DNA of 64,000 nucleotides from Raillietiella orientalis (lineage: Eukaryota), in NCBI GenBank assembly GCA_036172245.1, contig JAYWIR010000022.1, positions 2,294,001 through 2,358,000 of the forward strand, read 5' to 3'. Position numbers and translations under genes: made by a program. This document shows positions 1 to 64,000 of this stretch, in pieces. Position 1 is the stretch's first letter. The number at the start of each line of letters is the position of its first letter. Under the pieces are notes generated by a model, which saw only the letters and a program-made list of their open reading frames with translations, ran no database searches and had not been told where the DNA came from.

Positions 1-1161
1 CCCACATGTTCCCGAAGTCCACCTATGTGGAGGGAGAAATGGACGACGGTGCACTTCGTCCGCGTCTGTCTTGAGCTCCAGGCTAGGCGAGGGTGCTGTG
101 AGAAACGGGAGCTCAGGTCTCCTAGAAAGGGGGTCGAGCCGGAGGCCTGTTGGACCAATTCCTGCAGAGCTTTCTGGGAAGGAAGGGCTCCCAGCGCCTT
201 TTCCGCTTCTGCTCCTCCGAGGGAGAAAAGGTCGTCTTCCGTGACGATACTGGGCAGAACGGGAGCGACTAGCAACCCTCCGGTAAGCTGTTCCCTTCCT
301 TGAGGCGCTCCGAGTGGGCAGGAAGAACCTCCCTCATCGCAGCGCTGCCCTCCCTGAGGGAACATCTGGGCAGCAGCATCGCGGCGAAATGGGAGGTTAC
401 TGTGACCATCTCCGGAAGGGAGAAAGGACCGGGTGAGCAGAAGACGAGCAAGCTCACCGACTCTGCAACCTCCCACTAAAGTCGGCGCTGCTGCTGCTGA
501 ACTGGGGTCTCCCGTGCAACGCTTGCCGTCATCACTGGACACAGAGGGAGGGCTGTGGACCCGAACTGTTCCAGGTGCGGAGAGCAGGAATCTCTCCCTC
601 ACCTGCTTGTGGATTGAGTTGCGCTCCGTCCCCTTTGGGAGCGCCTTGCCGCGACCCTAGGAACCCCCGGCGGCAACTCCAGGGACGCTGTTAGACCCGT
701 CTTCGTACGCGATGCCCTTCGTCCGGCAGCCTCGCTAGCTGCCCTGCCTGGAGCAGATCTCGCTAGCCGCGAGATCGTCGCTACCTGAAGCGACGCAAGA
801 GGAGGGCACAATATCCACTTTGCCGTCCGATTCATGAGGATGGCAACAAGATGGCCCCATCCGGACAGCAATATCCATCAAGACCTCACCGGCATCCTAC
901 AGAGGATGCACAGGACTGCCACCAGCATACAGTGACCCCTTCCCGCACCCCCCAAAGTTTATTCATCTTTATTTTTTCTTTCTTTTTTTTTTGTTGTTTG
1001 TTTGCCCCCTTTCCTCTGCTGCCGTGGCAGGCCGCGCCGGTCTGCGAACCGGTGACGAGGCAGGCTCACACAAAAAGCGCGTGGTTGGACCGCCGCTCCA
1101 ACCACAGTCCTCATAAAATGTTTATTTTTTTATTGAAATGAACGCCCGGCGCACCCTGGTG
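1..1161 (+). mobile_element. 3' part of a degenerate L1/Tx1-type LINE (ORF2 C-terminus, 3' UTR, terminal hairpin)
   Basis: Frameshifted translation gives KWEVTVTISGREKG...LPLKSALLLLNWGL...NCSRCGEQESLPHLLVD*VALRPLWERLAATLG, a CxxC..E...H motif typical of the L1/Tx1 ORF2 C-terminus. It is colinear with ORF 30117..31115. A T-rich tract at ~958-1003 and the structured 3' UTR follow. Confidence 0.8.
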
Positions 1162-1344
1162 AGAATCGAAGCGCTCAGAGGCCGCGGACCGTTCTTGGGG
1201 TCGGCTGGCTGCATGCAGGCAGGGGGAGGGCGCAAGCGAGCGCCTTCCCCTCTGCCATCCCGGCGCTTTTCCCTTCTCAAGACCCGTGCGGAGTCTCCAC
1301 GCAATCCCTGCCAAGAAGGGAAGCGAAGCCGTTCCTTCCGGGAC

Positions 1345-1442
1345 TTCCAGGGAGGGAATTTCCGCTCCTTCGGACGAGTAAATGGCGTCTCGAACTCCGC
1401 GGGGGGAGGGGAGAAGGGGAGGATGCAGGTCCGATGAATCCC
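1345..1442. repeat. ~100-bp dispersed repeat, inverted copy at 5470-5566
   Basis: TTCCAGGGAGGGAATTTCCGCTCC...CTCGAACTCCGCGGGGGGAGGGG...GATGCAGGTCCGATGAATCC matches the reverse complement of 5470-5566 with few mismatches. Confidence 0.85.
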
Positions 1443-4400
1443 ACGCCCCGTAGGGGGAGGCGGCGTTTCCGGGGAACTGGCGCGCCGCCACTCCTCCACG
1501 CGGGCAGACGCTGCCTCTGCTGAAAAACCGAGGCTGGCTGGCTGGGCGAGCCTTCCGCAGTGCCCGCTTCGCGGCAGCACCGGCGGCATCGGTTGCGCGC
1601 CCGAGATCCGAGAGTCCCGGCGAAAAAACGCGCCGAAGGCGAGGGCGGGCCCCGACCTCGCCCTCTTCGTGCCGTTCCGGGCCACCTCGGAGTCGCAACA
1701 GGGGCGGAGCAGGCCGGGAAGCGCGCCGTGATCCCAGGCAACCTTCGCGGGCGTTGCCGTCGTCGCAACGAACGCCTTCACGAGCGCTCTGAAAGCGCCC
1801 CGCGTGTGCGCTGGCACGGGACCACCTCAAGGCGCAGGATGCCTCCTCCTCCACCCGTCCCGCGCGCGCCCTTCCCACACACACACACCGGCGAGCAGGG
1901 CTGCCAACTGACGCCCAAATAAATAATTAGGAACAAGTGCCCGCGAGCTGGCGACAAACCCTGGCAGCTCTCCTTCCCGGCTACCCGTCCAAACTTCTCC
2001 TCTTCCTCTCAATCCGACCGATTTTTTTTTCTTCGCATTCTTTTTTCCTTAATTAAGGAAAAACTTTGGTGGTAATTTATACTCTTTGACACTCACGCAA
2101 GCACCCCTGCCTTGGAAAGCCGGAAGAAGCGCAGACATTGATGGGCCAGCCCGCTCATGTGCTTCTCACGCAAAATCATCCCTTAATTGGCATTCCGCGC
2201 GTTGCAAAGAGCAAAAGAACGAGGGAACCGTGGGCAACGGCTCGAACTACACGGAGGGGCCCCCGAGTGGCGATTCGCAGAGTCAACGCGGGCAGTCTCT
2301 CGATACGCCCGATGCTCTTGGCGCTTGCTTCGGTTCGGCGAGCGGCGGACCGTCACTCTGCTGCCCCCGACGCTGAGGAAGGTGAGGGCCATTCGCCGCC
2401 AACGTGCCGCTGGTCCCAAAACAAAAGTCGAGACCACGCCTGTTGGGAGCGGTTCGGGGCTCAGGCGACGCCTCTCCCCACGGCTCGTGCTCTGGACAGA
2501 GAGCATCCGTGTCGGCGCTCCCTCCACGGCATCCGCACATTCTGAGCGAAATCCTTCTCCTTCTTTTTCCACTTTGGGCAGGAACCTGGCGTCCTTCCTG
2601 CGGGCACCTCAGCACTCTAAGGTTCACGACACAGACAAAGAGGCGTGCAGGGCGCCCGGTGCAGCAACACCAGCGGCGACAACTCTGCCGCGCTTTGCAG
2701 TTGCTCGTTTGCAGTCTTTCTCCGCGTTCTCGACACCCTGGGCTCGAGGCAAGGGAGCGTCGCTTCCATTGGCAGGCAGCTTTCCAACACGCAGCTCAGG
2801 AGACTCTTCTTTTGGCCCTCCAGGCAGAGGAAGCGGCTCGTCCTGGACACGACGCTCCGCATACCGCTCCATCCCGAAGAATGACTCAGGGAACCATCCG
2901 TGACATTCACGGTTGCACGAATAGTCTGCACGACCCCGAGGAAGTCATCGGAACTCTCACAATGCCGTGCCTTTTAAGGGGGGGGGGCAGGGAGTGAGCG
3001 TGCACGTACATTCACACCTAGTCGAAGAGCTGGGCACCTTTTTATGATGCATTCATTCGTTGCCGCCATTCGGTGGTTCCAGGATCGACAATCTTGGATT
3101 CGTTATATCAAGTTATGGAAAACGCGTTCGTCACCCACGCCGCCAGGCCAGCCGCGGGAGCACCGATCTGGCACCCCTGCGCCCCCGCGACGCGGCGTCG
3201 CAGTCCCCAGAAAGGGAAAGGCCCAGGCGCTCCACAAAGGGGCGGCCACTGTGAAATTCTCGGCGAAGCTTCTCCCGAAACAGGCGGCGCCGTTGGATTT
3301 CATACTCCCCCCCCCTCCCCTGGAAGCACCTGAGAGGAAGTGCGTCAAAGGCAAAGGCGGCTAACTAGTCGAAGCTTGGAATCGTTAACGCCTTTTTGTC
3401 TCTTCCTCCTCCTCAGAGGACAGCTCCGTGAGTCCTGCTGTGAGCAAGATAAAAAAAGTAGACTTTTCCCATGAAGGGGCGAAGAACATCCTCTCTGCAA
3501 ATCATAGAGGAAATAAATTGCAGCCTCAGAGCGGGACAAAAAAAAAAAATCTAGCAAAATAAAGATAAATAGACGAATGGCTCTCAGTGTGGATTAATGT
3601 AGTGTCTCGTGGAACTTCCTTAGTGAGATTTATTCCTCATCTTTCGGAAGACCGTCTCTTCCTCTCCGGTCTCCATTTCACCCTTTGTTATGAGAAGAAT
3701 CCGTCGTGCTTGCACTTGAAGAAAGCTCCGTGCTTTCGATCGGAGCTGATTGACGCCTAGGGAGGATGCGCGGAGTCTGGGCACGGGAACAGTGACCACC
3801 GTGTTGTGCACGCATTTCTCGAAAACGATCACGCTTAAGAAACCGAGCTGCGCGCTCCCACTCCTTCGCTCCGTCGTCTCCCTGAATGCTCTCTGCGTGC
3901 AAGAGTTCTTCCTCCTTTTTTCCCCCGGCTAGATGCAATGGTCCCTGGACCGCGAGGAGCGTTCATTTCCATCCACATGCCCAACATGAATTTTCACTGT
4001 CATGAAAATTTCTGTCCACACCTGCGCGGGATCCATCATGCATCAAAGAACCAGATGCAAAGGAAGTGCACTGTAGGAACGGGCACGTAAAAACAGGCAT
4101 GGCAAAATGGTTGCAGTTGTTCCCTGCCATCACCATGCAGGCAGAACACGTTGACGTCACCCAATTAAGAAGCACCCGACGCTCTTGCGGCTTCCCAGCG
4201 GTTCCCCATCCCACGGTTCGTCCAAAGGTGATGCCCCCGAGAACCGGCAGGAGGTCGACCCGACCAGGACCGAGGATGCATTCGGCGCGACACCATTAGG
4301 GAGAATACGAAATGGCAGTTCGCCTATCCGGAAAGCACATGGCGCGACTAATGGACTCGCAAGACAACACCGCTCACCTCGTAACCTTTCGTTGCCTCCG

Positions 4401-5469
4401 CAGTGGGCTCGAGAAGGAAGGCTGTTCTGGGCCTCTCGATCTGATCAGCTAATTGGTATTTTAAGTGCATTTCCTAGCCAAGAGAACGTAATGATTAATC
4501 GCTGGGCACTCGAAGTACCATTTCGCTATCTAATCTTGGAGAGATCGAGTCAGGCGACAGTTAGAAATTAAAAGTACCGTATTAGCTTGTGTATGAGCTC
4601 CCTGTTCTGGACACGGGTGTACATGAGGAGCGAGTTGCGTATTTTCCTTTTTTCTTTAAGGAGGGTTACCACCGCTTCACGGGGGACACCTTCTTTGGGG
4701 GTTCGCGCTGTGTGTCTCTGCAATCCTATGCCATCTCACTGTTGTGTAACTTCGATGGGGTTTGCATCCTTTTCTTTTGCTTGCTCAACTTCCTTATGCT
4801 AAGGGAGAAGATGGAAGTCTCACCCCGCATAATTAACATGTGTGACAAGAATATCTCTCACCACAATTCGGAACCGAGCGTCACAGGGCGGGCGCTGTGC
4901 TCGGCAGGCATCCTGGAACACATCCAGGATCCAGTTGATCATCACCAGGCGAGAAACAACACATGGGTCACTAGAAGAATTCCGAGACACCGCCTACAGC
5001 TCCCGCTGAGTGAAGCTGATGAACACGAATGAGACCATAGAAAAAGATACGCTTGCAAGTGCACACAACAGGTTCCATCCTTGTATGGCGCGCTTGGGAT
5101 CCGTGCGCCAACTCCGCGCGTTGAATGCTTCGTGTTCCCTGCACGCAACTGGTGTTTCGACACGTTTAGAGGCACTGAGAGGAAGGGCATTTGCCCAGTT
5201 CTAGCCGGGCGTAACCGGAAACACCTTGCTCGAGGGACCCTGCCGGGATGCCCTCGACGGCAGACAACGTTCAGGAATTCAATCTGCACTCGTCGCTAAC
5301 TCGGTGGTGGGCAGCGGCACCATCAAATCTTCGGAAATGAGAAACCATCTTCTGTCTTAGGGTCATGCCCTCTATCTATATCCACTTTGCCGTCCCGAGC
5401 ACACCACCCCGTGCGCTTCGGAGAAAGACATTCAAATGTCTTTTTCCTAACAATAAACACCAAGATGAC

Positions 5470-5566
5470 AGGATTCATCGGACCTGCATCCTCCCCTTCC
5501 CCCCTCCCCCCGCGGAGTTCGAGACGCGACCTACTCGTCGGAGGAGCGGAAATTCCCTCCCTGGAA
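5470..5566. repeat. ~100-bp dispersed repeat, inverted copy of 1345-1442
   Basis: Direct sequence match to the reverse complement of 1345-1442. Confidence 0.85.
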
Positions 5567-6289
5567 AGCCAGGGTGGAGGGAATTCATACGGAAGACGCA
5601 TTCATTCAAACCCGTCTCCTGTGTGGATCTGAAGAGAGGAACAGCAAGTGTCCTACCTGCTACACAGCCTTGCAGGGTAGCTTTCGGTCTGAACGTCTTC
5701 TTGAACGAGAAGTGGGAACAGAGGGTCACTTTAAGGTGACACTTGAATTGCCAGTTATTTTGTCAGAAATGCAGTTAGAGCAAAGCGACTTAAAACATGC
5801 TTGTACTATGCTCATTTTTATTCTTTACTAGGTTTCCAAGGAACCTGAAGGCAGCAAAAACTAAGGACAGTTTATTTGTTCCGTCACAGTGCGGCGAGAA
5901 AGCAAACACACGAGCATCTTTCCAGAAACAGTTAACGTCGGCACCAACGTACGAAGACTCTTAAATAAAAGACTAGTGGTGAAAGGATAAAACTCGCAGC
6001 GTCCACAGAAACATCAGCGTTTCACGTGAACAGTAGCAAACCCAAAAACTCTCCATAAGACGAGCCAGACCTAATTGATATCCAGATCCTTCGAAGACTG
6101 TCGGACGTTGACCTGGGGGGGGGGGCATTGCTGGCCGCATGCTGGTTCCCAACGACCCGTGTGCTAACGCAAGAGCGTGTACCGACGAGTGTACTATTCC
6201 TTTGGTAAACGCATCACACAGGTGATTATTTCCCCCTCTAATAGCATTCTGGCAAAACGGGAGGTAATATGCCCAGAATGATTTCGGCT

Positions 6290-6580
6290 TTGACCCCATT
6301 CGTAGCGCATGCACGAATGATGGGAAGACGAAGGTCTTGAGAGCGTCCAGCTTTTGCCAAGGGGCCAGGGGGGGAATCAAGGACTTTGGCCACGCTCTCA
6401 AGTATTTCGTCGTCCAGTGCGTCGCTGTGGATCTCATCGGACCCGATTGGCTTTCCTAGATCACTGTACGTGCCAGCGTCTGAGGGGGCGGGTATGGGTT
6501 CACCCACCACTCGAAAGTGAGCCTGGCCGACGGCTCTGGGGGTCTTCGGGTCATAGTGGAGGGAGGCGATTGCAAATTTG
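6290..6580 (-). mobile_element. Utopia/NeSL-like (restriction-like endonuclease group) non-LTR retrotransposon RT/thumb fragment
   Basis: Two frames join as ASLHYD...FRVVGEPIPAPSDAGTYSDLGKPIG...VLDSP / LAPWQKLDALKTFVFPSFVHALRMG. YxxLGxPxG followed by LAPWQK..AL.TF is characteristic of the region just after RT motif 7 in NeSL/Utopia elements. The fragment is frameshifted and isolated. Confidence 0.7.
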
Positions 6581-7626
6581 ATTGTGACCCGGCACGCGTG
6601 GAACGTAAGTACAGTCTTCAAGTAAACGAGGTGCGTCCTTGGCGAAATTTGAAAAACACTTCATTTCCCAAAAGTGTTTCCTTTGAAGAGGGTTGCCGTG
6701 CACGGTTAAGGGAAAGACTCATTTGCTGAGGATCTCGGCAATCCAGAGGTTGAAACCGGAAAGTCGGAAATACGCGGAGGAGAAACCTGGAAATTTGCTG
6801 AAAACAAAAGTTGAACGAGGCCCATCCTTGTAACAAGAATGTGCTTGTCTAATTCATTGATGATTTTTCTTTCTATCCTTCTTTTTTTGGTAGTTAGTTT
6901 TGCATTTCATTCTGTTATCAGCTCAAGATTTCAGTGTTGGCCTTGAAATGCTCTCTGCTATGGTTTCTAGTTTCACTAGTCAGTTTCACTTATGTGGGCA
7001 AAATACAATTCGTTCATGATTAATTTTGATGTTTTAATTGATTTTCATTTCACTCAGTTTACATTTTGAATGTTACATGCTAGTTGTGAACAATAGCCCA
7101 ATCCAAGCACACACACAAAGCATCAACACATCTTGGTAGGATCCATCACTATAAACTAAAGACCATGTGGCATGCTGCTTTGTAAGGCTGATCAAGTTTC
7201 AAAGGAGTATTTCCCATCTTTTACATATAGATGTCTGAAACACATGATACTCATAGCAAAACTGGATATATAATCTGCAAGTACAATTAGCACTGACTGG
7301 ACATGTACTTGCTTGTTAGAAACAGAATTTTTATACGAAAGTGCATTTACTTCATTAATCCATTCACTAATTCACCATGCAGGTCCTTTTGCTTCAGTAG
7401 CATGCTATGTAATTTTTTATCAAAATGCATCCCCTTTTTCAGTACTACAATGGATTACAAATGCTGAACCTATTTCTTTGCTGATATGCAACCACATTTC
7501 ATGACGAATTCTCAAGCATGATCTTTTGTGCAATGAAGGCAGTGTAATGACACACATTAATGCAATCTATTCTGTACAGTACTTTGAGCTTGATAGAGAT
7601 TTTGAAAAGCAGATACGAAATTTTTG

Positions 7627-9878
7627 CTAATTGTCAAAAATATATGATTGATGAGTAGCCAAACCTAGTTCCTCAAGAACCCTGCAAGATATGCACTGAT
7701 CAGATTTGTGAATACAATGAATTCGGAGTCACCTCTTGCTAGTAGTGATAAAAGCAGTCGGTCCACAGACACAGACAAATGAAGAAACTATATGCTGCTC
7801 TAAAAGAGAAGACCTGACATGCCCAGTCAAACCAGCCCAAGATGAATCAGCATGGGACAGCACATGAAAAACTTGCAAACGGCTGGGCCCATGACAATAC
7901 AAATACCATTTCTTACCATGAGAACTTCTGACTCAAGGAGTCCAATTCCTGCTGCCAGATGATATCACCAGCTGTTTTATTAAAAAAGAAGAGCAGGATA
8001 GAGCATGAGTTTCTAAACAAAAACCATAAGCACTCTATCTGTCATATATTCACCTGTGAAGAGTATTGAGTAAAATGGATAATAAAGGAGTTATGCCTGT
8101 TCCTGCAGCAAGTAAAATCAACTGTCTCATGTTGCGCAGACAAGTTTCATTAAAAGGAGCTTCTGGAGAGCTGATTTTTATGGTAGATCCTGAAAGGCAG
8201 TGTATTGGGTTTAGAGGCTATTCTTACCTATGCTTAATGTTGAAAGAAAGGGACTCATTAGACCATTGGGGTATGTCTTGACTAAAAGAGAAAACTTCTG
8301 AAGCATGCTGTTTTCTTGTTTCCTTGCACAATAATAAGTGGATTCAGTCCAGAAATCAGAAATGGGAACGGGAGTATAAGGGCGAACAATGTCCACACCT
8401 ACAAGGCTGACCCATCCACATGAAATAAACCTCTTGGGACATACCTCCTATATTCGCCATGACATAGGTATGAGCTCCTGGAGATAGGTGCATACAACAG
8501 TTTTCTGGTAATGTTAAAACCAAGGACTGAGTATCATGGGTGACAGCATTTTTGGCAAGTAAACTGCATTGAATATACTGCTGACTCCAATGGTCTTTAG
8601 TAAACACTGTAGCCTCATGTTTCAAATACTCAGCTTCATTCCTCCAGAAGGTCGCAACCAGTTTTTTTGTCATCTCAATCTGCAGCTTTGCTGCTTGCCA
8701 AGTTACATAATAGGGAGATACTAGAGGCATCAGAAAAGTAACTTCCAGCTTCCAGATAGCATTCGGAAGACTAACAATAATTTGCAGCTTGTAATTATCA
8801 TGCATGATGACAAAGCAACTAGGCAGGATTGTAGACTGGGTCCAGTACCAGATAATAAAAGTCATAGTTCCTGTTTCATACCAGGTAAACTTTGGAGAAC
8901 TAATATCTTGTGCTAATGTGGAAAATAATGAAATTGCTGGTTTCTGGTTAGATACACACTTGTAGGAACTTTGAAAATCTGGAGCCTTGATGAAGGAGAA
9001 GATCCAACTAAATAGCCAACTTGACATTTCTGCAGCAATGATTCAAAGTTAACCCACTTGTGGACCTACACAAAATAAGCTCCTGAAAAAATAATCTACT
9101 GTGAATTACTTGATTGAATAGATTGGTAGCATCTGAACCAATACCACGCATTAACTCATTGGTACCTCCAGGATGAAAGTCAAAATATGCTGTTACATTG
9201 TACACTCGACCTAACAATAAACACCAATTCTTCATGATCATTCACATTCAATATTCAGATGTTTTTGAAAAAAAACAAAAACAGAAACAAATACAACAAA
9301 CTGTAAATAACTTTAGACAAATAACTTTCAGAGCTATCCAAGCATCCTCTTTGGTATTGTGTTGTTCTAGAATTTCCTTTGTAACATTCATCATTACACC
9401 ACCATTTCCAGCCAAGTCCTTCCCTGAGTTTGTAAGACGAATCCAATCCATAAGAGAAAATCCAGCTCCCAGAAAAACCTTCGTTTTTTTAGTACCTATA
9501 AAAACCATAAGGTTTCAAAGATTTTTTAATAAATCACCTGAACAATCATGTTTCAGGGTCTTTTAAATATGCAAACATGCAAAAAATTTTCAATAACGCT
9601 TTCCTCACTTTGGAACAAAATTTGGTTTGAAAGCTTTATAAGAATACCTCGAAAGGTATGTGGGCAACCTAGTGCCCATCAAGGAAAGTGGAAAAACTAA
9701 TAATCGAGCTAGCATATCTGATTTTTATGTTCATTTTATTCAACAACAAAATCGACAGCACTGTTAAATAAATAAATATGTACACAATCCTACCACTGAA
9801 GTTTTCGGAAACATTCGGTAATTCCAGTCTGACTGGGGTTGTTCTCTTTTCATCATTACCTTCCTCATCCTCATCCAT
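7627..9878 (-). CDS. CYB5R4: Cytochrome b5 reductase 4 (NCB5OR; cyt b5 + CS + FAD/NAD-binding domains), multi-exon
   Basis: Exons encode KVFLGAGFSLMDWIRLTNSGKDL (CYB5R4 N-terminal signature), GRVYNVTAYFDFHPGG (heme-binding HPGG), VHKWVNFESLL, DIVRPYTPV (FAD motif) and VCVCGPTAF (NAD motif). Stop TAG at 7629-7627. The start is tentative (ATG 9878, MDEDEEG); an upstream ATG|GTGAG micro-exon at ~10012 is possible. Confidence 0.9.
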
Positions 9879-11498
9879 ATCCTTATCAACCGCTGATGAG
9901 CAGATCTGCTCCAAGATTTTCGCTCATCAAATCTTGTTTAGAGCTGGAACAAACTGTTGGCTCTCATTTCTTAAAGAAACTTTAGTTTCCCGTGAATTTC
10001 AGCCCTCACCATCAGGTTCAGAGATTGATTAAATGTAAGAGAAAAGTATTGATTATCCGCAAAGGTCTTCAATTTCGATAAAAACGCTCGTAACCTTAAA
10101 ACATAACGATATGAAAATGCAGATAAATGGAAAAGACAGCACAGAACATCTTATCAAAGTATTTCATGAAGGATTTGTCTCAAAAAAATTCATCTTACTC
10201 CGGAGAGATATAAAGTGGGGAAAAAGGAAACATTCAATGTGATGATCTTACAAGCCAAGCCTCGGTGTAACAGAAGGCCGATTCTTTTGTTCTGTGACGA
10301 GAGTGCTTAAAAAAATAACGAATTTTCCTGCTTATATCCATGATTATATTTACTATACTGTGCTTTCATTCCTCGAGCAATAACTCAACCGTCAAGGGGA
10401 AAATCTGGGGGGATTTCATGTATCTCCCGTATTTTGCAGAAATGCATACCAGTGAACTCGGAAAAAAGCTTACTATTTCTTCAAACTTCAAAACCTCTTG
10501 GTTTTGAAAAGAATAATTTCAAAAATTTGAGGATTCAGAATCTTTGATGATGCACGGTTTCTTGAGATCTTGCAAGTTGAACAGCGATGATTTCGAAGCG
10601 TGAGCTGCAGTCTATGAAACCTTTCTAAAGCATTAAAAAAAGTGGCCTCTGCTTTTTTTCGACTGGTACTATGAGCTGTGCATGTCGAGTTTCCACGTGC
10701 AAATAATCGGCACACAAGATTCCCCCGAATCTTGCCAAGCTGTTCAGTTGTTTCACTTTGGATTGTTTTCTATTTTGCTACAAGGTTGACATTCGAAACA
10801 GCCACGATCGGAAATGCCGCTGAGAAATTATTGCTTCCACCTGAGTGCTCTTGGAGAAATACAGTTTGCTCAGTCTTCTGGGAGAAGCTATTGCATATTT
10901 GTTGGTGCCTTCCTACGTTCTGTCAGTGTGACCAGTTTTCTTGGGAAATTTGGCTTACCTATCACTATTTGCCAATTATTTTACGAGCTAATAAACAAGC
11001 ATCATTTCTTTTATTTACTTGTGAGTGGTGGTGTTGTTACAACTCCTCCCATTTATTTTTAAATGCTATTACACTCCATTAAGAGATGTTGGTGCATCAT
11101 TAGGTTTCGGCGGGATTTCAGACATTTCAATTATACAGAAGTTCATTACAATGCTTTATCTAATGCTATTTAGAATCAGTGTTCGTGACATGCAAGGATT
11201 GCTTCTGAAATAGCATTTTTTTTTCTTTAAACGCTATCATACGAAAATGAGAAAAAAGAGCGAGAAGGAAACAGAGTGTGTTCGTTTAAAGTTTTCCTAT
11301 CGAAAAGATATAGATATTCCTTCGAATGCGAAAGCTTAATTGTTCTTTAGGCTGCTTCTTTATATTTTTTCTTTAAAAGCTGTTTAGAATTCTCAAAGTT
11401 AATTTTTAAGCCGGCTCAGGAGATTTCTCTCTGGTCTCTAATCTCCATTTCTTGCTGAAGTAGCGTCTCACTCTTTGTTACAAGTTCAGACTGTATAC

Positions 11499-11565
11499 CT
11501 ACACACACACACACACATACACACACACGCACACACACATATATATATGTATATATATTAAGAGT

Positions 11566-11597
<32 letters not shown>

Positions 11598-11672
11598 ACT
11601 CTTAATATATCACTATGTATATATATATATATAGGCAAAGATATATTTGTGTGCGTGTGTGCGCGTGTGTAT
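11499..11672. repeat. Composite microsatellite (CA)n-(AT)n-(TG)n with internal inverted repeat
   Basis: (CA)n at ~11501-11538; ATATATTAAGAGTTAT and ATAACTCTTAATATAT flank an (AT)n core at ~11553-11610; (TG/CG)n at ~11648-11671. Confidence 0.95.
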
Positions 11673-12439
11673 CCACAAACAAACAGGAGCACATTAGCTC
11701 TTGTTTATGTTTTCCATTAGCGTGACTCAGAACTTTAACATATCTAAAATTTCCATGCATTTTTTGTAGAAGGATTTTCCCATCAGTATAGGAAGAATAT
11801 TTTTCTCCTTCATGAGAGAAATTTTCAACTTGGTGTTTGGAGTCCTTTTAACGAACAGCATCAGATGGGCTTCTTAATCAACTGAATTTATAGTAAAAGG
11901 ATGAATAAGATGTGTTATTTTTGAAAATTAAAGTCGAATTACAAAAATTTTATTCTGGAAATATATAGAAGCTAACATTTCAGTTCTGTGATTCCACTAG
12001 AGCGTATGGTTACAGATTATGGGTGTATAAATTGAATTGGAATTTAATTGACTACAGTTGTCAAAATGTACACGAAAACAGCATAATAGAAATCATAAAA
12101 GTTATAGATTATAGTATCATCGCTAGAAACATACTCAAGTTGATTTTAAGTAGTCATGCAAGAATACTTGAATACTCCTTAGCAATTGCATATGTCATTT
12201 ATTGCCTTTGTAAGTATTTTTGATCAGATAAACAAGGTAAAAAAACAAGAAAATTAAATATATTTGAATTTTTTCGAATAATTATGATATACTTTCAGAT
12301 GCTAAGATTTTTTTCCTGCTAAGGAATTATATGGAGTTGGAACAGTGGGCATTGAACATGAAGAAGTTGGTATGCGTGAGCATGAGAGTTAGATATCCGG
12401 AACACTGAATTCAGGAAGAGCTTGAATGCTGCCACCGAG

Positions 12440-14507
12440 ATGGTAAGTGTTTTTTTCATTTTATGCTATTAATTTTTGGCATTTTATAAAAGTGACTTTA
12501 TTTAGTGTCACATTCACTAAGGTTGATTCGTGCCTGTGATTATGTTTCATTTTGGTTGTGCTTTTGAATCTCATACGTATTACGTATTTATAAAATGAGT
12601 AAAAGTTGCAGTATTTAAATATTGATTCATTAGTTGTTTCTGCAGTTCATTACTCTCTGAAACTTTTAACAGTATTTTCGATTTCTTATCTGACTTTTGT
12701 ACATTTCTCATTTGGGGGAATCGGGTAAAAACAATAGGGTGTTGATGCTTCACAGAATTATAGATTTCTTGAGTATTGGTAAATTGTAATAGTACTGACC
12801 GGTAATTCAAGATACCTTTGTGTTTTTAAAGGGATTTTAATAATCTATTGCAGTTAACAATGTATCATCAATGAAACTTGAAAAAGCGTATCCATTTTTT
12901 AATTTCATCGCTAGTCTGTAAAGTAGTTATTAAATTTAAAAATTTAATACTTTATTTTTTCACTTGAATAAATTGCCAGCTGAATTCGGAACAAGTTTAA
13001 ACTATCACGAAAAAAATGAATTTTGTTGGAAGTATGCAAAGGAAATTGATAAGTCATCTTCCAATGAAATTGAAATCCTACTTATTTAGGGTTTATTTCA
13101 TACTTGTTTTTGTTAATTTGTTTTTTATAAATTGTTAAGAAAAAAAATGCCTACATTTGAAAGTAATCATTTTTATGCTTACATTTGAATAGAGTTCAAC
13201 TATTCAGATATAAATCTTTTAAGGTATTCAGTTTAATTAGTGCTTTGTGAACAGGAGCGTATCTATTTTTCTGGTTTTCGTATTTTTACCAGCAACCGAT
13301 AAAAAGCTTGTTTTTATGAGAATGGTAGCAGGTTCTTGAGAATTTCCTGAGTATTTGTTTTAGTTTCAAAGTGCATTGCACATTTAATCAATGGGATTAT
13401 ATTTATTGAGAAAGTTGTTGCCTCAGAGAGTGATGAAAAAAACCATAGTAAAGAATGAATATTGAATTAATTTCTAAGTATGTTTGAGTGGTGATTTTGA
13501 AAGTAACAAGAAAGACACTCCAAAATCTAGATTCTGGAATTCTAAAAGGTGGTCTTTAGATATGCATCTACTTTTGGGAAATGCAAACGTTCTTTGATAA
13601 TATTTGAGCATCATGGAACTTCAGAAAACAAGTTTTTAAAAGAATAGTAGGGGAAACTGTAGTCAATGATGTAATTAAAGTAGTATCTTCACCATGCAGG
13701 ATATGTGAGTAAAAGAATGAAGCTGTAAAAGCTCAGTTATTAGGTTCAGAGAACATCATAAGTATCAGGGAAAAACTAATAGTTGACAAATGTGAGGCAG
13801 AAGGAAAACAACAATTGAAAAAACAAGAAAACACGAGATTTTTTTGTAAAATTCAGTTTCAATTGCTGAAATGATGTTGAGTTTATGTACAGGTGTAGTA
13901 TTAAGGAAAAGTGAAAATAGCTGTAATCTTAATCATCTATAACAAACAAAATTGAACAGCTTAAAAATTAAACACATTTAAAACTTGCATAATTTGGGAA
14001 TCTGTTTGGCATGAATTGTATATACTTTTATTCAGCTGAGTAATGTTATTGGCAGAAAAAATCCAATTGTTATTTCCGAAAATTCACTCATAAATTTTTA
14101 TTAGACCAAAGGTACATCAAGTTTTGGAAAACGAAGGAATAAAACCCATACCCTTTGTAGACGTTGTGGGCGCTCATCTTATCACATTCAGAAGTCAAGA
14201 TGTGCACAATGCGGGTATCCCAAAAAGAAACTCAGACACTGTGAATATAGATTTGTGAAATCAGACAAATTTATTTTTGAAACTCAGATAACTGGAGTGT
14301 CAAAGGACAACGCAGAAAGACCACTGGAACTGGCCGTCTACGCTACCTGAAAGTAGTGCAAAGAAAATTCAGGTAATGAAATCTCTCATGGATTTTCACT
14401 ATTGTTTCTGTAGGCATGGGTTCAGAGAAGGGGGTGTTCCAGCGCCTCGAAAACGGATTGCTCCTGCAAGTGGTACAAATGCTTCATCGTCTGTACCTAC
14501 CAAATAA
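12440..14507 (+). CDS. RPL37: 60S ribosomal protein L37 (eL37)
   Basis: Exons 12440-12442 (ATG|GTAAGT), 14105-14240, 14288-14372 and 14414-14507 give [81 protein letters not shown]...PTK*, with the C2C2 zinc finger. All introns are GT-AG. Confidence 0.96.
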
Positions 14508-15299
14508 AGTTAAATAAATTATGTCTTTTATTGGAGCTAGTAATTGGTTTATAAGATTTCGTTTCAAGGCTCAAATGTTCAGCAGTTTGGTATAGTTGAG
14601 TTGGTGATGAACATTGATGTATAAGTGATCCCATGGATGGAATTCAAAATCGTACATTTTCGGATTTTCCTTTTTTTAGTGATTTACGATTATGCGGAAA
14701 TAGTTTCTGGTAAGAAAACACCAAAAACATAAGTTGCGACATGGCACTGAAGGAAGGACAAACAAAAGCAATGGTCAAGAATCAAGCGATTTGCCTCTAG
14801 TATTTACATGCCATGCCAGATCAGTAGTTTTTTGTGTCTCATAATGGAATCATGTACTGATTTATTAATACGGAATAAATTTTGCATTACTTTCTCCAGA
14901 TAATATGAGACCACGGGATTTGATTTTGGCATCACTGAGTTTGCAGTCTTTCCGGTGTTCATTTTTTTGTTTTCAAAATCTTTTTGCACTCTTGAACAAA
15001 GCTCGTCATCTTGTTGCATCACTTACCGAGTGTTTTCCCGAAGGTACCTGCATAATAGTGAACGAGTTTAGTGGTGTCTATTGCTTTTAACTATTACCCG
15101 GTTTCAAAACCATTATTTCGTCGCTGCAAATACAAGTAGCGTGAAAAAAAGTCGAATCACTGGAATTTTTTGTTCATCATTTTTATTGGTGCCGTAGCTT
15201 TTTCCCAGTAATTGTGTGTACTAAGGTTTCTTTATAGCAAGTCCATAGGCGAATTTATTTGCTGATCTAGAAGGTGCGTGGCAAGCTCAGATTTGGTCT

Positions 15300-15725
15300 C
15301 ATAATTGGATGGAAGTACCTCCAGAGCCGGTCGAGTGCCTCGCGGCGCACGTGGCTCTTTAACACTGTTCCACGCCACCCGCGGAGGGTGCTTGCTATTC
15401 TTCAAGATAGGGGGGGCGCCCCGGAAGGGGGTCCGCCCTATGAATCCAGAAAGGTTCGGAGTACGTTATTCTCACGTTTGGGCAGGGGGATCGCACCTCC
15501 CACCCTGGTTGTATCCGAAGAGGAACCCCGAAGGGAATCTCTTACTTCATTCTCTCCGGAGGGACACCCACCTAATAGGGAGGGTGGTCCTCTCCATTTC
15601 AACTTCTCCGAAGGGAACCCGGAAAGGATCCGCTAGTAGGAATTTCTTCTCCGGAGGGAACCCTCAAGGGAACCTCTCCTGTTCAATCCCCTGAAGAGAA
15701 CCCCGAAGGGACGCTTCCGAACGCA
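15300..15725 (-). mobile_element. Fragment of the repeated putative LINE 5' module (tandem hairpin repeats plus start of ORF1-like region)
   Basis: Close match to 29210-29426 (opposite orientation), 36487-36780 and 41520-41780. It is a GC-rich island in AT-rich DNA. Confidence 0.8.
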
Positions 15726-16275
15726 CGCTTAAGAGCTCTTACATTCCCAAAAAACCAAAACAAAACTAGATTGGTTTGAAATAGGCCAAGCTCGTGGGAA
15801 CGGAAATAGGGTACCGGGTTGGGGACTGGTGTGGCTAGTCTGTCCTGGTAAACGAGGATGCCTCAGTTTCGAATGTGTGGTTGCCATCATGGAGAAAACG
15901 GGTTCGTTCTTTTCACATGAGGATTTGTCTGCCAGCAGCTGCCTTTTTTTTTTTTTTTCTCGCAACTTTGCAAGAGATGCCGCTGTAAGCTCTTCGGATC
16001 GGTGGTTGAGTAACCACAAGTCTCGGAACTGGATTGTGCGTGCAATATACGTGCCCGGGTTGCATGTGGATGGAAAAAAAAGCTTTGTGATATTTCATTT
16101 CCTTCTCCCCCCCCCTCTCTTTTGTAGTAATAAAGGTACAGAAGGTATTCAAAGTGAAGCTGCTTTATGGATTATACCGTTGGCTACACTGCCGATATTC
16201 ACCCCTATTTGAGATAATTATTTTTCAGTTTTGAGAAATGCTGCAATGAAAGTTCGTTGAATGATATAAAGTTTA

Positions 16276-23123
<6,848 letters not shown>

Positions 23124-23653
23124 GTCTATCATGATTTATCATCAGGTTATTAGAACATTCACGTTTCAACTCTCAGGATGAAGCTTTCGTCATTCTGTCG
23201 GAAACCCGGCTTCCAATGAGTGAATTATCGTATTCTTAAGCGAAACCACGGTAGTAGATGTTAGCAGCAATGATAATTGGGCGCGACTTTGCCTGAAATT
23301 ATTCATCTGGCAGAAATAAAAGCCGGTATTCAATAAACACGTGTCTGTGTTGCAGTCATAACGTGGTCGCCTTTCCATGTGTTTGTTTCTTTCACTGACA
23401 TGGATCGAACATCCATACTTGTTTTTGTTTCTCCTTTCAGCAGCCTCATTTAACCGCCTGCCTAGCAAGAGCCCTACAAGATTTGCAGATCCTGCACGAG
23501 GGAATTCATCCGGGTTTCGTCTCTTCGGCGCACGTCGTGGTCTACGAAACAGTTCTGCATTTGACGTGAATGTGCATCGTTGGGAAGTTGTGTGGAATTT
23601 CGTTTTTCTTGCTGTAGGGGTAGGGCGGGCGCGTGGTGTCAAAGTCTTGTAGC

Positions 23654-25172
23654 TCAGTGGACTTTGGATCTGTCGATGGAGCACTTGCGTGTAGTGACTT
23701 TTCCGTGCGGATTCTGTGGTCTTAGGCAGTAAGAGGACCTCAGGTTCGTCGTCTTTAGCCAGATTTCTTCTTCCTTATGCTTCAGGCAAGCGGTTTGGTC
23801 TGCGAAAGAGCTTTTTCTGTTTCCGTTGCTCTCCGAGGTGCGTCTCATCGCAGTTTGCTAAGCCACAAGGTTAATTTACGTGTGCACTCCGGATGAGCGG
23901 GGACGTTATCACCAGATGAGGAAGAGGGTGGTTTGGTTGATTGCTCCGCAGTCATTTCGAGGGGCACTGGTTCCGAGAAAATGCCGAAGCCATAACGAAA
24001 GGGTGGATTTTCGGTTTGCTTCCGCGGCCGGTTGACGGAGGACTTGTGATCTCTGCCGGCCTGCGAGGTGTGTCTTGGGTTTCCCGTGGAGTGAAGTCGG
24101 GTGCAGGTTTGCTTGCCAGTGACTTGGTGTCGATGCCTGCTTCCGGGTCAGGTCTTTCGGACGGAAACGGGACGTGCCTGCTGCTTCTGGTTCGTTTCAT
24201 CTGGTTTTCGCGCCCAAGCAGCCGTGGCGCTGGGTGTCGAGATTTTTCCCGATAGTTTATTTCACAAACGGATGTTACGAAGTCTCGGTCGTGGCGGGGC
24301 AGGAGGTGTTGGGACGAAATTCGCAAATGAAGAGAGATGGGCCCAATCACCGTATCGTTCGTTCTCGTGTAAACTCGTAGGTGTCGGATGGCTCTTGCCA
24401 TACACCCCCTCCGTCGCAAAGCAGCAGTTCACCACGGCCTCTTTTCGTGGCTTTCGAGTGCTGTCGACCCGCGAATGGGTTGGCTTTGTACCTCAGCGAT
24501 TCGTCGTCACCTTTAGGTGTGCAAAGTTTCACCTGACGGCTTCAGGGATGGGTGGCAAGACACACGGTCAGTGAAAGCTGTCTCCAGCAACAGGCTAACC
24601 GCAGATTTATCTCCTTGGAGCTGGTAGTCGCTGATTGATGGCAGGCGCAGACTAAACTGAAGTGGTCATGTTGGGGAGTGCGAGATCGTGTGAGATAAGG
24701 CGAGTGATCGTACTATGTAGTCTTCTTTGAGTTCCTCCTGTGGAGTCAGGTTATTCGCAAAAAATGTCAGCTTGCGTGCTGGCGGCACTATAAATTTTGC
24801 TAAATTGGCAGGAATCGAACAGTCTGCTACCACGTGTCAAGTGGAGAAATCTCTTGCGGCCAAATGAAAATTTTTCTGCCTCTTTGTAGATATGTGTCTT
24901 GAAGGCAATGTGAACGCAATAAATGCATCCCGCTGTTCTGAATCTGGGAGTGTTTTTTTTTTTTTTTTCTAACAGTGACTTCTCCAGGAGCGATTGATGA
25001 GAAAAAATGAAGACTAATTCTTCTCGCAAAGAGCGGAAGGATGAGTGAAAACCCAACGATTTCATAGTATTCAGAAAGTTCCCTGTGGAGCATCTGGCCA
25101 AGGTAGCATCCAAGGCGATCCTTCGGAGAGCGGAGGAATGGTCTGGTGGATGGAGGCAGGAAGTCTAGGCAG
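23654..25172 (-). CDS. Possible multi-exon gene of unknown function, convergent with SDHA
   Basis: A phase-compatible exon chain can be built by eye: DCLDFLPPSTRPFLRSPKDRLGCYLGQMLHRELSEYYEI | IQNSGMHLLRSHCLQDTYLQR | DCSIPANLAKFIVPPARKLTFFANNLTPQEELKEDYI | FSLRLPSISDYQLQGDKSA | VKLCTPKG. It needs one GC donor. No homology recognised; both ends are uncertain. Confidence 0.3.
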
Positions 25173-28031
25173 TCTGCAGTCAGCAACAAAAAAATTCGTC
25201 CTCGTAGAAGTCAAGCTCTTCAGGATTTTGGAACCGGAACAAGATGGGGAACGAGGAGCTCATCTTGTTGGGATGACATTCGTATGGCGAAAAGCACCAT
25301 TTGGGGTCCAATTTCTGCGACAAAGGAGATCAGGTCAAGTTTAAAGTGTGCCTGCAACACAGCCTCCGTGGTTCGCGGACACCTGATTATGTGCGTTCCA
25401 GTCTTCCGTTCTTTTGCTGCACGGGGGTCGCAAAACCTGCCGGTCTGCATGAGATCCGTGTGAGTAGATCTCTGTGTGAGATCTTCATGAGATCTGCATG
25501 TTTGTTTATCTTTCCTCTCTCTCTCTCTACCCTTTTCGCAAAGCGGAGAAACATCTGCGTCCCGAAAAATGCAGCGTCTTTTAAAGCAGTTCTCTCTTAG
25601 AGCTCACCGGATCGAGTGGCAGTTTTCCGCAGCGTCCGAAGGTAGCGAGCTACTGGGTGGGCCGTTGTAGGGAGCTCGCCTCCCTTCCGCCAGCCTCCTT
25701 CCACAAGATCGGCTCCTGTTTCCGTAAAGGAATTGCAGGAAGAGTACAGTGGCTGCTTTGCTTCGTCCGCCTTCATCGCCGTGGTCGCTCTCGTGGAGAG
25801 CAGCGTTGCGGGTTCTGCATTCGTTCATCCAGACTCGTCCTCAAAAAGTCGTGCTTTGTTGGGGGTCCTGACCCAGGGATACTGCTGGTTTCAACCAAGA
25901 AAGCGATTTCGGGGATTTGTTGGTTTGCCTCTTCGGCTCTCCGGATCTCATCTCTTTGTCTCTTGAATCGTGGTCAGGTTTTGGTCCACAGAAACTTGCC
26001 ATCGTCTTTCTTCCCCTTCGCGAAACCGCCAGCATTCCGCTCTGATGAACTGCTGTTAAAATTTCATTTTATATTTTTAATAAATGAAATTAAGATGTGA
26101 TTTTAAAAAAAATATTGTAATAACATACTGTAAAAGAAAGAATAAGAATTGTAATTGTATATATTGTAAAAGAATTTTGTTGCTAATGGTGTTTCATGGT
26201 ATTCAGTTGCAGTCGGTGTCCGCATACTGTGGAAAGTCAGTCCCTCAGGGGGTCTTGGATAAATGCTGATTTGGCGGTGTAGCGTCTGTTCAACTGCTTC
26301 GAAAAGAATGCCGATCCACGATTAAGGCAGACTGAATTTGTTTCACTGTTTCCAGGTAATGAACTATTCTTCCAAGTAACCATGGCGACAGCTCGCTGCG
26401 GATTTCAGTTGAAGAACCGGAACCATCTCCAAAGCTAGAAACACATTCTACGAAAAGCGGCCCTTCGACAGAGGTGCTCTTTGCTCCATTTCAGAGAAAA
26501 TGGCAGGGCCGTATTGGCACTACATTCAAAGCGGGAAGTGACAGCAAGAAAGATCCCTGACAGCTGGAGCCTTCGTGGATGAAAGATGGTGCACTCTTCA
26601 ACGGCGAGAACGGTAGCGCTCAAACCATGGAATGGTTGAAATGGAGCGAAAATCAACATGACAACAAAAGCCGTTTTCAACTTCCAGTTTATGAACCTTA
26701 TCGTATTACCCACGTGTGACCCATAGGACTCTTGTGGCCAAGAAACTCATTGCCCGCTTTATGCGGGAGTCTACCCATCTGACCCTCCTCGAAAATCCTC
26801 ATCAACAGATGTTAGGTAACGTGAATTTTTTTCAAATTAATCCTCGTTCAAGTAAGTGTGCTTATGCTGAAGCTCGCGTGACGTCTAATACTTATCACAA
26901 TATCTGTGAGCGAGCAGGGGTAATTTATTAGAAGTTTCATTGTATCAGGTAAGCTATGAACTATAGTCTGCCTATCGAGGGGATAGTTTGATTTATGAAT
27001 TGATGGTGCAGGGAATGGAAGGACGGAGCCAGCAGCAACTCTTCCAGGTCGTTATTATTACATTAACATTACTGAACAGCAAAAGTCGATTTACTCATAT
27101 CAAGAAATACTTCTTTGTGATCTGTTGATTTCCACCGGAAGTAGTCGCGAAGATGGTGACGCCGATCCAATCCCATCTCTCGCCACAAACAGCGTGTACA
27201 GGAAAAGGCTGGGTCGTGCCTGGTCTCTGGGATGAAGCAGTCCCTTCGACGTGCAAGAGTACCGCCAGATGGGCAAACCGAGCATTCGCGATTCACCCTG
27301 CAACGTCCGCTTCGCAAGGGGGAAGCCTGGAGAAAGAGCCGCGGGCCTCAGAACGAACCGGGAAGCCACAGTTCCGGAGGGGGGGGGCTGCGGCCACCGT
27401 GTCGGATTGCCGGCAAGATGGAGCAGCCACACGTAAAGAGGCGTGGACTCTGTGTGCTTTGATGTCCCCGGCTGCGAAGGAGCCGGCAAGGTACGCAGCG
27501 CCCCGAGGGGCCTCTCGTTTCAGTTGTTGCGAGCGGTCCGTGGTTGCAAGACCCAATCGGGAGAAGGGGTTTGCAGCTTCTTCCTCTATCTCATGCCTTG
27601 TCGTTCTGGCCAGAAGAAAAACCAAAAAAAAAAAAAAAAACGGGAAATGGGAAAGCAACGTTCTATGGGATTCGGGATGGAGGATTTGTCCCGGAGATCC
27701 CAGGGGAGGGGATACTCACCTGGCTTCGTGTCCACTGCAATCAGGACGGTGGTGGAGCCAGAGTGAGGCTTGATCCTTATGCTCAGATTCCGTTGACCTC
27801 TGCGATAACCCCAGAAGTGGGTCACTCGGAAGCATAATTTTTACGCAGCAAGGCTGAAGTTCGCGCGGACTCTTGCACCAACTGGAGAGGACAGACGGTG
27901 TCCTGTGGACCCCACCCGTGAACAGTGTTCCTTCCACCCTGTCCAAGTGTCCCAGTCGCTGACCGCAATGGGGGAGGAGAGCTCCCAGGCCGAAGTGCCC
28001 CTCTGAGGGAACCGACACACCCAACGGAGGT

Positions 28032-28923
28032 GTGTGCCAGCCGTTGAACTCCAAGGAGGTAAACGCTCCAGCGGTGGCAGCGTCACAGCCAACAATGCCG
28101 AACGCGGCGGCGACAGTGGCGAAGCCCGCCATCTTTGAAACTGCTCAGGTCAAGAAACCCGTATGGAACATCGACCCCGAGGTCACGATGGTGACCTTCA
28201 AGGAGGGGGACCCTGCGGCTCGCGAACGTGAGCGACGTTTACGTCGCTCAGCACGCCGACTTCACGAAAATGAAAACCATCGTTCCGTCCACGACCGACC
28301 CTTTACCGCCTACGTCATCGACGAGGTGCTACAGGAGACGTTCGTCGAGCAAGGCATCGTCCTGAACGGCAGCTCGCTCAGAGGCAAGGCGTCCGCTTGC
28401 CTGACTGAGGTGAGCTGCTTTACCGATCCGGACGGTGTGGGACTTCCTCCCACAATACGGGGAGTTTCAGAAGGTGGCGTTGCGCAGCCACATAGAGGAA
28501 ACCTTCGCGGGCGAGGCGGCGGCCCGCATCAAACAGTTCGGTGGTCCCACATCGACGAACACTCCCCCCATGGGCAACTCCACTACCGGCTGCAGATCAC
28601 CTTCCGCTCGGTCTGTAAGCATTTCAGGCACTGACTCGGCACCTGCCCGAAGGCGAGGTGTTTCGAGCGTAGAGAGCTTTAGGACCACTTCATCAGGCAT
28701 TGCTCGAGGCCGCCGGAGTGCCACTACCGCATGTAGTTGGGCCACACCAAGCATGACCGCGTCGGAGGCCTTGTGGTTAAGGCTTCCGCGCGTGGCACCA
28801 TGCGTCGCGTGTTCGAATACTTCGGCAGAAACTCTGACGCCACTGCGTCGTCGAGTTCCGAGTTTCTCCTGCAATGGTGCTGGTTGGTCGCGACATTCGG
28901 GCGTGGCACCGGCGGTGGATTAA
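28032..28923 (+). CDS. Possible spliced orphan ORF
   Basis: ORF 28032..28634 and ORF 28435..28923 join in frame across a GAG|GTGAGC...TTTCAG| intron (28410-28470, 61 nt): ...FTAYVIDEVLQETFVEQGIVLNGSSLRGKASACLTE|KVALRSHIEETFAGEAAARIKQF. No recognised family. The 3' end runs into the retroelement. Confidence 0.3.
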
Positions 28924-31362
28924 GCCGGAGGCCCCCGATGAAAGCCGGAACAATGGAAGTCGACCTTCGGGTCCTCCCAGGAATCAAGGAGTCCCTCCTG
29001 TAGTGCAACGGAGAGAGGATCCCCCACCGGGGGACCCCTCCGGTTTCAAGATGGAGCAGGAGCCCTCATGGGCACATCTCCAGTTGTTCAAAGGAGCGAA
29101 CCCTCCCCGTTGCGCGGGGGACCCTCCGAGTCGCTGCCTCTTCACCGAGTGCACAAGGAAGCAAGCGAGAGCGATTCCCTGAGGGAAGCTGCAGCGCCCC
29201 TTCTGAGTTTCGGAAGCGTCCCTTCGGGGTTCTCTTCAAAGGAGTGAACAGGAGCGGTTCCCTTGCGGGTTCCCTCCGGAGAAGAAATTCCTACAAGCGG
29301 ATCCTTTCCGGGTTCCCTTCGGAGAAGTTGAAATGGAGGGGACCACCCCCCTCCCAGGGGGTGTCCCTCCGAAGAGAATGAGGAAGGAGATTCCCTTCGA
29401 GGTTCCCCTTCGGAGACAACCAGGGTAAAAAAAAAAAAAAAAAGCGTGGGTGCTGGAGGTGCGCGGCTTGGCTCGTGGCACTGCAGGGGCGCCTTCGCTG
29501 TCTGCAGTGCAGGAAAAGGAGAAGAAAGAGGAGCACCTCGATGCAGTTGCTGACCTGGACTTCACGGAAGCTCAAAAGGAAAGCCCAAGACAAAATGAAG
29601 GGAGAACTTGCTCCTCGACAGAAGAGGCGCTCCCGAGGAGGAGAGGCAGCGAGCAGCAGAGCATGAACAGGAAGTGGCCATGTTCGCGGAAGTAGTCCGT
29701 CCGGACAATACGGAGGAAGAACGGAATGGGGTTCTTCTGCTCCGCATCTCCGCACTCCAGGGCGAGGTTCCAAACACGATGGGTGGGCGAGAAGATGCTC
29801 ATGCAAGAAGAAGGCGCTGTGCACGTGGCAAAAGCCAAAGTCGTCGAGCTGGATCAACAGGTCTTGCAGCCCGCAAGGAAAACAACGAAGCTTGCCCGTC
29901 TTGCACAGAAGAAAGGAAATCCAGACGAAAACACCAGCGACTGCATCGAGCCCGAGAGCGACCTGGGAGAGAGACCATCTGCCGAGAGAAGGCAGACGGC
30001 GTCTCCTAAACAGAAGGAAAAGAAGAAAAGCAAAAAATCTCACGTAAAACACCGATGGATTCCTCCCTGTCGTCAGCCAGGAGCCTGAAGATCGCTTCCT
30101 GAAACATCAACGGCATGTGGAGCCAGGAGAACCTATTAGAGCACGCCTCCTGGCCCAACGAGCCTGCGGATTTTCGTCGTTTCTGTCGGCGCGCGACCGC
30201 AGACAAACACACTGCGGCTTTCAGCTGCGACGCATGGCCGTTGTGGTTAGGGAGAACTCCTGGATCTCCTGCCTCCCCGGGAACTACTCTGCATGGCTGC
30301 ACGAGTCAGTCTCCACGTGGGAAAAGATCCACGTTCCGGCGGGCGCAAAGAACACTTGCCTGAAAAGGCAAGCCCGCTGGACGCTGCAGGAGATCATGCA
30401 GTTCCACGATAAGCTTCTGTGGGCTCTCATTACCCCCCTTGCCCCAGTGCTGCCCTTCCTTGAGAACTCCAGGGACAGCAGCGAGCAGGGGAAATGGAAA
30501 GTGTCCTGCACCATGGACGGCAGGACACAAGTGATAAAGGCGTGGACATCTCGGCAGCTAGCGGATGATGCGACGCCGAGTGTCCCGCCCAATGGCATTC
30601 GACGCTGGGGCGAGCTACTCGGACTATCTCCGGAGGAGATGAAGTGGCCTCCAGCGTCCTGGAGCAGTGGCTCCCTCCCCTTGAAATGGCAGGAGGTGGC
30701 GTTGCTTGTTTTACATTGGGGTTTATACTTTTCAAAGCACGCCTCTCACTGCACACGAGGGGTTGTGGATTCCCAGTGCGATCGGTGCGGGGAAAAGGAG
30801 ACATTCCCTCACCTTCTTGTTGACTTCAGGGCCCTCCGCCCTCTATGGAATCGTCTTGCGGCGGTTCTTGACATTCGTGGCTCCCCAAAGGACATTTTCA
30901 GGCACCTCTTCTCTCGTGACGCCTTGTCTCCGCACGCTTGTGTAGCAGTTCTCTGTTGCATTCGAGGGATCGTGGCGGCTTGGAACGAGACCAGAAGACG
31001 TCAGAACAGCAGGAATGCCTTACACTGGACTCGCCTTTTCGTGCGAAACATCTCCAGGTGGCGCCACTTGGGTGCAGCAAGGACGCAGCTTGTTAGGATC
31101 CTGAAAAGGATCTAGAGGACCGCTCCGCGCGCACTGTGATCCCTTCCCCGCCCTCCCATCCCCAAAACATTAGTGCCCTCTCCACGTTTGAACTTTTTCT
31201 TTCTTTGTTTTTTATCCCAACCCCCGCGCATCGGAAGGACCTCGCCAGTCGAACACCAGCAAGCAGCAGGCTGTCTTGATGCGGTGAGCCTTTGGGTTCA
31301 CTACGCGAAACTTTTCTGTACTTTTATTTGAAAAAAAATAAATGCCCCGGCATATCCGGGTG
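28755..31362 (+). mobile_element. Internally deleted L1/Tx1-type element: tRNA-like head, 5' module, ORF1-like remnant, ORF2 start fused to ORF2 C-terminus, 3' UTR
   Basis: ATG at 30055 gives MDSSLSSARSLKIAS*NINGM (APE N-terminal xSWNxNG motif, TGG>TGA). ORF 30117..31115 then has LPLKWQEVALLVLHWGL...QCDRCGEKETFPHLLVD...RWRHLG. No RT motifs lie between them. The structured 3' end is at 31240-31362. Confidence 0.75.
28759..28842 (+). ncRNA. Degenerate tRNA-like sequence (A/B-box-like) heading the repeated module; not a functional tRNA
   Basis: GCGTCGG-AG-GCC-TTGTGGTTAA-GGC resembles a D arm/A box; GTTCGAAT at 28811-28818 resembles a T loop/B box; CTGACGC at 28834-28840 can pair with the first 7 nt. 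Confidence 0.55.
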
Positions 31363-31379
31363 TAAACGAGAAGGGGAAA

Positions 31380-31790
31380 AGGAAGTGACGACCTCGTGAG
31401 TGTCTGCAGGAAACCAATGAGTTGAGACATGAGCCAATGAGCCAGACATGCCTCGAACTCGAGCGATGACTGGACGCCCAGCTCGTCATAAACCCGGATT
31501 AGAATAAGACGAAGATGGCGATCCTCGTGAAGAATGACATCGCACACAACCGTCCTGGAGTCCTTTTCCCTGTGGCCTGACCACATAGTCGGTCTTCAGA
31601 TGTCTTGGTCCGGAAACCTTTATCTGTTCCTGATGAACGTGTACGGATCGCATCGATGCGTGGAAGCCGTCGGAAGACTCTTCTGCACAGCAAAGCCGCG
31701 CCAAAAGACATCATCATGGTCGTGGGAGACCCGAACACCGTGGGACACACGGACCAGCAGAGTTCACGTAGGGGAAGGGCGTATCGATAG
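31380..31790 (+). mobile_element. Decayed APE endonuclease domain of LINE ORF2
   Basis: Ordered motifs across frameshifts: LQET (~31403), MAILVKN, LFLMNVYG, IIMVVGDPNT (GDFN-like). Confidence 0.7.
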
Positions 31791-31829
31791 CTGTCCGAAG
31801 AATTCGGTCCGCTATGGCAAGCAGTTAGC

Positions 31830-32120
31830 CACAAGCCTACCGACCATCTCTTGCACGACGGGGACATGGACCCTCGAACGCTTTCCTCACTTCGTCCGTG
31901 GGAATGTCATCTTCGAGCCGTTTTTGCTGCTGGATGGATCGTTGTTTTTGCAGGAATCGCAAAAAATACTTCCTGCTTTTCTGTCGATAAATCTTGACGT
32001 CGGCAGTGGGAGGTGTAGCGATGTTGGATTGCCTCTGCAATCTCTCCCGACGTGTGTCGCATCCGATCTTCGTACTGGATGCAGATGTCTGTTGTCAGGC
32101 TCTTCTTCTCCAGCACACCT
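31830..32120 (-). mobile_element. LINE ORF2 linker remnant between endonuclease and RT
   Basis: QKSRKYFLR and IPTDEVRKA resemble the EKxTKYF and ITxEEVxxA motifs of L1-clade ORF2. Confidence 0.4.
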
Positions 32121-32379
32121 ACTTCTCCTTGAACCTATCGCAAAACGTGCCGTCTCTCCTAATGATCGCAGTACCTCGAGAGGGAGTAGTCTTAAGGGTT
32201 AACCCTTACTCCTGGTACGCTTCCGGCCTCAACTTCTTGTCACTGCATTGCACGTTGCAAAACAGGTGGATGGAATGCTTCATCCGGTCCCAGTCGTCGA
32301 TATTGTGTTGTCCGTCAGAATCGCCTCGATGGTGGCAGGGAAGCGTTGCGAACCATTCGGGCATGCAGATGAGCGCTGC

Positions 32380-33376
32380 CCTGGAGCATGTCCTCATCCG
32401 AGATGGTGTGCAACCCACACAAGATGCTGTGGGCTTCGTTTATCCCCCTTGCCCCGGGGCTGTCCTCCCTGAGGGAAGCAAGGGACAGCAAGGTGGGAGA
32501 TATCCTGCTGCATTTCAGGAAGAAAGAAACTTTTGGATGTGTGACAACTCGGGAACTGACAGACGGTGTGACTGCACAATGACTCAATGATTTCCTCATT
32601 GTCTTCTACACTGGGGCGAGCTGCTCTCTATCCTTCCGGAGGTGGCTAATGAAGTGGCTCCCAGCGTGCTGGAACAGTGGCACCCTCCCCCTGAAGTGGC
32701 AGGAGTCGGTGACCCTGCTGTTGCACTGGGGTCTCCTGTACAACGCCCACCTACACCATTGGACCCGGGGGAGGAGGTGAGCCCGAACTGTAGCAGGTGC
32801 AACGAGAGGGAGTCTCTCCCGCACCTGCTCGTGGATTGTGTAGCCCTTTACTCCCTGAGGGAGACGCTTTGCGGCTCCCTGCAGATCCCTAAGGGCATAC
32901 CAGAGACCTTCTGAAGCGTCTCTTCATGCGCGACGCCCTCACTCCGGCAGCAACACAGTGCTGCCTACGCGGCGGGATCGTGGCTGCATGGAGCAGCAAC
33001 GCCAGAGAAGACCAGAACGACAGGGACAAATCCATTTTGCCGTCCTCTTCATGGGGATGGAGTCAAGATGGCCCCATCTGGGAGTCTTAAAACAGGAACT
33101 TGTCAACATCCTTACAAAGATGAGGAGGACATCCTCTAGCACACGGTGATACTTTCCCGAATCCTACATTTTTTTTACCATGTTTTTTTGTTTTCTTTTT
33201 TTCTTTTTGTTTGTCTCCCCTTTCCCTGTGTTGCCGAGGTGAACCCAGCTGGCCTGCGTGCCAGTTCCTGGCAGGTTCCTTTTCGTAGTTATAAGTAACG
33301 TGGCAGGATCAAACGTCCTGCCACAGACGTCTATGTTTGTTTTATAAATAACACTCCCGGCGTGACCGGGGGTGAA
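32380..33376 (+). mobile_element. 5'-truncated L1/Tx1-type LINE copy with complete 3' module
   Basis: HKMLWASFIPLAP...WGELL...PNCSRCNERESLPHLLVDCVAL...RWPHLG, followed by the T tract, pseudoknot (33248-33275), hairpin (33300-33324) and terminal hairpin (33352-33374). Confidence 0.85.
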
Positions 33377-33419
33377 ACCACAAAAGGTGTATTTTAAGTA
33401 AACGCCCCGGCGAACCCAA

Positions 33420-33550
33420 TTTCTGTGGTTGGACCATTTGTTCAGCCACGTCCTTTCTGTAGATACCCTGCCGTATTACCGGTTCGCAGACCGATGAGGT
33501 CCACCATGGCAGCAGAGGGGAGAGGCCAAACAAAAAGAAAAATAAACAAA
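33420..33550 (-). mobile_element. Solo 3' UTR of the same LINE family, tail-to-tail with the previous copy
   Basis: Reverse complement CCTCTGCTGCCATGGTGGACCTCATCGGTCTGCGAACCGGTAATACGGCAGG...GTCCAACCACAG aligns with 1010-1107. Confidence 0.85.
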
Positions 33551-33729
33551 ATAACTCAGAGCTCTAGGGATCAGGATGCAGCGTGAACAAACTGGTGTTT
33601 TCTTTTGATCCGTAAGGAAAGTAAACACCGATTCTCTGGAAACAACATGTCATAACCAGTTGTGATTCCCATTTCTACTTCGTCGAATTCCGGGAGCTCT
33701 GTTATGACCCTGTCGTGAATTCATAAATC

Positions 33730-34430
33730 AAAAATAAAACAATTTTGGAGTGTTACGGGAAGGATCACAGCCTGCTGGGGATGGTCCCCTGCATCCTTTG
33801 GAAGATGCCGACAAGGTCTTGTTTCATGGAGATGTGCAGGTGGGGCCATCTGACCACTATCCGTAAAAAGCGAAGAGTGAAGTGGATGGCGTCCCTGTCG
33901 TTGGTTTCTCGGCTGGCGTCGCACCACGCCGTCACGATCCCATGAAGTCAGCAAAGTGCTTCAAGCGCACTGCGGCTGGCTGCAGGACTTCGCGCACAAA
34001 GAGGAGCCGCATCACGTCTGGCGTTGCCACTGGGGTTTCCAAAGGTCGCGGCAAAGTGTCTCCAAAGGGGTTGGAGGGCAGAACGGTCCACTAGGAGGAA
34101 GGGGCGTGGGAGGGATTCCCGCTCCCTGCACCTGGTACAGATGGGGTCCATGCCCCCCCCTCAACGTGTACAGTGATGTCGGCGGGAGTTGCACGGGAGG
34201 CCCCAGTGCAGCAGCATCAGTGTCGACTCCTCCATTTCAAGTGTTCATGAGCACCAAAGGGGGGGCACTTCATCCGGAATATCCAGTATCTCGCCTCAGC
34301 GCAAAAGTGCTCGAGGTGGGACACTCGGGGTCCCAGCGTTGGTGAGCTGGCCTATCGTCCACTCGCCCAGTCCTTTTCTCCTGGAAAAGATCACACTAAC
34401 CTCCCATCTAGCTGCAAAGCTACTGGAAGA
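33730..34430 (-). mobile_element. LINE ORF2 C-terminal fragment
   Basis: RWEVSVIFSRRKGLGEWTIGQLT...DPICTRCRERESLP...LQPLWRHFAATFG, colinear with the other copies. Confidence 0.8.
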
Positions 34431-34504
34431 AGTTGATATAGGTTTGCATTGAGGAATCCCATGCAAAGTGCATCTTCATTACCGGAACCGGAGGAGTGCG
34501 GATG

Positions 34505-35016
34505 CGGAGTGAGTGATCCCAGAGACATTTTTAAACGCCTCTTCGTGCGTGCCACACTGCCGCCAGCCGAGTCCCTTGAAGCTATTTGCTGCATTCGCGG
34601 CATCATGAAGGTCAGGAAAGCAGCACGAAGAGATCGGGATGGAAGGGACACCATCCAATGGTCGGGAATCTTCCTGAGGACTGCCTTGATGAGATGGCCC
34701 CATCTGGGCAACATCCAGAACACACTTACCAGCATCCTGGACAGGATGAAGAGGACTCATCGCAGAGAAACAGCGATCCTTTCTTCAATCCCAGTTCCTA
34801 CCCAAGAAAAACTTTCCTGTCTCTTTTTTTGCTTGTGCATTTCTGTTTTTTTCCCCTCCCTTCTCCTTTGCTATCGAAGTGGACCTCGCCAGTCTGCGTG
34901 CCGGTATCTGGCAGGTGGAATGTGCTTTTGTAATGCGTGATAGAACCAAGAGTTCTACCACAAAATGAAAGTTTATTATTTTATATAACAAATGTCCCGC
35001 CAGATCCCGGACATTT
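34505..35016 (+). mobile_element. 5'-truncated LINE copy with 3' module
   Basis: RDIFKRLFVRATL...ICCIRGI...IQWSGIFLRTALMRWPHLGNIQ, followed by 3' UTR structures at 34888-34961 and 34990-35016. Confidence 0.85.
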
Positions 35017-35089
35017 ATTGTATGTCTTACCCGTGCTGACGCTTAGAATCCAGAAAGCACGGAAGCGACCAAAATCCTTTTACGGATGC

Positions 35090-35950
35090 AGGATGCGACT
35101 GCCTTCCAAAGGAGCCTACCTGTTGAAGGTCATTCAATGGAGGCCAATCTCCATCCTGAACACGGACGCCACGTGGCTAGCAAAGATCCGGACCAACCGC
35201 TTGAGTACAAGGTTGCAGTCGACGATCTCTCCAGCTCAGACGTGCGCTGTGCCTGGATGCCGCATCTCTGGCAATGTGAGGTGCGCCCAAGCAACCACAG
35301 GCTGCAACGAGTACTCTAGACGAGGACCTGGTGCTAGGCATCGCAGATATGGACCACGCTACTACGATATTGCGGAATTATTTAGCAAGTACATCACAAT
35401 GACATTAGAAGGAACACTACAAGATCTCGACCAATGGTCGAGACGCAGACTCAATTCGTATGGAAAGGAGAATCCTCCAAGGAGAAACCCTCGGTGCGAT
35501 GCTGCTCACCTACGTGGAGGCTGTGTCGTCCCTGAGTGACAAAGGTGGCTTCAAGGAATTATCATCCACGACAACTGACTCACTCACCTGGCTTATGAGG
35601 ACGACCTGCTTTTCTTCCTGAGGGACAAAAGGGATCAGCTTGCGTTCCTGCGTATAGTCGAGTCTATGGAGAAAGGACTGGGCTTGAAGTCGCAACTCTT
35701 TCCCATAGGGATTCTGGAACCTCAACGTTAACGGAGAAGGGATTCCGAGTGGTGTACGAAATTAAGCATCTGGGAATCCACATCGCGACTCTTCGGCATC
35801 GCAGATTCTATGGAGGGAAATCCTGGGTAAAGCAAGAGAGGAAGCCACAAAGTAAGTCGGAATTGGCTTCATGTGAATCAGAGGGACCAACTTGTGGAAA
35901 GGCGTGATCCTTCCCAAGATGCTCCTCGGTGCGGCCTTCTGCCGAATGGA
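35090..35950 (+). mobile_element. Decayed L1/Tx1-type reverse transcriptase domain
   Basis: QWRPISILNTDATWLAKIRTNRL...ISPAQTCAVPG (RT motifs 1-2), HLAYEDDLLFFL (YADD motif, ~35586-35620) and EIKHLGIHI (motif 7, ~35758-35785), broken by stops and deletions. Confidence 0.85.
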
Positions 35951-36486
35951 CAAGAAAACGAAAATGGAAGTGGAACAGCTGCAAAGGAAGATCCTCTAGA
36001 GAGAACACAAACCACGGGTTAGATCGGGTTCATGCCTCCTGCGAGAGGGAGGGGGACCGGGATGAAATCTCTGGAGCAATGCGTGAACAATGTGGGTGCG
36101 CACCAACTCCTGGATCTCACCAACGACTGGGACCAATGACCTCACGCGACGGCGCACAGAGTCTGCTCGAAGCTGGTCGACAACTCGAAAGGTCTGATGT
36201 CAGCTCTAATAGGTAAACATGGAAGGTAGGGGGACATCGACCCCACATGGAAAGGAGTGGACAGGCACTGGTGGTGGCTCACCAACTGAAGATAGAGCCT
36301 AGGAGCAAGGAACTGTGGTAGGAAGAACTGGCAGTGATGGTTACGTGTTTCATAAGGGTACCTTGGGAGGACTGAAAATGGATGATTTCCAGAGAAGAAT
36401 CGACCAACCGTGACTGAGAACCGTCCACCACGAGTGGCCGTAATATACGGCTGTATCGCAACATCACAAAATGATGGACCCTCAAA

Positions 36487-37150
36487 ATGAATCCAGGAAG
36501 GGCTCGGAGTCCGTTCCTCTCACGCCCGGGGAGGATCCCCCTCGGGAAGGGGGGGGGGATCGCACCTTCACCTTGGTTGTCTCTGACGGCGAACCCTAAA
36601 GGGAATCTCCTTCCTCATTCTCCCCGGAGGAACCCTCTCAGGGGTCCGCTCCCTTTTTCTTCTCTGAAGGGAACTGGAAAGGATCCGCTAGTAGCAATTT
36701 CTTCTCCGGAGGGGACCCGCCATGGAACCGCTTCTTGTTCACTCCTTTGAAAAGAATTTCGAAGGGACGCTTGCGAAATTCAGAAAGGGCGCTGCTTCCC
36801 CAGAGGGATCGATCGCTCTCGCTTCCTTGCATTCTCTGGAAAGGTGCCGGATGCATCAGCACTACTCGGAGGGTTTCCCCCGTAATGGGGGTCCGCTCCT
36901 TTAACAACATCTGGAGAGGTGCCTTACGCACCTACTCCCTCTGAACAAACCGAAGGGGTCCCCCGGTGAGGGGGGTCCGCTCTCCGTTGCACAACCGGAG
37001 TGGGAACTCCCCATTCCTTGATTCCTGGAAGGACCCGAAGATGGACTCACCTTCTTCCGACCTTCATCGGGGGGTCTCCGGTTTTAATCGCTACCGGTGC
37101 CACGCCCGAATGTCTTCGTTGCCGCATCGTTGCACTCAGGTCATTCCGCA
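36487..37150 (-). mobile_element. Copy of the putative LINE 5' module
   Basis: Reverse complement aligns with 28860-29426 (CATTCGGGCGTGGCACCGG..., CTTCGGGTCCT.CCAGGAATCAAGGA, tandem repeats). Confidence 0.8.
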
Positions 37151-38759
37151 GGGAAAGGTCCCAGACTGCGCGAAACCGGGGACAGTCCAAACCAGCGGTG
37201 GGCAACCCTGCTGTCGGTCCGCTGCCGCAGAAAGGCCGGAGCCACGGCTGGGGTCGGGAGTGACTGCCCCGTGGTGGTGAAGGCAACGAAGCGCGCTGCC
37301 AGGGTGCTTCGTCGCCGAAGGGAGAAAGGGGAGGTTCCGAAGACGCGATGACCACCCTTTCGTCTTTCCGGAGCTCGTCGGGGTGCTGTCCGCGAGAGTC
37401 GTTGGAACGTCTCTGCGTCCGCCGCGACCGCATTCTTTTTCGAACGGCACGCGCGCGTTCGCTGCGGACGGTGGCGCCTCTTCTGTGCCGAGAAGCACCA
37501 CCACATGGCGAGGAGCTGTACGCACGCACCCAACAAAATCGCGCACGACCGTGCGTGCGTTCCTCTAGAAGCAGGCCTTTGCACACGTCGGTGCGCACGT
37601 ACGCAGACACGTTTGCGTGGATGACGACGTCACGCTGGCCGCTCGTCTCTTTGGTTTCCATTTCCACGGATGGCGTCGTCCGAAGCAGCCAATCCCTTCG
37701 GAGCGTGTACGCAGATACGTTTGTACACAGTGGCTGTCGTGTCGTCGGTCGAAGCACCCGCAAGTGGCAGGCAGAGAGCACCACGTTCTCGCGACGCTTC
37801 CCGAATTTTTGTTGGGTCCCTCCAAATTGCGTCTGGGAAGCCATCGGGTGGAGAAGAACGCTTGCTGCCGTTTGGGAGAACCTTCTAGAGGAGCAGCTGC
37901 ACAAGGATAACGCCGCGTTTGAAGGCTTGCGTTTCCATTGGTTAGCAAGAGTGACGTAAGGCACTGCGTTCGACAGGCTGACACTTCGTTAAGCATCCGG
38001 ATTGATGGCTACTTGCAAGGTGTGTGAACTTGTGTCTCACTGTCGAAAAAAAGTTGTCCACTGCCGCTCAGAGAGACCTGCCTGGTCTCGTGCTGAAAGA
38101 GGGGAGGACTGCAGCCAAGTGAACGTCCAGGCGATGTATCCAGCTTTCGCCGCTTACGTTAGAAAAGGTGGCAACGTAAATGCAGGTCGGAGAACTCGCA
38201 GAGCGTCTTGTGCTGCCGGGAGCTGTCGCACCGGTTGCAGATCAGCTGGACCTAACAGAGCGGTGCTCGGCGTCGAGGCGTGACCTACAGTCTCCGGACC
38301 GTCCGAAGCGTCTCTTGTGCTTGTGGCCTCTGGCCGCGTGGCAGTCTCGGGAGAGAAGCCCCGAACCCCTCTGCGGTGCTCTTGTGCTCCGGGGCGCAAG
38401 AGCATCGCAGACACTGCAGCTAGGAATGTGCAGCCTCCTCTCTCCGTATCGAGAGAGCGGGAGGTTGAAGAGAGGGCGAGCGAACTTCGGCAGAAAACGA
38501 GTCGCAGCTCCCGGTTTCTGTTCTGGAGAGCAGAAGAGCATTCGGGGGTCGGTATGTGAGTCAATGGGTGAGTTTTTCGAGGCATGCCGGATTTTCCGAG
38601 AAGACGACCAGCTGAAAGCGCTGGCGTCCGCTTTCAGCTGGTCCTTTTCTCCAAGATGCCCGTGGCCTTGACCGGTTACCATTTGTATTCCAAACCCGGA
38701 TTTCTAGCTGGCCATACTCGGGACGCGCCGCACGGCTCCACACCCCTATGGAAACCGGT

Positions 38760-39697
38760 GCCGAATGGGATCCTATCACCATAGATAGTCCGCAAGATGG
38801 GTAGCATCCTGTGAGATTACGAGAGAAAAGCAGCCGGGATGCTGGACGGCGCGTCAACTAGCTGACGCCTGTACCTCTGCTGCCCTCTCCAAAGGAATTC
38901 ATCACTGGGCCGAACTCCTGGACATCCCTCCTGAAGAGGCAGAAATTCTCCGGTGTTTGTGGACAGCTCCATGCTCCCCCTGAAGTGGCAGGACTCGGCA
39001 CTGCAGTTGCTGCACTGGGCGATCCCATGCAACGCGCGAGTCTACCAGTGGGCGAGGGGGAATGCGGCCCCAGACCGTGTCAGGTGTGGGGAACTGAAAA
39101 CCTTCCCGCATCTGTTGCTGGATTGTGCTGCCCTCCCGAGCGTCCAGGAACGCTTCGCTGCGGCTCTCCCACTCCCGGTAGGCAACGGCGGAGAGGTCTT
39201 GCGGCGCCTCTTAGCGCGAGACCCGGCGTCGTCCGCAGATTGCCTTGCAGCTCTGCACTGCAGGCAATCGTGGAATTGTGGCAGCGAGAAGCCACACCAA
39301 AAGTGGCCAGTCGAATAATGAGGTCATCGCAGCTGTCTGCTCCTCCGTGAGAAATGTGACAAGATGGACGCATTTCTGCCAACAAAAGGAGGAAATTGCC
39401 AACATCCTCCTGAGGATGCTGAGGACACCAGGAAGAAATCTGCGATCCCTTCTCTCTCTCCCTCTCCCACTTCCCCAACATTTTTTAAAACTGAACTTTT
39501 GTGTTTTTTTTCCTCCCTTTTTGTTTACCCCTTCCCCCACTTCCTCTCATCAGGGAGCTGTTCACGATAAGCAGCAGCGCCTCCGAGGCAGCATCTCCCT
39601 TCGCAGTGGTGATGTGAAACCAATACGAAGACGGACATTTTTATATTTTATATGACCATTTTTTCTTACAATGAACGACCCAGCGTGACCGGGTGAA
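38760..39697 (+). mobile_element. 5'-truncated LINE copy
   Basis: WTARQLAD...LPLKWQDSALQLLHWAIPCN...RCGELKTFPHLLLDC...RWTHF. The terminal motif ACCCAGCGTGACCGGGTG is at 39678-39695. Confidence 0.85.
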
Positions 39698-40464
39698 ATA
39701 ATGGGGTGCCATCCTTGTGGTGAACCAGTAGGAAATGCCCTTTTCTTCATCTCGGGTGGAACCAGAAGGCGCGATCGTTTTCGCCGCAATGAGGTCACTC
39801 AGGACCTCTTTTCTGATGGCCAGGGGGATCCTTGCACAAAACAGGTAGGGTGCTCTTGGGCTGCGGCTTCCGCGGCTCCCTTGAACCCACCAGGAATCCG
39901 GAGCAGGTCCTCCTGGGTGTGGATCTGCGGACGCGAAAGGAATCCGGTTTTCAAGGGGTGATCCAGCCGTTCGGCTTCCTGATCACCAGTGAGGCATGGG
40001 GCGCGCTCAAAGGACCGCATGCGGCCGACGTCCATCTTCGGGAGAAGGCTTCGTGAACAAGTCGAGGGTTTCGGGTCCCGCTTTACCAGATTGGATCCTT
40101 TCAGCGGTCTCTTGGCCTTCTGGTCTGGGGTGTTGATCACGTCGCTTCGTTGCAAGTGACCTTCAAGAGTGACCTCGGTCTTCTGGTCTTTAAGTGACCT
40201 TGAAGAGAGTTTTCCTTACGAATGACGAAGGAGGTGTTCAGCATCCTCTCGGTCTGCCTGGCTCTTCCGTAACGGACTGCAGCCCACGAGAGGCTGCTTG
40301 TTTAAGGTAGTTGACCCACCTAGTACTTGCAGTGGACACCTCAAGAGTTAGGGATGCTGCAACACACCCACCCACGTCTCTTTCTCTGCTGGTGTGCCAC
40401 TTGCCGGATCTTCAAACTTTTCCGGTGTCCCACTGTTCCCTGGATCCCAGGGTCCTACGCCAAG

Positions 40465-40950
40465 TGCCCTCCGGCCCCTATGGGAGCGTTTCGGAACGAC
40501 CCTCCGGATCCCAGCTGGCACCTCTAGGGACATTTCAGGGCTCCTCTTTGTGTGGGATGCTCTGCAGCCAGCCTCAGCGTCAGCAGCGCTCTGTTGCATC
40601 CGCGGGATTGCTGCGGCCTGGAGCGAAGCCGACGGAAGAGGAAGAAACGGGAGGGACGCCGGTCCAGCTCGCAGTTCGTTTCCTGCGGATAGTGGTCAGA
40701 TGGTCCCACCTGGGACCTATCCGGCATCCTGAAAAGGACGCAGAATCCCTCCGGATGACTGTGATCCCCTCCTAACCTTCCAGAGTGTTCCTATTTATTT
40801 TTATTTATTTTTTATTTTTGTTTTCTCCCATTCCCCTCCGAGGTAAGCCCGCCGGCAGGTCCATTGTAGAATTGGCTGTGATGGAGCCTCGCACCCCACC
40901 CCCACGATAGTTTGTTCGAATCGATAAACGCCCTGGCGTCACCGGGTGGC
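40465..40950 (+). mobile_element. 5'-truncated LINE copy
   Basis: SALRPLWERFGTTLRIP...ALCCIRGIAAAWSEA...RWSHLG, a T tract, a partly deleted 3' UTR, and the terminal motif AACGCCCTGGCGTCACCGGGTG at 40927-40948. Confidence 0.8.
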
Positions 40951-41399
40951 AATGCGAAGTGCCGTCGCCTAGGCTGGGACCCCCTTGAGCGGGAAGCGGA
41001 GCGCAACAGGCTCTTCTTTCATTGCCCTTTTCCCCGTAGGGCCGTAAGGGTGGCGACGTCCAGCACGACAACCCTCTCCACGCTTTGCATCCCGAAATAT
41101 GGGCGAAACAGGGAGTTGACCCCGGATATCGGCCGATGACGGACCACTGGCCTTCGCTGCCGATTGGAGCTTTCTCGATCACGTGCTGACATCTCTCCTC
41201 GCCTGGTCGAACCTTCCCGCTTCGGGCTGGGCCATCGTGGCCGCGCGCGAGCGACCTTTCCCGTGCGGCGCATCTGCGCGCCGAGTTCCCTGCCGCTCCT
41301 GGCCAGAGAGACCGGGCCCGGAGTCCCTGGAGCGCGCCTGCTCTCGCATCAAATCCTCCCCTCCCCTCCCCTCTCCCTCCCCAGTGAGGTGCCCGAAGG

Positions 41400-42222
41400 G
41401 ACCCTTTGCTCCGCTTGCTGGCTCAGGGCGATGCGTGGGTGTCCCGGAGAGCTTTTTGGCCTGCGGCAGATGCACGCCGCTGCAGTGCCTTCTTTCCTTG
41501 CTTGCTGAAGGAGCACCGTTCGTCTCGGGGCTCACGAAGCTCTTTCTTGTGGCCCTCGACACCCACGAGGGCGCGTTTCAACTCTTCAAGATGGGGAGTG
41601 CCCGGGGAGGGGACCATCCTATGGATCCAAGAAGGGCTCCGGACCGTTCCTCTCTCACGCCTGGGAAGAAACCCTGAAGGAAACCACCTCTTCCTTGTTC
41701 TCTCCGGAGGAACCCCCCGCAAGGGATCCGCTCCTAGTTTCCTCGCCCTCTGAAGAGAGCCCCGAAGGGACGCTTCTGGATTTCACTGAAGAGTCGCTCT
41801 CGGAAGGGAGCAGCGTGCTTCTCGACACTCTGGAGAGGTAGCATCAATCCAGCAGCTCCATGGCACGAGATGGAGGGTCCCCCTCCGAGGGGAGGGGGAG
41901 GGCCAGGAACGGCTCCATTTTCACAATCAGTGGCAAAGTTGACCCTCCTGGGATACTTCCAGAAATCGAAGGATCCCAGGAGGATCAACTTCCAATCCCG
42001 GAGGCCATTCAACGGGGGCATCCGGCTTCCTCTGGTGCCGCGCCCGAGACCACACGAGGCCGACCAGAGTCATCTCGAGCTGAGGGACTCGGACACCCGT
42101 CGACTCACCCATATCTCGGGGGGGAGGGTGGGGGAGTTATCCTTCCCCGGGCGGGGTTCGAACCCATGGCTCCAGGCGCCGCGCGCGCGGAGGCCACCAC
42201 AGCTACGCGGCTATCAACGCGG
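41400..42222 (-). mobile_element. Putative LINE 5' region: tRNA-like head, body, hairpin repeats, ORF1-like start
   Basis: Aligns with 28755-29500 and 15300-15725. Downstream of the repeats it reads MVPSPGTPHLEELKRALVGVEGHKKELRE (coiled-coil-like). Confidence 0.7.
42144..42220 (-). ncRNA. Degenerate tRNA-like head (second copy)
   Basis: Minus strand GCGTTGA-TAGCCGCGTAG...GGCCTCCGCGCGCGCGGCGCC...ATGGGTTCGAACCCCGC: A-box-like start and canonical B box GGTTCGAACCC. Homologous to 28759-28820. Confidence 0.6.
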
Positions 42223-44039
42223 GCTTTGCTTGCATTCTTTGCTCAGAAGGGCTCTGGACCCGGGCCCGATGGAAGGGTCTGGAGCCGGGGGAATGTTGAA
42301 TAAAAATAAGTTGTGAAATGCAGAGCCGAGCGGGACCACAGCCTCCACGAGGAAACTCCCCAAGAGGGAAGGGTCGCGGCCGGAAGCTGCGCAAAACTGT
42401 CTGTTGGGCCCACTCCCACCTGGTCGGTTTCAAGAGCTCGCCGGCTGCTCCTCCTCGGCCTTACTCCTCGAGCCCTCCGGAAACCCTCGTCGGTCCTTCC
42501 CTTGAGGAAGGGGGGCTAGGTCCTCCTCTTCCTCGTACCGGCCTTAGTGCTGAGGTTGAAGGGAAAACCTCTTTCCTCGCTCGGAAGCGTTCCAGCCGCC
42601 CTTCCCGCCTGACGGGAGGCGGGGTCTCCCCCACCCGCGTCCACTTCTTCTCTCCCGTGGCCTGCGTTCTCGGCCCATTAGGAGCGGTCCCTCCCAGGGA
42701 CAGCTCTGCTCCCCTCACCTGACCAGGCACTCCCTCAGTCCTGGAGACGCTGCTAGACTAGAAGCGCCGCCAGGGGGAAGCTGGCGACCCGCTCGACAAA
42801 CTCCGCCGGATGTTGAACCGGTCTCCGCCTCACAGAGACGATCACCCACGCCCTATTCCACCCAGTGGCACTGGCTCTCCTCCTCTCGTCTCTTCGCGGG
42901 GATCGCGCGCACCTCGGCGTTCCCAGGTTCCCGCCCAGGAGGACGGCCCTCGGCGCTTGCCGAAGCGGCGACTCCTGGAAATCCCCCTACCCGTCCGTCC
43001 AAATGCCGGACCTCCAGATCCCGACCTTCCTCGTCCTAGCCAAACTCCAGTCCGTCTCCCTGCCCGCCTCCGTCTACTTTACTCCCCTCGGCCTTCCTGG
43101 AGAGCCCTCGTCTCCTCCTAGCAACCGCCAGTCGCCCACCAGCAGCTCCCTCTGCCTCGGAAATTCCGCCGTCTCGGGCCACCATGGGCACCTCCCCGCC
43201 TCGGAACACTCAGGTCCCCGCCTCACCCTGGAGGAACCAAGCAGGGAACCCACCACCACCACTTCGGTCTCCTCCTCGGCTCCGGGAGCTGCTAATGGGA
43301 AAGACGGGATGGTGGATGGACCTCTTTCTGTTCGTCCGTCCCTCCTCAAGTGACTCGCGCCGCACCCTCCTGGTTGCGGACCTCCTCTCCAAGGGCGTTC
43401 CATCCGGGAGTCTCGGCAGCTCCCCCCCGTCCGCCTCCCTGGAGCCTGCACATCCACGAACCACGGACGCCGTGGGTGCCGCCTCGTCTTCAAGGTCTGG
43501 ACTCAGCGGAGGCACCACGAGGGACCTCACCACGGTCCCCAACACTGGCCAAGTGGTTTCCTCGACAAGAATCCTCAAGGTCAAGCAGTGCTCCTTGAAG
43601 ACCGCCACTCCCCTATCGCATTTGGCTTCACATGGCTGACCCTTCTTTGCGCCTACACCGGATCCATGCAGCACCCACACGGGAGAGTCATCGTTCGTGG
43701 CGTGTACACCACGGTGTACGCTTCACGAGACAGATGAATACGATGGACGCACAAAGCGCCAATCCAGCCACATGTCTCACGTCTTCCGTGCATGCCACAC
43801 ATGCAAGACGGGTTCAGTCGAGCCTCTTTGAGATGGAGCATCCCCCAGCCGTGGCTTCATCTCGAAGCTGGCCCAAAATTTGTCGTTGGCTTCCGTGACC
43901 CACGAGTCAGCTCGGCAGAGCCTACTCCTGCTACTTTAAGGGGAGGGCGCGGGTGTTCGTGAGCACCAGGGGCCACTGCAGGTCTTCCAGAATACCCAGT
44001 AGCACGTCCCAGCGCAAAAGTCCACGAGGTTGAACACAG

Positions 44040-44200
44040 GGTTGCAGCGTCCGTGAACTGGCCCGTCTTCTGCTCACTCAGTTCTTTATCCCTTCCGGAG
44101 ATGGTCACAGTAACCTCCCATTTCGCCGCGATGCTGCTGCCCAGATGTTCCCTCAGGGAGGGCAGCGCTGCGGCAAGGGAGGTTCGTGTGGCCCGATGGA
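44040..44200 (-). mobile_element. LINE ORF2 post-RT fragment, close relative of 325-460
   Basis: Near-identical in reverse complement to 325-460 (AALPSLREHLGSSIAAKWEVTVTISGR). Confidence 0.8.
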
Positions 44201-44734
44201 AGTGCTTCTGTTGGTTCCTCGAGACAACCTCGGCGTCGCCGCGGCACGCACGCCTCCCGCGCGCGCGTGCGCAGCTTCGGTTCTACTCGAGCCCGCCTAT
44301 CAGATGGTCACGTGGGGTCGCATCCTTCCGAAGCGGGTCAAGAGCGGACGGTACCCGCGCGCTCGGAAGGGACCGCCGCCGCACGCAGCGCGATGCGCGT
44401 TCCAGCGGCGACGGAGCCGGGAAGACTTTGGTGCCGGGAAACCGGCGATCGCCCACGGAGGATCGACTCCCTGAGGGCAGGATCCGGGAACCGGCTGCCC
44501 AGCGATGGTGCCCGCGGCTTAATGGACTGACTCCTCTTGCTCCCGAAGTGTTCGATCAAGGTGACGTTTGCTTTCACTTTCTTCGGTCGTCACCGGGGAG
44601 GGAGGGGAGGTGGAAGGATGAGTCTCACCCACTGCCTCGGTGCCTCGGCCAAGAACTTCGGAAGCGAAAAAAAAAAAAGCCGACATCGGTGTGCGTGCGA
44701 CCGATGGCCATGGGTGAGAATTGGACGTTTATTT

Positions 44735-45305
44735 ATAAATAAAACGAACATTTGTAATCTCTGTAGTTGGACCCACGGTCCAACCACGTCCTTTTCATTT
44801 CTAGCCTGCCGTGTTAACCTACCGGTTAGCAGAGCGGTGAGGTCCACCACGGTAAAAGAGAGGAGGGACAAACAAAAGAAACAAAATAAAAAAAAAAAAA
44901 ACATTTGGGGAAGAAGGGGGGGAGGTGAGGGGAGGGATCAGTGTCTGCTGGGGGTGGTCCTCTGCATCCTTTTGGAGGATGCCGGCAGGTCTTGCTGGAT
45001 ATTGCTGTTCGGGTGGGGTCATCTCGTTGCCGTCCTCATGAATCGAACGGCAAAGTGGATGGCGCCCCTGTCGCCCGGTCCTCTTGCGTTCGCTCCAGTC
45101 AGCGACGCAAGAGGGGGCAGCAGAGAGCTGCTGGCGAGGCTGCCGGCCGAAGTGCGTCGCGTAGGAGGCGGGGTCGCAAAGTGTCCCTGGAGTTGCCGCC
45201 GGGAGTTCCTAGGGTCGCAGCAAGGCGTTCCCAGAGGGGCCGGAGGACAACAACACAATCCACAAGCAGGTGTGGGAGGGATTCGCACCCTCTCGCACCT
45301 GCCAG
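44735..45305 (-). mobile_element. 5'-truncated LINE copy with 3' module
   Basis: CESLPHLLVDCVVVLRPLWERLAATLGTPGGNSRD...IHFAVRFMRTATR, very similar to 585-900. Pseudoknot at 44838-44805 and hairpin at 44787-44763. Confidence 0.85.
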
Positions 45306-47631
45306 CCATGAGCAAGAAAATCCCTTCGTCAGAAACCGAGGACTTCCTGTGAACACCATCGCGCCTCCTATTTTGATATTATCTTTTGTTGCTTCGTTTT
45401 TTTCCAAGACAGTTATGAAACTGAAATCGCCAAGGCAGGGCAGGGGAGCAGCCGGCTGCCAACAAGTCAGGGAAGGCCGTCCCGACGATCGCGCGGCTAA
45501 AAACGCCTGCTGCAGCCGGAAAGCTCCCGAACTCGTCTGTATGAAAGCGGCATCTCCGTTCAGGCCAAACTTTCTGGGAGGAAGGGTAGTCGAAGGAGCC
45601 CTCAGCGTTACCAAGGGGACCCGAAAAAGTTCCTTGGGGTTTCCCCGTGTTTGTCTTTGGGGATTCCGCCTTCGATTCCTCCCGCGTCTGCGTGTCTTCG
45701 CGCGCTTCTGATGCCCGCAGGTTACCTCGCTCAGTATCCCACGTGCCAGAATGATCTTCCTAAAATCCCAAAGCGCGGCATCTTCACGTGGAGAGGCGGA
45801 GGGAGGTGATGGGGAAAAGCGTTGATCCTCTGCCGGTCTCTCGCGATGGGAAGGTGTCTTAAGCAGGATGGATGCAATCATAGATTCTCTCGGTGTCCAT
45901 CTGTGGCAAGGATACTCTGCAATGAAGAATCGCGCAAAATCGAGCACTTCGAAAGGAACGTTCTTGATAATCGGAACGCTCGCCATGAGACACTTTGGTG
46001 GGTGTCTTCCGCGTTCATCTCACCTCAGTCGAAGAGTCCGGGAAACTTCTTTATGGGGAAGCGATCTTGCCGAATAGGCGAAGCATTTCATGCCCCCATC
46101 GGAACCGCGAAGAGAAAGAGAGGGAGAATTTCTCGGAGACATCGTCGCGTATTCCATTTCATTGCTTCGCTCTTTTCCAGGACAGCTATGGAGTTGAAAT
46201 AACTAAAACATGGAGTAAAAGAGAAAATCATGGATTCCTCTTAGATCCGTTTCTATCGCTAAGAATTTAAAGTTTCGACAGAATATGAAAACATCATCTC
46301 GGCACTGATAACACAGTAGGTTAATATTAATATTACTATTAGATGTGTTGAGATGTGCAGAAAATGCTTATTCTTATCACGAATCCGTTGATGATTACCA
46401 CGCAAACTGCAGACTACGTCAAATAGAGCAGAGGGAGTGGGGGGAGTTTGTATCTCTAAGAAGCATATCTGACGTTTTTAAAGAGGTCAGGTTTCGACCC
46501 AGGTTTTTACTGGCATTTGCCTGTACCTCACTCCGAAAAAACAGCAACATCTTCAACAGGAGAGGTACAACACCGAAGAGATGAGGTGTTGGTTTCATTT
46601 GAATGATGTTCTCAAGTGCAAGCACGTCCTCTTGTTGGAGTTCCGTTCTGCATCTCCTGTGATACAGAGCGAGTTGCATCTGGAAGGTGGCTTTCCGCTT
46701 TGCATCTTGCAGATGTATTTCCTGAAAGGTGAAGGTGCCATCACCGTCTGAGTGACTTTCCTGCTGGCGGCTCGTGTGGATGCTGAGGGCACGCTGCGTC
46801 CACAAGCTGCTGCTTCCATCGCAGACTTCACTGTCAGTTTTTTATCATCGTTTCGTGTTTCTGATTTCTCGCAAGTCACGTCATGGCAGGTGTTTTTGGT
46901 TCCCATCGCAATCCCATATCTGAATCCGCGCAAACCGTCATTGCCATGAGACCTAGGATGCCACCGCATCTTTGTGAGACGACCATGACCTACAACGTTT
47001 ACCCATTCCCGTTCAACACCCCGATTTCATTCTTGGAACACAAAGTCTTTCGCACGGGGATTCTGATTTTTCATGCATACGTGGAGTATGTTTTTTTTTG
47101 TGCGTGTTTTTCCTTAGTTACCTCAGAATCTTGGAGGTCTCACACCTTTCTCGACGTCTTCCTTTTGTCGTTTGCCGACATAAATGGACCAAACGATTCG
47201 GGACGTTTCGTTTCTGTTTTTCAGCCGCTCGTGTTTTCATGAATCCGAGAAATCCGCGTCACCGGCTCAGGCAGGTTGATAACGAATGCTTAATACTTAA
47301 TTGCCATCGGTTGTTCTGCACACTCTCTGATGACATTCGACCGGAACCCCGAAGCTCCACAGCTGACATGGACCCGGACGTAAATTCGAAGTCTCAGACA
47401 TTCATCTTTTCGCACGCTTGGAGAGAACCGGAACGTAGGCAGTTAGACGTCGCATTCAGCTAAGCAGAGACATTTAACATTTTAAGAAGTGGCTTAAGGG
47501 CCATTTCAACATTCGACAGCTTGGAAGGTTCTTTTAGCAACACAACTCAATGACAATAAATAGCCACCCTTGCCAATGGGATGTGGGTCTGCAGAAAAAC
47601 CATTACTTAAGAAACAATAACCGTTACCTAT

Positions 47632-48910
47632 TTTAACGCATGTACAAACTCACCTTTGACGGGTGTCCGCGTGTGGTGCTTGAAGTGCTCCAGGGTTGAT
47701 GCACACTGAGAGATGCAAAGGTCTTTGCATCTCGCAGTTTCCTTTCTTACGATCAGAAGTCTGCACCGTTTCTGCCCAGCTGATGGCAGCAAAGTTGCAT
47801 CAGCAGCAGCGGAAACCCCAATGTCCCCGTGTCGAGACAGATATTTTGGATGTTCCACCGGTGCTGCTGATCAGCCAGTTTGTTCCCTGTGGGCACGCAG
47901 AGCAACTTTGGCAAGTCGGTTGGCTTGCAAAGAGCACTCGTTCGCCTTCCATGCGGGAACGGTGCACGGAGCAAACAGCCTGCGGGGTCTTGTTCCCTCG
48001 TGAAGGCTTGTCTTTAGCCAGGGATGCGTGTGTTCTTTCGCCTCTTCATCGGGGATGCATGAGTTTGCCTTCCAGCCACGTGGGGTCACCAACTCGCGGT
48101 TTCGCAGTTTGGGGCCCCTGCCTTCCGACCAGGAAGAAGTCGCGGAGGAGGCTTTGCTCCGCGACTTTTCGAACGCTTGCGCCATGTTGGTACCGTAGAG
48201 ATGAATCTTTGGAAAGGTAGCAACTGGGCAGTGCAAGCCGGGTGAGATGGCGTGCGAGTATGGATGGCATGTTGCATGGTGGTAAGTTCTTGGGAAAGCT
48301 GAGCTTGACGACGGGCAAGCGCTTGCCCGAGAGGGTGCCTTGCACCTGTTGTGGTGTCCCCATCTTTTGGGGCACACCGCGTTCGCCCAGGCAGGTTTCT
48401 TGAGTGTGCCTGCGTGTGTGTGGGCATCCATGCAAGAAGGGGATGGTGATGCTGAGGCGTGCATGGCAGGGGTTCCGGTGTTCGATGGCGCAAGTGGACC
48501 CCTTTCCCCGCAAGAGGGAAAAGCTGGCATTCTTGCGAAGATGGCCAGTAGAGGACGTCGAGGCTATTCTGACTGAAGTGAGACGCGTGCCTGTTTGTGG
48601 ATGCAATTGTGGTTGTGTGGTAAGCCGGTGGTGGGTGCATCTTGGAAAGGTGCTTCCCGGTGCGATTTGCAAGGATGAGCTAGCTGCCCAAGGTGTTGTT
48701 GAAGGTGTGAATTGTGTTGAGCGTGTCGGAATGAGAGGTGTTGGTATTTCCGAAGAAGAGAAGGGGCCAAACGTCTTGCGGTGAGTGCAGAGAGCCAAAG
48801 TCCACAAAATGGTGAGGTTTGGTTTCCAAGCAGCACTCGAGGTGTAGTTGCGATTTACGTGTTGAAGTAAAAATAGACAAGAGAACGAAACGAAATGCAG
48901 AAGACTAGAA
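47632..48910. repeat. ~1.3-kb duplicated segment, copy 2
   Basis: Near-identical to 19552-20830. It retains more CpG and a longer minus-strand ORF (48046..48807). Confidence 0.95.
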
Positions 48911-51900
48911 GAACTGGCAGCAGGTCGAGAAAGAAAGGGATCAGCAACCCAAGTTTCCCGAATATCTTGAACGCTTCCGAGATTATCAATTGGTCACCTT
49001 CGAGGATTCATTGAGCAAGTGCTTCATGAAGCAATTACTGGTACTTTTACAACGTTAGGATAGGCAGTTAACTGATGTGGAATGTTTCTGTTATTTCGGG
49101 GGACCTGCTGCGCCTGTAGCACATGCTCCGCTTCGCAGCCGATTGCCTTTACAACCGGATTGCTACCATAACGATTCAAAGGATGAAAGCTTCCCTAATA
49201 GATCGTCCCAATGGAATGTTTATTTATTTTTTTTTTCCACGATGCCATAATTTGGATAGTGTTCGCATCTGCACGAGGTCTTTGTGAAGTTTGCTTTGTC
49301 TTGGATCATTTATGGGCGTTCCGCCTTACGTGCGCGTACGGGAACATTCACCAGAACGGGTTGGTACGGAGCAACCGGGATGCTTCTAAGCGAAAAAAAA
49401 AAAAGTCCTTGGAAACTTCAACGATCGTGTGCATCTGCGATAAGCCGCGGCCCATGAATGTAGCATGAATCAATCCAAATGTGGAGGCGAAATTTAGGTT
49501 GAGGATCGACAGCCGAAAAAAAAAGCCTCCCCGGCGAACGTGCGTGCTTAAGTGATTGTGGGTGCTGTGCACTTGTTCCGGAACACCACTCTTTGCCTAA
49601 AGAAAAAAAAAAAGAGAGAAAGAAAGAAATCGTCAGACTCAAAGGAAACGCTCCGCTTGTGTTTCTGGTAAATTGCTCCTAGTTATCAAAAACAGTGCCC
49701 GATAAAATGAGACTTGGCAGCAGGAGTGAACTCAGACTGCACACACTCGCTTGAGGACCTTTTCCGAATGACTTGAGTCGTTTGAATGTCTCCGGATATC
49801 TTGAGTTTCTCATCTTGTGGGCGATGGGTGTTGCTTTGGAGGAGGGTGGGGGGCATTCGAGTGGATGCAATTGCAGCATAGTATTCCAAAGTAGGGTTAC
49901 TGAGGAATGAGAGAACAAGGGTCGAATCTTGAGAAGAGGAAAATGCTTTGCTTGCATTGGGTGGAACCGGAATGATTCCAAAGAATTCCCGTTTCGTTCC
50001 TTAGAATAATGCAAAGGGAAAGCCTCCGTGGGGTTTATAAATACTGATTCCTAATCTCAGAAGTCAAGCTGCTACCAAGAGTGCAGAAGTATGGGAGTGG
50101 GCCTGACCGCAGAAATATAAGTCTCCTTGGATACGTGAATGAGCTTCCCTTTTCGCATCTGCACAGCGTGTGCGCGAGCGCTTTTTTTCTTAAAAAATTC
50201 CCAATTCCTTTCCACGATGGCTTTCGCAGTCTTCTGTGCTGCTCAGTTACTTGTAGAAACGATTCGGTCATCATCTAAAACGAAATGCTTTTGCCAGGAA
50301 TTGTCAGAAGCCAAGTGAAGAGCAAACATTTGGAACGAACCTTTGCTTGCATCCAGGGATCGATGCAAAGTCGGTCAAAGGTTGTTTTAGGACGAAGCTG
50401 CTACCGTTTTCAGTTTCAGGTGCTTTCATCTGTGACAGAAGTTGCTCGAGGCTGCCAGCTCTTGCTGTATGGTCCATCCGTGTCAATAAAAACGCAATTC
50501 ATGGCCCAAAGCATTCCCCCCCCCCCCGCCAACAAAAAAAAAGGAAGAAAAAGAAAAGAAAAACAAAATGCGCTGTGCTTTCCTACCTGCCAACACTTTG
50601 ATCTGCATCTGGCATCCCGCATACGAGCAAGGGTTGTTTTCCATGTGCATTTGTTTAGCCCTTTAGCGATACCGCTCGATGACATTCGTCGGTCGGGAAA
50701 GCAACACGACGAGAGAGTCGCCGGGAAGCCGACCTGGTGTCCGTGACCACTGGCTCGGGAAATTTAATCGTGACCCGAAGCGTTTCCTTTTTGCACAAAC
50801 ATTCTTCGCGCTTGGGTACATCCTTGGAAGGAAGTAAAACAACAGCGTTATCCTTTTATCTTCACCCCTCACTTTTTCCGAACTCTCTGAGTCCTGCAAA
50901 TTATTACTTGGCTGCTTCATCCCGGTGCTGTCCGACCTATTCGGGAGCGCTTTTCGAAAACACCCGAGCAATGGGTTTCTACAGGCCGCATTTCTGCGTC
51001 CCACGAAATGTCCACTCTCTTCTTGCCCCATCGGAGTTTGTTTGGATGCAATTACGGTATGACTGCTCGGTTGAAATCGCATGGCTGGGCCTCCGGAAAG
51101 CTTCCAACGCGTCCACTGAAGACATACGTGGAGCCATAATGATGCCAAGGAACTGATCAGAAGCGGAAGCTTCTCGATCAGTCCACGCTTTAAACGGTAC
51201 AAAAAGGAAGAGAGCCAACGAACAGCCTACCAATACAAATAAAATGGCCAATGGAAAGAGTTGTGCCGCGCAAGCTATACTACAAAAAGGGCAATCAATA
51301 GTTTTCGCGTGGCCTGTGACTTCATTAGTGCCAGAAGCACTCAGCCAACTGCAGATAGGAAGATAAGGAGGATTGAACTACGGGAGGATGAAACATGACT
51401 TTACTATCGATTCGTGAACGCTCCACATGGCCCATGTGGAGAATACTCTTGGAGCTTTGCCGATTTTCACATGCATCCGTCTTCCGGACTCGCTTCCGGG
51501 ATCTGTTTCGCGCATCTCCCAGCATGCGAAATTGGAAATTCCATCTCCGGAACTTCTTGGGTGCATCTTTTGTACTTTTTTCCTTCCTTCCTTCCAGCGT
51601 TTCGCGTGCCGCATTTTACAGCTAATTTCGTCAGATCGGCCCGAGCAGGATCGCGCTCGGCGGAAGCGCTCCGATGCCGCGCGAGCGTCAGAAGAATTTC
51701 CACGGCAACCGCCTCCAAAGAGAGTTCTCGAACCGCTCACCCTAAAGGTGAGTCATAGTCAACGGGCAACGCTCACCACAAACTTGACTTTGGACTGGCG
51801 GAGGAATGTTCCGTAAGAACAAGCGATGCTTTATTTCCATAAAAATCGCGTGTGCCTTGAAGCTCACTTCAGGCGAACACTGTTCAGTCCTTAAGACACG

Positions 51901-54900
51901 TGTTTGTCTTCTTCCCCTAGTCCCAGGAGCAGCCTGGAACCCATCAGCATCGCCAAGTAACAACGCGGCGAAGCAGGAAAGCCGTCTAAATCATTTGATA
52001 AGCTCTCGGGTGGAAAATGACCTACATTCGAAAAGAATCCCCTGATCAAGGGAAATACATTACAAGTGACTATGTACGCGTTCCAAAGTAGTAGTAGTAG
52101 TAGTAATAGGAAACAGAAAATGGTGGCTTTCATTTTTTTTTTTTTTTTTTTTTGCACGGGCGACGTTCGATCTCTGATTGCGCTTATGGGTTATTTCCAT
52201 AAGAGCACTTTTCATGGTTTGTCCTATTTCAGGCCTTAAATTTCTCCCCATCTCTTCCATCAAGAGCGAATGAATACACCATTAGGGAGTCGCATCTCCC
52301 TCGCGACATCGCTGACCTACCACGTGAGTGAAGGGAACAACGTGCTTTATCCTCGTTTTTACTTTCCTTTGTGTTCCGGGCTGATTAAAAAAAAAAAAAA
52401 AAAAAGGAGGAAAGGAAATGGCAACACTTGCAACCGCCGTCCGTCTGGCGCGCAAGGGAACATTTGGTGCTCCTCCCGAGCTGCACGCGAGCGCCGCCTC
52501 GGACGCATCCCGGGAGAGAGGGCAAGGCGTGCGTGCTGGTTCAGGGCCTCCCGAGTCTCCCTCGGAAAATGGGGCGCTTGTTTGTCCTCCTCCGCCACGC
52601 GTTCGATTCGAGCGGGAACGCACGGCGCTTCCGCAATTTAAAATGGGGTGCGCGCTCGCATTTTATTTTTGATTTTTATTTCCTCCCTTCCCGAAATAGA
52701 TGCGGGCACTGCGGACCGAAATCAGCCCCATTTGGGGAGCATTCCTCGCGCCGGGGCGCCACGGAAGCCGAGGAGGTGTCTTGCGCGGCCGCGTGCGTGC
52801 AAGGCGACGACGCCAAGCGCCCAGCGTGGTTTCGCTAGCTGTTGTTGTTTCTTTTTTTTTTTTTTTTGGCGTGGGTGGGGTGGGGTGGGGGGTTGTTTTC
52901 CTTTCCTCTCTCTCTCTCTCTCTCTCTCTCCCTCTCTGTCTTTCCAGATTGCTGCCAAACAACAACAACGGTCAACCGACTCGCAAGCGCGGCTGCTGCT
53001 GCTGCCAGGCGGACTCGCCGCCGCGAAAATTCCATTCGCTCGTAGCCGCGCGCGGACTTGCGAGCGAGCGAGGGAGGGAGGGGGAGGGGGGAGAAAGAAG
53101 AAGAAGAAGAGAAAAAAAATTGATTTCCTGGAAGCGTCAGCAAACGGATACCTGCCTGAAAGGGGAAAACGCATGCACGCTGAGAAGAGGCTGCCAGTAG
53201 CACGGATTGCAGCGAGAGTGGGAAGACGGGGGAAAGCGACGCGCTTCCCGCGGGCTTCCCCCGAAGCCTTCCTGCCAAGCCGCGGCGCCTGCATCTGGCA
53301 AACAACACGCGCGCGCACGCACACACGGGGGGGGGGGGAACGAGGAGAGAAAAAAAAAAAGAGAGAGAGAGAGGGAGGGAGGGAGAAGAAAAGAAACTAC
53401 GCCAAGCGTCTATTCCCTGAAGGACAGGGAGGAAGGCCTTTGCAGCGCTCGCTTTCGGTTTACTACGAGCGAAAGTTCAGTGACCGATCCGTATCTTCGA
53501 TTTTTCACACGTCCTCCGGATTTCGTGCGAGCGTTCCTCCTGCAGCGTGCCAGGACAAAAAAGAAAACGGGCAGAGGAAGAAGAGCGTCGCGCGAGGCGT
53601 CTTTCGGAATGGAAAGCGGGGCTGCTGCGAACCGCTCGGTCACGCCGAACGCGCCACGTTTGCATGTGTTTCTTTTTTTTTTTTTTTTTTTTGGCTTTTT
53701 CCTTGCGTTTATTCTCTTCGTCCGAAGCTCCTCGCAAACGGCCATTGCGTAGGGTCGCGTGCTCCGCGTCTGTCGCCTGGAAACGCGCAGGGCTGCTGCT
53801 TCTCCCTCCTCCTCCCCCCTCCCCCCATACTCGCGTGCGACGGCCGCACATCTCGCCGGGCAGAGGGGGACACTCCCCCTCCCCCATGGGTGAGGTGGGA
53901 GGATTCACCTGGAGAAATGCAGAGGGAACGACCTCAGGGGAGGTTGCACCGGGCCTTGGTTGGTTGGAGTGCCGTCGACAGGGGAGAGGCGGCGGTTGCC
54001 AGAGAGAGGGGCGTCTTGCCAGCGGCAGGGCGACTCCGCGGCGACGCCGACGCCGGTATGCATCCTCGGCACGTCACGCGGGACGCGACGCCCCCGAGCT
54101 CGAAGAGGGCGAGGTCGCCGGGGGAGCAGAGGCTGCGGGGACACCGTCGCACGCGGAGCTCTCTCGCTCGGGAGCCGCAGATCCCCCGGCGTGGTGTGGT
54201 GTTGGGAGGCACAGCAGACTGGGGGGGGGGGGGGAGAGCGAGGCACGCAGGCCACCCCCTCGGCAGTGCACCCCCGCGATCCGGGGAGCTGCCCCCCGGT
54301 CCGGAAAGGGGCTACCGAGAACAGATGGGGAGGTGCGGGGAGCCCGGAGGCGAGGTGACCGCCGTCCAGGGGGCAGCATCCGGACCGGGGAAGGGGGTGA
54401 GCATCAACCCCTGAAGCAGTGCGGGGACGTGCGAGGGCTGCAGCCCGCCGCGGCCTCTGTTACCATCCCAAGGGGAGGGAAAGGGGAAGGGAGCGGGAAT
54501 TCAACCTCCCGGCTCACCTGCGGAAGACCCGAGAGCAATTTTCTCCAGGCGGTTTCGCCCGTGCCCGGAGGGCATCCGAAGGCGCAACCAGGAGGGGGAG
54601 GGGCAGACGGAGACCTCGGAGGCGCCGAGAGGACCCTCCTTGCCCGTTGCGACCGGGTGCCAGGAGGGGGACACCCGGGCGGTCTCATTCGCGCGCCTCC
54701 GGTCCGCGGCCGTTTCCGGCTTGCGGGCGGGACGGATCCCTGGGGACCCTGCGAAGGCCGAGGAGGGAGAGAGGACCCTAGGTGGCACGTCAAGGGGGAA
54801 CAAACGGGTCCCTGCTGTTGCCCGAGGGCAAACTGTCTCGCCGCAGGAAAAGCCGGACTTCCCGTCCAGCTTCCCAGAAGGGGGTCGGGGGTAGGTCACG

Positions 54901-57900
54901 TGCGGCCAGAGCCGCGCTCTGGTCCTCCCGTTGGTCTGCTAGCACTCGCGGCTTTCCGAATGTTCCACCGTGTCATCGAGGCCCGGGGGAGGGGAGGGTT
55001 GGCGCTTGGCCCCCGGCCGGGACATAACAGCTCCTACGAGGGTGACGTATTCTCTTCCCTCCTCCCTCCCTCTGCAGGATTCCGAGGCGGGATGCCTTTG
55101 GGGTAGAAAGGGGGTGAGGGTGGAACGGACCGCTGTGGTGCCCCAGGGCCAGCATGAAAACGGAAAGGGCGGGAGTGGGTGGGGCGTCCTCTCCTGCCCC
55201 GCCTCCCCCAGCTGGGGGCCACCCTTCATCCCCGCGCACAACGGGCTACGGCGGGGCCAAACGCCTCCGGCATCCCGGCAGCAGCCGCCACCGCTGCCGC
55301 TCGCGCAGCGGGTGGGCCCGATAGAAGGGTGGGCCTCCCCTCCCTTTCGACTAGAAGGGCACGCCCTCGCTCCTCCGGTGGGGGGTCCGGAGCACCCCTA
55401 GGGCCGGACGAGGCTCGTCGCTCCCGGCCGACCCGGGACTCCTGGCGGGCCGTTCCTGGGGGACACATGGGCTCGCGGTCCTCCCCGTTTGCCCCGGGAT
55501 GCTCCGGAACCGTGTTCTCCGGAGCACCCCAAGGGGCGCCTTGTCCTTTGTGCGGGGGAGGCTGCGGCAGCGCGGGTTGCGACTCTGCGCCACCGTCGCG
55601 CCACCCAGGGTCTCGCCGAGGCCGGCGGCGGGTGGCGAGGGGTGCGCTCCTCCCTCGGGTTACGCCGCCGCTTGGGGATGCGCGAAACGGGAGAGGCTGC
55701 GCGATGGACCGAAAAGACCTCCGCTGGGGGCGCCGTCATCCGCCTGGGGATAACCGTCGCCTTAACCCGCAGACGGAGCCCGTCGGGAGCAGATGTGGGA
55801 GGGCGGCCAGGAAACCACGCTGTCTATGGAGGTTTCTCCCGGAGAAACCGACGATCCCTTGCGGCTCCTGGCGCTCATCCCGGGAGGCCATGCCTCCGAG
55901 CATTTTCTCCACCCTCGGAAGCGGGATCAGTCGAAGGAGGAGGGCTGCCCCCCCCCCCCATTTCTCCGAGCCACCGCAGTGGCTGCGCCCGCGTGCGGCC
56001 AAGGAGCCGCGGAGGAAGTGGGGTTCCAAGAGGCTTCGCTGTCCCTTCGTCCACGGAGCACTGATGCGACTCGCAGGAAACTTCCGTGTTTTCTCTTTCT
56101 TTCTTTTCTTTTCTTGCTTCTTGCTCCTGTCGCGCCGTCTCCCTGGCGACGCGAGCCTGAGAGAGGGGGAGACGGGATTTTTTTCCCCAGATCCTCAGCT
56201 TTCTGGTCGCCCCGCCTCAGCAGCCCGCCTCCAAAAGAAACCGCCAGTGCAGAGCGCCCGGGCCTGCCGCAGCCGCGGAGGCGAGCGCTGGATCGCCACA
56301 GTAACGCGGAACTCGGGATCCTGGGATGCCGGAACCGTGGAGCGCCGCCGGCGGTAAGCCGGGGGCCGCGGAGAAGGTCGCTGCGCGCGCGCGCGCGACC
56401 TTGTCCACGGGCAGCTCCTCGGGTGCGCCTGTGCAGAAGGCCCGGGAGCGACAGTTGCCACTGGAAGGGAGGGACTCTCACGGAGGGGGATCTGGAGGGG
56501 TGCATCGACCTCCGGAGCGTCCGTTCCAGATCACCCAGTCTCGCACGAAGGGCTTCGCTCCCGCCTCAAAGCGACGGCCCCTTCAGCTCAGCTCCGGGTC
56601 CCCCGAGGGGCGGCCTCCGGGACGCAACTGCCCGCCTCCCTCTTGGTTTTTCCCGAGCCAACCGAAATCCGCGCTTCTCCTCCTCCACTGCTCCCTCGAG
56701 GGGCTCGGAGCCTTCCCAGGGAACGACACCCGGTTTCAGGTTTCGTTCCTTCCGCATGCGCCCACCGCCGGTGTGCGTTCCAGAGTCCCCCCCCCTCTCA
56801 CTCTGCCCCGATCGACGCGCGCGCTCCTGCCGGCCGGGGAACCGCCATGCGGCTGCCCAACTCGTTGGCATGCCGCTCACTTCGAGAGATTCCCGCCCGG
56901 GTCACGCGCGGAGCTCCCACGCGCAGAGCGGAGGTCGCCCCGAGCGAAGTCGGGCGTCATCGTTGGGTCTCTTCCCCACAGCATCGCCGCCCGCTACCTG
57001 CTTCGCCGTTTCGTGGACCCGCACGCGGTGCCCCACCCCTCCTCCCGCGCAGAGCGTACGCTCGCACGTATGTGGCGACGCAGGAAGTGAGCGAATAACG
57101 CCTCTGATGGATCCGAGCTTCCTCCCTTCTTCCGGAAGCGGGGCCGGGCCGGGGCTATGGGGCGATGGCCTGCGGGTTTCAGAGGGCTTTCGACATGCCC
57201 TCCGGCGCCCCCAGAGTTCACTCATTCTCAAAATCGACGGAGGAAGAAAGATGGAAAGAGGGAGGAGGAGGAGGGAGGAAAAAGGGAAGGAGAGGAGGAG
57301 GAAGCAGCAGCTGTAGGATCCCCGGAATCGTCTTCTTCGCTTTGATGAAATGGTGAACCATCTACAAATTTGTCCTTCTGCACCCTCAGAAGAAACAGCA
57401 GCAGTCTGTTCGCTCCAGGATGGTCGCTGGCATGGAATTTCGTTGCCATGCCGCTTGCGGCACTCAAACATGCCAGCATTTTTTTCGCGCGCGACGGGTT
57501 TCGTCCCCGCGTCAAAGAGACGAGTTCCCCGCAGGCTCCCGTCGGTCTCTTCAGCGCAACCCTTCCTTCCTTTTCCGAGGGACAAGATCCTTTTTCCGAC
57601 TTGGGTGTTCCTCAAGTCCTAGAATGAGTCGGAAACCTCTTTTGGAAGACGATGGCTCCCGTCTTCCAGAGGGAACCTCCGATCGTTAGCGCCTACCGAT
57701 GCGGCTTCCGGGCGCCGTTCGGCGACCTCGCAAGCGACCCGGGAGCTTCCGCGGCGACCGCCGTTTCCCGTTTGCCTTGCGACACGCGGCGCGTGGAGGT
57801 GCACCAGGGGAACTGTACATCGCGACGGGGGACACTCGCGCGGGTGAGGCTCGGGAAGCCTGAGGAGCTGCGCAGGACGTCTCTCCCGAACCCTCCTGGA

Positions 57901-60483
57901 GACCGACTCGAAGGAGGGACACGGGGTGGGAGGAGTGCCAGCGTCGGAGTTAGGCGGGAGGCTCTTCGAAGGGCCGAGGACCACGAAAGATGCGCGCGCC
58001 ATGTTGCAGGCCGTCCTTCCCGACCCGCTGCTGCCGCCTCGCTTCTGTCTCCAGCGACCTGGTCACGGGAAACCTTCGGCGCACGAAGATCTTCACGGGG
58101 GCTGAAGTGGACCGGTAGGAAGAGGAGGAGCCTTCCATCAAAGGAAGATTCCAGCCCTCCGAGAGTCAGCGGCCCGGCTGGAAGAAGGAATGACCACGTC
58201 TCGCATCTTTTGAAAGGGACTGCGTGGGGCGCAGTTTCCGGGGTGACGTCTCGCGCGGTTCCAGACGCTCCCGACAGCGATCCGAAGAGGAAAGCAAGCA
58301 GGCCGAGGAAGGTTGCCGAGGAAACGCCTGGGGCTGCGTCCGCCGGGCACAGTCGTCCGAACACGAAGGGTGGGGTCCGCGTTCCGGGAAGGACCTCGCG
58401 CATCTCGCCGCGAGGTCTTCCGTGCTTCCGCTCGCCTCTTCGCTCCCGAGACTCCGTCCGCTGGGGACCGCGGTCACAAAGAGCTGGAAGGATGGGGCAC
58501 TGCTTCTTTGGGGGTGGAGGGAAAGGGTGCGCGAGGCACGGCGGCGGTTTCCTCCTCCTTGCTTCACGCAAGAGCCGTCGCTTGCCGACCGCTCTTTCCC
58601 GGCGAACGGAGCTCGCCGACCGTCGTGGGGAACCGTCGTGCGGTAGGTCGGAATTCCGCGCCGAAAGCATCCTGCCGGGGCCATCAAGAATTCCCCAGAA
58701 GGGACTGCCGCCTTCATCGGCGATGACCGTTGGAAGCAAGCTTGGGCGAGTAGGGTGCTCCGCCGAGTCGCATGGCAACGGAGTGACACGGTCTCGAAGG
58801 CGCGGTAGATGGAGCGTCCGCTGACAACTCGTGCTCGACTTCCGCCGCTCTTGCAGCAGTTTGGGATATGAAGTCGAAGCGAAGGGAGCCAGGAGCGACC
58901 TTTCCTTTCTCAGCCTCCTCCTCAGGGAGGGAAACCATCAAAATTCCGCCGCTGCCTCAACTGGATGTTCCAGGAACGGGAAGGGCCGAGAAGGGAAGGA
59001 TCCTAATAGGAGACGTCGAAGGAGAGATCACCACCATCCGCGTTTCCGGAAGCGAAGGCAAGAGGCCATGCCGGCTCGAGCGAACCGAGTGGGCACTCTA
59101 TGGCTTTCTCTTCCCGTGCCTGCAAATTTCCTCCCAATCGATTCCCTTCCAAATTCCCACTCTTGAATCAGCATTTAGGATCTCTTTAGTCTGGCAGCTT
59201 TTGTGGATTAGGAAGCCATCAGACCTCATCCGAACAATGCAGGAGTCTGAAATTCCCTTTAAAAAGTGATGGCAGTGCTACGGAGGGAGGGGATAGTGCT
59301 CGGAATGTTAAAGGCAAAAACGTTTCCCGAATCCCTGAAGTCGTATCATTGTGGACTGGGAAAGTTTCGATACAGTCGTAAGTGGGGCATAAAAATGACC
59401 TCCCAGCAGTGCGATCCTAAGAAGAAGAAGGCAAAAAAGAAAAAAAAAAGAGAGAAACTGCTGCAGCTGCATCAGACATTAGCTCCGGAGGACGTGCACG
59501 AAATACAACCAAAGGGCATCGGGAGCTCCGTGCTTGGGTCAGCGCTGAAATCATTCTGTAGGTAAGCCGTGTTGCATGGAGCCTGAAGTGGCATAATTCG
59601 CTCCGTAGCGAAGATATCGGGGTGGTGGTGAAGGGAGGAGTTGCCACCCTCGCTCGACTCCGGGCTTGCATAAAATCATCGGGGCTTCCGTGCAAGCAAC
59701 CTGGATTTTTTTCGTCCCTGCTGAAAGCATCGGAAGGAACGCTCGGTGTTTTTCGCAAGCTCAAAGACGGCACGAACCTTCTGGTGAAAGTGTGCTCGCC
59801 GAGCCATGAATCGACAGGGGGGGGGGAGAAAAAGAAAAAAAAAACAAAAACAAAATCAAACACTGGAATGGCAATAAAAGAAAAAGTACAGGCAAAGTGG
59901 GATTTATTTGTTTTGGAGTGCGAAATCAAAAACCTTTGATTTAAAATGAATTCGACCGCTCCAGCTGAGATCCTGCATACAACTTAACATGCAATACGCC
60001 CTCGAACCCGCTGATTTGCTCGAAAACGTAATCGTGGAGCACGCTCGTTAAAAACACATAACACCTCCACCGTACACGCTCTGTACATTTTTTTTTTTTT
60101 TTCTTCCCCCCTCCCCTCCTCCCACTGTACTCATCCCGTAAGCTCCATGACGCGCATACTTTTCCACTCCGTTGTGCGCACCCCGCGCTCGTATTGCCTG
60201 TGCTTATTTTGCCCATACGTGTGTGTCCGTGTCCTGTGTACACGTGAAGAGTACACGTCTGCAAAAAGCTCCGAGGCTGCGTCTCGATAGTATACGCCTA
60301 TCGCCGTATCTCTGTACTTTGGACGACCGTGTGGTCTGCGTGTACTCATCACGGAAGCACGGGCCAAAGCAAAACGTTCCTCGCATCCGTCCAGCTCCAG
60401 AGCTGCTGAACGATTGTGCATCCTCCGCAGATCGAGCCGTCTCCCTGCATTCTTGCGGACGGAGGCTGTGATGCTCCGATCCC

Positions 60484-60498
60484 GTGTGTGTGTGGTGT

Positions 60499-60545
<47 letters not shown>

Positions 60546-60548
60546 TGT
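60484..60548. repeat. (GT)n microsatellite upstream of unkempt
   Basis: Directly visible interrupted GT run. Confidence 0.95.
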
Positions 60549-60843
60549 GCTACGCGTTCCGTTTGCAGCTTCCTGCATTCTTCGATGTGCAATGGGGGGG
60601 GGGGAGTCCGAAAAAAAAGAAAAAAGAAAAAAATCGATGGACATTCGTGGTTTCCCGAATCCTGGAGGACACCCCCCGGGGTCCCACCGGTGCTGATAAT
60701 CTCGAGAGCAACAATTAGGCACGTGAGGGGAAGCTGCGGGACGAACGATCCGGTTGAGCTCCATAATAGATCACGGAGAAGAGCAGCAGCGTATCAGTTG
60801 CTCTCTGCAATGGCGGATCGAGTGGTTGTGCGAGGAGGGACGT

Positions 60844-60872
60844 GCAGCAGCAGCAGCAGCAGCAGCAGCAGC
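60844..60872. repeat. (CAG)n trinucleotide repeat upstream of the unkempt start codon
   Basis: About nine GCA/CAG units; a possible 5' UTR donor AAG|GTACGC follows at ~60920. Confidence 0.9.
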
Positions 60873-61055
60873 TCTTCCGGAGCAGTCATCATGTACGTTG
60901 TTTCAGATGCAGCAGCAAGGTACGCCTGAACCTCGGCAACTATGAGACCGATCGTCCCCCAGTGGACTGCGAGGCCGCATGGAGACTGCAATTCGTCGTC
61001 GGTTTCTGTTTCCGTGAATAAGTGGAAGGAAAAATCAACCGGTGGCGTTTGAAGG

Positions 61056-64000
61056 ATGGTCGAGCTAGACTCGGAAATGGTAATCCCTGTCATGAATGAC
61101 ATTCCCCCAGATGTGAAGCACATGCTGGCCACACCAGCCGAGCAGCCTTTGCACTACACGTAAGTGTACTTCTTGTGGGATGGGTTTTTTTCTTTTCTTT
61201 TTGTTGTTGTTGTTGTTGTTTTTCCCCTCCTCCTCCTGCCTCTTACCTCCCCCCCCCCACTTTTTTTTTTTTTGCCCCTCTTATCCTGCCTGTGGAATGA
61301 AACAAACCGAACGCAGGCGATTGGCAAAGTGGCGTCTTGTGTGACTTTTTGCAGCACCGTGGCGGCAGTTTGCTGATTGCCAATCGAGGATGCCTTCCCC
61401 TTGGGTCTGTTACAATGTATGAAAAGAAGTTCACCGCGTGTTCCCGTTGTTTCATTGCATTTGCAAATTGCTTGCTGATGGTGTCTGTGCCCCCCCCCCC
61501 GCCTCCTCCCCCTCTTTTTTTTTTCCCCCTTTTTTCCCCCTCTCTCTCCTCCCCCGTGCAGGCGCACGAATTTTTCGCCAATTTTTGCAGAACGGGGAAG
61601 AACGAGAAATCCTTCTTCCAGGCTGCTGCTGCTGCTGCTATGTAAATAAAGTGGGAAGATGGTCCTGCTTGATCAATGCGCACGCTTTCCTTTTGTCACT
61701 GATCTCCTCCAAGCATGCTTTTGGAATATTTCATCCCGAAAAAATCCATTTCGAAATGTTCTGAATGGATTTCGGTAAGGATGAAAGCATTGCACGTTTT
61801 CAAGTGGTGTGGCAAACGTGCAGAAAGTGCCGTTTTTTTTTTTTTTTTTTTAACCCGCCAGCCAGAATGTGAAAAGTTCTTGCAGATTTTCGGTTTTTGG
61901 AAAAACTGAAAATCGCCCATAAAGCAGCAGCAGCAACAGCAACAACAAAAAAAAGCAACCCAAAAATCATTTCCTTTTCAGTACTGTCATCTGAAATGCA
62001 ACAAGCAAATTATGCCCATGCATGCTTTTTCTTTTCCAATATGTATGATGTCTCCAATTTTATTTAAGATATCTCAGCAAGTTCCGTGTGGAGCAATGCC
62101 AGTTGTTTGTGCAACACAAGTGCACTCAGCACAAGCCATATACATGTTTCAATTGGCATTTTCTGAACCAGCGCCGCCGGCAATCTATTCGCAAGCCAGA
62201 TGGTACATTTAATTATAACCATGATATCTACTGCAACAAATATGATGAAAGTGCTGGGATCTGTGAAGATGGAGAAGAGTAGGTTGCAGAGTGAAACACA
62301 GTTTACTGTCCAATTGCATACTTCCTTAAGGTGTCCATTTTTGCATCATACAGCTGGTGATACTGAGAGGAGATACCATTTACGCTATTATAAGACTGCC
62401 ATGTGCTCCTATGATACTGACTCCCGTGGATTTTGTGTGAGGAATGGGCAGCACTGCGCTTTTGCCCATGGCATGCAAGATTTGAGATCTCCAGTATATG
62501 ATATCCGGGAATTGAAGATGCTGGAAAAAAAAGATCCTAATGATGGATGCTGCAACACCCTGGATAAGGAAAGAAGTCTTGCTTCAGATGACAAAAGATG
62601 GGAAGGTAAGATTCATGAGAATAATTGTAGATTTATTTGGCCAAAAATGGAACCAATAATTTGCTCTTCATTGGATAAAATTTTTTTAGACTCAACTTTT
62701 GTACTGGCCAACTATAAAACAGAATCATGTAAAAAGCCTCCTCGCTTGTGTCGGCAAGGCTATGCTTGCCCTCAGTATCATAACAACCGAGACCGTAGAA
62801 GGAATCCTCAAAAGTACAAGTATCGGTAAGTGAAAATGGATTTCAACAGCTTTTCAGGACCTGATTTGCAGGTCTACTCCTTGCCCCAACGTCAAACAAG
62901 ATGACTGGGGAGATCCTGTGGCATGTGAAAATGGAGATGCTTGTCAGTATTGTCACACTCGGACGGAACAGCAGTTCCATCCTGAGATCTACAAGTCTAC
63001 TAAATGCAATGATATGCTCCAGTCCAAGTTTTGCCCACGTAGTGTTTTCTGTGCTTTTGCACATGTGGATGGTATACCTAGGAATGTTGCTAAATGCTAT
63101 GCTGTGCTCTTGTTTTTCAGAAGAAATACTTGTGTCGCGTTCTTTGATACAGACAGAGCATACTAGACTGGCTGATTTGCTAACATCTGCATTACCTGCT
63201 TCTCTGGTCAAAGAGAAAGAAAAATCACAGAGTAACGATGGAGATATGCTCAAATGCAGCAGCAATCCTATTAGTGATGTGAGTGATGCTGCTAAGCAGT
63301 CCTGTCTTAAATGTTTCTGGCAGACCTGCAGCAAAATTAGTACCTCACACTTCCCTGGAGATTTGGATTTATCTGCACCTGTATTGGATCTGAGACAAGT
63401 GCCTTTTGGACGTGTAGTTGGTGCAGAAAGAGAAGAAGTGCGTAAACAAACATTTTATCTAAAGCTTAATTACTGTTTTGTGGTTTTAGCTTCTTAGTAA
63501 CCGTGCCGGATCAGGAGAAGCAGATGTGACAGACTGCCTTGACAAAAACCGGTTGGTTTCTGGATCTGGTAAAGAGATTTTACTCCACAGGCATCTGTCA
63601 GAAGGCATGGACTATCTGCTAGGTAAGGGTTGGGTTTGTGCCGCCTCTCAGCTGCTGTGTGCAGGCAATTCTCTCAAGGAGATAAGTCTGGAAGATCCTT
63701 GTTCCTTGTGGTCCTGCTCAGACCGAGATCCAGATGCACAGTCAGGTAGGGAATGAAAGTTGTGTTCTAATTTGTTTGCCTAGGTTTCTTGAATGGCTCA
63801 TCTCCAGTAAACATTCCTGGTAGTGGGTTGAGACGCCATCATGCAAGTGGTGGCATCACATCTCCAGCAACAAATTCACCACTGGTGTCAGCAGGCACAG
63901 TGTTGTCACAGACATCATGTTCAGCCACTTCTGCAGTGTGGAATAAGGGAAGTCCAACTCAGTTTGCTATCCTCAATGAACTGCAACGACTTCGTGAAGA
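61056..64000 (+). CDS. unk: Unkempt-family tandem CCCH zinc-finger RNA-binding protein, 5' part (continues beyond the window)
   Basis: Exons 61056-61159, 62069-62278, 62331-62605, 62690-62825, 62872-63071 and further: EQPLHYTYLSKFRVEQCQLFVQHKCTQHKPYTCFNWHF...ECPFLHHTAGDTERRYHLRYYKT...YKTESCKKPPRLCRQGYACPQYHN...RSTPCPNVK...CHTRTEQQFHPEIYKSTKCND, matching Unkempt/UNK/UNKL. Confidence 0.95.

Follow-up and report, generated by a model that had tools for sequence, protein, structure and literature searches.

A conserved 3' tail with compensated hairpins in a family of LINE copies, probably of L1/Tx1 type

Eight truncated LINE copies with a common 3' end

The 64-kb stretch of DNA analysed here (the window) contains eight diverged, 5'-truncated copies (c1-c8) of one non-LTR retrotransposon family, located by blastn with positions 1-1200 and by tblastn with the longest open reading frame (ORF). 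The blastn and tblastn matches in the window begin at different points but share their 3' end, as is usual for LINE insertions truncated at the 5' side. The coordinates of the copies, and of the parts of the tail in the first of them, are collected in Table 1. The structured module with which this work is concerned lies downstream of an ORF carrying a C-x2-C-x7-H-x4-C knuckle, and its position among copies with these ends bears out the preliminary description of this DNA, which had assigned it to the 3' untranslated region of a LINE. A check against the sequence also found the coordinates and letters given there for stem 1, GCAGG and hairpin 2 to be correct throughout.

No target-site duplications of 9 nt or longer were found for seven copies, which are nested and whose 5' boundaries are uncertain. 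With regard to a shared insertion target, the flanks 3' of the element are unrelated, only those of c6 and c7 being alike. The DNA is eukaryotic: the window also carries a canonical U1 snRNA gene, SDHA exons and an Unkempt-like CCCH zinc-finger gene. Unkempt being an animal family, the host is probably an animal; a search with the SDHA exons gave identities of about 70% to many animals, with no near-identical named match.

Table 1. Positions of the tail features in copy c1 and of copies c2 to c8 within the window
Feature	Positions	Strand	Remarks	Basis
c1 ORF2 C-terminal coding remnant	3..935	+	Frame 3, internal stops, stop codon 933-935, cut by window start	Translation; tblastn to c2 ORF, P0001
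c1 pyrimidine tract	956..1023	+	T-rich then C-rich; in 8/8 copies	Sequence, alignment
c1 block U	1024..1035	+	Partner strand in rival folds ALT-B and ALT-A	
c1 stem 1	1036..1053	+	Arms 1036-1041/1048-1053, loop CTGCGA 1042-1047; stem 1 through GCAGG 1036-1064	
c1 GGCAGG motif (K)	1059..1064	+	Contains GCAG (GCAGG 1060-1064) proposed as pseudoknot partner	
c1 hairpin 2	1081..1105	+	1081-1089 paired with 1097-1105, 9 bp, 7-nt loop	
c1 AAUAAA-like hexamer AATGAA	1137..1142	+	Directly 5' of hairpin 3	Alignment
c1 hairpin 3 core	1145..1159	+	CCCGG/loop/CCTGG, one mismatch	
Copy c2	30048..31370	+	355-codon open ORF tail 30048-31112; hairpin 2 31283-31302; hairpin 3 31346-31360	
Copy c3	32207..33385	+	Stem 1 to GGCAGG 33248-33275; hairpin 2 33300-33324; hairpin 3 (9 bp) 33352-33374	
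Copy c4	33423..34436	-	Stem 1 to GGCAGG 33467-33495; hairpin 2 33425-33449 (two mismatches); without hairpin 3	
Copy c5	34512..35020	+	Stem 1 to GGCAGG 34888-34915; hairpin 2 34937-34961; shifted hairpin 3 34990-35016	
Copy c6, distant lineage	38792..39700	+	Stem 1 39557-39575, loop CACGATA; GGCAGC 39587-39592	
Copy c6, further parts	39599-39630; 39678-39694	+	Hairpin at the place of hairpin 2; hairpin 3	
Copy c7	40466..40955	+	Stem 1 region deleted; GGCAGG 40854-40859; weak hairpin 40874-40888; hairpin 3 40932-40946	
Copy c8	44700..45301	-	Stem 1 to GGCAGG 44805-44838; hairpin 2 44763-44787 (11 bp); hairpin 3 region decayed	

Coding remnants and placement of the element

The knuckle is recognizable by translation and tblastn in the ORF of c3, c6 and c8, and the ORF stops about 130 codons beyond it. 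The Pfam zf-RVT model (PF13966) did not score at E<=0.01; among the Atlas look-alikes of the window ORF 28 of 30 were zf-RVT clusters, a weak recognition that falls below the tool's own mark. None of the window's 208 ORFs with 110 aa or more has a reverse transcriptase (RT) domain, and the 5' parts of the element lie outside the window.

An HMMER scan of representatives gave just two outside relatives of the ORF, P0001 and P0002, and a protein search with the c2 ORF found no longer ones. P0001 (87 aa) shares 48% identity with the final part of the ORF, whilst P0002 (619 aa) matches the window ORF with 45% identity over 67 aa (E 5e-6) and carries RVT_1. For each, the record names a single JGI contig of 2870 bp, presumably the same one. 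P0002 matches human L1 ORF2p at 1e-39 to 7e-40 but R2 proteins at only 7e-17 or weaker, and its own relatives have APE (PF03372), RVT_1 and zf-RVT domains. Since P0002 is closer to L1 ORF2p than to R2, its relatives have this domain set and the look-alikes of the window ORF point weakly to zf-RVT, L1/Tx1-type, as the preliminary description had it, would be the best available placement of the element, reached by way of one outside contig.

A query with P0001 returned no locus in metagenome_contigs. Eleven loci matching a degenerate DNA pattern of stem 1, GGCAGG and hairpin 2 were rejected as chance matches, being GC-rich, bacterial-looking contigs without the tract or the hairpins.

Organization and conservation of the tail

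The tail has a constant order of parts. The stop codon is followed by a spacer of about 20-45 nt, a pyrimidine tract that is first T-rich and then C-rich, and a 12-nt block, U. Next come stem 1 (6 bp with a 6-nt loop), a linker of 4-10 nt, the motif GGCAGG, an A-rich linker of 16-24 nt and hairpin 2. The last part is an AU-rich stretch of 25-45 nt ending in an AAUAAA-like hexamer, then hairpin 3, then GTG and a few A-rich letters. The helices and GGCAGG are spread over about 130 nt.

Conservation is distributed unevenly along this order. Mean pairwise identity among c1, c3, c4, c5 and c8 is 1.00 in GGCAGG, 0.71 in block U plus stem 1 and 0.68 in hairpin 2, against 0.61 in the coding sequence, 0.57 from the stop codon to the end of the pyrimidine tract, 0.46 in the linker after GGCAGG and 0.47 after hairpin 2. 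The 3' blocks are therefore conserved above the rest of the element, as in a stringent tail, and the pattern is not what decay after insertion alone would give; it indicates divergence of active lineages under constraint. GGCAGG is invariant in the five copies and has at most one mismatch in all eight. Alignment of the whole tail with MAFFT misplaced this motif in c3 and c5, and the blocks were therefore aligned separately.

G-U wobbles are found in both helices, in hairpin 2 (4 of 52 paired cells) and in stem 1 (6 of 34). Read from the opposite strand they would not pair, and the fold is therefore that of the sense RNA. Three other identities for the module were considered and rejected. For a 3' splice site, made of the pyrimidine tract and CAG|G, the CAG is preceded by purines and the tract ends at least 45 nt upstream. 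An antisense SINE with an A-rich tail does not fit a module that is always joined to the ORF in a single orientation and whose wobbles suit the sense strand. The T tract does not form an internal loop between stems, and an ENE-like poly(A) clamp was for this reason set aside, if more tentatively.

Compensatory changes in hairpin 2 and stem 1

All the structure statistics given here come from five to eight related sequences in a single window. Minimum-energy folds of the entire tail agree on hairpin 2 only, with the addition of hairpin 3 in some copies. Folded alone, hairpin 2 is the minimum-energy structure in every copy, and its z-score against shuffles lies between -2.7 and -6.2 in six of the eight (c1, c2, c3, c5, c6 and c8), being weak in c4 and c7. 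The hairpin 2 of c4 is a sixth example, absent from the list in the preliminary description; in c6 a hairpin stands at the place of hairpin 2 but is not alignable with it.

In the six alignable copies 88.1% of 59 cells pair, as against 25-44% when the partner strand is slid by one to three columns. The MAFFT alignment puts a gap inside the 3' arm of c2, by which three c2 cells are lost; the fold of c2 taken by itself has 7 + 3 bp. Three of the ten pairs are changed on both sides (U-A/C-G, U-A/A-U and G-C/A-U), in keeping with the compensatory double substitutions claimed for this hairpin at the outset. When columns were shuffled, 75 of 500 trials reached the count of double changes and 12 of 500 the covariation score, a frequency that is attainable by related sequences without structure. 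Judged by its substitutions and stability, hairpin 2 has been kept as an RNA helix by selection in the active lineages.

Stem 1 has a less tidy record. Across the five copies in which it was originally described, 28 of 30 cells pair; the two mismatches are an A x C in c5 and a C x C in c8, and c3 alone accounts for both double changes. At the corresponding site the more distant copy c6 has a hairpin of 6 bp, whose loop is different. When c6 is included, 34 of 36 cells pair (94.4%; slid controls 17-64%) and three of the six pairs are changed on both sides, a result that is favoured by the fact that c6 joined the alignment after its hairpin had been seen. The covariation score was then reached in 4 of 500 shuffles, again attainable by related sequences lacking structure. 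The minimum-energy folds of the stem 1 region vary from copy to copy and, with z-scores of -1.6 to +1.1, are no better than those of shuffled sequences, whilst c2 has neither an intact stem 1 (there are two central mismatches) nor the CTGC loop. The covariation first claimed for stem 1 is thus upheld with regard to compensatory changes, but is less clean than it was made out to be. There is moderate support from these changes for stem 1 having been kept as an RNA helix by selection in the active lineages, less firmly than hairpin 2.

The 3' end of the element

Three features of the tail, the invariance of GGCAGG, the hexamer and hairpin 3, do not figure in the preliminary description. The hexamer occupies a constant site in all eight aligned tails, immediately preceding hairpin 3 and some 25 nt short of the element's end; it is exactly AATAAA in two copies and one letter away from this in the other six.

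The family core of hairpin 3 is CCCGG/5-nt loop/CCGGG. The outer four pairs are each kept in six of the eight tails and the middle one in four, so that 57.7% of cells pair overall. The core shows no covariation among the eight tails and the hairpin is lost in c4 and c8; its stem is extended, with flipped pairs, only in c3 and c5. As far as its sequence goes, hairpin 3 is a conserved motif with hairpin potential.

The element ends some 10 nt or less past hairpin 3, where unrelated flanks begin, the exact terminus not being fixed. No run of more than four A residues follows hairpin 3 in c1, c2, c3, c5, c6 or c7.

Three covariance models (hairpin 2, hairpin 3 and stem 1/GGCAGG), run with filters off, detected no SINE partner with the same tail in the 64-kb window. 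Their sole match beyond the known copies was a short plus-strand tail fragment at 33392-33420.

A candidate tag for template recognition

The tail is best explained as, and probably is, the conserved 3' end of an L1/Tx1-superfamily LINE family comprising several diverged lineages, acting as a stringent-type tag that is recognized by the family's own ORF2 protein. The copies themselves display structure in hairpin 2 and stem 1 and stop at a fixed site without poly(A). A compensated stem-loop, here seen in a small sample, and a defined end other than poly(A) are both expected of a stringent tail. Template recognition as the function of the tail is suggested by analogy with stringent LINEs, in which ORF2 is described as binding the stem-loop of its own tail through a cognate stem and loop (passages of PMC4176376).

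By this analogy, the element's own ORF2 protein would bind the hairpins together with the GGCAGG motif, and binding would bring the 3' end of the RNA to the active site of the RT, where target-primed reverse transcription (TPRT) starts. Positioning of the RNA 3' end by ORF2 would yield copies with a fixed endpoint instead of a poly(A) tail. Within the tail, hairpins 2 and 3 and GGCAGG may serve as the handle for the ORF2 protein, whilst the hexamer, lying some 25 nt upstream of the end, probably fixes where the transcript terminates and may thus be the signal that makes the RNA end.

The constant position of the hexamer in all eight tails can also be read in another way, in which the tail serves the life of the RNA itself. 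The hexamer and hairpin 3 would then specify 3'-end formation; the hairpins, with the pyrimidine tract, would shield an end that is non-adenylated or has only a short tail, or would act in export or translation. The long pyrimidine tract, conserved in all copies, has no role in the recognition model and would find one here. However, canonical hexamers are found in only two of the eight copies, and copies that lack poly(A) would still require reverse transcription to start at a defined internal point, which is itself stringent behaviour. We regard this alternative as unlikely, though with an appreciable chance of being right.

Pairing partners of the CTGC loop

The preliminary description had proposed that the CTGC in the loop of stem 1 pairs with the GCAG downstream to give an H-type pseudoknot; in the model built on this pairing, the pseudoknot would be the functional core of the signal. 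The two tetranucleotides are complementary in five of the eight copies, with GCAG 5-11 nt downstream, and they are invariant in those five whilst loop positions 5-6 and the linker vary. GGCAGG is, moreover, the best conserved motif of the tail, and R2 tails have been reported to contain pseudoknot-like elements (PMC13586686, in part).

Against this, all four pairs are invariant, so that there is no covariation in either direction, and a 4-nt Watson-Crick complement to the loop occurs within the next 25 nt in 7-33% of shuffles. The copies being homologous, the five cases count as one event. Three copies lack the pairing: c6, where stem 1 is retained but the loop reads CACGATA and the motif GGCAGC; c2, which has no CTGC; and c7. 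Because a GGCAGG-like motif is present in all eight copies even though c2 and c6 lack the CTGC loop, the loop cannot explain the conservation of the motif. The 4-bp duplex has a computed energy of only -3.5 kcal/mol and, by our own reasoning, the H-type geometry would leave zero nucleotides between the 5' arm of stem 1 and CTGC.

Each strand of the proposed duplex also has a nested rival partner. CTGC and the last three bases of the 5' arm of stem 1 can pair upstream with block U (ALT-B), a 7-bp helix that is preferred by RNAalifold and in which 88.6% of cells pair, with no double changes. The AGG of GGCAGG and one further nucleotide can pair with block U in an ACCU/AGGU helix nested around stem 1 (ALT-A), where 80% of cells pair and one double change is seen. 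The pseudoknot is therefore possible but unsupported, and as the functional core of the signal it seems to us rather improbable.

The coexistence of these pairings could mean that the stem 1/GGCAGG domain is a two-state switch, in which CTGC pairs either upstream, in the hairpin favoured by RNAalifold, or with GCAG in the pseudoknot, and in which ORF2p binding or 3'-end formation selects the pseudoknotted state that licenses reverse transcription. This is a speculative scheme with a slim chance of holding; if true, an L1/Tx1-type LINE in an animal-like host would have a template tag that is under regulation.

Chance palindromes and catalogued RNAs

Some of the above might be expected if the hairpins were chance palindromes or neutral hitch-hikers in a repeat, without selection. 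The sample is small and related, GC-rich DNA folds readily, and the stem 1 region does no better than shuffles. Yet two-sided changes preserve pairing in both hairpin 2 and stem 1, pairing in slid controls falls to 17-64%, and divergence has gone much further in the linkers than in the helices and GGCAGG. An origin by chance is accordingly very improbable.

A self-cleaving ribozyme or other catalogued structured RNA, self-cleavage having been raised as a possible function in the preliminary description, is hardly credible: the presence of structure speaks for it and nothing further, the copies continue intact through the module, and Rfam gave no family or ribozyme match at E<=1 in 880-1200 or 31100-35100. 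At the gathering threshold, Rfam 15 recognized U1 only in the whole window, elsewhere than in the tail.

Relation to known LINE tails

A stringent-type template tag would place the family studied here among several known kinds of LINE with structured tails. The eel element UnaL2 has, like certain zebrafish elements, an L2-clade tail of the stringent type. The present tail resembles those of zebrafish ZfL2-1 and ZfL2-2, which are described as having a stem-loop near the 3' end and a defined end that is not poly(A) (passages of PMC4176376). Unlike the L2-clade tails, it belongs to an L1/Tx1-like element, has at least two to three helices over about 130 nt, and includes an invariant GGCAGG that looks single-stranded. 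Also unlike them, no terminal short repeats are seen in this element, and ORF2 binding is proposed for it only by analogy.

Two L1-clade lineages, the monocot LINE1-1_ZM group and the green-alga L1-1_CR, are reported to have a conserved tail hairpin with compensatory mutations (PMC3472496, in part). The present element is like them in belonging to the L1 superfamily and in having a conserved 3' end with a hairpin backed by compensatory changes. They differ in that, as described in the same source, the conserved region is the last 45-50 nt, has one hairpin and is common to SINEs, whereas no SINE partner was found here in 64 kb. The host here is probably an animal rather than a monocot or a green alga.

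A multi-helix tail supported by phylogenetic covariation is also found in R2, whose 3' untranslated RNA is reported to need two stem-loops and flanking single strands for binding, template positioning and TPRT (PMC11194090, in part). R2, however, has a restriction-like endonuclease and inserts site-specifically in rDNA, and P0002 matches it far more weakly than L1 ORF2p. Human L1 differs in another respect, being a relaxed-type element with a poly(A) tail, which is missing from the element here. For human L1 and Alu, a stem-loop conserved ahead of the L1 3' end has nevertheless reportedly been suggested as an RT signal. A search of the literature on stringent, pseudoknot and stem-loop LINEs gave no paper recognizable as a report of the present element.

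Stringent, structured tails are thus already known for L2, R2 and some L1 lineages, of which this lineage would be a further example; the finding opens no new kind of mechanism. The natural variants of hairpin 2 and stem 1 provide ready-made compensatory mutants for binding and TPRT tests. If confirmed, an L1/Tx1-superfamily lineage, probably from an animal, would join the few L1-type elements with a structured tail that is not poly(A). It has been proposed that stringent recognition was ancestral for L1 and that it was relaxed later (PMC3472496, in part), and confirmation would give the present lineage a bearing on that idea.

Tracts and motifs in and around the LINE tails

The pyrimidine tract is kept in all eight of the LINE tails, the 3' untranslated ends of the diverged, 5'-truncated copies c1–c8, lying at 956–1023 in c1 and at the equivalent place in the others. 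It begins with 29–48 nt of T-rich sequence, often with TTTTGTTTG at its end, and continues as a C-rich portion. A T-rich then C-rich tract at 61186–61290 (+) resembles it, with 81% identity over 57 nt, and has neither an ORF nor hairpins attached. A separate 169-nt fragment at 44040–44208 (-) has no attached tail; its 87% identity to c1 positions 302–470 makes the two the closest pair within the window.

The motif GGCAGG, which lies between stem 1 and hairpin 2 in the tail, occurs additionally at 1027–1032, inside block U of c1 (the 12-nt block 5' of stem 1), and at 33302–33307, where it falls within hairpin 2 of c3, on the 5' arm. These extra copies may be due to chance.

Neighbouring genes and base composition

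The genes recognized in the window are listed below. The U1 gene lies ~2 kb upstream of the LINE-tail cluster, and the second SDHA exon shows ~70% identity to animal SDHA. The Unkempt-like gene is a hint of an animal host. A long AT-rich stretch at 8001–20000 (GC 0.29–0.43) is flanked by GC-rich blocks, the GC content of such blocks reaching 0.71 at 54–56 kb.

Genes identified in the window
Feature	Position	Strand	Match
Canonical U1 spliceosomal snRNA gene	27712–27875	+	Rfam RF00003, 74.1 bits
SDHA (succinate dehydrogenase flavoprotein) gene, two exons in different frames	22072–22919	+	
Unkempt-like CCCH zinc-finger gene	62167–63163	+	PF25427, PF23035, PF23261

Tail ends and their junctions

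At 33385–33425 the tails of c3 (+) and c4 (-) converge. Between them, at 33392–33420, is a 29-nt plus-strand fragment drawn from the AU-rich stretch and the 5' half of hairpin 3, the short terminal GC hairpin; c4 lacks this same portion. The fragment may have arisen as a very small insertion consisting of tail sequence alone, or c4's own tail may have been inverted locally.

Some 10 nt beyond hairpin 3, a GTGCCNTC-like stretch is common to c6 (39705–39715) and c7 (40958–40968), and could be either a part of the element in the c6/c7 lineage or a preferred target.
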